Positions 1 to 64,000 of a stretch of DNA of 64,000 nucleotides are shown here, piece after piece. This DNA is from Lysobacterales bacterium (GTDB taxonomy: Bacteria; Pseudomonadota; Gammaproteobacteria; Xanthomonadales; SZUA-5). Every line of letters begins with the position of its first letter. The first letter of the stretch is position 1. The notes under the pieces are model-generated. The model saw only the letters and a program-made list of their open reading frames with translations, had not been told where the DNA came from and ran no database searches. The stretch covers positions 300-64,299 of the forward strand of contig JALHMG010000029.1 in NCBI GenBank assembly GCA_022844135.1, written 5' to 3'. A program made the position numbers and the translations under genes.

Positions 1-1
1 C

Positions 2-274
2 GTTTTTCAGCGCCGCCGCATAGGACTGGGTATCGATGCCGACTTCACGCTGATCGACGATGGACTGTTTGTGTTCGTGAATGAACTCGATCGGCTCTTC
101 GATGGTGAGGATGTGCCCGGTGTGGCGCTCGTTGCGCCAGTCGATCATTGCAGCCAGCGTGGTCGATTTGCCCGATCCGGTGCTGCCAACCACCAGCACG
201 AGGCCGCGCGGCAACATGATCAGTTCCTTCAGCGATTCCGGAACACCCAGGGAATCCAGCGCACGCCACGGCAC
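2..274 (-). pseudogene. pilU: PilU/PilT-family type IV pilus retraction ATPase, 5'-truncated fragment (continues beyond window start)
   Basis: Not in the ORF track. Manual translation gives LDSLGVPESLKELIMLPRGLVLVVGSTGSGKSTTLAAMIDWRNERHTGHILTIEEPIEFIHEHKQSIVDQREVGIDTQSYAAALKN (Walker A, Asp box, QREVG). In-frame stops at 275-277 and 293-295 lie just upstream, so the usual ~100-aa N-terminal domain is missing. Confidence 0.8.
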
Positions 275-798
275 TTAACGGAACGCCGAGTTTCACTCGG
301 CGCTCTTCGTTTCGGCTCACGAACCCATGCAGGCCGCTGGCGGTCGACCATGCCACCTTCGGCGACCTCTGTCGGTACGGAAGGCGACACTTGCGCCATG
401 GTTGGCGGGCAGTTAATCCGTGTCGACCGTTGCGGAGCGGAACGACATCGCACGCCTGTTATGGGTGCGATTGCAGCGATATGCGACGTTCCTTCAGAAC
501 GCTGGGTTTGGTGGCTGGCGTGACCCAGGGCGGGGGCGTTTGCCCAATGTTCGTCGAGACATGAGTGGTGATCAGTGGATGTCAGGCGACTCCGGAAGCG
601 CCGGTTCACCCAAGCGGCCAGGCATCGGCAACGCGTGGAGCCTTGCCGCTAACCGCTGAGCAGACCCAACTGCGCATTTTTGACGACGCCGGGGTCTGGG
701 GGCGCGTTGCCCGCAAGAAAACCTCCGCCATGCTCAAACACCACCAGCAGACGTCTAAAGGTATAGATGACCCGGTAGGCCACGCGAAGAATCAGAAG

Positions 799-830
799 CT
801 GGCTGTCCACGTTCTGGCTGTCCACGTTCT
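799..830. repeat. 15-bp tandem duplication CTGGCTGTCCACGTT x2
   Basis: Exact units at 799-813 and 814-828 plus a partial CT, in an apparently non-coding stretch. Confidence 0.85.
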
Positions 831-1057
831 TGCGCCCCTCGAATCGAATCGCCGAACTGTGACGCGGAAGTACTCTGCTTCGTCGCGCCCGGCGAAACAA
901 GCAGCCCGTCGACGAATGTCGGTAGGTGGCTGAGCACGGCGTGACGATGTTGCGCGCGATGTCGTTTCGCGCGGCAATTTCCGATACCTGGGTTGCGGCG
1001 TTAACTCTGCGGCCACGTGCGCCGCAGCTTACGCACACACCTCTCAACCCTTTTGGA

Positions 1058-2305
1058 ATGAACTACATGAAAACTCTGTTTCGTAACGCGCTATCCACTG
1101 CGCTGATGCTGGCTGCCGGCAGCACGGCGCTGCCTGCCCTGGCTGCCCCCGAGAACCTCGATCCCGCCACTTGGACGGCGGAAATCGAAGCCGCCTTCGC
1201 CGATGTCAAAGGTTACTCAGCCGTGCTGGTTAACCAGGACGGCTATGTGATCTCGCGCTCAGGTGGCATGGCTGGACCCGGCAACAGCATGAGCTGGGAC
1301 CACTACGGCAACGTCGGCAGCGTGCAGAAAATGGTCGCGAGCCTGTTTCTGCTGCGCCAAATGGAGAACAAGCTCGGTCGCGGCAACGTGCCGGCCATCC
1401 ACGCCGCGCTCGACACGCCGATCCACTTGTGGATGCCCACCCGAGTTCAGCAGGCCACACCCAATATCAACAAACAGATCACGTTCCGCGATCTGCTGAC
1501 CCACAAGTCGGGCCTGCGAACTGAGCATTCCAGCGGAAACCCTTTCATCGATTTCATGGCGCCGATCAATCAGGCCGATCACGGCGTACGCGACTACGAG
1601 AACACCAACATCAAGCTGCTGACCTACGTCACGGTGACCTATGGGGCGCCGCACATTCTGACCCAGGTCAACAATTCGATCGCCCAGTTCAATTGGTCGG
1701 CCACCAGCAGCAACATTCCGCAAGCAATCGGCACCTACTACTGGGGCATGGTGCAGAACCAGATGCTCGATGAGGCGCCGCTGGAGGTGTTCTCGTCGTG
1801 CTGGCTGGCCGATCACATCGCCGAGTTCCGCAATGCACCGGTGGCGCGCATGTACTGGAGCAGGAACGATGCGCTCGATTCGGGCGGATGGTACGACGGT
1901 GGCGTGGAGGCCGGCCACTGCAAGGGCCAGGGCGGATGGTACTGGTCGACGCGCATGCTGGCGCGCCTGTTCCGCGACCTGGGCACCAACGCAGGCGTGA
2001 TCTCGCCAGCGCTATACAACTACATGTTCGATCCAGATGCATCCTCAGGCGCGCGCGACGACCGCTTAGGCTGGAGCAACCAGATCGGCAGCGCCAAGCT
2101 GCAGTCGGATTATGGCTGGCTCGCAAGCCCGTACCACGGTGGCTCGCACAGCATCCCCTGGGGCAACGACATCATCACCGGACGCGCCGCGGTGATGCGC
2201 CTGCCCGGCGGTTATCACAGCGTGGCGCTGGTGAACTCGAGCGAGATGACGTCGGGCGACATCGCCACGGCGCTCAAGAACGCCTTCGCGCGAAGCTTGC
2301 CGTAA
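1058..2305 (+). CDS. Secreted serine hydrolase, beta-lactamase/class C-like family
   Basis: Signal peptide (MKTLFRNALSTALMLAAGSTALPALA), SxxK (GSVQK), LLTHKSG, YxN (YENTN), HGG. Start at ATG 1058 or 1067. Confidence 0.8.
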   Translation: MNYMKTLFRNALSTALMLAAGSTALPALAAPENLDPATWTAEIEAAFADVKGYSAVLVNQDGYVISRSGGMAGPGNSMSWDHYGNVGSVQKMVASLFLLRQMENKLGRGNVPAIHAALDTPIHLWMPTRVQQATPNINKQITFRDLLTHKSGLRTEHSSGNPFIDFMAPINQADHGVRDYENTNIKLLTYVTVTYGAPHILTQVNNSIAQFNWSATSSNIPQAIGTYYWGMVQNQMLDEAPLEVFSSCWLADHIAEFRNAPVARMYWSRNDALDSGGWYDGGVEAGHCKGQGGWYWSTRMLARLFRDLGTNAGVISPALYNYMFDPDASSGARDDRLGWSNQIGSAKLQSDYGWLASPYHGGSHSIPWGNDIITGRAAVMRLPGGYHSVALVNSSEMTSGDIATALKNAFARSLP

Positions 2306-2321
2306 CCGCAGAGCAATCCGG

Positions 2322-2837
2322 GTGCTGCCATCGCGGAGCACCCGGATCCGCGCCTGTCGACCTGTGCCAGGTATCAGTGCCGCAGTAAAGCTGGAGGGGC
2401 TTGGCGACTCGGACTTCTTCGTCAGCAACAATACCGTGGCATTCAACTCCGGCGCTGGCGCCGATGGCATGCTCGTCTCTGGCATTTCCAGCGATTCGTT
2501 CGTACTGGCCAACAACGTTCTGTGGTCCAACGGTAGCGGCACTGGCGACGACCTGATCATCAGTCAGGGGGCGCCGGTCATTCTCAACAGCAACCACATC
2601 GGCAGATCCCAGTTATTTCCCGCCGGAACGATCAACGTTGGAACCTCCAGCAGCGATCCAGGGTTCATCGCATTCAACAATCTGAGGCCCAGATCGGATG
2701 CCTCGATTCGCGACAGCGGAGTCCCGGCAACTGGACAATTGGCACATGACCTGGATGGTGGGCCACGCGTGCAGGGCGTTCGGATCGACCGCGGCGCGTA
2801 TGAGTACTCCGGGGTATTCCGCAACGGCTTCGAGTGA
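2322..2837 (+). pseudogene. C-terminal remnant of a beta-helix/choice-of-anchor Q protein with VFRNGFE tail
   Basis: NNTVAFN, NNVLWSN, DPGF, DLDGGPRVQGVRIDRGAYE, then VFRNGFE-stop. There is no signal peptide or RBS, and it starts 16 bp after the previous stop. Confidence 0.7.
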
Positions 2838-3000
2838 GGGGCAGGGCAGAACTCGCGCACGCTTCACGGTACGGATTCCGCCGCTACGCGCATGGCACGG
2901 TTGCTCAACGAAACGGAAAGCTGATGGCAATCGATGCGCCAACATCACAAAAAGCGCGAGCGATACCGGCCAACAAGAATCCGAGTTCCAGCCGGTTCAA

Positions 3001-3035
3001 GGGCGTCACCGCCGCTTACGCGACGGTGTACGCCC
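3001..3035. terminator. GC-rich hairpin between convergent genes (possible terminator or REP-like)
   Basis: Imperfect stem GGGCGTCACCGCCGC-TTAC-GCGACGGTGTACGCCC with no clear U-tract. Confidence 0.3.
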
Positions 3036-3073
3036 TTAGCTGAGGGGCAGCCGCCCGCACAGTTTGCCTTCGC

Positions 3074-3580
3074 TCAGGGCGTGCGGAACGACTTCAGCAC
3101 CTTCGTCGCCGCGTCGAAGCCCTGCTGGTCGTCCGCGTACACGGAAAACCAGATCTCGGCGATGTTGCCGTCGTTTAACGCGACGTAAAAGAGCATGAAG
3201 CCGGTTTTCTCGCCTTCCGAATCGACGCCCTTGCCGGCCACCGTCATTTGCGTGAGACCGCCACGTTCCGTTGTCTCGGGTTCGAGCATCTCGAGGTTGG
3301 TGAAGGTTTCTTCGAGGAACTTGAAGGACTCGGCAAGCGCATCGTTCATCGACGACTCGTTGCCTGGGATCGTGCGCAGTTGCAGGTTGACGCCGGTCGG
3401 CCCGGTCAGCGTCACGTAATCGCCCACTTCTTCGCCCGGTGTGACTTCCCAATCGTCGGGATGCTCGATCACGAAACTGGCGTTATCGGGCCCCGGATAA
3501 GCGAGAAGCTTGGCCTCGATCGGGCCTGAGGCAAACAGGCTTGCGGCAAACAGCAATGGAACGAAAAGCAGTGACTTCAT
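3074..3580 (-). CDS. Secreted hypothetical protein (possibly PsbP-like fold)
   Basis: Signal peptide MKSLLFVPLLFAASLFASGPIEA, acidic globular sequence, IEHPDDWEV near the N-terminus and VLKSFR at the C-terminus. Confidence 0.7.
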   Translation of the reverse strand: MKSLLFVPLLFAASLFASGPIEAKLLAYPGPDNASFVIEHPDDWEVTPGEEVGDYVTLTGPTGVNLQLRTIPGNESSMNDALAESFKFLEETFTNLEMLEPETTERGGLTQMTVAGKGVDSEGEKTGFMLFYVALNDGNIAEIWFSVYADDQQGFDAATKVLKSFRTP

Positions 3581-3705
3581 CGACGTAACCCCCTGTGGTG
3601 GAACACTACCGGCTGACGGTGCGGGGCGCCCGCGACGTCGACGGTCTGCCTCGATGATACGTGGCCACTCCTTCTTGTTGTCCAGTAAAGGTTTCCTTCT
3701 TACTG

Positions 3706-5223
3706 CTATACGCCAGCAAACAGATCCAGCGAGCGGTAGTACTCATCGCCGTAGGCGAGGAAGTTCCGCGCTTCGCGCTGCAATTGCGGCAGTGCGGCTG
3801 ACGTTGCCGCGGTACCCGTGCTGATCTGCAGCATGGCGTGCGCATACGACGCCAGCGCATCGGCCTTGCTTTCCCCGATTTGCTGCGCGGCGAGGAAGAG
3901 CAGGTCGTGATAGGCGATGGCGATTCCTGCCGAATGCACGGGCGAGACGAGGCCAGAGAGGCGTTCGCCTGCGTGCAGGCGCTTGAGCAAAGCCTCGTTC
4001 AGTGCGTGCGCGCGGCTTCGCGTTTCAGCGTGCGGGGACGTTGCCGTGCCGAGATAGCCAAGGCACAGCATCAGGTCCAGCGTTTCGCGAATGCTCGCCG
4101 GGCTGGTGTTTGCGAGCGCGGGCAGTGACATCAGTGCGGCGATGTTCTTGGGGCCGTTCGCGAGCGCTGCGAGCAGCACGTCGACCACATCATCCTCCAA
4201 GCGCAGCGCTGCAATCGGCGTGCGCACATTGCGCGCACAACTGGCGGGAGGGCGTTGCAGGGCGAGCTGGGTGGCGTTGTATTCCTGCTCGATGTCGGCG
4301 GCGCCCTGCTTGCGCGGGCCGCGTACGAACACATCGCGGCGCAATGGCGTTTGCAGGGCGAAATCACGCAACAGTTCGCGCATTCCTGCGTCTTCGGTGG
4401 CGTCGACCAGGGCACGCAAAGGGGCGGGCAGCGACCACTGGGGAAAGTTGGAAAACAACTTGGCCGACGCGGCAAACTGCACGTCGGCGCGTGCCATGTC
4501 GATGGCGACATCGGTGTGATAGAAGGGCGTCCAGCCGCGCGGGGCGAATTCGTGCAGCAGGTAGGCGTCGCTGGCGTTCGTGATCTCGCGCAGCGCCGTG
4601 CGCGCGCCGGGGTTGCTGGCGAAGTAGGCGGCGCCGGCGGCATCCAGTTGTCCCAGCAGATCGCGTGCGGCGTGGAATCGTTGCAGCGCACTGCCATCGG
4701 TTTGCCTCTGCGCGGCTTCGCTCATCAGGCGTTGCAGCGGTGCCTTGTTGGCCCAGCCTGGCATTGAATTGTAGGACACGTAGACCACACCACCCGGTTT
4801 GAGCAGACGCGCGATGAGCGCGACGATGTGGGCACGGTTGTCCGCATTGACCCAAGTGTAGACGCCGTGCAGGACGATGAAATCCATGGGCGGCAGATCG
4901 CGGTCGTGCAATTGTGCAAAGGTGTCCTGCATCAGTTGCAGGTTGTCGAGCCCCGCCTGGGTTGCGAGGGACTGCGCGGCGGCCACGTGCTCGGGCATGA
5001 AGTCGTTGCCGAAGAATCGGCCTTGCGGGTGCGCTGCGGCCAGCATGTTGAGGCCCAGGCCCTGACCGAAACCGAGTTCGAGGTAGGTGAAATCCTCGTC
5101 GATCTTGGGCGCGGCCAGTCCGGCCTGCAGCAGCGCCAGGCGCAGATGTGCAGGCGCCATCTCGGGGAAATGGTTGACGCTGTAAGGAAGCTCGGTGACG
5201 TATCCGTCAGTCCAGTCATCCAT
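3706..5223 (-). CDS. Class I SAM-dependent methyltransferase with methyltransferase regulatory domain
   Basis: Starts MDDWTDGYVTELPY. SAM motif YLELGFGQG, DFIVLHGVYTWV, LKPGGVVYVSYNSMPGW, YLLHEF. Confidence 0.85.
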   Translation of the reverse strand: MDDWTDGYVTELPYSVNHFPEMAPAHLRLALLQAGLAAPKIDEDFTYLELGFGQGLGLNMLAAAHPQGRFFGNDFMPEHVAAAQSLATQAGLDNLQLMQDTFAQLHDRDLPPMDFIVLHGVYTWVNADNRAHIVALIARLLKPGGVVYVSYNSMPGWANKAPLQRLMSEAAQRQTDGSALQRFHAARDLLGQLDAAGAAYFASNPGARTALREITNASDAYLLHEFAPRGWTPFYHTDVAIDMARADVQFAASAKLFSNFPQWSLPAPLRALVDATEDAGMRELLRDFALQTPLRRDVFVRGPRKQGAADIEQEYNATQLALQRPPASCARNVRTPIAALRLEDDVVDVLLAALANGPKNIAALMSLPALANTSPASIRETLDLMLCLGYLGTATSPHAETRSRAHALNEALLKRLHAGERLSGLVSPVHSAGIAIAYHDLLFLAAQQIGESKADALASYAHAMLQISTGTAATSAALPQLQREARNFLAYGDEYYRSLDLFAGV

Positions 5224-5497
5224 GGCGTTTGTCGTGATGGCGGCAGGGGGCGGCGATCCTGCCGGGTTAGCTACCGTCAAACAACCTGCGGAGGCTTATT
5301 TGCGTTCGTCGATCATCGCACTCAATCGATGCATCCTCTCTTCGAGCCGCCCACCGGTGATCCAAAAACCGAGTTGCAATTGATCCTTGGGACCGCTAAT
5401 CCGTCTCGGTCCGGCCGCCAGCTGGAAGCCAAAACACATTGACAGTCCTTCCGCTCCGTGAAATACGCTCCGAAGAAGCTCGCCTTTGGATTGCACC

Positions 5498-6976
5498 ATG
5501 CTCACCCCGCACGCTGCGGTATCGCTCAGCCATCCGCATGCCGGGCGCGGACCTTATGCGCTGAGTTCTATCCGTCCGTGGGTTGGCCTGTGGCTCGTAT
5601 TGAGTCTGACCTGCGCTCCTGCGATGGCGGCGGATGTGGTGGTAGTTTCACTTGAGGATTCGGGCACCGGGACGCTGCGCAACGCGATCGCTGAGGCAGT
5701 CGCGGGCGATCGTATTGTGTTCGCGCCAGGACTCGCTGGCACGATCAGCCTGAACTCGACCCTGACCATCGGCCGCGATCTGATCATCGAGGGCAATGGC
5801 AACATCGAGCTGGACGGCAGGGACACATCGAGGGTGATTACGATCACCGGCGGCCAGGTCGATTTGCGGCGTCTGGTTGTGCGCAACGGTTTCGCAACCG
5901 ATGGCGGCGGGATTGCCAGCGCAGGCACGCTGCGTATGAGCAACTGCGTGGTACGCAACAACAACGCGAGCGCGCGCGGTGGCGGCCTGTTCATCGGCGC
6001 GGGCAGCTACAGTCTGGTCGACACCACCATTGCCGACAATTTCGCGACCAATGAAGGTGGCGGCATCGAAGACCTGGGCACTGCGCCGTCAACCATCACG
6101 CGGGGCCGCATCGTCAACAACATCAGCTCCGGCGCAGGGGCCGGCATCCGACACGTGTCGAACCAGGAACTCACGATCGAACACAGCACGATCTCCGGCA
6201 ACACGGCAGCGACCACGAGCGTCGTCATCGGCGGCGGCATCGCCAGCCAAGGCGGGACGCTCAACATCAACTACAGCACGGTCTCCGGCAATAAATCGCA
6301 TTTCGGTGGCGGCATCTATGTGGCCAACCTCGGTGCGTCAACGAAGCTAAATCTGATCGGCAGCACAATCACTGGCAACACGGCCGTATCGGACGGTGGC
6401 GGCCTGTTCGTGTTCGGATCAGGGGCTACGCTGACCAATTCGACCATCGCCAACAACCTTGCGGGTGCCGGGACGGGCGGCGGTTTGGCAATTCAGAACT
6501 CCGGCCCGGGCACGGCAACGGTCATCATCAACAACAATACGATTGCGTTTAATCGCTCGAACGCCAATGGTGGTGGTATCACCGCAATCTCCGGCTCGCT
6601 GACCCTGAAGAACACGCTGATTGCCGGCAATATCAGTGGCACCAACGCAGACATCCAGGGCGCATTCGTGTCGGAGGGCTTCAATCTGGTGCAGACGCGT
6701 GGCACCAGCTCGGGCTATATCGCGTCGGATCTGGCCAATGGCACGCTGCCGCAGCTGGCCACACTGGGATTCAACGGTGGTCCAACGCTCACCGTATTGC
6801 CGAGCACCGGCAGTCCGGCGATTAACGCGATTCCATCGTCCAACTGCTCGGGCATTCCGCTCGATCAGCGCGGCTACAATCGTCCTGCGAATCAGTGCGA
6901 CATCGGCGCGCTGGAAGTCGGCGCTCCGCCACCGGCGCCCCCCGTTAACCAAGTGTTTCGCGATGGCTTCGAGTAG
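5498..6976 (+). CDS. Secreted beta-helix / choice-of-anchor Q protein with VFRDGFE tail
   Basis: DSGTGTLRNAI, GGG(I/L)/xxN repeats, NGGPTLT...SPAIN...DQRG...CDIGALE, Pro-rich linker, then VFRDGFE-stop. Start is uncertain. Confidence 0.85.
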   Translation: MLTPHAAVSLSHPHAGRGPYALSSIRPWVGLWLVLSLTCAPAMAADVVVVSLEDSGTGTLRNAIAEAVAGDRIVFAPGLAGTISLNSTLTIGRDLIIEGNGNIELDGRDTSRVITITGGQVDLRRLVVRNGFATDGGGIASAGTLRMSNCVVRNNNASARGGGLFIGAGSYSLVDTTIADNFATNEGGGIEDLGTAPSTITRGRIVNNISSGAGAGIRHVSNQELTIEHSTISGNTAATTSVVIGGGIASQGGTLNINYSTVSGNKSHFGGGIYVANLGASTKLNLIGSTITGNTAVSDGGGLFVFGSGATLTNSTIANNLAGAGTGGGLAIQNSGPGTATVIINNNTIAFNRSNANGGGITAISGSLTLKNTLIAGNISGTNADIQGAFVSEGFNLVQTRGTSSGYIASDLANGTLPQLATLGFNGGPTLTVLPSTGSPAINAIPSSNCSGIPLDQRGYNRPANQCDIGALEVGAPPPAPPVNQVFRDGFE

Positions 6977-7065
6977 GTGCGCCGACATTGGCACCAATCA
7001 AGCGTTGACAGGTGTAATCGACTTGCCCTCGTGCGACGGTTTGCAGGCGCGTGTGGGGCAGCTGC

Positions 7066-7494
7066 TTAGTCGTTGCTGTCCAGATCCGCGGCGTCGCCCT
7101 GGCCACCGGCAGCGCGGTCGGCGCCAAGGGAGCGCACCGAGTAGATTCGCCCGTCGCTGCCCGGAATCGCCAGGAGATAGGGCGTGCCCCAGGGGTCGCG
7201 GGTTTGCGAGGCGTTGAGGTAGGGGCCGCTCCAGCCGGTCAGCCCGGCGGGGGCTTGCCGCAGGTCTTCGATCTTGCCGGGCAGCACGCCGCAGTCGAGT
7301 TCATAGCGTTCCACGGCGCTGGCGACCAGGCGAACGCCGGCGATGGCTTCGCTCTGCCTGGCTTTGCGGTTGCCGCTCAGGACGCTGGTACTGACCAGCG
7401 TAGCGATGAAGGCAATGATGCCGAGCACGAGGAGCATTTCGATCAGTGTGAAGCCGCGCTGGCGGCGGGTAGGCTGGGTTTGAGGGCTGCGCAT
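7066..7494 (-). CDS. gspG: Type II secretion major pseudopilin GspG-like (orphan)
   Basis: Prepilin cleavage site QRG|FTLIEMLLVL, WSGPYL, DPWGTPY, SLGAD..GGQGDAADL. GGAG RBS upstream of ATG 7494. Confidence 0.85.
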   Translation of the reverse strand: MRSPQTQPTRRQRGFTLIEMLLVLGIIAFIATLVSTSVLSGNRKARQSEAIAGVRLVASAVERYELDCGVLPGKIEDLRQAPAGLTGWSGPYLNASQTRDPWGTPYLLAIPGSDGRIYSVRSLGADRAAGGQGDAADLDSND

Positions 7495-7798
7495 GTGTGA
7501 CTCCTGGATTTGCCGGGCACGCGCCCGCAGAGACGGGCCGCCAAATGGCGGGCACGTGCAAGCGGCGGCCGATGGGTGGCTGCGGACGAGCGTAGTGGTT
7601 TGGGTCGCGGCACTGGATGGGTGCTGACGACACATCATCGACTGCACCTGGCGGGCGCAGTTCCCTGGAACTGTGCAGGTTGCCGTGCGCTCAGGCATCG
7701 CGCCGGGAATTGAGCGGCGAGTTTTCCGCGCTGCGGGAACGATCGGTGCGTGCGAGCAATGGCATCGGAATCGCCAGCATCGGCGCAATCCTGAAGAC

Positions 7799-8767
7799 TT
7801 AGAGACTGGAATCCAATCTCTGCAAGCCACTCACACGCCTGCCATCGACCACCAGCGACAGCAACTCCGGCCGCGAGTAATGGCCGAAAGGATCGAAGGT
7901 CTGGCGTTCTTCGCGGACGCGGGCGTGGTCGAGCTGCGCCAGCAGCAGTTCTTCGCGGCCAACGACAGGTTCGATCAGAAAACGGCCGTCGGGGCCGGCG
8001 ATACAGGAGCCGCCGTCGGCCATCACGTTGGGCAAATGGTCGCGTAGCAAGGCGAGTTCCGGCAGGGTGTGGGGCAGGGCGTCACGGTGGAGCACAGAGC
8101 TCACGGACAGTGCGAAGCTGCGGCCCTCGCGGGCGATGAACGGGGTGATCGTTTCGGTGTTGCGGCGGCTGCCGGGCCAGCCAGCCACGTGTAGCGACTC
8201 GCCCTGCGCATAGAGCGCGGCGCGCGCCAGCGGCATCCAGTTTTCCCAGCAGTTGAGGCTGCCCAGGCGGAACGCGCCGAGCGGGTGGCAACGCAGCCCG
8301 TGAGCGTCTCCGGGCGACCAGACGAGGCGCTCTTCATACGTGGGCATGAGCTTGCGGTGCACGCTGCGAATGGCGCCCTCGGCGTCGATGGTGACCATCG
8401 ACGCGAAGACGCTGAGCCCGCGCGCGACATCGCGCTCGATGACGCCGCAGACGATCCAGATTCGGTGGCGCGCTGCGGCGGCGCACAGCGGCGCCAGGTG
8501 GCCGGCGTCGATTTGCACGGCCTGGTCGCAATAGTGCGCGTACAGGCGTTTTTGCAGCGGCGATTCGAAGCGCGCGCCATCGGTGTGTTCCACCCAGAAC
8601 GGATAGCCGGGCAACAGACCCTCGCTGAAGGCCACCAGGCTCGCGCCTTCGCGTGCAGCGCGCTCCACCCACGCCAGCACTTTCTGCAGCGTGGCTTCCC
8701 GGTCCAGCCAGATCGGCGCGATCTGGGCCAGGGCAACGGTCAACGTGTCGGCTGCGCGGGTGCTCAT
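7799..8767 (-). CDS. Nitrilase (carbon-nitrogen hydrolase family)
   Basis: E-K-C triad: FSEGLLPGYP, HRKLMPTYEER, LNCWENWMP. C-terminal FDPFGHYSRP. Confidence 0.9.
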   Translation of the reverse strand: MSTRAADTLTVALAQIAPIWLDREATLQKVLAWVERAAREGASLVAFSEGLLPGYPFWVEHTDGARFESPLQKRLYAHYCDQAVQIDAGHLAPLCAAAARHRIWIVCGVIERDVARGLSVFASMVTIDAEGAIRSVHRKLMPTYEERLVWSPGDAHGLRCHPLGAFRLGSLNCWENWMPLARAALYAQGESLHVAGWPGSRRNTETITPFIAREGRSFALSVSSVLHRDALPHTLPELALLRDHLPNVMADGGSCIAGPDGRFLIEPVVGREELLLAQLDHARVREERQTFDPFGHYSRPELLSLVVDGRRVSGLQRLDSSL

Positions 8768-8888
8768 CAGCGGGCTCAAACGAGGCGGGATCCGGAGTAT
8801 GACCGCCTTGGCGCCGCCGCGTGGCTTGCGACGACATCGTGCTGCGCGCGCGTCCGCGCCAGAGTGGCGCGGACGCGTTGCGAGACGA

Positions 8889-11800
8889 CTACTCGAACCC
8901 GTTTCGGAACAGCCCGCGCAGGTCGGGACCGTCGGTGGCGACGTTCGACTGCAGGTCCGGGTCGGTGTACGGTGCCGGAAGGGTGGCCGAGACGAGCAGG
9001 CTTACGGGCGTCTCCGGTGTCGCGGCGACGGTGGCGGTGAGCACGAAGGTGACGCTGGAACCGGTGGGCAGGTCGATGGGCTCGATCAGCGCCAGTCCAT
9101 TGCCATTGGCAGCACAAACGCCGCCATTCTGGCTGGTGCAGGTCCAACTCGCCGCCGTGAAATCCGGGCCGAGCGTGCTGTCGAGGCGCACATCGGCGAC
9201 GCCCGAGGGACCGGTATTGCGGACCACAATCGTGTAGGTGGTTGGCATGCCGCCGGTGACGTAGCTGGTGCCGTTGGTTACAGTGACGACGACATCGGCC
9301 ACTGGCTGATCGGTCGGAATCACGCTGGCAGCCACGCTCGTGGCGCCGCTGCCAACCTCGTTGCGTGCGGTTACATGGCAGAGATAAAGCGTGCCGTTGG
9401 TCAACCCGATCACAGTCACTGGGGACGTCGCGCCCGTGGCTGTCACGCTGCCGGGCATGCACTGCACGGTGTAGTCCAGTATCGGCAGACCGCCGCTGTT
9501 AGTCGGCGGCGCGAACCGGAGGCTCGCCGACGCGTTTCCGGCGGCGGCACCGAGCAAACCGGGTGCGCCCGGTACGGTCGCTGGCGTGACGCTGGCCGAG
9601 GGCGCCGAGGGCAGGCTGTCGCCGATCGCATTGGTGGCGATGACGGTGCAGGTGACCGGTGTGCCGTTGGTGAGGCCGGTCACGACGAGCGGTGACGACG
9701 AGCCGCTCTGCGACTGCCATGCGCAGGTTGCGGTGTAGCCGGTGATCGCGCTGCCGCCGTTGTCGGTCGGCGGCACGAAGGCGACGCTCACCTGCGCGTT
9801 ACCGGGCGTAGCGACAACGCCGGTGGGCGCGCCGGGCACGGTTGCTGGTGTGACGCTGGCGGACGGTGCGGAAGCCGCGCTGTTGCCGATCGCATTGGTG
9901 GCGATCACGGTGCAGTTGACGGGCGTGCCGTTGCTGAGGCCGGTCACGACGAGCGGCGGGGCGGCGCCGCTCTGCGACTGCGATCCGCAGGTCGCCGTGT
10001 AGCCGGTGATCGCGCTGCCGCCGTTGTCGGTCGGCGGCACGAAGGCGATGCTGACCTGGGCGTTACCGGGCGTAGCGACAACGCCGGTGGGTGCGCCCGG
10101 CACGGTCCCCGGGGTGACGCTGGCGGACGGTGCGGAAGCCGCGCTGTTGCCGATCGCATTGGTGGCGATGACGGTGCAGGTCACCGCCGTGCCGTTGCTG
10201 AGGCCGGTCACGACCAGCGGCGACGCCGTGCCGTTCTGCGACTGCGAGCCGCAGGTGGCGGTGTAACCGGTGATTGCGCTGCCGCCGTTGCTGGTCGGCG
10301 CGACGAAGGCGACGCTGACCTGCGCGTTACCGGGCGTAGCGACCACGCCGGTGGGTGCGCCCGGCACGGTCGCCGGCGTCACGCTGGTCGAGGGCGCCGA
10401 CGGAGCGCTGTTGCCGATTGCATTCGTGGCGATCACGGTACAGGTGACCGGCGTGCCGTTGGTGAGGCCGGTCACGACCAGCGGCGAGGCGGCGCCGCTC
10501 TGCGACTGCGAGCCGCAGCTTGCGGTGTAACCGGTGATCGCGCTGCCGCCGTTGCTGGTCGGTGCGACAAAGGCCACGCTGACCTGGGCGTTGCCAGCCA
10601 CGACGCCGCTGATCGTCGGGGCACGCGGGACGGTGGTGCCGATGGTGATCTGGAAAGACTGGGTGGCACTGCCGGCGACATTGTTGCGGGCCCTGATGCT
10701 TCCGCCATAGGTGCCGAGCGCGGTCGGTGTACCGCTGATCACCGCGCCGTCCAGGGTCAGGCCGGGCGGCAGGGTGCCGGAGTCCAGCAGGAAACTCGCG
10801 GCCGGCAGGCCCGATGTGGTCAGCGTATGGCTGTAGGGCACGCCGAACAGACCGCCCGCGGGCGGGTCGCTCGTGTAGGCGGGCGCGCGTCCGCCGAGGC
10901 TGACAACGTGCCCCCCCAGTGTGTAAGAGTTAGCTGCGCCACCCAGGGTCGTGACCCCCACGATGGAATGGGTCGCTGTGCTGATGCGAGTGAATCGACG
11001 GCTGCCGAAGACATAGACCTCGCCGCCATCGGCGGACACGTCGACGCCCTGCACGCTGGAACCCGATACCGGTACCGTCGCCAGCACGGTGAGCGTGGCG
11101 GCATCGATCACCGCAAGCTGCGGGCTGGACTCGCTGACCACGTACACACGCCGGCTGTCTCGACTCACGACGACCCCTCTTCGGCCCGCGGCCGGGACGG
11201 CAACGTTGCCCACGACGCTCAGGCTCTCGACGTCGATCACGGTTATGCGATCGTTGAGCCGTTGGGGTGCATAGACGCGCCGTCCGTCTGGGCTGATGGC
11301 TAAAAACCTCATATCCGAGACGGCAATATCGGCGATCACCCGCTGCGCGGCGGTGTCGATCACCTTGATGGACGAGCCGCCAGTCACAAACAACCGCGAC
11401 CCGTCTGGCGTGATGGCCAAAGCAAAGGGTGCGACGAAACCGCCGATGGTCGCGATCACGGTGTTGCTGGCCGCATCAAGAACCGCTACGCCATTCCCTG
11501 TTGTGACGTAGACCCGCGTGCTGTCGGGCGATACCACGGCGCCTTGGGTCCAACTGCCCATCTCGACGCGTGCGATGGGCGCGCGAGTCAGGGTGTCGAT
11601 CACGTGGAGGCTCCCTTCGTAACTGGGCAGATACACGCGCGCGCCGTCGGGGCTTACGGCGGCGATACCATCGGGCGCGTTCGGCAGGGCGATGCTCTGC
11701 ACGACCGCGCCGGTGCTGAGATCCACGACCGCGACCGAGGCTGGATCGGAAATCGGAACGTACGCGAAGGCGCCTGGCAGCCCGGGCGTGACCGTGTTGG

Positions 11801-14453
11801 AAGCCGCCGAAGGCAGCCCGGTCGCAGTCACGGTGCAGTTCACCGGCGCGCCGTTGATCAGGCCGATCACCGAAATCGGCGATGCGCTGCCACTGGCACT
11901 GCGTGCGCCGCAGGTCGCGGTGTATTGGGTGGGTGGCAGGGTCACGTTGTTCGGGGGCACATTGAACGAAACGTGCACCTGGCCGTTTCCTGCCGTCGCG
12001 GTCACGCCGGTGGGCGTCGCCACTTGCAGTTCCAGGGCGCCCATGTCGCTGCCATTGCCGCCGCTGGCATTGGCCAGGTGCGAGAAGTCGATCGGGCGCG
12101 GCAGCCCGCGGCCATCGACCGCGCTCCCCGGGCCCGCGGCGTCGATGATCGGGCTGTCGCTGAGTGGCGCATGGGTCCGGGAATGGCCACCGTTGTCGGC
12201 CAAGGGCGCGAGGCGCGCCGGTACGCCCAGCAAGTTGCCGACCAGGCTGGGCGAGTTCGGTCTGAAGCTGGTGGCGAAGGGGTCGCCGATCAGGTTGTAG
12301 CCGAAGGACGTGAAGTTGCCGCCCGCATCCGGTGCCTGGGCCACCGTGCGTGTATTGTCGGCGATCACGCTGCCGCGCAGGTTGACGATGGCATCGAACT
12401 CGGCGGCGATGCCGCCGTTGAACTGGGCCGTATTCAAGGTCACGGTGGCGTGCGTCAGCGTGGTGGTGCCGGTGCCGCCCAGGTACATCGCGCCGCCGTT
12501 GTCGCCCGTGTTGCCGCTGAAGGTGGTGTGGGTCAGTGTTGCGCTGCCGTAGCTGTTGAGACCGCCGCCGATCGTGGCCCGGTTGCCGCTCAGGCTCACG
12601 CGATCCAGCACCAAGGTGGCGCCGCTGGGATTGCCGATGCCGCCGCCCGGGCCGGTGGCGATGTGGTTCTCGATACGGCTGTCGCGAATGGTGGCTGTCT
12701 TGCCAGGCTCGTTGAACAGGCCAGCGGAGTAATTGGCCCGGCAGCCCGACAAACGGCTGCGCGTGAGGGCAAGGGTGCCGTTGTTGTGGATGCAGCCGCC
12801 GCCGTTCGCCTGGCTGTCGTCGACCTGGATCTCGTTGGCATTGAGGGTGCCCAGATTGACCAGGATGGCACCACCGCCGAGGTTGGGCCCGGGATTGCCA
12901 CGGGTGAAGCGCATGCCGCTCAGGTGCAGCGTGGCCGGCGCGTCGACGTTGAGGTGGCGGCGTTGGTTGTTGGCGTCGAGCGTGAGCAGCCCGGCGCGCG
13001 GACCGAGGATCGTCAGCGTCTTGTTTACCACCAGCGTGCTGCCCAGCGTGATCGTCTGCGGATGATCGAAAAGGGGCCGCGCGAAGCTGATGACATCCCC
13101 GGGCATCGCATCGGCAATCGCCTGACGCAGGCTGCCGGCACCGCTGTCCTGTGCGTTGGTCACGACCACCGACCCCAGTTCGTAGGCGCCGATGTCAACG
13201 GCGCCGCCACGGCTGCGGGCGAAGCCGGCACCGCGCTGGTCGTTGGCCAGTCCCACACCCGGAAAGTCGCCGCAGCCGCTGGTGTTGAGGACGCATCCGG
13301 AACCCGCATCACGGGCAGGACTGTCCAGGTTCAAGGCAAGGGTCCGCGTGGCGCCGCCGTTGTCGGCCAGCGGGCCAACGCGTGGATCGGTGTTGTAGAT
13401 GTCGGTACCGGAAAGGTTGCCCTCGACATTGGCACCAACCCGGCTGCGGATCAGGTTGTGGCCGAGCGAGTAGATGCGGCCGAAGATGTCCGGGCTGGCG
13501 CCGGTGTTGTTGGCAATGATGGTGTTGACGACCTGGGTGTCGGAGGACGGATAGACATGCAGTCCGCCACCCTTGACGCCCGAATTGCCGACGATGGTGC
13601 TGTTGGCGATGCGCACCGGACCACCCAGCAGAAGAGCGCCACTCTCGGTGCTCTGGAAGGTGCGGTTGCCCACGAACGTCGAGTTCTCGATCCACAACGG
13701 TGCGCCGGACTGGATCGCCGCGGCGTACAACGATTCGTTGCCCTCGAACAGGGAGCCGCGGACCCGGAGTTCGCCGTCGGCCTTGATGGCCCCGAACTGG
13801 CCCAAGGTTCGCCCCGGCCCTGTCGGGTCAAGTACCCCGTTGCCGCGGAACACTGAGTCGGTGATCAGCAGTCGGCTGGGGAACTGCGGAGTGCCGACAC
13901 CCACGTGGATGCCTCCGGCACTGGAGGGGCCGTAGTTGCCCTCGAACAGCGTGCGGACGATCGTGACTTCACGAGCGCGAGTGTGGATCGCGCCGCCCGA
14001 GCCGCCCGAGCGATTGAAGCGAAACTGGGAATCCTGGATCAGCAACGCATGGCCCGGGCCGATGGCGATGGCGCCGCCGTCCGAGCCCGAAAACAGGTTC
14101 TCAAAGATCGCATTGCGGATCACGACCTCCAGAATGGTGTTGTTGTCGATGACCAGTCTCGGCAAGCGCGCGCCCGCGGCGTCGATGGTCACGCTTCGGG
14201 TGATTCCGGCACTGTCCACCGCGGTTGTTGCCACGGCGAATACGATGGTGTCGCCCGCCGGGGCGAGCCGGCTGATCGCACCCGGAAAGCTGCAATCGGC
14301 CGGCGCCGAAGTGCAGGCATTGAGCGCCGGATCCGCCGAGGTGCTGTCGACGGTCCACGTGGCGGCATGTGTCGTGCCGATGGCGAATGCGAGCAGCAGG
14401 AAGAGCGTATGTGCGATGAGGCGCGTTGAAACGCGGACAGTGACGTTGGACAT
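8889..14453 (-). CDS. Large (~1854 aa) secreted surface protein: two beta-helix/choice-of-anchor Q modules, FN3, YVTN beta-propeller, Ig-like, tandem FN3, DUF11, LFRNGFE tail
   Basis: GGAG RBS before ATG 14453 and a signal peptide. CSLREA-like CSFPGAI, two LADNGG..T...DIGAYE/DMGALE blocks, SPDGxRVY repeats, GNAQVSVAF repeats, TYTIVVRNTGP. The ORF-track extension to 15011 overlaps the kinase and is rejected. Confidence 0.9.
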   Translation of the reverse strand: MSNVTVRVSTRLIAHTLFLLLAFAIGTTHAATWTVDSTSADPALNACTSAPADCSFPGAISRLAPAGDTIVFAVATTAVDSAGITRSVTIDAAGARLPRLVIDNNTILEVVIRNAIFENLFSGSDGGAIAIGPGHALLIQDSQFRFNRSGGSGGAIHTRAREVTIVRTLFEGNYGPSSAGGIHVGVGTPQFPSRLLITDSVFRGNGVLDPTGPGRTLGQFGAIKADGELRVRGSLFEGNESLYAAAIQSGAPLWIENSTFVGNRTFQSTESGALLLGGPVRIANSTIVGNSGVKGGGLHVYPSSDTQVVNTIIANNTGASPDIFGRIYSLGHNLIRSRVGANVEGNLSGTDIYNTDPRVGPLADNGGATRTLALNLDSPARDAGSGCVLNTSGCGDFPGVGLANDQRGAGFARSRGGAVDIGAYELGSVVVTNAQDSGAGSLRQAIADAMPGDVISFARPLFDHPQTITLGSTLVVNKTLTILGPRAGLLTLDANNQRRHLNVDAPATLHLSGMRFTRGNPGPNLGGGAILVNLGTLNANEIQVDDSQANGGGCIHNNGTLALTRSRLSGCRANYSAGLFNEPGKTATIRDSRIENHIATGPGGGIGNPSGATLVLDRVSLSGNRATIGGGLNSYGSATLTHTTFSGNTGDNGGAMYLGGTGTTTLTHATVTLNTAQFNGGIAAEFDAIVNLRGSVIADNTRTVAQAPDAGGNFTSFGYNLIGDPFATSFRPNSPSLVGNLLGVPARLAPLADNGGHSRTHAPLSDSPIIDAAGPGSAVDGRGLPRPIDFSHLANASGGNGSDMGALELQVATPTGVTATAGNGQVHVSFNVPPNNVTLPPTQYTATCGARSASGSASPISVIGLINGAPVNCTVTATGLPSAASNTVTPGLPGAFAYVPISDPASVAVVDLSTGAVVQSIALPNAPDGIAAVSPDGARVYLPSYEGSLHVIDTLTRAPIARVEMGSWTQGAVVSPDSTRVYVTTGNGVAVLDAASNTVIATIGGFVAPFALAITPDGSRLFVTGGSSIKVIDTAAQRVIADIAVSDMRFLAISPDGRRVYAPQRLNDRITVIDVESLSVVGNVAVPAAGRRGVVVSRDSRRVYVVSESSPQLAVIDAATLTVLATVPVSGSSVQGVDVSADGGEVYVFGSRRFTRISTATHSIVGVTTLGGAANSYTLGGHVVSLGGRAPAYTSDPPAGGLFGVPYSHTLTTSGLPAASFLLDSGTLPPGLTLDGAVISGTPTALGTYGGSIRARNNVAGSATQSFQITIGTTVPRAPTISGVVAGNAQVSVAFVAPTSNGGSAITGYTASCGSQSQSGAASPLVVTGLTNGTPVTCTVIATNAIGNSAPSAPSTSVTPATVPGAPTGVVATPGNAQVSVAFVAPTSNGGSAITGYTATCGSQSQNGTASPLVVTGLSNGTAVTCTVIATNAIGNSAASAPSASVTPGTVPGAPTGVVATPGNAQVSIAFVPPTDNGGSAITGYTATCGSQSQSGAAPPLVVTGLSNGTPVNCTVIATNAIGNSAASAPSASVTPATVPGAPTGVVATPGNAQVSVAFVPPTDNGGSAITGYTATCAWQSQSGSSSPLVVTGLTNGTPVTCTVIATNAIGDSLPSAPSASVTPATVPGAPGLLGAAAGNASASLRFAPPTNSGGLPILDYTVQCMPGSVTATGATSPVTVIGLTNGTLYLCHVTARNEVGSGATSVAASVIPTDQPVADVVVTVTNGTSYVTGGMPTTYTIVVRNTGPSGVADVRLDSTLGPDFTAASWTCTSQNGGVCAANGNGLALIEPIDLPTGSSVTFVLTATVAATPETPVSLLVSATLPAPYTDPDLQSNVATDGPDLRGLFRNGFE
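9570..10635 (-). repeat. Four near-identical 264-bp (88-aa) FN3-coding tandem repeats
   Basis: The TVPGAP/TVPRAP boundary recurs at about 9567, 9831, 10095, 10359 and 10623. Antisense ORFs at 9742/10006/10270 show the same 264-bp period. Confidence 0.9.
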
Positions 14454-14495
14454 CGTGGGGCTCCGGCAATCCGGGCCGCGCAATACGGCCCATGC

Positions 14496-14530
14496 TGGAG
14501 CTAGCGAATTGGGAAGGGCAGAACTGTCAT
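14496..14530 (-). promoter_or_regulatory. Putative ECF promoter, class 1 (TGACAGT-N16-CGCTAG), upstream of the large surface protein
   Basis: Minus strand ATGACAGTT-CTGCCCTTCC-CAATTCGCTAGCTCCA matches 17365-17399 at both ends with identical spacing. Confidence 0.7.
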
Positions 14531-17244
14531 CGCGTCTGCAGGCGGGCGATCCGGGCTCGCCACGGCGAGTCGGCGACGATGCGGCCATCGATGTCGTCGA
14601 GGATCTGGCTGGCCAGCACCTGCGCTCCCGTCCTTCCCTGCGCGCCACCGCGCCGCGCCAGCCATTCGGCGCGGTCCAGTCTGGCCAGCGCCACGCGCGG
14701 ATCGCCGGCACTGACGGCCTCCTTCCAGGCTGCCTCAGCGGCAAGGAACGCATCGACGATGGCTGCCTCGTCATCGCCATCCGACCGCAGCAGCGCGCGC
14801 ACCTGAAGACGATGGGCATGCGTGGGCGTCGCCACGTCGAGCTTGGTGTCCTCGGCCAGGGCCAGCATCCGGTCTGCCTCTGCCCGCCGGCCAAAGCGCC
14901 AGTCAGCTTCCGCCAGCAGCACCCGCGTCTGTGCCAGGTCGACTGGACTTCCGGGTTGCTGTGCCGCCAGCACGCGCTCGGCCGATGCCAGCACGCGACT
15001 CGCCTCGGCATACGAAGTCATCGCCAGCAGCACTTGGCCGTGGTTGGTGCGCGCATTGGCGATGGCGGGGCTGCCCTCGCCCCAGGCGCGAGTCAGCGTC
15101 GCCAGTGCGCGCCGAAAGCTGCTGTCGGCCGCCTCCAGCGCTCCCGCTCGGAATTGGCTGCGCCCTTGGTTCTGAAGCAGCACCGCATGGTGCAGCGTGT
15201 CGGCGCCGAATTTGCGCTCCGCGAGCGCGACGGCTTCCGCGTACAGGGGCAGTGCCTCTTTACTGCGGCCGTCCGCATCGAGCACTGCGCCCAGCTCCGA
15301 CAGCCGCCAGGGCGTGTTGACATCATCCGCGCCGTGCAGCGCACGACGCCGTTCCAGTGCGTCCCGCAAGAGCGATTCCGCCGCTGGCAATTGCTTGCGC
15401 GCGACCAGCACGCGGGCCAGCACTTCCTGTGCATTGACCGTTTCGACACTGTGTTCGTCGTGAGCACGGAAAAGTGCATAGCTGCGACGCAGGTGTCGCT
15501 CCGCCTCGTCCAATTCACCCAACAGGTGCAACCCGCCACCCAGATCGAGCAGTGCAAAGGCGAGATCGGTCGCGTTCGGACCGTTGCTCTCCGCGTCGGC
15601 TAACGCCGACCGTAATAACGCCAGTCCTTCGGCAGACTGCGGCGTGTTCAACAGAGTCTGGCCGAGCAGTCGCATGGCCTGTTGTCGCTCGCCGGCCGGA
15701 GCATCCGGGCCCAGCGCCTGGTACAAGGCGAGCGCCTCGCGGGCGTGCGTCAAGGCTGCGTCGGTGGCGCCGTTCTGGCGTACGTGGCCTGCCAGCCGCA
15801 GCGCACTGCGTGCCAGCGGCAACGGGCGTCCCAAGGTGCGCTCGATCGCCACCGCGCGTTCGAAGCTGTTCTGCGCCGCCTCGGGAATCCGCAACTGCGT
15901 TTGGACGTTTGCCAGCGTGGTGTACAACTCCGCCTGCATTGCCGGCTGCCCGGCGAGCTCAGTTTCGATGCGCGCCAGCGCCTGTTCGACCAGCTGGCTG
16001 ACAGGCACTTCCGCGCCGCCAGCGTCTGGATTGGCGCCGTCCAGTATCGAGACCACGAAATCGCTGACCTGGCGGGCTGCCTGCTCGGCCGCCGTTGCGC
16101 GATCGCGTTCGGCGAGCGCCCTTTGTTCGGCGGCCAGCGCGCGATCGCGGTCACGCGCCAGTTGCACCGTGAAGCCGATGACGACCAACGCGAACAGGGC
16201 CGAGGTCAACGCCCATGGCCACCGGCGTTGCAACCATTTGCGGGTGCGATAGCCGACGTGCGCTGGAACGGCCTGCAGCGGCAAGTGCTCTAAATAGCGC
16301 TGCAGGTCTGCGCCGAGCGCGGCGATCGATTCATATCGTGCCGAGGACTCGGTGGCCGTCGCCCGCGCCACGATGGCGCGCAATTCGTGGTCGATAGCGA
16401 TGCCGGACTGCAGCGCCAGATGTTCGATCAGTCGCCCGAGGCTGTAGACGTCTGTGCTGGTACTGATGGCGCCGCCCGATTGCTGTTCGGGGCTGGCGAA
16501 TCCCGGCGTGAAGGCGCGCGCCCGTTGTGAGGTTGAGGAGGCGGGCCCGCGGGCGGCATCGCCGAGCACGCGGGCGATACCGAAATCGAGCAGAAACGGA
16601 TGCCCATCGGCTCGCACCAGAACATTGCTGGGTTTGAGATCGCAGTGGACCACAAGCCGTGTATGGGCGTAGGCCACCGCTCCACAGATCGGCAGCATCA
16701 AGCGCAACAGCGCCCGCGCGTCTGGACGCCGTTCGCGACACCAGCGGTCGATCGGCATGCCTTCCAGATATTCCATCACCAGGAACGGCTGCCCTTGTGG
16801 TGTGGTGCCGCCATCCAGCAAGCGTGCGATGTTCGGGTGTGCGAGGCCGGCCAGTATCTGGCGTTCCCGGGCCAGGTATTCCAGAGCCGCCGCGCTCGGC
16901 AGCCCACGCAACACCTTGACGGCCGCATCTTGCTCGAAATGTCCATCGCTGCGGCGCGCTGCGTAAACCGTGCCCATGCCGCCTTCGCCGATTTTGTGCG
17001 CCACCGTCCAGGCGCCGAGCTGGGTTTGAGGCGCTGGTGTGTCGGAGGCCAAGGCGCCCATCAATGCCATCACCGGCGCATTGACGTCCTGTGTGGTCGG
17101 AGACAGCGACAACATCGAACGCACCAGGGCGAGCAGCTCCGGGGCCGCGTCGCTGGCGGCGAGCGCACGTTCCTGTTCGGCCGGATCGAGATCGACCAAC
17201 GCGTCGTACAGCGCGCGAACTCGCCCGTACGCCTCAAGGTTCAC
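14527..17244 (-). CDS. Hanks-type Ser/Thr protein kinase with TM helix and C-terminal TPR repeats
   Basis: GEGGMGTVY, AVK, HCDLKPSN (non-RD), DFG, ASPEQ. TM WPWALTSALFALVVIGFTV followed by TPR-like helices. GGAGG RBS before GTG. Confidence 0.92.
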   Translation of the reverse strand: MNLEAYGRVRALYDALVDLDPAEQERALAASDAAPELLALVRSMLSLSPTTQDVNAPVMALMGALASDTPAPQTQLGAWTVAHKIGEGGMGTVYAARRSDGHFEQDAAVKVLRGLPSAAALEYLARERQILAGLAHPNIARLLDGGTTPQGQPFLVMEYLEGMPIDRWCRERRPDARALLRLMLPICGAVAYAHTRLVVHCDLKPSNVLVRADGHPFLLDFGIARVLGDAARGPASSTSQRARAFTPGFASPEQQSGGAISTSTDVYSLGRLIEHLALQSGIAIDHELRAIVARATATESSARYESIAALGADLQRYLEHLPLQAVPAHVGYRTRKWLQRRWPWALTSALFALVVIGFTVQLARDRDRALAAEQRALAERDRATAAEQAARQVSDFVVSILDGANPDAGGAEVPVSQLVEQALARIETELAGQPAMQAELYTTLANVQTQLRIPEAAQNSFERAVAIERTLGRPLPLARSALRLAGHVRQNGATDAALTHAREALALYQALGPDAPAGERQQAMRLLGQTLLNTPQSAEGLALLRSALADAESNGPNATDLAFALLDLGGGLHLLGELDEAERHLRRSYALFRAHDEHSVETVNAQEVLARVLVARKQLPAAESLLRDALERRRALHGADDVNTPWRLSELGAVLDADGRSKEALPLYAEAVALAERKFGADTLHHAVLLQNQGRSQFRAGALEAADSSFRRALATLTRAWGEGSPAIANARTNHGQVLLAMTSYAEASRVLASAERVLAAQQPGSPVDLAQTRVLLAEADWRFGRRAEADRMLALAEDTKLDVATPTHAHRLQVRALLRSDGDDEAAIVDAFLAAEAAWKEAVSAGDPRVALARLDRAEWLARRGGAQGRTGAQVLASQILDDIDGRIVADSPWRARIARLQTR

Positions 17245-17329
17245 GACGCCTCCTTAACAACATTGGCGACGCGGCGTTGCGCCAACAGGCGCGAAGACTG
17301 GCCGATTCGTTTTTTGCCTGCGGGCTCAT
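17234..17329 (-). CDS. Possible 31-aa leader ORF overlapping the kinase start
   Basis: AAGGAG 5 nt before ATG 17329; translates as MSPQAKNESASLRACWRNAASPMLLRRRREP. Its stop falls just inside the kinase gene. Confidence 0.3.
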   Translation of the reverse strand: MSPQAKNESASLRACWRNAASPMLLRRRREP

Positions 17330-17364
17330 CCTGGCTCCTTCGCCGTCTCCACATCGGTCCGTGA

Positions 17365-17399
17365 TGAAGCTAGCGGATTGCCGAACGGGAAACTGTCAT
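17365..17399 (-). promoter_or_regulatory. Putative ECF promoter, class 1 (TGACAGT-N16-CGCTAG), upstream of the kinase
   Basis: Minus strand ATGACAGTT-TCCCGTTCGG-CAATCCGCTAGCTTCA; twin of 14496-14530. Confidence 0.7.
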
Positions 17400-17520
17400 G
17401 GCTGGGTCAACTCGTTGCGCGCGGGAGCGATGCGCAACGATGTCGGTGCTTGCGTGGCCGGCCTTGTGCGTGTCCGCGCCAGGGTCGGCGCGGACGCATC
17501 GGTCAATGCCATCGACGAAG

Positions 17521-18087
17521 TCAGCCTTGGCGCAGGTGCTGCTGCACCCAGACGCGTGCGAAACGCAAGTCGCGATCGACCGTCGCCAGCGACAGCTTCA
17601 GCACATCTGCAATTTGCTGCCGGTCCAGGCCGGCGAAGCAATTCAGGTGCAACACATCGGCGCAGCGCGGGTCCAGCGCCGCCAGTTGCGCCAGACTCTG
17701 ATCGAGCGCTACGACATCAGCGACGATCGATTCCTCGCCGCCAATCGCTTCCGACATACTCACCTGGATGTCGCCGCTGCCGCGTTTGGCCGCCTGCCGG
17801 GCGCGGGCGTGATCGACCAGCGCCGAGCGGATGTACAGCGACATGCCCGCATAGAAATGCTCACGGTTCATGAACGCCACGTCGCCGACTGCGATTCGCA
17901 GATACGCTTCGTGCAGCAGGGCGGTGGGCGAAAGCGTGCCTGGCCAGTCGGCTTGCCGCAGGCGCTGCGACGCTATGAGCTTCAGCTCGTCATAGGCGAG
18001 CTCAAAGGCTGCCGCTACAGCATCCTTCTCGCCATCACGCCAGGACTGCAATAGCTGAGTCAGTTCGACATGCGCCGGCGAGGCCAT
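17521..18087 (-). CDS. ECF sigma factor, TIGR02999/ECF43-like (kinase-associated)
   Basis: ELTQLLQSWRDG, AYDELKLIA, TLSPTALLHEAYLR, LVDHARARQAAKRG, TVDRDLRFARVW. Adjacent to a Ser/Thr kinase. Confidence 0.9.
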   Translation of the reverse strand: MASPAHVELTQLLQSWRDGEKDAVAAAFELAYDELKLIASQRLRQADWPGTLSPTALLHEAYLRIAVGDVAFMNREHFYAGMSLYIRSALVDHARARQAAKRGSGDIQVSMSEAIGGEESIVADVVALDQSLAQLAALDPRCADVLHLNCFAGLDRQQIADVLKLSLATVDRDLRFARVWVQQHLRQG

Positions 18088-18289
18088 CGGCAAGGTTCAA
18101 GCACAATTCGGATTCGACGAATGTTCGACGCTATCGCAGGCCAGGGCAAGAGCTGCCGCGTCGTCGGCAGGATCAGCCGACAGTGCTTCGTTGGGACTGA
18201 TCGGCACGGCCATCGATTCGACACGGCTCAGATTTTTGGCGGCCCGTGGCGCATACAATTCAAGCTGATGCCTATCAATGGGAAACCCG

Positions 18290-18772
18290 ATGCGTATGAA
18301 CCCTCGATTCAACCGTCACCGCTATCTTCATCTTGCCGCGCTGATGGTCGCGCTGTGCGTCGCGATGCCGGTCCTTTCCCATGAGGTTATTCCCGAGCAC
18401 GAGGCGGCGGCGGCGCAGCGCCTCAAGGCCGATGGCCCCACCGAGACCGTCGGCGTCGATAAGGTCACGCCGCTTGGCAGCGTATCGCTGGATGGCGAGA
18501 TTTCGGGAGCGGAAGGCAAAGTGCTGCGCGCCCGCGAGTTCGTGCTTGCGCCTGGAGCGACGATCGCAGTACATGAGCACCAGCAGCGTCCAGGGTTGGC
18601 TTACATCCTGGAAGGCGAACTGGTCGAACACCGCAACGACCACCAGGGCCCCATTGTGCGCGGCGTTGGCGCGGTCGCGTTCGAGCGCAGCGGCCTGGTC
18701 CATTACTGGAAGAACGAATCCGGCCGATCCGTGCGTGCATTGGTGGTGGACATTGTCGACACCGGGTCGTAG
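18290..18772 (+). CDS. Secreted cupin-domain protein
   Basis: Signal peptide, LAPGATIAVHEHQQRPGLAYILEGEL, HYWKN. Confidence 0.8.
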   Translation: MRMNPRFNRHRYLHLAALMVALCVAMPVLSHEVIPEHEAAAAQRLKADGPTETVGVDKVTPLGSVSLDGEISGAEGKVLRAREFVLAPGATIAVHEHQQRPGLAYILEGELVEHRNDHQGPIVRGVGAVAFERSGLVHYWKNESGRSVRALVVDIVDTGS

Positions 18773-19108
18773 ACGCCGCATCGCTTATCAACCTGGTGCT
18801 TTTCCTCAACGCGTGTTTCGGCGCGAATCCGGCGAAATAGACGTTGGTGAGTGCGCTTGCGACTGGCGCTCGGTTGTCGTGGGATGTCGCGTGGCTGCGC
18901 GATGGCAGGCAAGAGGTCGCGCCAGTGCTCGATATAGAACGGTGGCCCAGCGCGCGAGCAAGCGCCGGTTCCGGTTCTCGTCTGGCTTGTGAGTCACGGA
19001 CCGCGCTCAATCAACTCGCGGACCCGGCCTGCCGCACGCGCCTACCGATACGGCGCAGACCGGCGCGGCGGGCATGCGCCGGTGCTTGAGATCGGCGATA
19101 GTCCGCAG

Positions 19109-20161
19109 ATGCGTCGCGCGCACGAGTCAGCCCCTGTCCAGCCGCCCATCTGGTTGCCCCTGGGGGCCGGTGCGCTGCTGGCCGGCCTGCTGGCGGTGCT
19201 GGCCCTGCCTCTGTACGGCCACGGCGCCGCGACCTGGTCGCGCACCGTGTTCCTCAGCACTTTGCTGTTGTGGATGCTGCCGCTCACGCTGCTGCAGCGA
19301 GCCTGGTGGCGGCGCGGCTGGGGCATGCGTAGGACCTGGTTGCTGATGCTGCCGCTGACACTGGGCATGGTGCTGCTGACCAAGTGGCTGCACCTGTGGC
19401 CGCAGCGCGCCACGGGCGAGGCACCCGACCTCGCCTGGCTGTGGCGGGGTCTTGAGGCGCCGTGGCTGGGTTTGCTCGCCTATGCCGCGCTGCATGCACT
19501 GATTGTCCATGCCTGGGCCCTGCGCGCGGCGCGCATCCGCGTGCAGCAGGCCGAGCAGTCAGCGCGGGATGCCCAGCTGCACGCACTGCAGCTGCAGTTG
19601 CAGCCGCATTTTCTGTTCAACACGCTCAACGCGATCTCGGCCGAAGTGGGCGAGGGAAGCACGGCGGTGGCGCAGCGGATGCTGGCGCGCCTGGGCGATC
19701 TGCTGCGGGCCACGCTGGAACTGGGTGGTCAACCCACGCACAGCCTTGCCGCGGAGCTGTCTCTGGTCGAGTCCTATCTCGACATCGAACGCGCCCGCCT
19801 GGGCGAGCGCATGCGCCTCGACCGGCAGATCGCGCCAGGGATCCTCGATGCCGAGGTCCCGACCCTGGGCCTGCAGCCCCTGGTCGAAAACGCGGTCCGC
19901 CATGGTCTGTCGCCACGGCGCGCGCCCGGCACGCTACGTCTGCACATCTGGCGCGAGCAGGATACGCTGCGGGTGGACATCGCCAACGATCTGCCCGAGT
20001 CGCTGCCAGTCGCGTCGTCGGGCGGCGGCGTAGGCCTTGCCAATCTGCGCGCTCGCCTGCGCGAACTGTACGGCGCAGCGGCGACACTCGACTGCAGCGC
20101 CGAGCACGCCCAGTTCCGCGTGCAGCTCAGCCTGCCGTGGCGCGCGGGCAGGAGTGGCTGA
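19109..20161 (+). CDS. LytS/YehU-family sensor histidine kinase
   Basis: Several TM helices, LQLQLQPHFLFNTLNAI, YLDIERARLG, LQPLVENAVRHG, GVGLANLRARL. Confidence 0.9.
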   Translation: MRRAHESAPVQPPIWLPLGAGALLAGLLAVLALPLYGHGAATWSRTVFLSTLLLWMLPLTLLQRAWWRRGWGMRRTWLLMLPLTLGMVLLTKWLHLWPQRATGEAPDLAWLWRGLEAPWLGLLAYAALHALIVHAWALRAARIRVQQAEQSARDAQLHALQLQLQPHFLFNTLNAISAEVGEGSTAVAQRMLARLGDLLRATLELGGQPTHSLAAELSLVESYLDIERARLGERMRLDRQIAPGILDAEVPTLGLQPLVENAVRHGLSPRRAPGTLRLHIWREQDTLRVDIANDLPESLPVASSGGGVGLANLRARLRELYGAAATLDCSAEHAQFRVQLSLPWRAGRSG

Positions 20162-20886
20162 TGCGCATCGCCGTGGTCGACGACGAGGCGCCGGCGCGAC
20201 GGGCGATCCTCAACCAGCTGCAGACGCTTGGTCTGCAAGCGACGGCAGAGTATTCCGACGGATGCGCCGCGCTGGATGGGCTGCGCGCCACTCCTGTGGA
20301 TCTGGTGTTTCTCGACATCTCCATGCCCGGAATGGACGGTCTTGATGTGCTGGCCGCGCTGCCGTCCGCCGCGCGGCCGCTCGCCATCCTGCTGACCGCG
20401 CACAGTACGTTCGCCGTGCGCGCCTTCGAGCTGGGCGTTGTCGACTACTTGCTCAAACCGATCGATCCTGTGCGCTTTGCCGAAGCGCTGATGCGCGCCC
20501 GCGAACGCTGGCAATGGCGGGGCAGGGCGCCTGCGCCGACGGCGCCGTCGCCGCAGCGTTTCGCGGTCAGGGTCGGGCGCAGCGAGCACTACGTGGCCAC
20601 CGCGGACATCCGCTGGATCGAGGCCGACGGTGACTACGCGACCTTGCACACGGCCGGTCACGCCTACCCATTGCGCCAGACCCTTCACGAGCTGTCGCAG
20701 CAGCTGGATGCGCGTCAGTTCGTGCGCGTGCACCGTTCGGCCATCGTGCGCGTGGATTGCGTGGCCGAGATCAAGCCGCTGACCAATCGCGACGCGTTGC
20801 TGCGCCTGGACGACGGCACGCCGGTGCGGGTGAGCCGCAGCTACATCGATGCACTGCTCGCGACACTGCAGGCGGTGCGGGGTTAG
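20161..20886 (+). CDS. LytTR-family response regulator
   Basis: MRIAVVDDE, FLDISMPGMDG, DYLLKP, FVRVHRSAIV, VSRSY. TGATG coupling with the kinase. Confidence 0.92.
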   Translation: MRIAVVDDEAPARRAILNQLQTLGLQATAEYSDGCAALDGLRATPVDLVFLDISMPGMDGLDVLAALPSAARPLAILLTAHSTFAVRAFELGVVDYLLKPIDPVRFAEALMRARERWQWRGRAPAPTAPSPQRFAVRVGRSEHYVATADIRWIEADGDYATLHTAGHAYPLRQTLHELSQQLDARQFVRVHRSAIVRVDCVAEIKPLTNRDALLRLDDGTPVRVSRSYIDALLATLQAVRG

Positions 20887-21024
20887 TTTGGTCGCGACGA
20901 CGGAGCCTGCCGATTACGCGCCGCCCACCGGCTCGGCGCAGCCCGTGCACGACCCGCTGTGCCATCGCCACGCGCCGCGCCGCATGCGAATACAGTTCGG
21001 CTCCCCATCATCGAGGAGCCATCC

Positions 21025-22452
21025 ATGTCCATCGTCCGCAACAGCCTGTTCGCCCTGCTGCTCGGAATCGCCGTTCCGGTCCATGCCAGCGCCTGCAGCC
21101 CGCAAGACGACCCCGCCTCGCGCACGGCCCAACGCATGCTGGACGCCCTGGTCGACGTCAACGGCGTGCCCGGCATGGGCGCAGCGGTGTGGCGCCGGAA
21201 CAGCGTCGTGTGGATCGGCTGCGCCGGCAGCCGCGACCGCGAAGCGAGGCTACCCGTCGAGGCCGACACATTCTTCCGTCTCGCCAGCGTCTCGAAGGTA
21301 TTCGCCGCTACGGCCATCGGCCGGCTCGCCGAGCAAGGGCAGCTCGATCTCGATGCGCCGGTCGCTACCTACCTGACCTGGCTGCCCTCGCGCTGGGCGC
21401 CGATGAGCCTCCGCCAGCTCGCGGCGCATGCGTCCGGTCTGGGCCATTACATCGCCGCCGACGATGCACTCGGTCAGCGTCACTTCGATACTGCCCGCGC
21501 CGCCGTGCGCTGGTTCATCGAGCGCCCGCTCGTCGCTGCACCGGGTGAGCGCTACGAATACTCGTCGTGGGGCTACACGCTGATCGGCGCGGTGATCGAG
21601 GCGGTCGCCGGCACGCGTTACATCGACTACATCCGGCGCGAGATCACCCCCGGCCTGGGTGTGATCCAGGACGGCAGCGGCACTGACGCGCGCGTCTCGC
21701 GCTTCTACGATATCGGTGCTGGCAAACCGGCGCGGGTGGCGGGTGGGGATATGAGCTACACCGTGCCCGGTGGCGGGATGGCCGCGACGCCCGCCGCAGT
21801 GGCGGCGTTCGGCGGGCATTTGATGGCCGGGCACATGGTGTCTGCGGAAAGCTGGCATGCGATGCGCCAGCCGTTTGTGCTGGACGATGGGTCGATCGCG
21901 GGCGAGCGCGATTACCAGGTGGGCCTCGGTTGGCGCAGCGGTCGCGACGAGGATGGCGCGGCGATCGCGCATCACGCAGGCATCACTGAGGGAGCACGCT
22001 CGGCACTCGTAGTCTGGCCGGACGAGCACACGGCTGCGAGCCTGCTGTCGAACGCGATCTGGGTGTCGTCGATCGAACGCTCGGCGATGCTGCTCGCTGC
22101 GCCGTTCCGGGACCCGCCTGCCGGCCTGATCGAGCGCGAGTGCCCGCTGCAGGCGCAGCGCTATCGTGGCACGCTCGGCGACGCAAGCATCCTCGGTGCG
22201 CTACGTTTCGAGATCGAGCTGGGTCGGTGCGTGGGCGTGCTCGAGCTGGATCCCACGCTGGCGGCCGCGTTCGCCAAAGCGACGGCCTGGCCTCATCGCC
22301 AGTTGCAGATTGTGAGCCTGTCCGACCGCGGCTCACTGTCGCGCGCTGCGCTGGTCACGCCATACGGATTGTACGAGTTGCGGGCGGTCGACGGAGGCTG
22401 GCGGGCAAGGCTGCCTGCGGGTGAGCTGAGCTTGCGGATGACGGAGTCCTGA
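21025..22452 (+). CDS. Secreted serine hydrolase (beta-lactamase-related)
   Basis: GAGGAG RBS, signal peptide, FRLASVSK, LAAHASG, PGERYEYSSWGY, HHAG. Confidence 0.88.
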   Translation: MSIVRNSLFALLLGIAVPVHASACSPQDDPASRTAQRMLDALVDVNGVPGMGAAVWRRNSVVWIGCAGSRDREARLPVEADTFFRLASVSKVFAATAIGRLAEQGQLDLDAPVATYLTWLPSRWAPMSLRQLAAHASGLGHYIAADDALGQRHFDTARAAVRWFIERPLVAAPGERYEYSSWGYTLIGAVIEAVAGTRYIDYIRREITPGLGVIQDGSGTDARVSRFYDIGAGKPARVAGGDMSYTVPGGGMAATPAAVAAFGGHLMAGHMVSAESWHAMRQPFVLDDGSIAGERDYQVGLGWRSGRDEDGAAIAHHAGITEGARSALVVWPDEHTAASLLSNAIWVSSIERSAMLLAAPFRDPPAGLIERECPLQAQRYRGTLGDASILGALRFEIELGRCVGVLELDPTLAAAFAKATAWPHRQLQIVSLSDRGSLSRAALVTPYGLYELRAVDGGWRARLPAGELSLRMTES

Positions 22453-23013
22453 CGCAGATTTGCCGCACGAGGCCTGCGCCGCATCTGGCGGCGGCGTTGC
22501 CTGGCGTGATGAAGAGCCCAATCGTTGGTTTCGAGGTCGCTGGCCGCCGGCGCGCCAAGCCTGGCGGTCAGCGACGCGATTCGTTGCGCGAGGTCGTCCG
22601 GTATTGCGGCGTCAGGCTGCCAAAGCGCGACGGAATGATGCAGCGATTGGCGGCCGAGTTCGAATCGGCCTTCGGCGAGCGCCGCTTCCGCCAGTTCCAG
22701 GTGAAGGCCACCCAGTTTGATTCGATTCTCCGGCGCATCGGGATCGCCTGGCGGATTGGATAGTTGCTCCAAGACCTCGCGATGACGCTGGAGGCGATTC
22801 AAAGCGTGCGCCCAATTCTTCTCGAACAGCCGCACGTCGCTATGCGAGCGCGAGAAGATCTGGCGCCCAATCCGATTGGCTGGCGAACAGCGCGTGCGCG
22901 GCGCGGCACTGCGCGCGGTTGCAGGTCGCTGGGCGACAGCCGATCCCCCATATTCCTGGGATGCCGGCCGTGGCGGCGAGTGACTCTAATCGGGCGGTCT
23001 TCGGGAGTTCGTC

Positions 23014-26000
23014 ATGACCGCTTTGCTGCGCGCCTGTTTGTGCTGTTTGCTGCTGTCCGCCATGACGGCACAGGCGGCTCCGCTGGATCCGAACGCCTTT
23101 ACCAGCCTCGGAAGTTTCAATCCCGGCAGCAACGTCAGCGTCAATACCGACACGCTGGCGATGAGCGGCGGCGCCACATTTACCGGTGTGACTTCCGGCA
23201 ACATCGCAGTGTTCACGTTCACGACGGTGAATCTGAGCGCCGGTATCACGATCACCGTCACCGGCAGCCGGGCGTTTGCGCTGCTTTCGCGCGGGACGAT
23301 GTCGATTGCCGGTACAGTCGATGTATCGGCTTCCGGCAACACCCGCGGTGCAGGCGGCCACAATGGCAACGCCAGCAGCGCCGGCGGCTTTGGCAGCGGG
23401 CCAGGCGCTGGCGGTGGGGATTCGCAAGGCGGCGGTGGCGCCGGCTTCGGCAACGTCGGCGGCTCGTCGTCCACCGGCTCCATCGCCGGGCCAGCGTACG
23501 GCAATCTGGCGGTCTTGCTGGAGGGCGGCAGCGGTGGCGGCAGGGGCACTTTTTTTCCGACCACGAGTGGCGCAGGCGGCGGCGGCGGTGGTGCGCTCGA
23601 ACTCGGCGCATTGGGAAGCCTGACTTTGCAAGGAAGCGCTGTCCTGCGCGCCAACGGTGGCAACGGTGCGAACCACACAACCGGCAGCGATGGCGATGGC
23701 GGCGGCGGCGGATCCGGCGGCGGTTTGTACCTGCATGGCGCGCCCACCGATCTACTCTCCGGCGCGCAATTGCGAGCCAATGGCGGGAACGGCGGCAATG
23801 GCCGGAACGGCGTGGGCGGCGGCGGCGGAGCGGGCGGGCGCATTCGCGTTGAAGACATCGGGGTCAATGCGGCAACGGTTTCGGCCAACGGCGGAACCGG
23901 AAGCGCGATCGGTGGTTTCGGCACCGGCTTCAATGGCGGCAACGGCGAGATCCTGCTGCTCGGTCCGCCGGGGGTCTCGGTGGTTCAGAGCGGCGGTTCC
24001 ACCAATGTGACCGAAGGTGGTGCGATCGACACCTACACCTTGGTGTTAACCTCGCCACCCTCGGCCAATGTGAGCGTTGCGCTGAATCCTGGCGCTCAGC
24101 TCACGGCGACGCCGAGTCCGGTGGTGTTCACTCCGGGCAATTTTGCAACGCCGCAAACAGTGACGGTCGCGGCCGTGGACGACACGGCGATCGAGGGTCC
24201 GCACCTCGGCACGATCACGCATTCGGTGAGCAGCAGCGACGGCCGATACAACAATCTGGTGGTGCCCAGTGTTTCGGTCAACATCACCGACAATGATCAA
24301 GCCGCGCTGGCGATCAACGACGTCTCGATCAGCGAAGGCAACACCGGATCCTCGATCCTGAGTTTCACCGTAACCCGCACCGGCACAACGTCGGCAGCGG
24401 CCGGCTTTACCTACGGCACAGTGGACAATGGCGCCACGGCCGGCAGCGACTATGCGACGGCCAGCGGCACCGGCAGCATCCCCGGTGGCGGCAGCAGCGG
24501 CAGCACCACCGTCAACGTCACGATCAACGGCGATGCCGTCTTCGAAAACAACGAAAGCTTCTTCGTGAACTTGAGCGCGCCGACCAACGCTACGATCGCC
24601 GACGGTCAGGGCGTTGGCACCATCGTCAATGACGATACTGCGCCAGCGCTGACGATCAACGATGTCAGCGTGGTGGAAGGCAACTCGGGGACATCGAGTC
24701 TGCTCTTTATCGTGACCCGAACGGGCCCGACCGAATTGCCGGCAACCTTCATCGCCGCTACTGCCGATAGCACGGCGACGGCGCCGTCGGACTATCTGTC
24801 GGCATTGACGGGCAGCACAAGCATTGCACCCGGAGGCGCGAGCGCTACGACCACGTTGACGGCCACAATCAACGGCGATGTGGTGGTCGAGAGCAACGAG
24901 AGCTTTTTCGTCAACTTGAGCGCACCGAACAACGCGAGCATCGCCGACAATCAAGGCATCGGTACGATCAACAACGACGATGTTGCGGGAATCGTCCTGG
25001 TGCAGTCGGGCGGGAACACCGTTGTCGCGGAGGGCGGCGCGACCGACAACTACACCTTGGTACTGACCAGCCAACCGACCGCAAACGTATCGATCGCGCT
25101 GACCGGCACGCAGGTTACGGCGACACCAACGCCACTGGTTTTCACCAGCGCGAACTGGAATCTGCCGCAAGAGGTCACCGTGACAGCCATCGACGACGCG
25201 CAGATCGAAGGCAATCACACGGGTTCGGTGAGCTCCACAGTGACCAGCGCCGATAGCAACTACAGCAGCGCAATACTGGCGGCAGTGCCGGTGGCGATCG
25301 TCGACAACGATAGCGCCGGCGTGAGCATTACCCAATCCGGCGGCAGCACGGCGGTGACCGAAGGTGGGGCCACGGACAATTACACCGTGTTGCTGACCAG
25401 CCAGCCGGTCGGCGATGTCGTGATCACGCCCAGCGGCGTGCAAGTTGGCGTTTCGCCCAGCAGTCTGACCTTCACTGTCAGCAACTGGAACCTGCCGCAG
25501 ACAGTGACCGTCGCGGCGCTGGACGATAACTCCGTCGAGGGCCCGCATACCGGCAGCATCGTCCACGCCGTGACGAGCAGCGATGCCAACTACAACGGAA
25601 TCAGCATCGACGGTGTACCGGGCATCGGCATTACCGATAACGATTCCGCCACTGTGCAGTTCAGTCCGATCAGCGTCAGCCAATCGGAAGCGATATCGCC
25701 GATGGTGTTCACTGTGACGCTGTCGAACCCCGTGGCCTCGGGCGTGACGCTGACGGTGAACTCGACGCCGGGCACGGCGACTTCGCCGGCCGACTTCGCC
25801 GCGATCAGCGGCGGCACCGTGACCTTCGCGCCGAACTCGACCACTTCGCAGACGGTGAATGTGGTCATCGCCAATGAAAGCTTGTTCGAAGGCAACGAGA
25901 CCTACTCGCTGACGCTGTCGAGTTTGGTGGCGACTGGCAATGTGACGTTGCCACCCGGCACGGCGACGGCAACTGGCACGATCGCCAACGACGATGCCGC

Positions 26001-28683
26001 GCCGACGATCACGATCAGCGCGCCGAGCGTGGTGGAGGGCAATCCGCCGACGTCGACGCCGCTGAACTTCGTGGTGAGCTTGAACACGGCCTCGGGTCTG
26101 CCGGTGAACTTCAACTATGCGACCAATGGTGCGACCGGAACGGCAACGGCGGGCACGGACTACACGGCGGTGCCGAGTACGGCCGGCAGCATTGCCGCCG
26201 GGCAATTGAGCGTCACGCTACCGGTCACGGTGCTGGGCGACGTGCTGTCGGAAGGCAACGAAACGGTGGTGCTGGATCTGAGCACCATCGGCAACGCCAA
26301 CGTGACTACCCTGAGCGGCACGGGCACGATCAACGACGATGACATTGCCCAGATCACGCTCACCGACGCGGGCCTGACCGAAGGCGACAGCGGCAGCCAG
26401 AACCTGCAGTTCACGGTGAGCCGCAGCGGCAATGGCGGCGCCTTCAGCGTCGACTTCGCCACCAGCAATGCCACGGCGACCGCCGGCAGCGACTACACCA
26501 GCACCACGGGCACGCTGACATTCACCGCCAACGGTGCTCCCAGCCAGGTCATCAATGTGCCGATCACTGGCGAGTCGCTGGTTGAAGTCACGGAGACCTT
26601 CACAGTGACGCTGAGCAATGTGGTGAACACCCTCGGCACCGCCGCGATCGACGACGGCAGCGGCACCGGCACCATCACCGACAACGACAGCGCCACCGTG
26701 CAGTTCGCGCCGACCAGTGTCAGTCAGTCGGAGGCGACCAGTCCGATGGCCTTCACGGTGACGCTGAGCAATCCCGTGCAATCGGGTGTGACCCTGACGG
26801 TGAACTCGACGCCGGGCACGGCGACTTCGCCGGCCGACTTCACCGCGATCAGCGGCGGCACCGTGAGCTTCGCGCCGAACAGCAACACTGCGCAGACGGT
26901 GAACGTGGTCATCGCCAACGATGCGCTGGACGAGGACGATGAGCAGTTTACGCTCACGCTCTCTAGCCTCACGGCGACCGGCAACGTCACGCTGCCGATC
27001 GCCACCGCCACGGCCACCGGCACCATCCAGGACGACGATGCGCTACCGGTGTTGTCGGTCGCCAACGTGTCGCAAGCCGAGGGCAACAGCGGCACGACGA
27101 CGATGACCTTTACCGTGAACCTGACGCCGGTCTCGGGTCGCGCGGTGAGCTTCACCCGGGCCACGACCGATGGCAGCGCGGTGTCGATCGGCGCTGCGCC
27201 GGATTTCGTGGCGCTGGCGGCTGCGCCGGTCACCATCGCCGCCGGACAATCGAGCGCGTCGATTGCGGTGACCATCAATGGCGATGCGGTTTTCGAAGGC
27301 GATCAGCAGTTCACGCTGGATCTGTCGGCCGTTGGCAATGCGACGCCGGGCAGCCTGAGCGCCGTCGGCACGATCGTCGACGACGATCAGCAGCCGACCA
27401 CCACCACGATCAGCAGCGATCAGCCGGACCCGAGTCTGGTCGGTCAGCCGTACACAGTAGCGGTGGTGGTGCGCGGACAATCGAGTTCGCCGAGCGGCAC
27501 GATCTCGATCAGCGATGGCAGCGCCAGCTGCGGGCCGGTCGCGTTGACCCCGAGCAACTCGCCGGAGAGCACCGCGAGCTGCTCGTTGACCAGCACCAGC
27601 GCCGGCAACAAGACGTTGACCGCGAGTTACACGCCAGCGAACACGGCTTTTGCGCCGAGCAGCGGCACCACGGCGCACCGCGTCGATGCGGCCAGCACGC
27701 GCTTGAGCGTCACCGGCCCGGCGCGTGTGCGGATCGATACGGCGGCGACCTACAGCATCGATCTCGGCGTGATCGCGCCGGGCGGCGGCACGCCCACCGG
27801 CACGGTCACCGTCAGCAGCGGCGCGAACAGCTGCACGATTGCGCTGCCGGCCACGAGTTGCAACCTGAGCTTCAGCACGCTCGGCAGCCGCACGATCAGC
27901 GCCAGCTATCCGGGCAACGGCGACTATCTGGGTTCGAACAGCAGCGGCGCGGGCAACGCCGGCACCGTGGTATTTGCGTTGAGCGATGTGGAAGTCACCA
28001 AGACCGATGGTCGCGAGTTCTATGCGCCCGGCGATTTGATCGTTTACACCATCCAGGTGCGAAATCTCGGACCGGATATCGCCGAGAACATCCGCTTGCA
28101 GGACACGCTGCCGGCGGGTTTGAGCGCGGGGCAATGGAGCTGCGATGCCAGTGGCGGCGCCAGCTGCGCACAGAATGCCGGCACCGGCAATCTCGATCAG
28201 CTGATCCCCCTCCTGCCGCGCACCGGCCTGCTCAACTACACCTTGTTCGCCAACGTGGTCGGCAGCCCGGGCTCCATCAGCAATAGCGCCACGTTGGTAC
28301 TGCCGGCCGATGCCACCATCGACGATCCGCAGTCGGCGAACAACAGCGCCACCGATGTCAGCATCCTGGACCGTTTGTTCGAAAACGGATTTGAGGCGCC
28401 ATCGGTGAACGGTCCGAGCGGCAGCTTCGTGCTGCCCGGTCTGGCGTTGAGAGGCGCGCTCGATCCGGTGGCGATCAGCGTTTACAGTCTGGCCGATAGC
28501 CGCGGTCCGGCGTTGCGCGTGTACGCGCGGCTGTGGAATGGCGAGGTCGAGTACGCACTGGCGATCCGCGACGGCGCCAAGCTGCGGCTGGGCGCCTGGC
28601 AGCGCCATGCGGGCGAACCGACGTTGCGCTGGACCGCCACGCAGGTTGCCGAGGGCTGGGTGCTGCAAAGCGCAGCGCTATAG
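23014..28683 (+). CDS. Large (1889 aa) secreted adhesin-like protein: Gly-rich N-terminus, multiple Calx-beta and Ig-like repeats, DUF11, internal LFENGFE plus ~95-aa C-terminal domain
   Basis: Signal peptide; repeated GTATxxxDY/DF...GTIxNDD Calx-beta units; a near-duplicated unit at ~25633 and ~26677; YTIQVRNLGP (DUF11); LDRLFENGFE at 28366-28395. Confidence 0.92.
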   Translation: MTALLRACLCCLLLSAMTAQAAPLDPNAFTSLGSFNPGSNVSVNTDTLAMSGGATFTGVTSGNIAVFTFTTVNLSAGITITVTGSRAFALLSRGTMSIAGTVDVSASGNTRGAGGHNGNASSAGGFGSGPGAGGGDSQGGGGAGFGNVGGSSSTGSIAGPAYGNLAVLLEGGSGGGRGTFFPTTSGAGGGGGGALELGALGSLTLQGSAVLRANGGNGANHTTGSDGDGGGGGSGGGLYLHGAPTDLLSGAQLRANGGNGGNGRNGVGGGGGAGGRIRVEDIGVNAATVSANGGTGSAIGGFGTGFNGGNGEILLLGPPGVSVVQSGGSTNVTEGGAIDTYTLVLTSPPSANVSVALNPGAQLTATPSPVVFTPGNFATPQTVTVAAVDDTAIEGPHLGTITHSVSSSDGRYNNLVVPSVSVNITDNDQAALAINDVSISEGNTGSSILSFTVTRTGTTSAAAGFTYGTVDNGATAGSDYATASGTGSIPGGGSSGSTTVNVTINGDAVFENNESFFVNLSAPTNATIADGQGVGTIVNDDTAPALTINDVSVVEGNSGTSSLLFIVTRTGPTELPATFIAATADSTATAPSDYLSALTGSTSIAPGGASATTTLTATINGDVVVESNESFFVNLSAPNNASIADNQGIGTINNDDVAGIVLVQSGGNTVVAEGGATDNYTLVLTSQPTANVSIALTGTQVTATPTPLVFTSANWNLPQEVTVTAIDDAQIEGNHTGSVSSTVTSADSNYSSAILAAVPVAIVDNDSAGVSITQSGGSTAVTEGGATDNYTVLLTSQPVGDVVITPSGVQVGVSPSSLTFTVSNWNLPQTVTVAALDDNSVEGPHTGSIVHAVTSSDANYNGISIDGVPGIGITDNDSATVQFSPISVSQSEAISPMVFTVTLSNPVASGVTLTVNSTPGTATSPADFAAISGGTVTFAPNSTTSQTVNVVIANESLFEGNETYSLTLSSLVATGNVTLPPGTATATGTIANDDAAPTITISAPSVVEGNPPTSTPLNFVVSLNTASGLPVNFNYATNGATGTATAGTDYTAVPSTAGSIAAGQLSVTLPVTVLGDVLSEGNETVVLDLSTIGNANVTTLSGTGTINDDDIAQITLTDAGLTEGDSGSQNLQFTVSRSGNGGAFSVDFATSNATATAGSDYTSTTGTLTFTANGAPSQVINVPITGESLVEVTETFTVTLSNVVNTLGTAAIDDGSGTGTITDNDSATVQFAPTSVSQSEATSPMAFTVTLSNPVQSGVTLTVNSTPGTATSPADFTAISGGTVSFAPNSNTAQTVNVVIANDALDEDDEQFTLTLSSLTATGNVTLPIATATATGTIQDDDALPVLSVANVSQAEGNSGTTTMTFTVNLTPVSGRAVSFTRATTDGSAVSIGAAPDFVALAAAPVTIAAGQSSASIAVTINGDAVFEGDQQFTLDLSAVGNATPGSLSAVGTIVDDDQQPTTTTISSDQPDPSLVGQPYTVAVVVRGQSSSPSGTISISDGSASCGPVALTPSNSPESTASCSLTSTSAGNKTLTASYTPANTAFAPSSGTTAHRVDAASTRLSVTGPARVRIDTAATYSIDLGVIAPGGGTPTGTVTVSSGANSCTIALPATSCNLSFSTLGSRTISASYPGNGDYLGSNSSGAGNAGTVVFALSDVEVTKTDGREFYAPGDLIVYTIQVRNLGPDIAENIRLQDTLPAGLSAGQWSCDASGGASCAQNAGTGNLDQLIPLLPRTGLLNYTLFANVVGSPGSISNSATLVLPADATIDDPQSANNSATDVSILDRLFENGFEAPSVNGPSGSFVLPGLALRGALDPVAISVYSLADSRGPALRVYARLWNGEVEYALAIRDGAKLRLGAWQRHAGEPTLRWTATQVAEGWVLQSAAL

Positions 28684-28750
28684 CCCTGTGTGCTCGCCCC
28701 AGGTGCGAACCATCCATGGTTCGCGCCTGCAGGCTTGCTCTCAACAGCAA

Positions 28751-30013
28751 TCAACGCGCGAGGGCGATCTGTGCATTGACCAGCAGTGGCGGCCCGCTGC
28801 TCGGATCGACCACCGGTAACGGCGGTGGTGGCGGAACGGTGAAATGATCGATGGCGCTTTTCTGGAAGACGATCGCCAGACTCGATCCGCCATAACTGAA
28901 GTAACCCAGTTCTGCGCCTTTTTTGAGGCGATCACCTGCCTTGACGCAAATCCGCACCGAAGAAATTTCGGTGATGCCGATCGGTACCACGCAAACGATG
29001 CCGATCGCCCTATCGTCGCTCTCGATGAAGACCAGGCCGCGCGTGTTGACTGTCGCATCGTACCCTTCCGAAAGGACACCGGCGTTCGGGTCGAAACCGG
29101 CCGACTCTGCATCGCTGAACATCAGTCCATCCACGACCCGTGCCTCACGCACGGTGCCATCGATAGGCGCGTGCCAGCGGTGATAATTTGCGCCACTGAG
29201 GAACGACTGAAATACATAGCCGCCGACGAAGCGCTCCCAATGCTCGCTGCGATCGAGCATGTCGACGAGCGAAAACGGCTCGCCCTTGAGCCAGAACTTA
29301 TCTTGCGGTTTGATGTCTCTGGCGATCGTGACCAGGTTGCCGTCGTTCGGCGATACGATGACTTTGGGATTGTCCGGCGCGCTGATCGGTCGCGCCTGCG
29401 GTTTGATTTCGCGATGGAAGTAGTCGTTGTACGAGGCGAAACCCCAGTGCGGCTTGGTACGATCGAACTCGAACTCCCAGAGTTTCATGTCCTGATACGC
29501 GAAATCCGACAACCAGCCGAACGGACCCTCATTGAGCACGTGCGAACTGGCGGGGCTGTCGAGATATCGGCACCACTGCTGTAGCACGTCCTTGATCGCC
29601 CTGTTGAACTCCTCGTTGCGAAAGAGCGCCTCGCCCGCTGGCGTCATCATCATGTAGGCGAACAGCGATGACATCGGAAACGCGTTGCGTTTGGCCGGAT
29701 CCTGGTTGTAGAGCGGCGCGCTGACGACGATCTGTTCCAGTGCCTGCAACAATTCTGGAGTGCTGTGCACAACCTTCTGCGCGTCGGGCACCTGATCGAT
29801 CATCTGCGAGACGTACATCCGGATCAGTGGCCTGGTTTCGATCAGCACTCCGAGGCGCGCGACCGCGTCGCTCGGGGCGCAGGCCGCCGCCGACAGCGTC
29901 GCACGAAAGTCTTGCTGCCAGGCATCCAGGCCGGCCCGCTCGCGCGGCAGGTAGCCGGCGCGATAGCCAAAGAGCTTTCGATATCTGGCGTCCAGATGGG
30001 CATGCAGGTCCAT
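28751..30013 (-). CDS. Phosphatidylserine-decarboxylase-family pyruvoyl enzyme with PSDC-type N-terminal domain (PsiD-like)
   Basis: WCRYLDSPASSHVLN..GWL, HWGFASYNDYFHREIK, FWLKGEPFSL, YHRWHAPIDG, ELGYFSYGGSS self-cleavage motif. AAGGA RBS before ATG 30013. Confidence 0.85.
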   Translation of the reverse strand: MDLHAHLDARYRKLFGYRAGYLPRERAGLDAWQQDFRATLSAAACAPSDAVARLGVLIETRPLIRMYVSQMIDQVPDAQKVVHSTPELLQALEQIVVSAPLYNQDPAKRNAFPMSSLFAYMMMTPAGEALFRNEEFNRAIKDVLQQWCRYLDSPASSHVLNEGPFGWLSDFAYQDMKLWEFEFDRTKPHWGFASYNDYFHREIKPQARPISAPDNPKVIVSPNDGNLVTIARDIKPQDKFWLKGEPFSLVDMLDRSEHWERFVGGYVFQSFLSGANYHRWHAPIDGTVREARVVDGLMFSDAESAGFDPNAGVLSEGYDATVNTRGLVFIESDDRAIGIVCVVPIGITEISSVRICVKAGDRLKKGAELGYFSYGGSSLAIVFQKSAIDHFTVPPPPPLPVVDPSSGPPLLVNAQIALAR

Positions 30014-30199
30014 AACGAGTCCTTCCAGGAGAGAGACAGAGACAGGCGCGTCGACGTCGCCTCGTTTGTTGGTCGCGGTACGATCCAACCGCCCTGGATC
30101 GAATGCGCAGCCGGTCGCCATCGTTGCAGCAATTTCGCCACTCCGATAGGGGGCCAACTCTCGCAAATACTCACAGGCGCGAACTGACCGGCGCTGCTC

Positions 30200-32623
30200 T
30201 CAATCGCCGCTGGTGAGACCGGCCGCAGCGTTCGGTGGAAGTTTTAGCAGCCGATCGCCGCGGTCGAAGGCGGATTCGAAAACCCCGACGCCGGGGATCG
30301 TCAGCGCAACAATGCCAAGCGCGCTGGGTTCGCCGCTGGCGTAGCCCTCCGGCGTCCGATCGACGAATGCCTTATCCTCGTTCAACAGCAGGCGCGAGCC
30401 CCGGCCGATGGTGCCCAACAGCAGGTCCAGATCGCGGTCGCCATCCAGATCGACGAAGCTCGCGTCGAGTACCGATCCGATCGAATCTGCGAGCCGATCG
30501 CTGTCCGCTTCGAACCGCGCCTTGCCGTCGTTGAGCAACAGCCGCGGCACGGCTTTGTCTGGCGCCGCAAAGTCGACGTTGGCGAAAACGAGGTCGAGAT
30601 CGCCATCGCCGTCGGCATCGCCGAGCGCGATTTTGCGCGTCTCTTCGGGAGCCGCCGGTGAGGGAAGCGACTCGTCGCTGATGTCGACAAAGCGCTTGCC
30701 CTGGTTTTGGTACAGGCGATTGCGGCCGCCGTCGCGCGGCTCGTTTCCGGCGACCAGATCGAGGTCGCCATCGGCGTCGAGATCGGCCAGCACCAGATCC
30801 TGCGTCACATCGATGTTTGCCGGCATCCAGTCGCCGCTGGCGTCGGTGAACCGGCCGCGTCCATCGTTGAGCAACACCAGTTCCGGCGCGTCATTGCGTG
30901 ACAGGATCAGATCGAGATCGCCATCGCCGTCGATATCGCCGGCGGCACCAGCGTTTGAGGTTGTGTTCCCAGGCAGCGCATGCGGTGCGGCCGAAAACTG
31001 GCCCGCGCCGTCGTTCCAGAGGTATTCGTTGAGCGCGGTATCTTCGCTCGGAAAAACCACATCGAGATCGCCGTCGCCGTCGAAATCGCCGAGCACCGCA
31101 TCTTCCGAGTCTTCGGCGCTGGCCGGGAATGCCTCCGGTTCGGCAACGAATCGATCCGCCTCGCGGCGCAGCAAAACGTTACCGGCGAACTCTTTGGCCA
31201 GCACCAGGTCGAGGTCGCCATCGCCATCGATATCGCCCAGGCTGGCGTCCATCGTGCGCCCGGAACCGCTGCCTGCCGGCAGCCCATCGAGCGTGATGTC
31301 CAGCGCATCGAAGGCTCGAAGTCCCGTGCGCTTCGCCAGCCAGCGGTCGAGGTGTCGCGCGGCGGTGGACGCATAGGTGCCCGGTTTGCCGAGCGCGCCA
31401 TAAGCAGCGCGCTCGGAGGCCGCCGCTTGAAAGCCGTGGTCCGACTGCGGCACCGCGATGAACTGCGCATCGCCGCCGGCCGAGCGAACGGCCTCTGCCA
31501 GCAGCTCGTGATCGCTGCGAGCGGCGACAAAATCGGCGTCGCCGTGCATCGCCAGCACCGGCGTTTTCCCTGTCGACCACAGCCGGGCGACATTCACGGC
31601 GGCCAGCTGTTGCCAGAAGGCCAGCACGCGTCCGTTCCAGATTCCGTCGACGATTTCCTCTGCGACCGCAGCGTCGAGTCCAGGGCGCTGGCGCGCTTGC
31701 GCCACGCTGAGGCCATCGATGAGCAGCGCGGTGTTCAGCGCCGCTCGCCGCTGCAGCGCCTCGTGGATATCTGCTGGCGCATCGCCGGCCAGACGGAACT
31801 GGCGGCGCGCATTTTCCAGGTCGTACTCGTTCCAGGTGCGAAACACCGTTCCGTATGCCGCGATGCCGGCGACGTCGAACTCGTTTGCGAGCATCGGTGC
31901 CCAGATGCCGCCCATGCTGTGGCCGATCAGAAAAATCCGTTTGGGATCGATGGCGGCGATGTCGCGAGTCGACTGCAGCGCGGCCCGATAGCCGGCCAGC
32001 TCGCGCTCGAAGTCGAGCGCAGACGCCGGACCGCCTTCGCTGTCGCCAACACCCGGTTTGTCGACGCGCAGCGTCGCATAACCGGCGCGCGCAAATGGCC
32101 CGAGCAGGCGCGCGTACGGGTTGTTGTCGGTCAGCGGCGAATCCAGCGAGGAGAGCGTGATGCCCTGGATCAGCATCAGCAATGGGAAAGGACCTTCGCC
32201 ATCGGGCAGCGACAGCAGCGTACGCAGCCGTGCGCCGTTGGCGCCAACGGCCTCGCCGTAGACGACGCGATAACCAGCGCCGACGCTCTCCATCGCGCGC
32301 GTTTGCGCGGTGCCGCTCAGGCGCTGGCGGACGTTGTCCCGTTCGACCTCGACGACGATGGGCGCGCCGCCGCGGCTGTTCGCCGCCCAGGCGAAAACAT
32401 CGGGCAGCGCCTTAATCGGTTGTTGATCGATTTGCAGCAGCCGATCGCCAGCGCGCAGGCCCAGCGATTCCGCCGTGCCGCCCGGTAGCGCCGCCTGCAC
32501 CAGCACGCCGTCCGCCGATGGCATCAGCTGAGCGCCCAGCGCAGCGCGGCGCGGCAGCGGATCGGACGCCCAGCAGGCGCCAGACAGGAACAACAGAGGT
32601 ACCAGCAGCAAACGGATGGCCAT
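30200..32623 (-). CDS. Secreted PDZ + alpha/beta hydrolase + FG-GAP(VCBS) repeat fusion protein
   Basis: Signal peptide; PDZ (GLRAGDRLLQID); GHSMGG nucleophile elbow, HGDAD, DHGF; six DxDGDGDLDL-type repeats. Confidence 0.85.
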   Translation of the reverse strand: MAIRLLLVPLLFLSGACWASDPLPRRAALGAQLMPSADGVLVQAALPGGTAESLGLRAGDRLLQIDQQPIKALPDVFAWAANSRGGAPIVVEVERDNVRQRLSGTAQTRAMESVGAGYRVVYGEAVGANGARLRTLLSLPDGEGPFPLLMLIQGITLSSLDSPLTDNNPYARLLGPFARAGYATLRVDKPGVGDSEGGPASALDFERELAGYRAALQSTRDIAAIDPKRIFLIGHSMGGIWAPMLANEFDVAGIAAYGTVFRTWNEYDLENARRQFRLAGDAPADIHEALQRRAALNTALLIDGLSVAQARQRPGLDAAVAEEIVDGIWNGRVLAFWQQLAAVNVARLWSTGKTPVLAMHGDADFVAARSDHELLAEAVRSAGGDAQFIAVPQSDHGFQAAASERAAYGALGKPGTYASTAARHLDRWLAKRTGLRAFDALDITLDGLPAGSGSGRTMDASLGDIDGDGDLDLVLAKEFAGNVLLRREADRFVAEPEAFPASAEDSEDAVLGDFDGDGDLDVVFPSEDTALNEYLWNDGAGQFSAAPHALPGNTTSNAGAAGDIDGDGDLDLILSRNDAPELVLLNDGRGRFTDASGDWMPANIDVTQDLVLADLDADGDLDLVAGNEPRDGGRNRLYQNQGKRFVDISDESLPSPAAPEETRKIALGDADGDGDLDLVFANVDFAAPDKAVPRLLLNDGKARFEADSDRLADSIGSVLDASFVDLDGDRDLDLLLGTIGRGSRLLLNEDKAFVDRTPEGYASGEPSALGIVALTIPGVGVFESAFDRGDRLLKLPPNAAAGLTSGD

Positions 32624-32688
32624 CGTCTTTCTCCCGGGTCGACGCCGCGAGTATGGCCAGCGCGCTGGCCGTCCTCGTCTGGCAAAAG

Positions 32689-34017
32689 TCAGGATGGCGC
32701 TCGTGCTCCGACATCGTCGGGCGACGTAAGCCATTGCCGGGCGATCTCGATGTCGCTCGACCATAGGCGATTTGTCTCGGTGGACGGATCGAGGTGCTGG
32801 TCGGGCTGCACACCCTGTACTTCCAGTAACGTTCCGTCCGGCGCGCGCAGCGTCTCCACCGAAAGCGTGAACTCCCAGCCGTTTGGCAATCGCTTGGGAA
32901 TCGCATCGGACAAGGTGCCGCGAGTCGGGCGGCCAAATAGTCGGGCTTGCGGCAGCGCCGCAAAAGCAATGGCAGCCACTTCCGCGGCGCTGACGGTATT
33001 CGGACCAATCAACACCGCCACTTTGCCCGCATAACCGCGGCGTTTGCTCGGCGCGATGCGAACCTCATACGGAGGTCCAGCATCGCGCTGCGCTTGCCGC
33101 GTGAACGCAACTCGCGGCTCGTCGGCGAAACGCGCAACCAGTGCCATCGCCACCGCATCGAAGCCACCCGGGTTGAGCCGAAGATCGAGAACTAACCCCG
33201 GTGCGTCGGCGATCGCTGCCAACACCGGATCGAGAACCGCATCGGCCGCTGCAGCGTGCGTATCGGCAGGGTGCGACTCGTCCTCGCCGTCGCCCCAGCC
33301 GCCCATCGCCAACACGCCGAGATAAGCCGTGCCGTCGTCGAAGCGCCCGAGCATCAACCGCCGGTTCGCGATCACCTCGGGCGGCGCCTGCAGGCCCGCC
33401 TGTTTCGATTGCAGGAACTCGCTGAGATCGCGCCGCAGGCTGCGCCATTCCCAGGGCGCGCCATCGGGCGCGCTGCCGGGCGCGATCACTCGATCGATGG
33501 TAATGGCCTGGTCGTCGTAAATCAGCCCCACGTGGCCATCATCCAAAGTCTCGATCAATGCGCCGATTGCGCCGCTGAGATCGGTCGGCGCGCGTTGCCG
33601 AGCCTGCAACAACGCCGTCGGCCATTGCCCGCCGCGCTGGTCGAAGAAAGGGTAGAGCGCGTCGAGCGTCGCGATGAAGACCTCGAGATTCAGCGCGGGA
33701 TCGTCGCCGCGCAAGGGTCGAACGCAGGCATCCGGCAGTTTGTCGAGGCGGCGCAATCGGTCTTGCGTGGCGCCGCGCCAAAGAACCCAATCGCTTACGT
33801 CGCGGACCGCTCGACCGCCGTGGACCTCGAACTGAGATCGAGTCAGCGAGTCGGCGCGCACGCATCCAGCCGGCGACACGTCGTAGCGCCGAACCTTATT
33901 GCCGACATCGACGATGTAGCCGTAGCCGGCCGACTGCCAAACGCCGCGCGGCAGCAGCTCGGCGCTGGCGGTGGAACTGAAGACAAGGGAGCAGACCAAA
34001 CACCAGCGAACGAACAT
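32689..34017 (-). CDS. S41-family peptidase, secreted
   Basis: Signal peptide, LYPFF, LDDGHV, LDLRLNPGG, TVSAAEV, LPNGW, GVQPD. Confidence 0.88.
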   Translation of the reverse strand: MFVRWCLVCSLVFSSTASAELLPRGVWQSAGYGYIVDVGNKVRRYDVSPAGCVRADSLTRSQFEVHGGRAVRDVSDWVLWRGATQDRLRRLDKLPDACVRPLRGDDPALNLEVFIATLDALYPFFDQRGGQWPTALLQARQRAPTDLSGAIGALIETLDDGHVGLIYDDQAITIDRVIAPGSAPDGAPWEWRSLRRDLSEFLQSKQAGLQAPPEVIANRRLMLGRFDDGTAYLGVLAMGGWGDGEDESHPADTHAAAADAVLDPVLAAIADAPGLVLDLRLNPGGFDAVAMALVARFADEPRVAFTRQAQRDAGPPYEVRIAPSKRRGYAGKVAVLIGPNTVSAAEVAAIAFAALPQARLFGRPTRGTLSDAIPKRLPNGWEFTLSVETLRAPDGTLLEVQGVQPDQHLDPSTETNRLWSSDIEIARQWLTSPDDVGARAPS

Positions 34018-34139
34018 AGCGCACACTCTGACCGACGGGCGGCAACAGCATCGCCCAAGACAACGTCGTCTTTTGCGCGTTTTCGTTCTGCGCAGTGCAG
34101 AATTGGTGCGTTTTCGAACTCGGAACGCACATTTTCGCC

Positions 34140-34610
34140 ATGACCTTGGATTCGTTGGATCGCAGCATCCTCAGCGCGCTGCAGCAGAACAGCGACCGTT
34201 CGCATGCCGAGATAGGCGAGTTGGTTGGGCTGTCGGGTTCTGCGGTCCGGCGGCGCGTGGAGGCGATGCGCCGTTCAGGTGTCATCGCCCGGACCGTTGC
34301 GCTGTTAGGCGACAACGCCAACAGCGCCGGCATTCTGGTCGTGGTCACCGTCAGTTTCGAACGCGAAACGCCAGCGGCTTATGAGGCGTTTCGTGCCGCC
34401 ATGCGTAAAGACGAACGCGTGCTGCAGTGTTATGCCACCTCCGGGCAATTCGACTTTGTCTTGATGGTGGCAGCCGCCAGCCCTCAAGACTACGAGCGCT
34501 GGGGCGAACGGACGTTGATGGCGAACGCCGCCCTGCGGCGCTACGACAGTTTCGTCGTCTGGTCGACCGTGAAATTCGATACCGCCCGGCCGATTTTCGA
34601 TGTCCCCTGA
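34140..34610 (+). CDS. Lrp/AsnC-family transcriptional regulator
   Basis: LDSLDRSILSALQQN, VGLSGSAVRRRVEAM, SGQFDFVL. Confidence 0.9.
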   Translation: MTLDSLDRSILSALQQNSDRSHAEIGELVGLSGSAVRRRVEAMRRSGVIARTVALLGDNANSAGILVVVTVSFERETPAAYEAFRAAMRKDERVLQCYATSGQFDFVLMVAAASPQDYERWGERTLMANAALRRYDSFVVWSTVKFDTARPIFDVP

Positions 34611-34664
34611 CCGCCGGACCGGGCATCGAGCGATACCGCCAGGCAGACGATTTTCGAGATTCGC

Positions 34665-34918
34665 CTAGCCCGGATATTTCACGAGGTCGCGAGGAAATGG
34701 CTTGATTTCGTTGTAACGGCGCTGAAATCTTCGAATTGGTTGAATTGACAGACTGTCCGCTGCCATTTCCTCGCTAACGCGGCCCTCGCTCGTTCTTTGC
34801 GCCGGACTCTTCGTTGCTCGTCGTCGCAATGGAACAACCATTCCTCCTCCTCCCGCCTCGATTCCGGCGCAAATCCCTTCGCGATCTTCCGCGTTTCCTC
34901 ATGAAATATCCGGGCTAG
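34665..34918 (-). mobile_element. MITE-like palindromic element, short copy (254 bp)
   Basis: Terminal inverted repeats CTAGCCCGGATATTTCACGAGG / CCTCATGAAATATCCGGGCTAG (1 mismatch), nested internal inverted repeats, and homology in opposite orientation to 56472-56867. Confidence 0.8.
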
Positions 34919-34978
34919 CGCTCGGACCACGGCACGATGGGCGCCGCAGTGCACGAAGACTAACCCTCGATCGCCAGC

Positions 34979-36244
34979 TCAGGACAGCGCATGGTGCGGA
35001 AAGCCGACGTCGACTTGAAGTCCGCCCGCTGAGCGATTGGAAAATGTCAGGGTCGCGCCGTCGAGCTCGAGCGCGCGCCTTGCGATACTCAGACCGAGAC
35101 CCGTCCCGGTGCTCGTGCGCGCCGTATCTGCGCGATAAAAAGGCTCTGTCAACCGCGCCAACTGATCTGGCGTCACGCCCGGCCCGGAATCGAGCACCTG
35201 CAGCCGGAGTTGTCCATCCTGCACAAACAATCGCAGGCCGAACGGCGCATTGCCATGTTGTTCGGCGTTAATCAGCAAGTTCCGGATGGCTCGCCGTAGA
35301 CCGATGGGGCGAGCCCGAAGCAGACAATCGCCAGCAGCGTCGATGGACCAGGCTGCGGTTTGCTGCGCCACCAGTTCGCGCACCAGCGCCGCCAGATCGA
35401 GCGTGCTCGGTTGCTCCTCGCGGCCATCGCGCACGAATGCGAGGCAGTTTTCGATGACGCTTTCCATTTCGACCAGATCCGCAACCATCGATTCCCGGCT
35501 GTCCGGGTGCCGGTGATCGTCCATCTCCAGCGCCAGCCGCAAACGCGTCAACGGCGTGCGCAAGTCGTGGGAGATCCCGGCCAGCAGGGTCTCGCGCTCG
35601 CGTTGGGCTTGGGTAGTGCGCTTGGCCGCGCTCGCAATTGCCGACGCCAGAGCTCTGACCTCGGGTGGCGCGCCATCGAGCTTCAGTGCGTTATGGCTTC
35701 CGTCCACCAGCGATTCAGCTTGCGCCGCCAGCTGAACTAAGGGTCGAACCAGCAGCCGTGCGATGAGTGCCGCAATCAATAGGGCGGTCAAACTCGCGGA
35801 GGCCACGATCGCGGTAATGACACGCGCCGCACGATCGCGAAAACCCGTCACTGGCAGACCCACCCATCGACTAGGGTGATGCGCGCCTTGCAACCACAAA
35901 TGCGCTCCGGGTCCGCCGGACAAGACCACGCGGCGTTCGTCGCCAGCCATGGCGCCGACATCGACGCGCAACTGCTGCAGAAATGGCTGGTTGGCGTTGG
36001 TGGCCAGCGGCGGCTGCTGCACGACGGCAATCTGCCCGGCCTTTAGCGCGCTCAGAGCGTCTGCTGGCTGATGGTCGAGCAGCGCATCGGTTGCGGCCAA
36101 TTGCGCATACGCTTGTTTTGCGAGCAACAACGAAGACGCGTCAACGTACCAGCGGATTGCACCGGCAGCGGCAATCATAACCAGCAACAGGCAAAGTCCT
36201 TGCAAGGCCAGCACGCGTGCATAGGTGGAGAACGAAGAAAACAC
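34979..36244 (-). CDS. EnvZ/RstB-like sensor histidine kinase
   Basis: Two TM helices, HAMP, LAGISHDLRTPLTRL, NLLINAEQHG, DSGPGV, GTGLGLSI. Probable GTG start directly after the regulator stop. Confidence 0.88.
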   Translation of the reverse strand: MFSSFSTYARVLALQGLCLLLVMIAAAGAIRWYVDASSLLLAKQAYAQLAATDALLDHQPADALSALKAGQIAVVQQPPLATNANQPFLQQLRVDVGAMAGDERRVVLSGGPGAHLWLQGAHHPSRWVGLPVTGFRDRAARVITAIVASASLTALLIAALIARLLVRPLVQLAAQAESLVDGSHNALKLDGAPPEVRALASAIASAAKRTTQAQRERETLLAGISHDLRTPLTRLRLALEMDDHRHPDSRESMVADLVEMESVIENCLAFVRDGREEQPSTLDLAALVRELVAQQTAAWSIDAAGDCLLRARPIGLRRAIRNLLINAEQHGNAPFGLRLFVQDGQLRLQVLDSGPGVTPDQLARLTEPFYRADTARTSTGTGLGLSIARRALELDGATLTFSNRSAGGLQVDVGFPHHALS

Positions 36245-36246
36245 GG

Positions 36247-36945
36247 CTATGGCGCCTGCGGGACAAACATGTAGCCGACGCCCCAGACGGTTTGCAGCCA
36301 TCGCGGCTGGCGCGGGTCGTCTTCGATGAGCTTGCGCAAGCGCACGACCATGACATCGATACTGCGATCGAAGGCCGCAATCTCCGTTCCTCTTGTCAGG
36401 CCAATCAGCTTGTCGCGTGTCAGCGCTTCGCCGGGATGGCCAGTAAGTGCCGCCAGCAGCGCACATTCGCCGCTCGTGAGTTTGATCGGATGACCATTGC
36501 GGGTGAGCGTGCGCGCGCCAGCATCGAAGGCAAAAGCCCCAAACTGCATGACCTCGCCGGGCGTGGCGCGAGGCGCGGGAATCCGACGCAGGACTGCGTT
36601 GATCCGGGCCACGAGTTCGCGCGGATTGCAGGGTTTGCTGAGGTAGTCGTCGGCACCGATTTCAAGCCCGACGATGCGATCGATTTCGTCGCCCTTGGCG
36701 GTGAGCATGATGATCGGCAGTGCCACGCCTTCGCCGCGCAATTGACGACAGACGCTCAATCCATCGCCGTCGGGCAACATCAAATCCAGGACCAGCAGGT
36801 CGATGTGGTGTTCCTTGAGCACGCGGCGCATTGCCGCTACCGTGCCGACGCCGCGAACGGCGAATCCCTGGCCTCGCAGATATCGCTCCAACAGGTCGCG
36901 CAATCGCAGGTCGTCTTCGAGGAGTAGCAGGGAGGGTTCGCGCAT
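36247..36945 (-). CDS. OmpR-family response regulator
   Basis: LLLLEDD, LDLMLPDGDG, GLEIGADDYLSKP, RSIDVMVVRLRKLIE, QTVWGVGY. Confidence 0.92.
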   Translation of the reverse strand: MREPSLLLLEDDLRLRDLLERYLRGQGFAVRGVGTVAAMRRVLKEHHIDLLVLDLMLPDGDGLSVCRQLRGEGVALPIIMLTAKGDEIDRIVGLEIGADDYLSKPCNPRELVARINAVLRRIPAPRATPGEVMQFGAFAFDAGARTLTRNGHPIKLTSGECALLAALTGHPGEALTRDKLIGLTRGTEIAAFDRSIDVMVVRLRKLIEDDPRQPRWLQTVWGVGYMFVPQAP

Positions 36946-37110
36946 GGCGTAAGAGTACCCAAATGAGCGCGGATCTTTTGTAAGCGGATGTTTCAAAAAG
37001 CGCAGATGTTAACAGGTGCATATCGTCTGCTCACAACGCAAAACAACTGCCGTCGTCGCCAGAGCTAACGTTGCTTCGCCGCAATCGGCGGCCAAACAAC
37101 GGAGCAGGTC

Positions 37111-37596
37111 ATGCGCAAGCACATGGTTTTAGCCGCATTCGCGGCGCTACTTCTCTTGTCGGCGGGGGTGGTTATCGCCATGCCGCCATCAACCGGCGCG
37201 TTGATGCGCCTGGTCGATCAGCGCCAACAGGCGTTGGCCGATTTCATCGCTTCACTCAACTTGACGCCCGCGCAGAAAGTGCAGGCGAGTGCGCTCCAGC
37301 AAAACGCCAGGCAGGCGCGCATCGACGCTTTGCTTGCAGCATCGATTACGGCCGAACAGGTGAAGCGCGAACTCAGGCAGCCGAATGCCGACCTGCGACG
37401 CGTATCCAGCCTGGTGCAAGCGATGGTGGACGAGCAATTGGATGTGCATCGCTCGCTCACGGCCCAACGCCTGAGCTTCTATGAAAGCTTGAATCCCACG
37501 CAGCAAGCGCAGGTGCGCGAGCAGCTGGCGGAGCGCATCGAACGCCTCGAACGGGTGCGCGAATTGGTGCTGGAACTGGCTGCGGGCGGCCTCTGA
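37111..37596 (+). CDS. Spy/CpxP-like periplasmic protein
   Basis: Signal peptide, LNLTPAQK and LNPTQQAQ (LTxxQ-type motifs), helical. Divergent from a two-component system. Confidence 0.7.
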   Translation: MRKHMVLAAFAALLLLSAGVVIAMPPSTGALMRLVDQRQQALADFIASLNLTPAQKVQASALQQNARQARIDALLAASITAEQVKRELRQPNADLRRVSSLVQAMVDEQLDVHRSLTAQRLSFYESLNPTQQAQVREQLAERIERLERVRELVLELAAGGL

Positions 37597-37622
37597 AGCC
37601 ACTCACCATCGGGAGATCGAAC

Positions 37623-39077
37623 ATGCGTGCAATCGTCATCGCAGTGCTGCTCGCCACCGCGCCAGCACACGCCGCCAATTTTCAAGTCGACAGCACCTTA
37701 GATGCGCGCGACGCCGATCCGGCCGATGGCCTATGCCTGTCCGCAGCGGGCGCGTGCACGCTGCGGGCAGCTATCGAACAGGCCAACGCTCTGGAGGGTA
37801 ACGATGTTATCGCCCTTCCTGCCGGGGAGTATCGGCTGACGCTCACCGGCGCGAATGAGGACCTGTCGGCCAGCGGCGATCTCGACATCACCAGCAATGT
37901 ATCGATCCTGGGCAATGACGTGGCGGCGACCCGCATCGTCGGCGACGGCGATCGGGTGTTCGATATACAACTGGGCGGTGTAGCGGCGTTGACTCGCGTG
38001 ACCATCAGCGGCGGCGGCGGTGTCGCCGCTGGCGGCGGAATCCGCAATGCCGGAACCTTGGTGCTGACCGGGTGCGACATCGCCGGCAACGGCGGCGATG
38101 GGCGCGCCGTCGCCAATGGCGGTGGAGTTTTCAATCTCGGCGTACTCACCATGGCCGGCGGCAGCGTCACTGGCAATCAGGTACAAAGCGCGACGCCGGT
38201 TCCAGCGTCCGGAGCGGGCCTTTATTCGACGACCGGCATGCTCTTGACGGCGGTCAGAATCGACAACAACGTGGCGCTTGGAATCAATGCCAGTGGCGGC
38301 GGCATACAGGCGCTGGCGCCTGGGGTAGTGCAAATCGCAGGCGGCACTGTTATCGGAAATCAAGCCGCCTTCGCCGGTGGAATCGGCGTGGTGGGCGCCG
38401 ATGCGAGCTTGAACGCCGTACTGATAGCCGGCAATGCCGCCACTCGCTCAGGCGCTGGTGCGCGCGTGCTGAGCGGGTCGTTGGCGGCGATCAACAGCAC
38501 CTTCAGCGGCAACAGTGCGCGCGAAGACGGCGGTGGCGTTGCGCTCAGCGGCGGCGAATTGCGAAGCTTCAGTTCGACCTTCAGCAACAATTTGGCGGAT
38601 GCCGATGCCAACGGCTCTGGCGGCGGTGGCGGCATCGCGCAGAGCGGCACCGGTGTGGTGCAGCTGGTGAACAGCATCCTGTCGGGCAATGTCGATGGGT
38701 CGCTCACCGGCACCAATGCCGCAGATTGTCTGGGATCGCTAAGTTCGGCCGGATTCAATCTGGTCGGTAGCGCCGTCGGCTGCGCCTTTGCCGCCATCGG
38801 CAGCGACCGAACCGATCTGGATGTTCGTCTTGCCGCGCTCGCCGATAACGGCGGCGCAACGCCCACTCACGCGCTACTGCCCGATAGCCCCGCGGTGGAC
38901 GGTGGCGATCCGGCCGGTTGCCTGGGGCCATCGATGCAGGCATTGCTCACTGACCAGCGCGGGTTGCCGCGCACGCGCGACGGCAATGGCGATGGCAGTG
39001 CCCGCTGCGACAGTGGCGCCTTCGAGCTTCAGCCCATCGACGATTCGATCTTCGCCAACGGATTCGAGAGTCCGTGA
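37623..39077 (+). CDS. CSLREA-domain / choice-of-anchor Q protein with IFANGFE tail
   Basis: Signal peptide, CTLRAAIEQAN, GDLDI, LADNGGATPTHALL, DQRG, CDSGAFE, then DDSIFANGFESP-stop. Confidence 0.9.
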   Translation: MRAIVIAVLLATAPAHAANFQVDSTLDARDADPADGLCLSAAGACTLRAAIEQANALEGNDVIALPAGEYRLTLTGANEDLSASGDLDITSNVSILGNDVAATRIVGDGDRVFDIQLGGVAALTRVTISGGGGVAAGGGIRNAGTLVLTGCDIAGNGGDGRAVANGGGVFNLGVLTMAGGSVTGNQVQSATPVPASGAGLYSTTGMLLTAVRIDNNVALGINASGGGIQALAPGVVQIAGGTVIGNQAAFAGGIGVVGADASLNAVLIAGNAATRSGAGARVLSGSLAAINSTFSGNSAREDGGGVALSGGELRSFSSTFSNNLADADANGSGGGGGIAQSGTGVVQLVNSILSGNVDGSLTGTNAADCLGSLSSAGFNLVGSAVGCAFAAIGSDRTDLDVRLAALADNGGATPTHALLPDSPAVDGGDPAGCLGPSMQALLTDQRGLPRTRDGNGDGSARCDSGAFELQPIDDSIFANGFESP

Positions 39078-39252
39078 GCATCGAGATTCGCGCTAATGGC
39101 CACGGCAATGGGACACAAGCAGCTACGATCGCGCCGATCGCAATTCACATTCGTGAGGTTGCCGGGCCGCGCGCTTCCTGCAGCAGGGGCGGGCAGGGAT
39201 TGCCCGTCCGCCCTTGCTGGTTTTCCCTTGGTCAGCGCAACATCGTACCGAC

Positions 39253-39525
39253 TTAGGACGTGGGGAATCCGCTGGTGTCGCAATCTTCATTGCACAGGGC
39301 ATGCGAGCGCAAACACTGCCTCCACTTAACCTCCATGCAGTAGCCATAACTTGGACCCATCTTGCAGTCCCGGTCCGCTACAGCCATGCAGCTGTCGTAT
39401 GCGGCATCGCAAGCCCAAAAGCACTGGCGATCGCCGATAAACCCTGATGCAGGCTGCGAAAAGCCGATTCCCAATCCCACGCCCATGACTGCGACTGCCG
39501 ATAACAGCAATTGTTTAGACGACAT
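39253..39525 (-). CDS. Small secreted Cys-rich peptide (8 Cys, symmetric spacing)
   Basis: CAGGAG RBS, signal-like N-terminus, Cys at residues 35, 39, 46, 54, 63, 71, 78 and 82. Confidence 0.7.
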   Translation of the reverse strand: MSSKQLLLSAVAVMGVGLGIGFSQPASGFIGDRQCFWACDAAYDSCMAVADRDCKMGPSYGYCMEVKWRQCLRSHALCNEDCDTSGFPTS

Positions 39526-39587
39526 GATCTGCTCCTGAAATGCCCAGCCACGATGGCGTGGGCGTTGGACCTGTTGACAGGCCGGTC

Positions 39588-40025
39588 CTATCGCCTCCCC
39601 GTGTCCAGTTGGAGCAGCGCCTCAACGATCGCCTGCTCGTCGAAACCGGCGATGCGCCGGTTGCCAATCATCATCAGCGGCACGCCGATGCCACCGTGTT
39701 CTTTGAACGCTCGCTCCGCTTCTGGCGATGCATCGATGCGAAACTCGGCGTAGCGAATCTGCCGCTTTGCCAGCAGTTCGCGAGCCATCTGGCAAAACGG
39801 GCAATCCTCCGTCGCGAAGAGCACCACGTCGCTGCCGGCACGGGCAAACAGCTCGCCAAACTCGCCTTGAGTGACCGCGCTGTGGGTCATGCTTCGATAG
39901 GCTCGATGCAGCGATGGGCCGAAGGTAAGTCCGAGCGCGAAGCAGGTCGGTAGGATCAGCGCATAGCCGATCCGAAGCACCCAGCGCGACGACGGTGTTG
40001 CAGCGGCTTTGGGGTTTTCGTGCAT
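39588..40025 (-). CDS. Glutaredoxin-family protein with N-terminal membrane anchor
   Basis: GGAGGA RBS, hydrophobic WVLRIGYALILPTCFALGLTFG, CPFC active site, GVPLMMIG, GFD. Confidence 0.85.
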   Translation of the reverse strand: MHENPKAAATPSSRWVLRIGYALILPTCFALGLTFGPSLHRAYRSMTHSAVTQGEFGELFARAGSDVVLFATEDCPFCQMARELLAKRQIRYAEFRIDASPEAERAFKEHGGIGVPLMMIGNRRIAGFDEQAIVEALLQLDTGRR

Positions 40026-40287
40026 CGCTGTGTCCTCCGGTTGAACTGGCCAGCGAAATTGCATCGTGCGTGCCAACGGGAGAAACCGCGTTTCGACCGG
40101 ATTGGAGCCCGAAAGGACATCGAATCGAAGGCTGGCGAAGAGCGACGATGCAGGGCGCGTCAAAGCAGGGTGAGACCCTTGTCAACGTGCGCAGATCAGC
40201 GCTTGTCCGGCGGACGTCCGCGTCCGCGTCCGCGTCAGAAACGCGAGACGGACGAGGATTTTCTGCATGTTTCTGGCGAGTTGCGCG

Positions 40288-42225
40288 TTAGCGGCTGACG
40301 ACGGGCGCGGCCCAATAGAACGGTAAGGTCATCGCCTCGGGGTCGGTCCGCGACCACCACAGCTCGGCGCGTGTCCGCCAGTCGGGTTGGCGATGTCGAG
40401 CCAGCCAGTCGCGCTGGGCGGATGCCAGCGCGATGGAGACGTCGGGCTGCTGCTGGCGCGCTTGATGGAAGGCCAGCATCATGCTCGCGGTCGCGGCATC
40501 GGGCACCGGCCAGAGCGTCGCCAGTACCGAATGCGCGCCGGCGCGATGCCAGGCACGCGCCATGCTCAATGGCCCGCCGCTGGCCAGCGTGCCGCGCTGG
40601 CTCGCGCAACCGCTGAGCACCACCAGCGTCCGTTGTCCCGCATATCGGGCGACCTCATCGTCGTGCAGCCAGCCGTCCTCGCCCTCGCCGGGCGCCAGCG
40701 CGATCATGCTGCGTTTGTCGTCCAGCGGGTGGCGCAGCATGTGCGCCGCGATGTGCACATCGGCATGCGCTGGGAGTGCGCGCAGCGCCGCTTCGCGCGC
40801 CTCGTCTCCGATCAGCAGCGCCGCCTGCGGGTACAACTCGGCGACGGCCCGCGCTTCTCGGCTCGCGCCGCCCAGGCGTCCGGCCGTGCGCGGTGCAGGA
40901 GCGACAGAAGCGCCGGGATCGCCCAGTACCCACAGCGCACTGGGCGTCGGTGTTGCCGGCGCGGTCGCCTCATGCATCCGATCTGCGCGCAGCAGGGCCG
41001 TCTCCTCGATCAGATAACGCCCGGTGCCGGCATCGACGATCAGCGCACCGAACGGCAGTGCGTGCAGCGGCCCGTCGGTCTGGAGATAGACGCGCTGACT
41101 GCCGTGCCGCCATGCGGGCGCAATCAATTGCCGATAGAGCTGCGCGAGACGATGCTCAAGCGCGCCTCGGTCGGCATGTTCGCGTGCCGCAATCAGCAGC
41201 AAAGCGGCGCTCACCGCTTCCTGCAGTTCCGCGTGCGTGAGGCCGATGTCGGCGACGCGAAGTTCGCCGCGGAACGAGGACAACAACAGCGTGCGGCGCT
41301 CGTGCACGACATATGACAGCAGCAAGCTGTGCTCGTCCAGCAACGGCAGTTGCGGCGGCGCACCGCGCATCCGTTGTGCCAACGACAGGGCCGCCGCCAG
41401 ATCGCCGCGATCGGCGGCGCGCTGGATCGCTTCGCGATAGAAAAACGCAAACTGGCCGGCCCACTGCGATTGAACATCGCCGTCGTCGCTTTGCCGTGCG
41501 CGCTCGGCCTCCAGCCGTTCGATTGCCGTCAGCAGCGATCGGTCCGCCGCCTGGGTCTGGCCGCGCGCCGCCTGGATATGGCTCAAGAAAAAGTGCGCAA
41601 CACCTTCAGAGACGCTGCCCGGCGCGTGGCGCTGGCGCAAGGCCAATGCCTCGTCGATCGCAACGCCCGCCGCGGATACCTCGCCGCGAACGATTTCCGC
41701 ATAAGCCAGATAACAGAGGAGCTGCGCTCTCAACAGCGCCGGTAGGTCTGGCTCCAGTGCCGGCAACAGCTCATCGCGGGCGCGGTCGGCTAAACCCATG
41801 GCCAGATAGACAGCCGCGAGCGCGTAGGCGCGTTCGGCCCGTATCGCAACGTTGGCGCTTTGGACGCCCAACAGCGCCGTTTCCGCTGAGCGCAGATCGC
41901 CCTGCTCGAAGCGCGATTGTGCCAGCGCGATGACCGCTCGCTGCTTGAGCGGCGACGTGTCGGACAATCGTGCGCCGTGGTCGTCGAACCAGCGCAGCAT
42001 GCGCTGCTCGGCGAAGACGAACTGGCCGCGACGCAAAACGATGCGCGCCGCTTCCAGGTCGATGGCGGCGGGATCGGTTTGATCGCTCAGGGCCTGAAGT
42101 TGCGCTTCCGCCTCGCCTAAGCGGCGTTGCTCGCTCAGCCGTTCGACCTCCGCCAAACTCGTCGCCCAGAGTGGCGTGAGTGTCGCGCTGGCCAATAGCC
42201 ACAGTGCGATCCGGACGAGGACCAT
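40288..42225 (-). CDS. Secreted TPR-CHAT (caspase-like) protease
   Basis: Signal peptide, TPR-like helices, DGPLHALPFGAL, His in VHIAAH and Cys in VVLSGCAS, ATLWPVPD, PFYWAA. Confidence 0.88.
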   Translation of the reverse strand: MVLVRIALWLLASATLTPLWATSLAEVERLSEQRRLGEAEAQLQALSDQTDPAAIDLEAARIVLRRGQFVFAEQRMLRWFDDHGARLSDTSPLKQRAVIALAQSRFEQGDLRSAETALLGVQSANVAIRAERAYALAAVYLAMGLADRARDELLPALEPDLPALLRAQLLCYLAYAEIVRGEVSAAGVAIDEALALRQRHAPGSVSEGVAHFFLSHIQAARGQTQAADRSLLTAIERLEAERARQSDDGDVQSQWAGQFAFFYREAIQRAADRGDLAAALSLAQRMRGAPPQLPLLDEHSLLLSYVVHERRTLLLSSFRGELRVADIGLTHAELQEAVSAALLLIAAREHADRGALEHRLAQLYRQLIAPAWRHGSQRVYLQTDGPLHALPFGALIVDAGTGRYLIEETALLRADRMHEATAPATPTPSALWVLGDPGASVAPAPRTAGRLGGASREARAVAELYPQAALLIGDEAREAALRALPAHADVHIAAHMLRHPLDDKRSMIALAPGEGEDGWLHDDEVARYAGQRTLVVLSGCASQRGTLASGGPLSMARAWHRAGAHSVLATLWPVPDAATASMMLAFHQARQQQPDVSIALASAQRDWLARHRQPDWRTRAELWWSRTDPEAMTLPFYWAAPVVSR

Positions 42226-42229
42226 GGGT

Positions 42230-42814
42230 CTATTTCACCCGGAAATGGAACGGACCCAGTTCGTCGGCCGCGCAGCTCACGGTCCACAAATAGTCGCCGG
42301 ATGGCAGCGGCGAATCTACGGTCGCACGGCCACCGCGAACCCCGTCGCTGCGCCAGACGCGCTCGCCCGTGGGTCGGCGCACGTCCACGCGACAGATGGC
42401 GCCCGCTGCGATCGTCCAGCGGAACTCGCTCGGCGAGCTGGCGAGCTCGCTGCCGATGTCCGGATAGAGTGCCCCGGCGCCGCCGCGCAGCACCTCGTCG
42501 GCGCCTGGCGGTCGCAACAGCGTCACGATGGTCCCGGCGCCGAGTGCCAGCAGCACACTGGCCGCCAGCGCCCAATGCCGTGGGAAGCGCCTGCGACCAT
42601 CCATCTTGGCGTGTGTCGACCCCTGCGTCTGCAGTCCCAGCTCGATCTGCGCAATCGCCGCGCAGCGCGTGCAGTTCGAAAGCGCCGCCAAGGTGTCGGC
42701 GTCTCCGGCGCCGCGCGTCGCGGCGGCGATTGCCTCGGCACTCGGGCAACCCTTGCCCTCGCGTGGGCACGCGCTCGCGTGCTGCTGAAACGCTGTCGCC
42801 AGCACGTCATTCAT
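42230..42814 (-). CDS. Putative transmembrane anti-sigma factor
   Basis: CPS...NCTRC zinc-finger-like N-terminus, TM WALAASVLLALGAGTIVTLL, VLRGG linker, small beta-rich periplasmic domain. Overlaps the ECF stop. Confidence 0.7.
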   Translation of the reverse strand: MNDVLATAFQQHASACPREGKGCPSAEAIAAATRGAGDADTLAALSNCTRCAAIAQIELGLQTQGSTHAKMDGRRRFPRHWALAASVLLALGAGTIVTLLRPPGADEVLRGGAGALYPDIGSELASSPSEFRWTIAAGAICRVDVRRPTGERVWRSDGVRGGRATVDSPLPSGDYLWTVSCAADELGPFHFRVK

Positions 42815-43307
42815 AGCTCGCTCCCCATTGCTGCAAGGTGGCCTTGAGTTCGTCCAGGCCGCGATACACCAGATTGCGTACGGTTGCCTCGCTCTCGCCT
42901 TCCATGACCGCGATCTGCGCCAGGTCGAAACCTTGCAGATGCAAAGCCACCGGACGTCGCCGACGTTGAGGCAACTGCGCCAGGGCGCGCGCGATCAGCG
43001 CACCCAGCTGCGCAGATCGCGTTTGCGCGTCGGCGTTGTCCGAGACCGCGACATCCTCAGGGAGCGGCTGCGGCGCGCGCCGCAGTTTGCGAATGTGGTC
43101 CACGATCACGCTCATCACCGCACGATGCAAGTAAGACGGCGGATGGACGATGGTGTTCTCGCGCTCCAGCACACGCCACAGCTTGAGACGCACCTCCTGT
43201 TCGATCTCGTCTGCGTCCAGACCCAGCGCCGGCGACACGCGCGAACGTACCAGCGAGCGCAAGGGCTTGCAGAGCTCCGTCAGTAGCGCATCCAGGCGAG
43301 CGGTCAT
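42807..43307 (-). CDS. ECF sigma factor
   Basis: DADEIEQEVRLKLW, SYLHRAVMSVIVDHIRK, ALAQLP, TVRNLVYRGLDELK. Start at ATG 43307 or TTG 43343. Confidence 0.88.
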   Translation of the reverse strand: MTARLDALLTELCKPLRSLVRSRVSPALGLDADEIEQEVRLKLWRVLERENTIVHPPSYLHRAVMSVIVDHIRKLRRAPQPLPEDVAVSDNADAQTRSAQLGALIARALAQLPQRRRRPVALHLQGFDLAQIAVMEGESEATVRNLVYRGLDELKATLQQWGASYE

Positions 43308-43346
43308 CCAGGCATCAAAACACCGCAAAGCCTGTCGCAGCAAGCC

Positions 43347-46097
43347 TCATTCGAAACCATCCGCGAGCATCGCACTGGGGCCGGTCTGCAAACTTTGGAA
43401 CCACTGCTCGAAGTTCAGGTTTGCATACGACTGCAGGTTGTTGCTGCGCTCCAGTTCGAACTGGATGGCGGCCGCCAGTTCGGGCGAGCCGCGTTGCGCC
43501 CAGCCTTCCCAGACCGTGCGTGCGCTGGCAAGCATCTGCGGACTGAGCACGTAGTCGCTGCCGTCGCCTTCGGCGAAGGCATTGAGTGCGGGAAACAGGT
43601 CGGCGAAGGTGCGTTGCCGCGCCTCGAAGTGTTCCGCAAAGCCTAAGGTGGTCCCGAGAATCTCTGCTGCATGGCGGTGGTACAGATCGAGGTAATAGCG
43701 GCCCGCAGGCGTGGCCTGGAAACGTCCATGCAGCCTGGCCAGAAGTGGCAACTGCCCGCTGCCACGCTGGGTGTCGAAACCAGATCCGGGATTGCAGCGA
43801 TTGACCAACTGGCAAACGCAGAGCCACAGGATGAACTGACCCGATCGCATGTTAGTGGGTGCCAATGGGGCGCCAAAGCTTGGCGTACCGTAATGCGTGG
43901 CGATGGACATCGTGCCTTGGAGATCGATGAACGCCAGTCGGGTGTTGCCATACTGCGTCATCGCCAAGCGCTGACCGGTTGAGGCCGCGCCGAGCGGTTC
44001 GGCTTGCCAGATATCGCCTCCGTCCGCTTGCGCCAGGCGGATTCGGCGTTCTCCGGTTTGATCGTAGGTAAATAACAAGCGCGGCTGCGCGCCGCCTCGT
44101 TGCACATGCCTGAGTTGGGCATCGCGCATTTGGCGCTCAGCAGAGGGCGAGATGATCTCGCCCGCAATCCGAGTCCAGGAGCCATTTACCCAAATGGCAT
44201 AGTCCAGCCGATGCGTGCCGGAAAAAGAGACCGAATAGGCGATGGCCGGGCGGTCCAATTGCGCGACGTCCAATGCCACCACCTGCGCGCCGTAAATCGA
44301 AAGTCCCGCATCGTTCAGCGGCGCCAACAGCGTTTCCGTGAGCACACCTGAGGGCCAGTCGGCGTCGATGCGCAGTACCCGGATTCCGCTGGTCCCGTCG
44401 CCCGCCGGATCATGGCCGGCAACGAACAACGATCCAGGAAAGCCGGTCGCAGCAAGACGAACGCGCGTCAGGCCGTCCGCGGCGACGAGCCAACGCGGCG
44501 CGTTGGCCGCAAGCCCTTGCGTCCATATGCGCGAGTGGGCCCCGTGGCGCAGCAGGACAAAGGCCCGACCGTCCGGCCCCAGCGCGAGGTCGAAGTCATC
44601 AGCGAGCGGCCCGCCGAGCGCCTGGATACTCCAATCGGAGCCGGTCCAGAATGCATAGTGCACTTGCCCGTTCGCGCTTTTCAGTGCCAGATGTGGGCGA
44701 TCCAGGGAATCGACGTCCAGCCTGACATCGTCGACATCCAAAGCTGGCGGCAAGGGGCGCTCGCTGAAACCACCATCAACCACAGTCCACACGCTGCCGC
44801 TGCCGTTCGGTACATGCTGCGCATAAAAGACGGGTGCTCCAGAACTATCCTCGGTCAACGCCAGAACACTGTCGGCAGAAAGTCCACTCGGGCCTTGCCT
44901 GATCACCCAAGGTGGCAACTCGCGCACCCACACCAGGTCTCGATGGTTGCTGAAATCCAGCGCCAGCGCATGCAGCTGGCCTTCGCTGTCATAAGCGACG
45001 TCATGCACCTTCGCGAGCGAATGGATCGCCAGCTCGGAAAACGTCGCGCCGGATCTTTCGCGAAAGAGGCGGTATCGCTGGTTAAGATCATTGAAGGTCA
45101 ACGCCCACTGCTGACCGGGCCCGACGGCCAGCGCGTTGGGCGCGAGACCTTGCGCGGTGAGCGCAGTCAGGATCGGAGCGCATGATCCAGCGCAAACGAA
45201 CTGTGTTGATCCAGCCACGCGCACCCTGCGCTGCACGATATGCGGCGGCGGTGCGCCAATGCTTGGGGGCGGCCGGGCGATGACGATTGCGATCTCAGAA
45301 CTGCCATCGGCCCGCGTGGCGAAGTATTGCCATTGCAGACGATCGCCGTTGCCCGGTACGAAGGTCGCAATCGGTTGATCGGCAACTTGCGATCCCGCGA
45401 TGCGCGCCCAACGCACCTGGTGCGAACTGGAATCGAGTTCAGCGTAGACCAATTCGGGGTGAGCCAGCGTGCCGATGGGTTGCACGGCAAACGCCGGTCG
45501 CGATGCTGTCGAGGTGACGCCAAACGGCGCTACAGCTGACCAGGTGCCGAGCGCTCGTTGCTGAACTCGCAGCACACCGACGCCATCGCTGCGCGCCGTA
45601 TCGATCCACGCTGCGATCGGCTCGCTTGCCGCGTTCATGGTCAGCGTGGGTGTCGCAACGTTGCCGACATCCAGCACATGGCGCACAGGCGCACCCGGAA
45701 TGGCTTCGATGTGCACCAAGGCATCGTCCGCCGTTCCGGCGCCATGCGGCTCGATCAGCAGCACATGCACCCGCCCGCTGGCGTTGATTGCGATTCGCAA
45801 GTCGCGAGCGTTATCGCCAATCGTGCCCACCATCGGTACGGAGCCGATGCGCTCGCGTTGCCAGGTCCAGCCATCGTAGCGACGCAAATACAGCTCCGCA
45901 GGACGCACTGCGGTCTGGTCCAGGGTGGCTGTATCGATCAGCGCAACTACCGGGTGGTCGGTCTGTGGATCGATGGCCATGGCGGCATAACCGTCGGTCG
46001 CGCCGAGCGACTCGACAATCTCATAACGCGCAGCCAGGGGCGCGTCCGGAAAACTGATCGCAGGCAGCGCGACAGCGAGCAACAGAGCAAGACTCAC
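43347..46097 (-). CDS. Secreted beta-propeller-like protein with Cys/CFI-box-like C-terminal region and MLADGFE tail
   Basis: Signal-like start, repeated DxxGxxH/YA.W.G..W blades, CVCQLVNRC...ATPAGRYYLDLYHRHAAEI, then SAMLADGFE-stop. Directly upstream of the ECF gene. Confidence 0.8.
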   Translation of the reverse strand: MSLALLLAVALPAISFPDAPLAARYEIVESLGATDGYAAMAIDPQTDHPVVALIDTATLDQTAVRPAELYLRRYDGWTWQRERIGSVPMVGTIGDNARDLRIAINASGRVHVLLIEPHGAGTADDALVHIEAIPGAPVRHVLDVGNVATPTLTMNAASEPIAAWIDTARSDGVGVLRVQQRALGTWSAVAPFGVTSTASRPAFAVQPIGTLAHPELVYAELDSSSHQVRWARIAGSQVADQPIATFVPGNGDRLQWQYFATRADGSSEIAIVIARPPPSIGAPPPHIVQRRVRVAGSTQFVCAGSCAPILTALTAQGLAPNALAVGPGQQWALTFNDLNQRYRLFRERSGATFSELAIHSLAKVHDVAYDSEGQLHALALDFSNHRDLVWVRELPPWVIRQGPSGLSADSVLALTEDSSGAPVFYAQHVPNGSGSVWTVVDGGFSERPLPPALDVDDVRLDVDSLDRPHLALKSANGQVHYAFWTGSDWSIQALGGPLADDFDLALGPDGRAFVLLRHGAHSRIWTQGLAANAPRWLVAADGLTRVRLAATGFPGSLFVAGHDPAGDGTSGIRVLRIDADWPSGVLTETLLAPLNDAGLSIYGAQVVALDVAQLDRPAIAYSVSFSGTHRLDYAIWVNGSWTRIAGEIISPSAERQMRDAQLRHVQRGGAQPRLLFTYDQTGERRIRLAQADGGDIWQAEPLGAASTGQRLAMTQYGNTRLAFIDLQGTMSIATHYGTPSFGAPLAPTNMRSGQFILWLCVCQLVNRCNPGSGFDTQRGSGQLPLLARLHGRFQATPAGRYYLDLYHRHAAEILGTTLGFAEHFEARQRTFADLFPALNAFAEGDGSDYVLSPQMLASARTVWEGWAQRGSPELAAAIQFELERSNNLQSYANLNFEQWFQSLQTGPSAMLADGFE

Positions 46098-46126
46098 GGC
46101 GGGATCCGAGCAGGAAGTCCCTGGCT

Positions 46127-46153
46127 AGACGAACGCGAGCGGGGGTTTTTCTC
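46127..46153 (-). promoter_or_regulatory. Putative ECF promoter, class 3 (GAGAAA-N14-TTCGTCT)
   Basis: Minus strand GAGAAA-AACCCCCGCTCGCG-TTCGTCT, ~30 bp upstream of the 46097 start; twin at 48668-48694. Confidence 0.65.
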
Positions 46154-46259
46154 GCGGGCCATGGCACCCATGCGCGAGCGTGTGGGAACACCATCCGAAA
46201 CGAATGGGCGCGACGCCGGGCGCTGCAGAAACTCGACCCGAGATCCGACGCACCGCGCG

Positions 46260-46769
46260 TTAGGTTCGCGCTTTCCGCCATCGCCAGATCGTGCCCACCT
46301 CGCTATTCGGATACGCGCCGACGAAACTCATTCCCGATTTGACCAGCACCGAATTCGAAGCATTTCGCTCGGCCAAGGTGTGCGCAATGACGCTCTGGAT
46401 GCCAGGCGCCGCAAAGGCCCTGGCCATTAGCCACGCGACCGCCGCCGTTGCGAAACCCTGACGGCGAAAAGCCGGGGCGACCTCGTAGCCGATCTCGATC
46501 TCGCCATCGCGAGGCGCGCCGCAGTAGCCACCGTTGCCGACCACAAGGCCGCGTTCGCGGGAAACGAAAAAGTACGCCGGCCATTCCGGTGTTGCCGGGT
46601 CTGGCGAGTCGGGGTCGAACGCCTCAGGGAAGGCTGGCCATTGGTCGGGCAAGTCGAAGCCGAGTAAGGCTGCCAGCTGCGCGCGGCCGCTCGCCAGTGC
46701 AGCCTTGTGCACGCGGCGAACTTCGATGAACGCCAGTGACCGGCTTGGGGATTCAATCGTCTGTGGCAT
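46260..46769 (-). CDS. GNAT (RimJ/RimL-type) N-acetyltransferase
   Basis: VVGNGGY, EIEIGYEVAPAFRRQGFAT, NASNSVLVKSGM. Confidence 0.88.
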   Translation of the reverse strand: MPQTIESPSRSLAFIEVRRVHKAALASGRAQLAALLGFDLPDQWPAFPEAFDPDSPDPATPEWPAYFFVSRERGLVVGNGGYCGAPRDGEIEIGYEVAPAFRRQGFATAAVAWLMARAFAAPGIQSVIAHTLAERNASNSVLVKSGMSFVGAYPNSEVGTIWRWRKART

Positions 46770-46791
46770 CGGCGCGGTGGTCGGAGGGCGG

Positions 46792-48543
46792 TTATTCGAA
46801 GCCATTGTTGAACACCGAATCGATAAAGTCTCGAATCACGATCTCCGCGCTCGACGGCGCGCCGGGCAGATAACTGCTCGACGGTCCCAGACTCAGGCGC
46901 ACCGTTTCCGGGCCTTCGATCTGCAGATCGAAGATCGGGCGAAGCACCAGGGTCGAGCTCGATTGGTTCAGCGGCAGCGAAGCCGCGGTCGAGATGAACT
47001 CGTAGTCGACGCTATTGCTGGCGGTGCCGCCCACCGACAGCACGATCGGCAGGCTGGCTTCGATATTGCCGCCCGTGCGAGTGAACAAAAAGCTCCCAGT
47101 GTCGCCCGGCGCCTCGCTGGCGTCGCCGTCTGACACGCTGACGGACAGAACGGGTGGATCGTCGAGCAGGGCCAGATCGACCGTGGCATTGCCATCGACC
47201 AGATAGTTGCCGGGACTGCTGGCGACACCCAGCACCACCGACTCCGTGCCTTCGACGAGATTGTCGGCGAAGGGCAGGACGGTGACGGCCACGCTATCGC
47301 TGTCGGCGCCGATGGTGGCGGACGCGCTCAGGAACTGAAAGTCTGCGCTGTTGCTCGCCGTGCCCGCCCGCAACAGGCTGATGCTCAGCGCGCTGGCCCG
47401 GTTGCCGCCGGTTCGAGTCACGGTAACGTGTGCCGGATTGAGGCCGAGTTCTGCGGCTTGCGTATCGTTCGACGCGACCGTCAGGCGCGGCGGATCGTCG
47501 GCCAGGGACACATCGATGGTCGCGTTGCCGTCGACCAGATAGTTGCCGGGGCTGCTGGCCACGCCGAGGACCACCGTCTCGGTCCCCTCGACGAGATTGT
47601 CGGCGAGCGGCGCGACGGTGATCGCGACGCTATCGGCGTTAGCGCCGATGGTGGAGGAGGCGCCAAGGAATTGGTAGTCCGAGCTGTTGCTCGCTGACCC
47701 GGTGCGCGCCAGCGAAACACTCAGCGGAGAGGCGCGATTGCCGCCGCTGCGGGTGATGGTGACTTGCGCAGGGTTGAGCCCCAGTTCTGCCGCCTGCGTA
47801 TCGGCCGATGTGACGGTCAGCCGCGGCGGATCGTCGGCCAGGGTGAGATCGATGGTTGCGCTGCCGTCGATCAGATAGTTGCCGGGGCTGCTGGCCACAC
47901 CCAGCACCACGGTCTCCGTCCCTTCGACGACATTGTCTGCAAGCGGCGTCAGCGCAATCGACACGCTGTCCGTCTGGGCCGGAATCGACGTTCCGGCGGG
48001 AATGAACTGGTAGTCGCTCGCGTTGCTGGCCGATCCCGAACGGGCCAGCGTGACGCTGAGCGGGCTCGCCCGATTGCCGCCGCTGCGCGAAATGATCAAC
48101 GCCGCCGGATCGAGCCCCAGTTCCGCCGCCGCCGCATCGACGGCGCTGACGCTCAGTCGTGGCGGGTCGTCGCTCAGGTTCACCGTTGCGACGTTGGCCA
48201 CGCCGACGCTGTAGGCGGCACTCGGCATCACTTCCAGCACGATGCTCTCGGCGCCCTCGACCGCATTGTCCGCGAACGGCCGCACCTCGATCAGTTGCGA
48301 CGCTGCGTTGACCGGGATCTGGACGCTGGCTTGCAGAAATTCGTAATCGTTGCCGTTGCTGGCACTGCCGGATCGCCCCAGCACCACCGAGAGCGATTGC
48401 GCCGTGCTGCCGGTGCGTGAGACCAGAACCTGTCCGGCCACCAGGCCCGCCTCGGCGGCCTGCGGTTGCAGCGCAGCGATCGAGACCGTCTGGGCGCTGA
48501 GCGAATCCGCCAGCAAAGCGATGGCCAGTAATGCGATACGCAT
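46792..48543 (-). CDS. Secreted Calx-beta-like repeat protein (5 units) with VFNNGFE tail
   Basis: GGAG RBS, signal peptide MRIALLAIALLADSLSA, five GSASNxxDY...ADNxVEGxE-type units, then DFIDSVFNNGFE-stop. Confidence 0.88.
   Translation of the reverse strand: MRIALLAIALLADSLSAQTVSIAALQPQAAEAGLVAGQVLVSRTGSTAQSLSVVLGRSGSASNGNDYEFLQASVQIPVNAASQLIEVRPFADNAVEGAESIVLEVMPSAAYSVGVANVATVNLSDDPPRLSVSAVDAAAAELGLDPAALIISRSGGNRASPLSVTLARSGSASNASDYQFIPAGTSIPAQTDSVSIALTPLADNVVEGTETVVLGVASSPGNYLIDGSATIDLTLADDPPRLTVTSADTQAAELGLNPAQVTITRSGGNRASPLSVSLARTGSASNSSDYQFLGASSTIGANADSVAITVAPLADNLVEGTETVVLGVASSPGNYLVDGNATIDVSLADDPPRLTVASNDTQAAELGLNPAHVTVTRTGGNRASALSISLLRAGTASNSADFQFLSASATIGADSDSVAVTVLPFADNLVEGTESVVLGVASSPGNYLVDGNATVDLALLDDPPVLSVSVSDGDASEAPGDTGSFLFTRTGGNIEASLPIVLSVGGTASNSVDYEFISTAASLPLNQSSSTLVLRPIFDLQIEGPETVRLSLGPSSSYLPGAPSSAEIVIRDFIDSVFNNGFE
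46820..48490 (-). repeat. Five 336-bp (112-aa) coding tandem repeats
   Basis: The DDPP boundary recurs at about 47153, 47489, 47825 and 48161. Antisense ORFs at 47015/47351/47687/48023 show the 336-bp period. Confidence 0.88.
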
Positions 48544-48667
48544 GCGCAGGAACTCCAATGAGGTAATCACCGTGGAAACCCAGTCCGCAGGCATAAACGG
48601 CATGCCGGCGCCGGCCGCAGGCTCACCGAAGAGTCGATATCGATCCGGTTTGCCCAGGACGGAGATC

Positions 48668-48694
48668 AGACGAATGCCGGGGCTCGGCTTTCTC
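48668..48694 (-). promoter_or_regulatory. Putative ECF promoter, class 3 (GAGAAA-N14-TTCGTCT)
   Basis: Minus strand GAGAAA-GCCGAGCCCCGGCA-TTCGTCT upstream of the Calx-beta gene; twin of 46127-46153. Confidence 0.65.
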
Positions 48695-48981
48695 ACCGGA
48701 ACGCAACATCGTGCATCGGCGCGCTGACGCGCTGCGCACGGCAGTGACGGGTCAGTCTGCGATGGCAGCGTCGATCTCGCTCAGGACGCGATCGCGGAGC
48801 CGCGCTAATCGGTCGACGTAGTCGTTGTGCCGGTCTTCGAGCTGGCCGACCTTGCTGTCGAGCGCGCTCAACCTGTCGGCAGGGGTAGCACCCGCGCAAA
48901 GGCTCCAGCGCCGCGCGCGTTGACTTCGCGGCCGAACGGCGGGCACCATGCAGTTTACTCAGGCGCTCGGTTTTGCCATTC

Positions 48982-49512
48982 ATGACTGGCGGCAATGCCC
49001 CTTTGCCCGACCATCCGATTGCGGTGGATGCGGCGTTCGAGGCCGACTATCAGCGCCTGAAGGCGATGGCGCATCGGGAGCTGGCGCGCGGTCAGCCGGT
49101 CACTGTCGGCACCACGGAGCTGGTGCACGAGCTGTACCTCAAGCTGGGGAACGACCTGCAGTTCGGCGCGCCCGATCAGTTCTTTACGTACGCCGCGCGG
49201 GCGATCCGGCACATCCTGGTCGACCGCGCGCGGCACCGGCTCAGTTTCAAGTCGGGCGGCGATCGGCTGGCGGTGTCGCTCACTGATCCGGCCGTCGATG
49301 CGGTTGCCGTGGAGCCCGAGCTGGCGCTGCTGCTCGATCGTGCTCTCGACGAGTTGGCGGCGGCGAATCCGCGTGCAGCGAAGGTCGTCGAGCTGCACTA
49401 TTTCGCCGGGCTGGGTCTGGAGAAGGTGGCGCAATTGTTGGGTGTGGTGCGGCGCACCGTCGATCGCGACTGGCGTCAGGCGCGCGCTTATCTCTTATCG
49501 CAAGTGGAGTAG
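48982..49512 (+). CDS. ECF sigma factor, TIGR02999/ECF43-like (kinase-associated)
   Basis: YQRLKAMAHREL, TVGTTELVHELYLKL, AIRHILVDRAR, VVELHYFAGL, TVDRDWRQARAYL. Confidence 0.9.
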   Translation: MTGGNAPLPDHPIAVDAAFEADYQRLKAMAHRELARGQPVTVGTTELVHELYLKLGNDLQFGAPDQFFTYAARAIRHILVDRARHRLSFKSGGDRLAVSLTDPAVDAVAVEPELALLLDRALDELAAANPRAAKVVELHYFAGLGLEKVAQLLGVVRRTVDRDWRQARAYLLSQVE

Positions 49513-49518
49513 CGGTCG

Positions 49519-49550
49519 TGTCGCATTTGCGATTCGGACTGCGTTACTCG
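49519..49550 (+). promoter_or_regulatory. Putative ECF promoter, class 2 (TGTCGCA-N16-CGTTRCTCG), upstream of the kinase
   Basis: TGTCGCA-TTTGCGATTCGGACTG-CGTTACTCG; twin at 52990-53021. The ATG lies 10 nt after CGTT with no SD, so it may be leaderless. Confidence 0.7.
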
Positions 49551-49555
49551 CTGCC

Positions 49556-52318
49556 ATGAATGCCGATCGCGAACCGATCACCGCCGACGTCCTGGCGCAA
49601 GCCTGTGCGCTATTCGATCGTTGCGTCGACTTGCCTATCCCGGAGCGGGAGGCGCTGCTCGATACCGAGCGGCCGGCGCAGCCGGTGACAACCCTGCTGC
49701 GATCGATGCTCGCCGCTGATGGCCGCAGCGGCGATCCCTTCGAAACGCCGGCGGCGGTCTGGGCCGCGCAATTGCACGTCGATACCGAGGTGGTAGACGA
49801 GCTGATCGGCCAATTCATCGGCGACTTCAAAATCATCGCGCGGCTCGGTCAGGGTGGGTCGTCGGTGGTGTTCGCGGCCGAGCGCGATGTCGCGGGGGCA
49901 AAGCAGCGCGTCGCTCTGAAGCTGCTGCGCACCGGGCTGTTCTCGAACGAGGCGAGGCGCCGATTTCGTCGCGAACAAGCGATTCTCGCTCAGCTCACGC
50001 ATCCCAATATCGCGCGCCTGATCGATGCCGGCGTCAGCGCGACGGGTATTCCTTACATCGCCATGGAACTGGTCGACGGCCGCCCGTTGCTCGACGATGT
50101 ACGCGCCCGCGCGCTGGACATGCCGGCGCGGCTGCGACTGCTGGCTGAGGTCGCGCTGGCCGTCGATGCGGCGCATCGCGCCCTGATCGCACATCGCGAT
50201 CTCAAGCCGGCCAATGTTCTGGTCGACCAGGACGGTCGGGTGAAGGTGCTGGACTTCGGCATCGCCAGGCTGATCGACGACGACGATCCCACCCAGACTC
50301 AGCACATCGCACTGACGCCCGGCTATGCGCCGCCCGAGCAATACCGGCAGGGCGCGCCGACCACGGCGATCGACGTGTATGCGCTGGGCGTCATTGGCGC
50401 GGAGTTGGTCGTCGATGCGCGCCTGGGCCCCGATGCGCGAGTCCAGCCGGGGCCGGACGCGAGCGCCATCCGGGCGCGCTGGCAGGCGCTCGACGCCGAT
50501 CTGGCCACTCTGCTGCGCACCGCGCTCGCCGAGGATCCGCGGCGGCGTTACGCGTCCGCGCGCCATCTGGCCGACGACATCGGCCGCTATCTGGCGCGCG
50601 AGCCGATCGCCGCTCACCCGCCGTCCCGAGCCTACCTGGCGCGTAAATTCCTGGCGCGCCATCGTGTCGGCGTGGCCGTTGGTGCGGCGATGCTGGCCAC
50701 CCTGGTAGTGGCCTTCGCGCTGGTGCTGGCGCAGCGCGATCTGGCGCGCCAGCAGGCCGCGCGGGCCGACAGCATGCGCGACTTCATGTTCGCCGCATTC
50801 GCCGAGGCCGAACCCGGCGGCGAGCGTGATGGGCCGGCAACCGTGCTCGACGCGGTGCGTCGGGCTGTCGCGACGAGCGATGCCGATCCCGGCGCCGATC
50901 CGCAAGCCCGACTCGAGCTGCGGCTGCGCCTCGCGCAAGTGCTGCAGCGTCAGGGCGATCTTGGCGGCGCGCGCAGGCTGATCGAGGATGTGCGGCAGGA
51001 GGCTGGCGAACGCTGGGGCCCGACCAGCGCGCTGGCGATGGATGCCGCGATCCAACGAGTGGGAAACAGCATGGCGCAAGGCGAGTTTGCGCAGGCACGA
51101 GCCGAGCTCGATGGCGTGCCGCCGCCGACCGACGACTTGCGCGACCAGGCAGAGCGGCTGGCCGTGTCGGCGGTGCTCGCCTCGCGCGTGCGCGATCTGG
51201 CGCGGGCGCAGACCGATGGCGCGGCGGCGATGGCGCTGGCGCGCCGCAGCGGCGATGCGGAGACGATCCGCACCACGCTCAACGACTGGGGCGTCGTGTT
51301 GCTCGCATCCGATCGGTTCGCGGATGCCGCCGTCGCCTACGAAGAACTCCTGGCGCTCAATCGCGCGCGCTTCGGCGAGCGCCATGTTCGCGTGGCCAAC
51401 GTGCACGCCGCGCTGGCGCGCGCCTACCGACGCAGCGGTGACCTGGATCGAGCAGAAGCGGCGGCGCGGCTGGCTGTGGAGATCGATCGAGCGATCTACC
51501 CCGGCGACGATCGTCATGCGGCGGTGAACCTCAACGCGCTGATGATGGTGCTGCGCGAGCGCGGCGATCTGGATGCGGCACTGCCGGTGGCGCGCGAGGC
51601 CTTGCGCATCAATCTCGCTACGCTCGGCGAAGGCCATCCGGAGACCGCACTGGCGCGTTATGGTGTGGGCGATCTGCTGGCTGCGCGCGGCGATTACGCC
51701 GAAGCAGCGACGCTGCTGGCTGAAAGCCTGGCCGACTATGAACGCGAATTTGGTGCGAATCATTGGCGCGCGGCGGCGGCGCGCACGGCTTACGGATTTG
51801 CGCTTGGCATGAGCGGTTCGATGTCGGCTGGGGTCGCCGAGCTGGAGCAGGCGATCGACGCGCTGCGCGCGCTGCCCGAGGGCGACCCGGATCGATTGTG
51901 CGGCGCCATCGAACGGCGCGCGCGTCTGGCGCAACAAGCAGGCGATGTCGCTGCCGCACTGCTGTGGCTGGATCGGCTGCAGGCCGCCGATCGCGATCCG
52001 CCGCCGACCCGCGCGTGCTGGCCAGGCAATGTCGACGTGCGGCGCGCAGCGGTAGCGCTCGATGCGGGCCGTTACGCGGATGCCGACGCAGCGCTGCAGC
52101 GAGCCAAACCGCTGCTAGTGCAGCTTGGTGGTTCGAACCCTCTGGTGCGCGTTGAACATGCGCTCTTGCAGGCGCTGCTGTTGGATGCCCTGGGCCAACC
52201 GGTAGCCGCAGCAGCAGCCGAGGCAGAGAGGCAACTCGCCCGTTTGCCCAGCATTCCCGCGACGCTGCGCAATTCAGCCGCAGCGCTGCGCGAGCGGCGT
52301 CAACCGAGCGACGATTAA
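49556..52318 (+). CDS. Hanks-type Ser/Thr protein kinase with TM helix and TPR repeats
   Basis: GQGGSSVVF, VALK, HRDLKPAN, DFG, YAPPEQ. TM VGVAVGAAMLATLVVAFALVLA, then LGEGHPET-type TPRs. Confidence 0.92.
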   Translation: MNADREPITADVLAQACALFDRCVDLPIPEREALLDTERPAQPVTTLLRSMLAADGRSGDPFETPAAVWAAQLHVDTEVVDELIGQFIGDFKIIARLGQGGSSVVFAAERDVAGAKQRVALKLLRTGLFSNEARRRFRREQAILAQLTHPNIARLIDAGVSATGIPYIAMELVDGRPLLDDVRARALDMPARLRLLAEVALAVDAAHRALIAHRDLKPANVLVDQDGRVKVLDFGIARLIDDDDPTQTQHIALTPGYAPPEQYRQGAPTTAIDVYALGVIGAELVVDARLGPDARVQPGPDASAIRARWQALDADLATLLRTALAEDPRRRYASARHLADDIGRYLAREPIAAHPPSRAYLARKFLARHRVGVAVGAAMLATLVVAFALVLAQRDLARQQAARADSMRDFMFAAFAEAEPGGERDGPATVLDAVRRAVATSDADPGADPQARLELRLRLAQVLQRQGDLGGARRLIEDVRQEAGERWGPTSALAMDAAIQRVGNSMAQGEFAQARAELDGVPPPTDDLRDQAERLAVSAVLASRVRDLARAQTDGAAAMALARRSGDAETIRTTLNDWGVVLLASDRFADAAVAYEELLALNRARFGERHVRVANVHAALARAYRRSGDLDRAEAAARLAVEIDRAIYPGDDRHAAVNLNALMMVLRERGDLDAALPVAREALRINLATLGEGHPETALARYGVGDLLAARGDYAEAATLLAESLADYEREFGANHWRAAAARTAYGFALGMSGSMSAGVAELEQAIDALRALPEGDPDRLCGAIERRARLAQQAGDVAAALLWLDRLQAADRDPPPTRACWPGNVDVRRAAVALDAGRYADADAALQRAKPLLVQLGGSNPLVRVEHALLQALLLDALGQPVAAAAAEAERQLARLPSIPATLRNSAAALRERRQPSDD

Positions 52319-52421
52319 GGCGCAACGACCAGCGCACAAGTCCTCGGACGAAGGGCGTGAGGTTTGACAGCGCCAGGTCGCGAACCTGATCTTACCCTTG
52401 TCTTACGTTGGCAGCGCTGTC

Positions 52422-52685
52422 ATGGAAACCACCAGGCTCTCCAGCAAAGGTCAGGTCATCATTCCCAAGGCTTTCCGGCGTTCTCACCGCTGGGAGCCCG
52501 GCCTTGAACTGATGGTCATCGACACCGGAGAAGGGTTGTTGCTGAAACCCAAGGCTCCGTTTCCGCCCTCCAATCTCGCGGACGTTGTTGGCATGTTCAA
52601 GAACAAGGTTTCGCCCAAGACCGATGCCGAGATTCAAGCGGCGCTGACGGCGGACTTGCGGAGAATTTGGCGTGATCGCCATTGA
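52422..52685 (+). CDS. AbrB/MazE/SpoVT-family antitoxin
   Basis: METTRLSSKGQVIIPKAFR...WEPG...EGLLLKP. Confidence 0.88.
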   Translation: METTRLSSKGQVIIPKAFRRSHRWEPGLELMVIDTGEGLLLKPKAPFPPSNLADVVGMFKNKVSPKTDAEIQAALTADLRRIWRDRH

Positions 52686-52862
52686 TACCAAGGTCCTGGT
52701 CCGACTTCTGGTCAACGACGATCCGGCACAGAGCAAAGCCAGCCAACGGTTGTTCGCATCCGAGGACGTTTTTATGCCGGGCGGGATTCGTTGAAGACCT
52801 TCGATGCCGGGTTTATCAAGGTCGCCAGGAAACACACCAGCCAGCGCGTAGAACGGCCCTGA
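52672..52862 (+). pseudogene. vapC: VapC/PIN toxin remnant (internal deletion plus frameshift)
   Basis: GTG 52672 gives MIAIDTKVLVRLLVNDDPAQSKASQRLFASEDVFMPGGIR-stop (52794). A second frame gives LKTFDAGFIKVARKHTSQRVERP-stop (52862), a typical PIN C-terminus. The middle is missing. Confidence 0.8.
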
Positions 52863-52989
52863 GGCTGGGGCATCGATGTCCGTCTGATCCGCTTGCGCGA
52901 TTGCCTCGCAGCGCCGGGCAAGCTGCGCTGCCGCCATCGGCGGATTAACGTCGGCTCAGCTTAGCGCCTGCTGTCGATTTGCCGCAGCA

Positions 52990-53021
52990 TGTCGCAAACC
53001 GCATCCATCGCTCGTTGCTCG
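52990..53021 (+). promoter_or_regulatory. Putative ECF promoter, class 2 (TGTCGCA-N16-CGTTRCTCG), upstream of the beta-helix protein
   Basis: TGTCGCA-AACCGCATCCATCGCT-CGTTGCTCG; twin of 49519-49550. Confidence 0.7.
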
Positions 53022-53058
53022 GTTCAACTCGCCGACGAACCCTTCGAGGATGCACGCC

Positions 53059-55392
53059 ATGTTCAACGCCATTCGATTCTGCCAAACGCTGATCTTGCTG
53101 ATGTCCGGTGTTGTTGCCGGCTCGGCTTCGGGTGCAACTTTTCTGGTGGGAACGGGCGCAGGCTGCAATTTCAATACGATCCAGGCTGGCATCAATGCCG
53201 CCGCCGCCAATCCCGGTGCCGATGTTGTGCGGATATCGAATGCCACCACCTGGGGCCCGGCGGGCGTGACCATCGGCCAACAGGACGTCACGCTGGACGG
53301 GCGGTTTGCGACCTGCACCGACAGTGTCGCGAACGGGAACTACGCGCAGCTGGTCGGTAACGCCGTCAATCCGGACAGCAGGCCGGCGATGATCAGCGTG
53401 ACCGGCAGCGGTGTCCGTCGACTGATCGGTCTGCAAATCCGCAACAACGTGCGTGGCCTGAACTTGAATGGCGGTGCCATCGCACATTCGGGAACCGGCG
53501 AGCTGATCCTGAGCGAGATGGATCTGCGCGACAATCGTGCGCAGTCGGGTGGCGCCATTTACAGCACGGGCGGGATCGTGACCCTGTCGAACCGCGTGCT
53601 GATCGAAAACAACATCGCCGATTTGAGCGGCGGTGGCATTGGCCTCGGCGGCGGCGTGCTGTTCGCCGTCGGCTCGGATCTGTCGATTGCCGGTAACGAA
53701 GCTTATCGCGTGGGTGGTGGACTAATCCTCGCGGGATCGTCGCAAGCCTATATCGCCTCGCCTGGATTCGGCAGCCGGGCGGTACTGCAGTCGAATCGCG
53801 CCGGCATTTCTTTCGATGCCGGCGCGACCAGCGGCGGCGCCGTCGGTTTCGGCGTTTCGTTCGGCGCCAGGCTAGTGGTGTATTCGACAAGCGCCAACGC
53901 GCCGACGCGGATCGCCGACAATCTGGCGCGCGACAATGGCGGCGCTGTTTACCTAGGCGATTCGCTCGCGGGCGAATCGGCGACCGTGTGCCTGATGGAC
54001 GTGCACCTGTCCGCCAATCGCGCCAACGGTGGCGCCGCGCTGTACGCCGAAACCGCCAACGACACCAACAGCAGCGTGGTCTACAACCGGCCCACGGCCG
54101 CCGAATGCAGCGTTCCGGCGAACGCACCGGCGCCGCCGGTGCGCTGCAATCGCAGTGTGATCGGCTGCAATACGATCGAGGGCCACATCACCCAACTGCC
54201 CGGCGGCGCGCCGAGCGGCGGCGGCGTGGTCACCGTTCGCAGAAACCTCAAACTCACCATGCGCGATGCCAGATTGCTCGACAACTCGGCGGGGTTCGTG
54301 TTGAGCGCCACCGACGCTGCTCAGGTCGACGTCAACACCGCGCTGATGGCTGGCAATACGGTGTCTGGCAGCATCGTCCGGCTGGGATTTGCGCTCAGCA
54401 ATCAAGGTCTGGCGATGCGCAACCTGACGATCGGCGGCAACACGTTCACTGGCGCATCCGGCAATCCCAGCATCATGCTCGATACCGCGCCCGCCACGGT
54501 TGATTTCAACAACAATCTGATCTTTCAGCCGGGCCGCACGGCGTTGGTCAGCACTTTCGCTCTCACCAACGCCAACTTCGATTGGCGCTTCAACGCCACG
54601 AACACGCCTCAGGTGTTGCCGAACCCGCAGCAAGCCGTGTTCAGCGATGCGCGCTTCGAAAATCCCGCCGTCGGCGACTATCGTTTGCGAATCGGATCGG
54701 ACGCGGTCAACGCCTTCGCCGCCGGACCGGCTATCGATGCCAACCTCGATCTGGACGGCCGCTCGCGGCCGATTGAACTGAGCATTCTTGCGCCTGAACT
54801 CAGCAGAGACGACCTGGGCGCGTTCGAGCGCCAGGAGGGCGATATCTGGCTGGTCAATGGCTCGTTCTCGGCGACATCGCAACTGCGCTATTGGGAACCC
54901 AGCGCCAACGGCGAAGCGATTCCGGGGGTGGTCTGGGATGCGCAAGACGCCGTCGGCAACCCGAACTCCGGATCGGCACTGGTGAATCTTCCGGCCTCTC
55001 TGGCGCCTCGACTCACCGTGCTGCGGCGCTGCTTCAACGTACCGGGTCCCGGTCGCTATACCATCACCGCCATGGCCCAGCGCGGCAGCGGTTTGAACGC
55101 GGACGACGCCAGGCTGAGTTGGCGATTTCGAGTCAACGATGCCACTTGTACCGCTGCGGACGTGCAGGGCAGCGGCGAAGTGGCCTTCGTCACCGGCAAC
55201 CTGTTTCAACCGCTCGCCGCGCCGCTCGCGATCGATCTCGCGTCCACCACATCCAACTCGACGATCGAGATTCGTCTCGACGCGGTCAGTGGCTTGAACC
55301 TCAACGGACTCACGAACATTCGCTTCGACGACATCGCTATTGGCGGCTCACCGCTGCGCCCCGATGGCATTTTTGCCAGCAGCTTCGAATGA
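53059..55392 (+). CDS. Secreted beta-helix protein with choice-of-anchor Q-like and CBM-like C-terminal domains, IFASSFE tail
   Basis: GAGGA RBS, signal peptide, CNFNTIQAGINAA, GGAI repeats, DYRL..GSDAVN...DLDGRSR...DLGAFE, LVNGSF...RFDDI, then PDGIFASSFE-stop. Confidence 0.85.
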   Translation: MFNAIRFCQTLILLMSGVVAGSASGATFLVGTGAGCNFNTIQAGINAAAANPGADVVRISNATTWGPAGVTIGQQDVTLDGRFATCTDSVANGNYAQLVGNAVNPDSRPAMISVTGSGVRRLIGLQIRNNVRGLNLNGGAIAHSGTGELILSEMDLRDNRAQSGGAIYSTGGIVTLSNRVLIENNIADLSGGGIGLGGGVLFAVGSDLSIAGNEAYRVGGGLILAGSSQAYIASPGFGSRAVLQSNRAGISFDAGATSGGAVGFGVSFGARLVVYSTSANAPTRIADNLARDNGGAVYLGDSLAGESATVCLMDVHLSANRANGGAALYAETANDTNSSVVYNRPTAAECSVPANAPAPPVRCNRSVIGCNTIEGHITQLPGGAPSGGGVVTVRRNLKLTMRDARLLDNSAGFVLSATDAAQVDVNTALMAGNTVSGSIVRLGFALSNQGLAMRNLTIGGNTFTGASGNPSIMLDTAPATVDFNNNLIFQPGRTALVSTFALTNANFDWRFNATNTPQVLPNPQQAVFSDARFENPAVGDYRLRIGSDAVNAFAAGPAIDANLDLDGRSRPIELSILAPELSRDDLGAFERQEGDIWLVNGSFSATSQLRYWEPSANGEAIPGVVWDAQDAVGNPNSGSALVNLPASLAPRLTVLRRCFNVPGPGRYTITAMAQRGSGLNADDARLSWRFRVNDATCTAADVQGSGEVAFVTGNLFQPLAAPLAIDLASTTSNSTIEIRLDAVSGLNLNGLTNIRFDDIAIGGSPLRPDGIFASSFE

Positions 55393-55511
55393 TCTGCGGA
55401 CGCCGGAGCTGGCGCCGAACCGCTGGGGGAACGCGGAGCGGGCTACGTGCAGCTTGGCAACGTGCCCTGGCGCGCGTAGGGTCCGCGCTGACCTTCCAGC
55501 GGATTCTGTGC

Positions 55512-56348
55512 ATGCGCACTGCCATTGTTGCCGGGCTCCTCCTCAGCGCGCAAAGCGCTCAGACGCAATCGCTCTCCGGCCCCGAGAGTCTGGAGTACGA
55601 CCGCGCCAACGAGCGCTACCTGATCAGCAACCGCAGCGCCGGACAGATCCTCGCGCGATCTCCGTCCGGTACGCTGACCGTGTTCACCGATGATCCGGCT
55701 GGGCCCGCGGGCATGGAGATCGTCGCCGACACGGTCTTCGTCGCCGATGGCAGTTTTATCCGCGGCTACCGTCTCAGCGACGCGGTACGTGTGGTCAATT
55801 ACCAGATCGCGGGCGCTGGCTTCTTGAATGGTCTCGCCAGCGACGGCGGAGCGCGCTTGTGGGCCAGCGACTTCAGCGGCCAGCGGCTCCACCAGGTGGA
55901 TATCAGCAACTTCGCCAGCATCAGCCACACAACCCCGATCAGCGCCACCGGATTCACCCCGAACGGGCTGTGGTGGGACCGCCGCAACGAGCGTCTGCTG
56001 ATCGCCAGCTGGGGCAGCAACGCGCGTCTGTTTGCATGGGCCACTGGACAGACCAGCGCCACCTTGATCGTGACGACTACCTTCGGCAACTTCGACGGCA
56101 TCGTTCAGGACTGCGACGGTCGCAGCTACGTCTCAGCCTGGAGCGCTGCGGCTATCCTCAGCGCCCCCGCACCTCTCAACGCCCAATCCCAGTTCACCGT
56201 ATTCGCCGCCGGCCAATCCAATCCGGCTGACATCGCCTATACCGTCGGCGACGGCGAGATCGCTGTCCCGAACGCCGGAAACAATTCGCTTGCCTTCATC
56301 GCCACTGCCTGCGCCGGCGTGCTGTTCAGGGATGGCGCTGAGGGCTGA
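55512..56348 (+). CDS. SMP-30/gluconolactonase-like beta-propeller protein with LFRDGAEG tail
   Basis: Signal peptide, GPESL, FLNGL, PNGLWWD, FDGI, PADIAY, then GVLFRDGAEG-stop. Confidence 0.82.
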   Translation: MRTAIVAGLLLSAQSAQTQSLSGPESLEYDRANERYLISNRSAGQILARSPSGTLTVFTDDPAGPAGMEIVADTVFVADGSFIRGYRLSDAVRVVNYQIAGAGFLNGLASDGGARLWASDFSGQRLHQVDISNFASISHTTPISATGFTPNGLWWDRRNERLLIASWGSNARLFAWATGQTSATLIVTTTFGNFDGIVQDCDGRSYVSAWSAAAILSAPAPLNAQSQFTVFAAGQSNPADIAYTVGDGEIAVPNAGNNSLAFIATACAGVLFRDGAEG

Positions 56349-56471
56349 GCGCGGCCGGCCCGCGCGCCATGTCGCACGATCTCTACTGAACAGCCCGGAA
56401 ATCGTCTGCGGCTGGGGACTGGCATTGCTGGAGTGGGACGTGGGCGACTGCCGTGTCACGATGTCGAGTCA

Positions 56472-56867
56472 CTAGCCCGCATATTTCATGAGGGAACGCG
56501 GAAGATCGCGAAGGGCTTTGCGCCGGAATCGAGGCGCGAGGAGGGTGAGAGCGGGCAAGCTTGCGCCGCATGCGGCGCGCCCGCTCGAACGGGCGGCGGC
56601 TGCGCCGCCGCACCGGGCGGAATGGTTGACCCGGCCCGTCAGCGTAGCTGCCGGGCGCTCGGAGCATCGCGCGCTGCGCGCGCAAACGATGCCCCTCTCC
56701 CATTGGGACGACGAGCAACGAAGAGTCCGGCGCAAAGAACGAGCGAGGGCCGTGTTAGCGAGGAAATGGCAGCGAACACTCTGTCAGTACGACCAACTCG
56801 ATGATTTCCACGCTGTAACAACGAAATCAAGCCATTTCATCGCGACCTCATGAAATATGCGGGCTAG
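56472..56867 (+). mobile_element. MITE-like palindromic element, long copy (396 bp)
   Basis: Perfect 22-bp terminal inverted repeats CTAGCCCGCATATTTCATGAGG / CCTCATGAAATATGCGGGCTAG. Same flanks as 34665-34918 plus ~140 bp of extra GC hairpins. Confidence 0.8.
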
Positions 56868-57394
56868 GGCGCCGCCAACGGCTCCTCCGGCTCGCGCCAG
56901 GCGTGAATGGCATCGGGAAGCGCTAAGGCGGCGAAGAAACAGACGAAGGCGTAATCGTGCAATGCCTCGGCGGACAGCGGCAACATCCAGCCGAACTTGA
57001 CGGCCAGCTCATTGCCGATGTAGCTCAACAAGTACGCCATCATCAGCGCGATGGCACCCAGATACGCGAAGCGATAGGTTTTTCCGCGCGCGGCCAGAAT
57101 GCGCTCGTCGACCAACTCGTCTGGGTAGTGGGTCATGCCGCGGACCGCCGTACGCAGCAGCATGAGGCAAGACAGGTAGACGAGCATTGCGAACAAATTG
57201 ACCCAGGGCTGGGCGAGCAGATGTCCGAGCAGTAAGGTCACCAGGCTCATTACGGTGATCACCACTAACTGGCGCCGTCGGGACTGGACGCGCAGCCAGT
57301 TGTAGCGAGTGTCCAGTTGGTCGCGCCTGACATCCGCTGCCGCCTGGCTCAGAGTGTTGTCGCGTCGCGATCGAAACCACGATGGTCGATTCAT
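56864..57394 (-). CDS. Hypothetical membrane protein (XRE-associated, DER motif)
   Basis: Four hydrophobic segments and LVDERIL. ATGA coupling to the upstream HTH gene. The stop is the TAG of the element's terminal CTAG. Confidence 0.75.
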   Translation of the reverse strand: MNRPSWFRSRRDNTLSQAAADVRRDQLDTRYNWLRVQSRRRQLVVITVMSLVTLLLGHLLAQPWVNLFAMLVYLSCLMLLRTAVRGMTHYPDELVDERILAARGKTYRFAYLGAIALMMAYLLSYIGNELAVKFGWMLPLSAEALHDYAFVCFFAALALPDAIHAWREPEEPLAAP

Positions 57395-57666
57395 GCGTCT
57401 GTCCTCGGTGATTGGTAAAGCTGCGAGCTCATGGGCTGCAGCGGGTCTAAAGAGAAAATCGCTTCGATCGGCAGCTCGAAGAGTCGCGACAACTGCAACG
57501 CAAGCAGCAGGCTGGGGTTGTACTCGCCGCGCTCCAGATACCCGATGGTCTGGTAGTGCACCCCGACCGCGTCTGCAACCATTTGCCGGGTCAGCCCCTT
57601 GTCGGCCCGAAGTGCCGCAAGTCGGTTATAGAGTGCTGGCTCGGTACTACGTGATGGTCTATTCAT
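57391..57666 (-). CDS. XRE-family helix-turn-helix regulator
   Basis: NRLAALRADKGLTRQMVADAVGVHYQTIGYLERGEYNPSLLLAL...IEAIFSL. Confidence 0.9.
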   Translation of the reverse strand: MNRPSRSTEPALYNRLAALRADKGLTRQMVADAVGVHYQTIGYLERGEYNPSLLLALQLSRLFELPIEAIFSLDPLQPMSSQLYQSPRTDA

Positions 57667-57937
57667 GTGACTAAAAATAGCATAAGTACTACATACGGAT
57701 ATGTGCCGTTCGTCACCGCTACCGTCGGACTGCGCGAAAGCGGCGCTCATGGTGGCAACAGGCGTCAACGCGCGAGTGCTGCGCGATCGATTGGGCCCGT
57801 GCTGCAATGACCGCAATGACTGGTTCGCTGATAGTGTCCGATCGAAACGTGCCGCGGACATCCAGTGCGGTTTCCCCTGTAGCGGTTCGCACCACAAAAC
57901 CAGAGATGCGTGGGCGGCGACGGGCAAAAACTGAGAG

Positions 57938-59185
57938 CTAGTCGATCTCAAACTGCGGACGCTCAGCGAGTGCTGCCTGCGCAAATGGCAGGTCGGGAAA
58001 CATTCGCGCGTAGTACCAGCGGCGCAGGTCGGCGTGAAATGTGCGCACCGATTGCTCGTACGCCAGCGCCGCTTGCGTATCGGTGCCGGCGAGCGCTTCG
58101 AGCTGCCGTTCCAGAGCAGCAGGGGGCGCGAGCCAGGAGAGCGCAGCTGCCGTGCGTGCGCGGGCGGCGCGGCCTTCGCTCCGCGCCCGCGAGAGCGGGG
58201 CGGCTGTCTCGTCGCCGACCTGCTGGAAGGCGAAATACCACTTCCATTCGAATGGGCGGCGGATCTGGGTATGCGCCGCCCATTGCGGGTGGCTGGCGAC
58301 GAACGCCTCCATGGTGGCCGCCTTCGGCAGGTCCCAGGCGGCGTTCACCGTCTCGCGTTGCGCCATCAATATCGTCGCGCCCTCCGGCAGCGCGTGATGT
58401 CGCTCGGCGACCGTGGCGATCGCCGCCGGGGCGATCACGGCCAGCAGCAGCCAGGCGCCGACACCTTGCATCAACTGGGTCGATGGTGGCGTCGCGCCAT
58501 CGCGGTCCAGCCAGCGGCATAGCACGGCCCAGAACAGCAGGTGCGCGATCACCAGCGCGGCGGCGATGAGCACCACGGCGCCCGCCGTGCCTTCGAACAT
58601 GGCGCCCAGCGCCAGCGGCAGCAGCAGCGCGAGCGCGAGCAGCGCGATCCGCAGTCCGGCGCGCAGCCGCCACAGCCGCGCGCCAGAGCGTGCGGTTGCG
58701 ACCAGGAGATCGTGGCGGCCTGCCGTCCGTTCGCCAGCCGCCAGGCCATGCAGCAGCAGAATCGCCAGCAAGGGCGCGAGTGTCGCTACAACGAAGGCGT
58801 AATCGAAGCGCCCGAGCAACGCGACTTCCGGCTGGCCCGCGTCCGGCTCATGGATCTGGCCTTCCAGCGCGAGCATTCGCACCCGGTGTTGCCAGGGGCC
58901 GTGCTCGCGCAGGCCGAGCGCAGCGAAGGCAAACGTCGAGGGTGGCGCCCCGGTCAGGTGGAACGTGTAGTAGGCCGCCGATCCCCAGTCGGCCTGCTGC
59001 GCCGCGACCGCCTCGCGCTCGCGCCGGTCGGCGTCGGCCAGGGCGGCGAGCTGCACGCGCTGCTGGCGGACCTCGGCCAGACCGCCGGTCACCGCGATCG
59101 CCGCCGACAGCAGGGCGATCACGAAAAGCCCCAGCGCCGCGCGATCGCGGGCCAGCAGTCGCAGTTCGCGCAGCAACGCGCTCAT
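57938..59185 (-). CDS. ABC transporter permease (DUF3526-type)
   Basis: WGSAAYYTFHLT, RMLALEGQI, GRFDYAFV, FEWKWYFAFQQVGDE. ATGA overlap with the upstream gene. Confidence 0.82.
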   Translation of the reverse strand: MSALLRELRLLARDRAALGLFVIALLSAAIAVTGGLAEVRQQRVQLAALADADRREREAVAAQQADWGSAAYYTFHLTGAPPSTFAFAALGLREHGPWQHRVRMLALEGQIHEPDAGQPEVALLGRFDYAFVVATLAPLLAILLLHGLAAGERTAGRHDLLVATARSGARLWRLRAGLRIALLALALLLPLALGAMFEGTAGAVVLIAAALVIAHLLFWAVLCRWLDRDGATPPSTQLMQGVGAWLLLAVIAPAAIATVAERHHALPEGATILMAQRETVNAAWDLPKAATMEAFVASHPQWAAHTQIRRPFEWKWYFAFQQVGDETAAPLSRARSEGRAARARTAAALSWLAPPAALERQLEALAGTDTQAALAYEQSVRTFHADLRRWYYARMFPDLPFAQAALAERPQFEID

Positions 59186-60615
59186 GGCCGCAACCGCGCC
59201 ACAGCGATCCGAAGTCCGAGCGCCAGCGCGACCAACCACGCCGCGAGCGCGACGCTTGCCGCGAACGCGTTGGCGCGGCGCGCGGCGGGCGCTGCAGGCT
59301 CGAAGCTGAAGGCGCGCAACAACCGCCAGTGCGAGGCGTCCACCCGTGTACGTCGCTCCGCCTCCGGATCCACGCTGCGCTGGATGTCGTCGGCATAGCG
59401 CAGCCTGTTGGCATGGACCTGATTCAGGCCCTGCACGAATTCGAAGCGTAGTGCCTCGGCCTCGCGCTGGAAGCGATGCATGGCGGCAAGGTCGGTGCCG
59501 GACAACGCGCGTGAGGCGATGCCGGTCGCGAGCGCTGGCGAGGCCCAGGCGAAGGCGGCCAGTTGCGCGGACTGCGCACGCTCTTGCGCCATGCGGCGTT
59601 CGGCGGCCTCGTTCAGCAACGCGGTCAGGCGCTCCTCCGCAATCGTCGCCACCACACCGCGGAAGTTGACCGGCAGGTCCTCAACCCGTTCGACGCCATG
59701 CTGCGCCAGCAGCTGCCGGCGCAGCGCGTCGAACGCCGGATCGGCGGCATTGTGCCCGTCGCCGGCATTGCGCAGGCCTTCGAGCAGGGCAATGTCGGCG
59801 GCGATCTTGCCGCTGGCTGCCGCCGTCGCCGCATGGCTCGCCGCCAGCCGCGGCAGCACCAAAGTGGTGGCGAGCCAGACCAGCAGCAGCGCGCCCAGCA
59901 CATCGGCGCGGCGCGGCAGCAGCGCGCCCAGCAGCAGCACGGCCAGCACCCAGACGACGAGGTAGCCCGCGTACAGCAGCATCTGCAACGCGGCGACCGT
60001 CGGCGATTCGCCGTCGGCGACCGCAAGCGCAGCCAGCCCCGCAGCCGGCAACAGCATGGCGAGCGCCGCGACGCCGAGCGCAATCGCTTTGCCGGCGGCG
60101 AGTTGCGCTGGCCGCACGCCCTGCGCCAACAATGGGGCAAGCGTGCCCGCCTCGCGTTCGCGCGCGAAGGCGGCATGACCCAGCGCGATCAGCAGCAGCG
60201 GCACCAGCAACTGATAGGCCAGCGCCGGATGCGGCACGCCGAACGCACCCACGCCGGCCGCCGACGGCGCCTCGGCGAACGCCGCACTGTTCTGCCGGTG
60301 GCCTTCGAGGAACAGCGCCTGGCCGGCCACTGCGTCGATGCCCGGATCGAACATCGCCAGCGGCGGCGGCGTGCGGAATACGTAGTGCCCGTAGTGCACC
60401 ATCCGATGCGGATGCCGGTCCGGCTGCGCAATGAAGGCCGCTTCGGCAGCCTGCTGCTGCGCGGCGCGGCGCGCAGATTCGGTCTCGATTCGCGTCGCGG
60501 ACAGCACTGCAATCGCTGTCAACAGCAGACCGAACACCGCGAGCGCCGTCCGCAGCAGGCGCGAGCGCAGCCAGAAACCCCATTCCGCGCGAGCAATCCG
60601 CAGTGCGGCGGTCAT
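59182..60615 (-). CDS. ABC transporter permease (DUF3526-type)
   Basis: QPDRHPHRMVHYGHYVFR, FLEGHRQN, REREAGTL, LPVNFRG. Confidence 0.85.
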   Translation of the reverse strand: MTAALRIARAEWGFWLRSRLLRTALAVFGLLLTAIAVLSATRIETESARRAAQQQAAEAAFIAQPDRHPHRMVHYGHYVFRTPPPLAMFDPGIDAVAGQALFLEGHRQNSAAFAEAPSAAGVGAFGVPHPALAYQLLVPLLLIALGHAAFAREREAGTLAPLLAQGVRPAQLAAGKAIALGVAALAMLLPAAGLAALAVADGESPTVAALQMLLYAGYLVVWVLAVLLLGALLPRRADVLGALLLVWLATTLVLPRLAASHAATAAASGKIAADIALLEGLRNAGDGHNAADPAFDALRRQLLAQHGVERVEDLPVNFRGVVATIAEERLTALLNEAAERRMAQERAQSAQLAAFAWASPALATGIASRALSGTDLAAMHRFQREAEALRFEFVQGLNQVHANRLRYADDIQRSVDPEAERRTRVDASHWRLLRAFSFEPAAPAARRANAFAASVALAAWLVALALGLRIAVARLRP

Positions 60616-61331
60616 GCCGGTTCGCGTGCGACGAACGCGGCGTGCACGGCCTCGGTGTCGATGCGCGCGCCCGGCGCGGCCTCGAAGCGGCCCACCAGCG
60701 CGCCATCGCGCAGCAGGCCGATGCGGTCGGCGACCTGGCAGGCGCCGTACACGTCGTGGGTCACCATCAACACCGTGCGCCCGGCGTTGGCGAGTTCGCG
60801 TAGCAGGCGGTTGAACTCGTCGATCGCGACTGGATCGAGGCCGGAAGTGGGCTCGTCGAGCAGCAGGATCGGCGTCTCGCGCAGCAGGGCCAGCGCGATC
60901 GCAACCTTTTGCCGCATGCCCTTGGAGTACGTCTCCAGTCGGCGTGTGCGCGCCGCAGGCGCCAGCGCGACACGGTCCAGCGCCGCGTCGATCGCCGCGC
61001 GCACGGCGCGCAAGCCGGCGAGGGCGAGGAAGTAGTCGAGGTTCTCGTACGCGTCCAGGTGCTCATACAGCGCAGCGTTCTCCGGCAGGTAGGCGATGCG
61101 CTGCCGCGCGTGCGCCGGATCGGCGCCGACGTCCGCGCCTTCCACGCGCACGCTTCCCTGGGCGGGCGCGAGGAAGCCGAGGAAGGCGAGCAGGGTGGTC
61201 GATTTGCCCGCCCCGTTCCCGCCCAGCAGCGCATGCACCTCGCCGGGCCGCACCACGAAAGACACGCCGCGCAGCGCCGGCCGGCCGCCGCGCAGGATAG
61301 TCAATGCGTCTGCTTCAAGCGCGGGCACCAT
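60612..61331 (-). CDS. ABC transporter ATP-binding protein
   Basis: GGNGAGKST, YSKGMRQK, LLLDEPTSGLD, VTHD. Confidence 0.93.
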   Translation of the reverse strand: MVPALEADALTILRGGRPALRGVSFVVRPGEVHALLGGNGAGKSTTLLAFLGFLAPAQGSVRVEGADVGADPAHARQRIAYLPENAALYEHLDAYENLDYFLALAGLRAVRAAIDAALDRVALAPAARTRRLETYSKGMRQKVAIALALLRETPILLLDEPTSGLDPVAIDEFNRLLRELANAGRTVLMVTHDVYGACQVADRIGLLRDGALVGRFEAAPGARIDTEAVHAAFVAREPA

Positions 61332-61338
61332 GGCGGGC

Positions 61339-63564
61339 TCAGAATCGCCAGTTCGCGGTCAGTCGCCAGGCGCGCGGCTCGCCGGGCCGCACCCACAGTT
61401 GCGAGAATGAGTTGGCGTAGTAGGTCTCATCGAACAGATTGTCGATCTCCGCGCCGAGCGTGATCGCCTCGGTCACATCCCACGCGGCGAAGGCGCGCGC
61501 CACGGTGTAGGACGGTAGTTCGAACGTGGTGCCGGCTTCGCCCAGCCGATCGCCCACGTACTGCACGCCGCCGCCGATCCGCAGCGGGCGGCCGAGGGCG
61601 ACCAGATCCTTCGCCACCTGCACGCTCAGCGCATGCTCGGGGATGTTCAGCAGGCGATCCCCTTCGCGCAACGGCAGCGCGAAGTTGAAGTCCAGCACGT
61701 CGTTGTCGAGCTGAGCGTCGATCCAGGCGTAGGACAGCCATACCGTGAGTCCTTCCGCCGGCTGCCCGGACAGGTCGAACTCGACACCGCGGCTGCTGGC
61801 TTCGCCAGCGGCAATCGAGAAGCCCGCGTTCACCGGGTCGGCGACCAGTAGATTGTCCTGCGTCAGGCGGAACACGCTGGCCGTGGCCGAGAGTGCGCCG
61901 TCCAGCAGATCGAACTTGACGCCCACTTCCGCCGAACGCGACTGGTTGGGCTCGAACGGCGAGCCATCGAAGGCCGCGCCCGACAGCGGACGGAAGTTCT
62001 CGCCATAAGCCGCGTAGGCCGACAGCGAAGGTGTGATCTCGTACACCACGCCGGCTTGCGGACTGCTGCGCGACTCGGATTGCGTGAGCGAACGGCGGTT
62101 GAGGCGGTTGTCGAGCGTCTGTTCGTAGTCGTCGTAACGCAGCCCGGCGCGCAGGTCGAGGCGCTCGGTGAGGCCGACGTGGTACTGCAAGAACAGACCG
62201 TTGGATTCCTGCGTCTCCAAGCGATCGGTCAGCGGGCCGGGCGTGGGCAGCGGAAAGCGACCGTAGACCGGGTTGAACACGTCGATGGCCTGTAACTGCG
62301 CGAGGCTGGGATTGGAGGCCAAGGTTGGTCCGCGCGCGCGCAGGAACACCTGGTCGTTCTCGAATTCGTCGGAATCGGCACCGAACAGCACGCGATGTTC
62401 CATGTCGGCGACCTCGAAGCGGCCAGTCACTTCGGCGCGCAACACGCGATAGGTCGCGTCATAGTCGCGGAATCGCCGCTGGCGAGACAAGGTTCGGCCA
62501 TCCACGAACAGGCGCTGGCGATTGGCGGCGAGTTCGGCCTCGGTAGAGAAACCTTCCAGCGAGGTGTCGCGATGGGTGAAGCCGACGAGTCCGCTCCAGT
62601 CGGCGCTGAAGTCGTGCTGCAGTTCCAGCTGGTGACCCTGCACCTCGGTGCGGATCGGACCGTCGCCCGGCTCGCCGAGGAAGCGCTCGATCGGTAGCGC
62701 ACCAATGTCGCCGTTGATCGCGACGACGCCGCGGTCGAACGGGATCTCCTGTTCGCTGTACTCAAGTTCGTACACCAGACGCGTCGCGTCGCTGAAACGG
62801 ATTGCCAGCGAGGGGCTCGCGCCCTGGCGCCGGGTTTCGATGGTGTCGCGAAAGCTCTCCGCATCGGCGTGAAATCCGACCAGACGCACCGCAGCCGCCT
62901 CGCCGATCGGTGTGGTCCAGTCGACATCCGCCCGCCACGCGTTGAAGCGCCCGGCGCCGATCCGGAACTCACCAGCGCGCTCAAAGGTAGGGCGTTTCGA
63001 AACCAGGTTGATCGTGCCGCCGGGTTCCCCGCGGCCGAACAGCGCCGCACGCGGGCCCTTGAGCACTTCGACGCTCTCGATGCCCGACAAGTCGCGAGGG
63101 CCACCGAAGCCGCGGCCGGCGTTGAAGCCATTGACGAGGTAGTTGCTGGGCAGGTTCTCGTCGCCGATGAAGCCGCGCACGGCAAAGCTGTTCCACAGGC
63201 CGCCGAAATTGTTCTGCCGTGCCACCGAGGCCGACAGGTCCAGGGCCTGGTCGAGATCGGTAGCGCCCGCGTCGCGCAACACCGCAGCATCGATCGTCAA
63301 TTCGGCCTGCGGGATCTCCCGCGTTTCGAAGTCGCCGCGATAGGCCTGGCGGGTAGCGGTGACGACGACCTCGTCGAGACGCTTCGCGTCGTCGTCGGCA
63401 GCTGCGGTAATCGGCTGCGCAAGCGACGAGTCGGGGAACCCGACGACCGCGCAGGTGACCAGCGCTGCCGCGCTTCGGAATGCTGTCGATGCGAATGTGT
63501 TGGTCGTGGTCCGCGACGCAGAGGCGCGGCGCGTGCGGTGATGAAGCGCAGGAGGATAGGGCAC
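61339..63564 (-). CDS. TonB-dependent receptor
   Basis: TonB box LDEVVVTA, IESVEVLKGP..LFGRGEPGGTINL, NLFDETY, C-terminal WRF. Start is uncertain. Confidence 0.92.
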   Translation of the reverse strand: MPYPPALHHRTRRASASRTTTNTFASTAFRSAAALVTCAVVGFPDSSLAQPITAAADDDAKRLDEVVVTATRQAYRGDFETREIPQAELTIDAAVLRDAGATDLDQALDLSASVARQNNFGGLWNSFAVRGFIGDENLPSNYLVNGFNAGRGFGGPRDLSGIESVEVLKGPRAALFGRGEPGGTINLVSKRPTFERAGEFRIGAGRFNAWRADVDWTTPIGEAAAVRLVGFHADAESFRDTIETRRQGASPSLAIRFSDATRLVYELEYSEQEIPFDRGVVAINGDIGALPIERFLGEPGDGPIRTEVQGHQLELQHDFSADWSGLVGFTHRDTSLEGFSTEAELAANRQRLFVDGRTLSRQRRFRDYDATYRVLRAEVTGRFEVADMEHRVLFGADSDEFENDQVFLRARGPTLASNPSLAQLQAIDVFNPVYGRFPLPTPGPLTDRLETQESNGLFLQYHVGLTERLDLRAGLRYDDYEQTLDNRLNRRSLTQSESRSSPQAGVVYEITPSLSAYAAYGENFRPLSGAAFDGSPFEPNQSRSAEVGVKFDLLDGALSATASVFRLTQDNLLVADPVNAGFSIAAGEASSRGVEFDLSGQPAEGLTVWLSYAWIDAQLDNDVLDFNFALPLREGDRLLNIPEHALSVQVAKDLVALGRPLRIGGGVQYVGDRLGEAGTTFELPSYTVARAFAAWDVTEAITLGAEIDNLFDETYYANSFSQLWVRPGEPRAWRLTANWRF

Positions 63565-63586
63565 AGGTAGAGAGTTCGACTAAAAC

Positions 63587-63609
63587 ATGACGTTATAGTA
63601 TTACACTCA
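63587..63609. promoter_or_regulatory. Putative Zur box upstream of the TonB receptor operon
   Basis: ATGACGTTATAGTATTACACTCA resembles the proteobacterial Zur palindrome core TGTTATA-N-TATAACA (two mismatches). Confidence 0.65.
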
Positions 63610-63725
63610 ACCATGGCGCAAGAGGGACGTCGCGTATCCAGGTCCAACCTGCGGATCGGCGCAGTGTGGCCATCGTTGACGTCGAATTGTTCGATACTCA
63701 GCCGACGAATTAACGGATTGCCGAC

Positions 63726-64000
63726 GTGCCCGAACCCTTCAAACTGCTGCTTTCGCCAGAGCTGGTGCGTTGTGCGGGCCTGCATTTTTCGAAGGTGCTG
63801 CCGACGTTTCCGCGACGGCGGTTCGAGTCGCTGGCCTTGGACGGCTTCGATGGCCTGGAAATGAAGGCGCGCGCGATGCAGATCGCGACGGCGCTGCAAG
63901 CGACGCTTCCAACTGATTTTCCCTCTGCGGCAGCGGCCATCGAGGCGACGCTGTTGCCGGTCGCGGGCGACGAAACGCTCAAGGACTTGCGCGCATCCGA
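63726..64000 (+). CDS. DNA alkylation repair protein (AlkD-like), 5' part, truncated by window end
   Basis: Manual translation from GTG 63726: MPEPFKLLLSPELVRCAGLHFSKVLPTFPRRRFESLALDGFDGLEMKARAMQIATALQATLPTDFPSAAAAIEATL. Confidence 0.7.
   Translation, partial: MPEPFKLLLSPELVRCAGLHFSKVLPTFPRRRFESLALDGFDGLEMKARAMQIATALQATLPTDFPSAAAAIEATLLPVAGDETLKDLRAS

Follow-up and report, generated by a model that had tools for sequence, protein, structure and literature searches.

Escherichia coli RseA undergoes a periplasmic cut by the site-1 protease DegS, whose PDZ domain reads a periplasmic signal, followed by a cut by the M50 site-2 protease RseP. Regulated proteolysis of this kind (RIP) is outlined in the sections of PMC11506125 available to us, which describe DdvA of Myxococcus xanthus, a 991-aa transmembrane anti-sigma factor that carries a fused periplasmic TPR-CHAT part and dimerises. 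DdvA is the only studied anti-sigma with a CHAT protease, and whether and where its caspase-like domain cuts was left open there. According to the same sections, DdvA dyad mutants resemble the wild type, no autoproteolysis was seen on phage infection, and fused DdvA-like forms are confined to Myxococcota and one Comamonas species (PMC11506125). Because of DdvA, a periplasmic CHAT domain acting on an anti-sigma linker is already a published hypothesis.

A literature search combining CHAT with ECF, anti-sigma, periplasm, Xanthomonas or site-1 protease returned only the DdvA papers, papers on craspase, and a passage on ECF54 in a review. In the available part of that review, CHAT-domain proteins occur in the genetic context of ECF54 and proteolytic control is proposed (PMC8999054); the group is described there and in the accessible part of the ECF re-classification paper as lacking an anti-sigma and as defined in Actinobacteria (PMC8999054, PMC7826278). 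We found no paper describing a split sigma/anti-sigma/CHAT module. The words 'CHAT', 'caspase' and 'TPR' are absent from the main text of the re-classification paper, whose ECF-group context supplements could already list the trio (PMC7826278).

The locus studied here lies in a 64,000-nt stretch of a Lysobacterales genome (the whole of the DNA analysed, hereafter the window). By analogy, it looks like a split, two-protein version of the DdvA/DdvS switch. Its features are as follows.

43347..46097, minus strand: gene of the 916-aa double beta-propeller protein (ORF, ends ...ADGFE)
43350..43745, minus strand: C-terminal helical domain and GFE tail of the same protein (residues 785-916)
42807..43343, minus strand: ECF sigma gene (178 aa from a TTG; an ATG at 43307 gives 166 aa)
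42230..42814, minus strand: anti-sigma gene (ORF, 194 aa)
42515..42571, minus strand: anti-sigma membrane helix (residues 82-100)
42482..42496, minus strand: candidate cleavage motif E-V-L-R-G of the anti-sigma (residues 107-111; Arg110 codon 42485-42487)
42233..42463, minus strand: anti-sigma periplasmic domain (residues 118-194), the predicted CHAT contact surface
40288..42225, minus strand: TPR-CHAT gene (ORF, 645 aa)
42160..42225, minus strand: probable Sec signal peptide of the CHAT protein (residues 1-22; hydropathy scan only)
40294..41148, minus strand: CHAT domain (residues 360-644; His495 codon 40741-40743, Cys540 codon 40606-40608)

Like DdvA/DdvS, the locus combines an ECF sigma factor, a single-pass anti-sigma (of zinc-finger type in DdvA, putatively so here), and a periplasmic TPR-CHAT part whose His/Cys dyad faces a flexible linker next to the membrane; for each, a site-1-like role with RseP acting afterwards has been proposed. 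It differs from DdvA in that the CHAT protein and the anti-sigma are separate genes, divided by a stop codon and a 4-nt spacer, a split that recurs across related loci (see below); in that the anti-sigma has its own periplasmic domain of ~80 aa; in that the CHAT proteins of most relatives have a PDZ-like domain as well; and in that no defence genes were seen beside it among the neighbours scanned. Since protease and presumed substrate are separate proteins, one invariant Arg stands at the expected place, and the module occurs often in an order that can be cultured and has relatives of Xanthomonas and Lysobacter among its members, the cleavage hypothesis is testable in trans. If it is true, the site-1 enzymes of transmembrane signalling in bacteria would include caspase-like proteases as well as serine proteases.

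Two comparisons place DdvA closest. A profile of the CHAT proteins matched DdvA in the PDB (8rot/8rw5, E 3.3e-14), with no other CHAT protein among the 60 matches listed; it took the profile to find it, as single-sequence PDB searches with the whole CHAT protein or the CHAT domain alone did not return DdvA. The model of the CHAT protein (pLDDT 86.4) had DdvA chain 8rot_A at Foldseek rank 1 (E 1.7e-15, TMq 0.61). Alignment of the model by VIA-align gave Z 22.9 and rmsd 7.9 Å over 522 residues with DdvA, Z 29.1 and rmsd 6.2 Å over 515 residues with craspase Csx29, and Z 24.7 and rmsd 3.3 Å over 305 residues (16% identity) with the separase protease domain. The original prediction had taken type III-E Csx29/Csx30 as its template; DdvA/DdvS is closer as the best profile and Foldseek match, and the NCBIfam Csx29 model NF041237 scored 12.1 bits against a cut-off of 300, outside Csx29 membership.

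Craspase shares with the locus the TPR-CHAT architecture and the pairing of a CHAT protease with a protein holding an ECF-type sigma, cleavage being a proposal in the present case. However, craspase is cytoplasmic, RNA-guided and bound to Cas7-11, whereas here the CHAT protein looks exported and its presumed substrate is a transmembrane anti-sigma; no cas genes were found among the neighbours scanned. Separase (peptidase family C50), whose CHAT/caspase-like protease domain superposes well and whose site the E-V-L-R sequence resembles, is eukaryotic, cytoplasmic or nuclear, much larger, and controlled by securin. Unlike ECF54, the locus has a clear membrane anti-sigma between its sigma and CHAT genes. 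With RseA/DegS/RseP it shares an RseP-like M50 protease encoded in the genome (PF02163, 225.5 bits) and, on the long-form CHAT relatives, a PDZ-like domain, but its candidate site-1 enzyme belongs to the clan-CD caspase-like cysteine proteases and carries TPRs, rather than being a trypsin-like serine protease, and the window's own CHAT protein is without the PDZ-like domain.

All four genes are co-directional on the minus strand with short junctions. The stop codon of the sigma gene and the start of the anti-sigma gene overlap by 8 nt (ATGAATGA), and these two genes are translationally coupled; the 4-nt spacer follows between anti-sigma stop and CHAT start. The spacer between the 916-aa gene and the sigma gene is 3 to 39 nt, depending on the sigma start chosen, and the ATG at 43307 is a more likely start than the TTG. 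Tight linkage of four genes, a CHAT protein with a signal peptide and an intact His/Cys dyad, and a VLRGG linker just outside the membrane helix of the anti-sigma had all been read from the sequence beforehand, and each was borne out by the present analysis.

The sigma factor scored above threshold against Sigma70_r2 (30.1 bits, cut-off 24), Sigma70_r4_2 (41.2 bits, cut-off 25.7) and the TIGR02937 sigma70-ECF model (55 bits, cut-off 42.9). Having regions sigma-2 and sigma-4 only, it is assigned by sequence to the ECF (group 4) sigma-70 family. In the anti-sigma, a membrane helix and a linker connect a cytoplasmic zf-HC2-like domain (~residues 1-65) to a beta-rich domain in the periplasm. The protein's one hydrophobic 19-residue window (82-100) is preceded by RRRFPRH, implying an N-in topology. 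With its gene directly 3' of the sigma gene, a single membrane helix and the N-terminus inside, the anti-sigma has the gene position and topology of a class I (zf-HC2/ZAS-type) membrane anti-sigma. It matched no Pfam or NCBIfam family. Weak matches to zf-HC2 were obtained with 10/34 anti-sigma relatives (best E 2.5e-4), and a C...HxxxCxxC pattern is present in many rows of the anti-sigma alignment; the window's protein keeps C23, C48 and C51 and has Ala in place of the His of HxxxCxxC. The periplasmic domain weakly matched CopC in 4/34 relatives.

The CHAT domain is assigned with a PF12770 match of 140.1 bits (cut-off 24, E 1.3e-40) over residues 360-644. The hydropathy scan shows a Sec-signal-like N-terminus, MVLVRIALWLLASATLTPLWA-T, for the protein, and a basic-then-hydrophobic N-terminus is seen by eye in 32 of the 35 related CHAT ORFs. 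His495 and Cys540 are invariant in all 35 of these ORFs and in 31/31 rows of the CHAT alignment. The CHAT proteins thus look exported and catalytically intact. The 645-aa protein of the window is a short form without the PDZ-like N-terminal domain that most relatives carry. A profile of that domain matched PDZ domains of an S2P homologue (E 2.7e-6) and DegP (E 5e-6), followed by RseP (E 0.003) and DegS (E 0.0097), and PDZ_6 matched 7 of the 19 relatives' domains, each below the Pfam cut-off. By analogy, a PDZ-like domain on the long-form CHAT proteins is the domain logic of DegS-type site-1 proteases.

An anti-sigma profile search found matches in 75 of 401 genomes of the same order. The 43 loci examined were the window's own and 42 taken from the 85 further places that the search listed, namely all places with E ≤ 5e-10 minus three contig-end fragments, plus 8 weaker ones. 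Complete sigma, anti-sigma and CHAT genes are adjacent on one strand in 34/43 loci, spanning 9 families of the order. In three others (L054, L059 and L068), the CHAT gene abuts the anti-sigma gene in a shifted frame or convergently, the convergent arrangement accounting for 2 of the 43 loci. L040 has CHAT as fragments, no sigma was detected at L069, and in 4/43 loci the contig ends within 2.2 kb. A CHAT gene is present at every locus where 2.2 kb or more of sequence follows the anti-sigma gene. The trio is a conserved unit in Xanthomonas-related bacteria, and its recurrence in so many loci across 9 families puts the linkage far beyond chance. A phylum-wide sample of 401 genomes gave 50 anti-sigma profile matches, of which every one outside the order was partial, so that neither presence nor absence of the same anti-sigma architecture elsewhere can be claimed. 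As a single-sequence query for related loci, the CHAT protein found only a congeneric MAG.

Arg110 of VLRGG is invariant in 43/43 anti-sigmas, at a distance of 9-30 residues (commonly 10) from the membrane helix on its outer side. In the 34-row alignment, with a mean column identity of 27%, Arg110 and Trp177 are the sole invariant columns. Around the Arg, P2 is Leu in 31/43 sequences, P3 is Val or Thr in 28/43, and P1' is Gly, Ser or Ala in 38/43. Separases cleave after the Arg of (S/D/E)xExxR (PMC11506125, in the part available). The [DE]-x-L-R-[GSA] context of Arg110 recalls such sites at the level of sequence, and the resemblance is partial because P4 is acidic (Asp or Glu) in just 22/43. 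Alternatively, the Arg, standing at a domain boundary, could be invariant for structural reasons and not as a cleavage site.

Complex prediction for the anti-sigma with the CHAT protein gave an ipSAE of 0.74 (0.75, 0.73 and 0.74 in three runs), whereas the three controls reached 0.00 at best. The partners had pLDDT values of 73 or more, and at least 50% of contacts were common to the runs. In calibration of the tool, the mark was reached by 58/80 solved complexes and 2/110 mismatched pairs, counts that are only rough here because user-supplied alignments were used. Contacts join anti-sigma residues 140-190 to CHAT residues 340-359, 498-503, 69-70, 108 and 110, the 498-503 patch sitting just after the catalytic His495. 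By this prediction, the periplasmic domain of the anti-sigma binds beside the active-site region of the CHAT protein, although the model may be leaning on its knowledge of DdvA-like structures. Modelling of the complex, which had been suggested as a check, placed the anti-sigma beside the active site, but its confident contacts include neither Arg110 nor the linker.

The reading that we favour, with confidence evenly poised, is that the locus switches the ECF sigma factor by regulated proteolysis, with a stand-alone, exported caspase-like enzyme of the TPR-CHAT type serving as site-1 protease. From family knowledge, the zf-HC2-type N-terminal domain of the anti-sigma would keep the sigma factor tethered on the cytoplasmic side of the membrane. 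The small periplasmic domain of the anti-sigma is predicted to dock on the CHAT protein beside His495/Cys540. Upon a periplasmic signal, the CHAT protein would cut after Arg110, at [DE]-x-L-R|[GSA], ~10 residues outside the membrane. The remaining stub would then pass to the RseP-type site-2 protease of the genome, freeing the sigma factor, a step proposed by analogy with RseA/DegS/RseP and the DdvA model.

A rather unlikely alternative, and the strongest of those weighed, is that the CHAT protein serves in the periplasm as a binding partner of the anti-sigma or as a sensor bound to it, giving RseB-like protection or relaying a ligand, with its protease aimed elsewhere (for example at itself or at the GFE-domain protein) while another envelope protease cuts the anti-sigma. 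The predicted interface, which involves the folded periplasmic domain and not the linker Arg, is consistent with this, as are the TPR and PDZ-like domains, which are binding modules. A further point in its favour is that no autoproteolysis was detected in DdvA (PMC11506125). However, a pure binding role leaves an invariant Arg so near the membrane unexplained, and the invariance of the dyad in all related CHAT ORFs and the contact patch adjoining the catalytic His speak against it as well.

It is distinctly improbable that the CHAT protein and the 916-aa protein are mere targets of the ECF sigma, secreted as envelope or competition factors with no control role. ECF operons do often include their own targets, the 916-aa protein is optional and strongly variable among close relatives, and the CHAT gene is convergent to the anti-sigma gene at two loci. 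Against this stand the position of the CHAT gene directly 3' of the anti-sigma gene in most loci, across 9 families, the predicted CHAT/anti-sigma interface with its null controls, and the fusion of both parts in one protein in the nearest characterised relative. That the module senses for or regulates an anti-phage defence island, as DdvA/DdvS does for CBASS and CRISPR-Cas (PMC11506125, available sections), is very improbable: the hypervariable middle of the 916-aa protein follows a pattern known from conflict systems, but PADLOC gave no defence-family match for the four proteins or for 4/5 neighbours scanned, its sole matches were generic kinase ones, to a Ser/Thr kinase lying 3 kb off, the neighbours scanned showed no cas or CBASS genes, and just a subset of DdvA-like pairs lie near defence genes (PMC11506125, same sections).

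For the proteolytic switch, then, the conserved unit, the intact and exported-looking CHAT protein, the invariant Arg and the predicted docking sustain part of the earlier reading of the locus; DdvA/DdvS replaces Csx29/Csx30 as the nearest known system, and the proposed promoter is not supported. The promoter had been placed at 46127-46153; this stretch is not kept in a congeneric genome although the gene behind it has 92% protein identity. A consensus scan of 39900-46900 found no sigma-70-type site. A bipartite motif, GACGC-N16-17-TCTCA, precedes the sigma genes in 12-13 related loci and, searched for as the promoter motif of relatives, is missing from the window. With that motif absent and the proposed site not conserved, no promoter or regulon is definable within the window. 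Terminator-like sites numbered 9, similar to shuffled sequence (5.2 ± 2.4).

The 916-aa protein appears to be exported; it is built from two beta-propellers (~22-735) and a helical bundle (785-902), joined by a Cys-rich linker (740-783), and finishes with a disordered tail whose last residues are ADGFE (model pLDDT 81.1, pTM 0.84). It matched no Pfam or NCBIfam family; a fold search returned generic double propellers only (TMq ≤ 0.27), and an ESM Atlas look-up of its C-terminal domain gave unnamed clusters only, with scores below 0.9. Its gene adjoins the module in 6 of the 8 genomes where this could be judged, and the protein is highly variable among close relatives, with a hypervariable middle part. 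It is a frequent but optional neighbour of the module, not a core part, and most likely either belongs to the regulon or feeds into the switch. The results lend no support to the earlier suggestion that it may be the sensor or activator.

One version of the latter, which we regard as improbable and offer by analogy, is that GFE-domain propeller proteins are the periplasmic input. The ...DGFE tail or the helical domain would be read by the TPRs of the CHAT protein (by the PDZ-like domain in long forms), much as DegS reads the C-termini of outer-membrane proteins, licensing cleavage of the anti-sigma after the invariant Arg, and the hypervariable second propeller would meet the outside world, e.g. 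a phage, a competitor or a polymer. Through the module, the transcription machinery would in that case be informed of the state of a surface or periplasmic receptor that is diversifying. G914, F915 and E916 are each at least 90% conserved among 25 aligned relatives. The C-terminal helical domain is also found on FG-GAP and BNR propeller proteins elsewhere, and it was present in 85 of the 152 library proteins scanned, 16 of these 85 ending exactly in G[FYW]E.

The locus is most likely a regulated-proteolysis ECF switch in which a separate periplasmic TPR-CHAT protein acts as the site-1 protease, and it can be read as a split form of the Myxococcus xanthus DdvA/DdvS pair, where the anti-sigma DdvA is itself fused to a periplasmic TPR-CHAT. 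It comprises four open reading frames (ORFs):

43347-46097, minus strand: 916-aa GFE-tail protein (P0001)
42807-43343, minus strand: ECF sigma factor (P0002), 178 aa when read from a TTG; initiation at the ATG at 43307 is more likely
42230-42814, minus strand: 194-aa anti-sigma (P0003)
40288-42225, minus strand: 645-aa TPR-CHAT protein (P0004)

There is an 8-nt overlap between the sigma and anti-sigma genes and a 4-nt spacer between the anti-sigma and CHAT genes. P0002 contains sigma-70 regions 2 and 4 and passed the ECF superfamily model, P0004 contains a CHAT domain (PF12770, E 1.3e-40), and a curated family search gave no match for P0001 or P0003. In P0003 a basic stretch comes before the single hydrophobic helix (residues 82-100), which should put the N-terminus in the cytoplasm and residues 101-194 in the periplasm, with EVLRG at residues 107-111. 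A hydropathy scan of P0004 showed a basic then hydrophobic N-terminus of signal-peptide form. The original prediction had described these genes correctly, from the ORFs and CHAT domain to the anti-sigma helix with VLRGG and the signal-like N-terminus. A hairpin at window 43326-43349 (9 pairs, 3 of them G-C, then a T-rich run) extends across the stop codon of P0001 and the sigma TTG; if the sigma factor starts at ATG 43307, it could act between these genes as a weak terminator or attenuator.

A profile built from seven anti-sigma relatives was searched against 401 genomes sampled from the window's order, and matched 75 of them (63/329 high-quality genomes; 32/99 genera); one relative is a Lysobacterales MAG. 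From the 86 places listed, we inspected 43 loci, namely the window and 42 others: all those with E ≤ 5e-10 minus three (two contig-end fragments of genome G232 and a 4.7-kb contig of G020), plus eight weaker ones. The forty weaker places left out of this count were mostly single-domain matches. The sigma, anti-sigma and CHAT genes are adjacent and co-directional in 34 of the 43. In three further loci the CHAT gene abuts the anti-sigma gene, but in a shifted frame (L054) or convergently (L059, L068); in L040 it is present as fragments, in L069 the sigma factor was not detected by single-sequence search, and in L042, L044, L066 and L073 the contig ends within 2.2 kb. Wherever an inspected locus continues for 2.2 kb or more past the anti-sigma gene, it has a CHAT gene, which in L061 and L064 was found by Pfam after they had first seemed to lack one. 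We consider it likely that the trio works as a single functional unit in which CHAT and anti-sigma interact physically.

From family knowledge, the anti-sigma would bind the sigma factor and release it. Weak zf-HC2 matches were found in 10/34 anti-sigma relatives (best E 2.5e-4), and the alignment contains a Cys in the first helix and HxxxCxxC in many rows, the His being replaced by Ala in the window; a passage of PMC11506125 describes a CHCC zinc centre in the cytoplasmic domain of DdvA. An RseP-type M50 protease is encoded in the window's genome. On the periplasmic side, the CHAT protein had been proposed to cut the anti-sigma, possibly at R-G of VLRGG, and the Arg of this motif is invariant across 43 aligned anti-sigmas: P1 is Arg in 43/43, P2 is Leu in 31/43, and P1' is Gly, Ser or Ala in 38/43. 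Further upstream, P3 is Val or Thr in 28/43, P4 is Asp or Glu in 22/43, and P4-P6 include at least one acidic residue in 33/43. The Arg lies 9-30 residues (commonly 10) past the predicted helix and is followed by a domain of 84-107 residues; in a second alignment (34 rows, mean column identity 27%), only Arg110 and Trp177 are invariant. Separases, as described in part of PMC11506125, cleave on the C-terminal side of the Arg in unstructured (S/D/E)xExxR motifs; E-V-L-R of the window anti-sigma matches the ExxR core. The invariant Arg with its ExxR fit, a matter of conservation rather than of cleavage, is the strongest new point for the putative cut.

The catalytic residues His495 and Cys540 are invariant in 35/35 related CHAT ORFs and in 31/31 rows of the CHAT alignment (A3). 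A signal-like N-terminus was seen by eye in 32/35 ORFs; of the other three, two have the N-terminus in another frame and one has a weak signal. In the AlphaFold model of P0004 (pLDDT 86.4, pTM 0.86), a TPR superhelix leads into a caspase-like domain. The top Foldseek match was DdvA (8rot_A, E 1.7e-15, TMq 0.61), with craspase Csx29 next and separases after it. Superposition by VIA-align gave Z 29.1 with Csx29 (rmsd 6.2 Å, 515 residues), Z 24.7 with the separase protease domain (3.3 Å, 305 residues) and Z 22.9 with DdvA (7.9 Å, 522 residues). In a sequence profile search against the PDB, DdvA (E 3.3e-14) was the sole CHAT protein among the 60 matches listed.

Most CHAT relatives are 880-1230 aa long vs. 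645 aa in the window. These long forms (L009, L010, L039, L041, L043, L045-L053, L056-L058, L060 and L062) carry a PDZ-like region of ~110 residues right after the signal peptide, which is absent from the window protein and its congener. Its profile matched the PDZ domains of a site-2 protease homologue from Aquifex (E 2.7e-6), DegP (E 5e-6), RseP (E 0.003) and DegS (E 0.0097), and 7/19 members matched Pfam PDZ_6, all under the gathering score. Rows for 'Pizza' designer proteins ranked above the PDZ matches, and none had a stretch passing alone. The window's genome encodes five more CHAT-domain proteins (contigs C11, C20, C2, C6 and C14), with no sigma gene detected within 9 kb of any; two of them, of about 1,100 aa, are near this family (E 8e-152 and 8e-116 vs. 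the A3 profile).

Complex prediction for P0004 (residues 23-645) with P0003 (residues 96-194), using a separate alignment for each partner, gave an ipSAE of 0.74 (0.75, 0.73 and 0.74 in three runs) vs. 0.00 for the best of three controls, with partner pLDDT of at least 73 and at least 50% of contacts common to the runs. In the tool's calibration this mark corresponds to 58/80 solved complexes and 2/110 mismatched pairs, counts that hold only roughly here because self-supplied alignments were used. DdvA is a solved relative, and some of the score may stem from recall of that architecture. Confident contacts were predicted between residues 140-190 of the anti-sigma and CHAT residues 340-359, 498-503, 69-70, 108 and 110; since 498-503 directly follow His495, this puts the anti-sigma domain next to the active site. 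Arg110 is outside these contacts, and the model therefore supports binding without showing the Arg in the pocket. We place cleavage after Arg110 as the trigger of the switch at or slightly below an even chance. The leading rival, in which the CHAT protein binds the anti-sigma without cutting it and has an RseB-like or relay role, shares the predicted docking and has the invariant Arg and His/Cys pair against it. Another, in which the CHAT protein is a mere regulon member of the sigma factor, has the conserved gene linkage and the docking against it. A defence-island regulator is a third, for which PADLOC gave nothing. Our literature search turned up no publication describing a split sigma/anti-sigma/CHAT module, though the supplements of PMC7826278 may already list that context; according to part of a review (PMC8999054), ECF54 sigma factors have CHAT genes nearby and anti-sigmas are absent. 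New from the window are the invariant Arg motif and the predicted docking beside the catalytic His, and also the PDZ-like domain of long-form CHATs and the recurrent GFE-domain neighbour.

The bipartite motif GACG[CT]-N16-17-TCTCA occurs 35 times in the 42 related loci (526,824 nt, both strands) vs. ~4 expected by a rough count; carriers include L042, L043 and L055-L058, and the window has none. About 13 copies lie in the sense direction 50-170 nt upstream of sigma genes, making the motif a candidate ECF promoter. About 17 are antisense within the sigma gene, ~270-285 nt downstream of the upstream copy; possible explanations are coding constraint and an antisense promoter. The window neighbours of the module are:

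34979-36466: histidine kinase
36247-36996: response regulator
37111-37596: LTXXQ protein
37623-39077: beta-helix protein
39588-40163: glutaredoxin-domain ORF
46260-46805, minus strand, upstream of the module: GNAT acetyltransferase
46792-48696, minus strand, upstream of the module: 634-aa Calx-beta protein
49298-52318, plus strand: 1,006-aa Ser/Thr kinase with TPRs

By exhaustive search, P0001 has 449 relatives in the library, 10 of them at E ≤ 1e-30. Full-length relatives make up about 18 clusters; the others have in common with it either propeller repeats (BNR_4-like, DUF7253) or just the final ~130 residues, a C-terminal domain also found on FG-GAP and Calx-beta proteins. The P0001 model (pLDDT 81.1, pTM 0.84) comprises two beta-propellers (22-735) joined to a helical bundle (785-902) by a Cys-rich linker of low confidence, and it ends in a disordered tail (908-916); a fold search returned generic double propellers only. 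Strong full-family matches occur in eleven genomes of the order sample, three of which were left out of the linkage count because of contig ends. In six (G000, the window's own, G001, G018, G038, G382 and G238) the gene is at most 10 kb from the trio; in G016 it stands alone, and in G244 no module was found on the single examinable side. In three more loci, a 715-aa FG-GAP protein bearing the P0001-type C-terminal domain is encoded 3.5 kb upstream of the sigma gene. The 916-aa protein often, but not always, accompanies the module, and nothing tested shows the suggested sensor or activator role of this optional neighbour.

Comparison with the close relatives P0009, P0010 and P0011 revealed a mosaic pattern with the second propeller (400-800) as the divergent part. 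Identity to P0009 is 96-98% over the first 100 residues, 12-32% over residues 400-800 and 86% over the last 66, a pattern that suggests cassette exchange or diversifying selection; yet the anti-sigma from apparently the same 361-kb contig as P0009 is 91% identical. The ~130-residue helical domain (window 43350-43745) recurs widely as an unnamed C-terminal module on exported proteins of the FG-GAP, BNR and Calx-beta types. G914, F915 and E916 are at least 90% conserved among 25 aligned relatives; among the 85 library proteins that carry the domain, G[FYW]E forms the exact C-terminus in 16 and lies near the domain end in 26, and most others carry a different conserved tail, ...IGV.P....YLP.V.R. 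This tail and ...DGFE look like recognition or sorting peptides. The window's genome encodes a second GFE-domain protein, of 605 aa, on contig C57.
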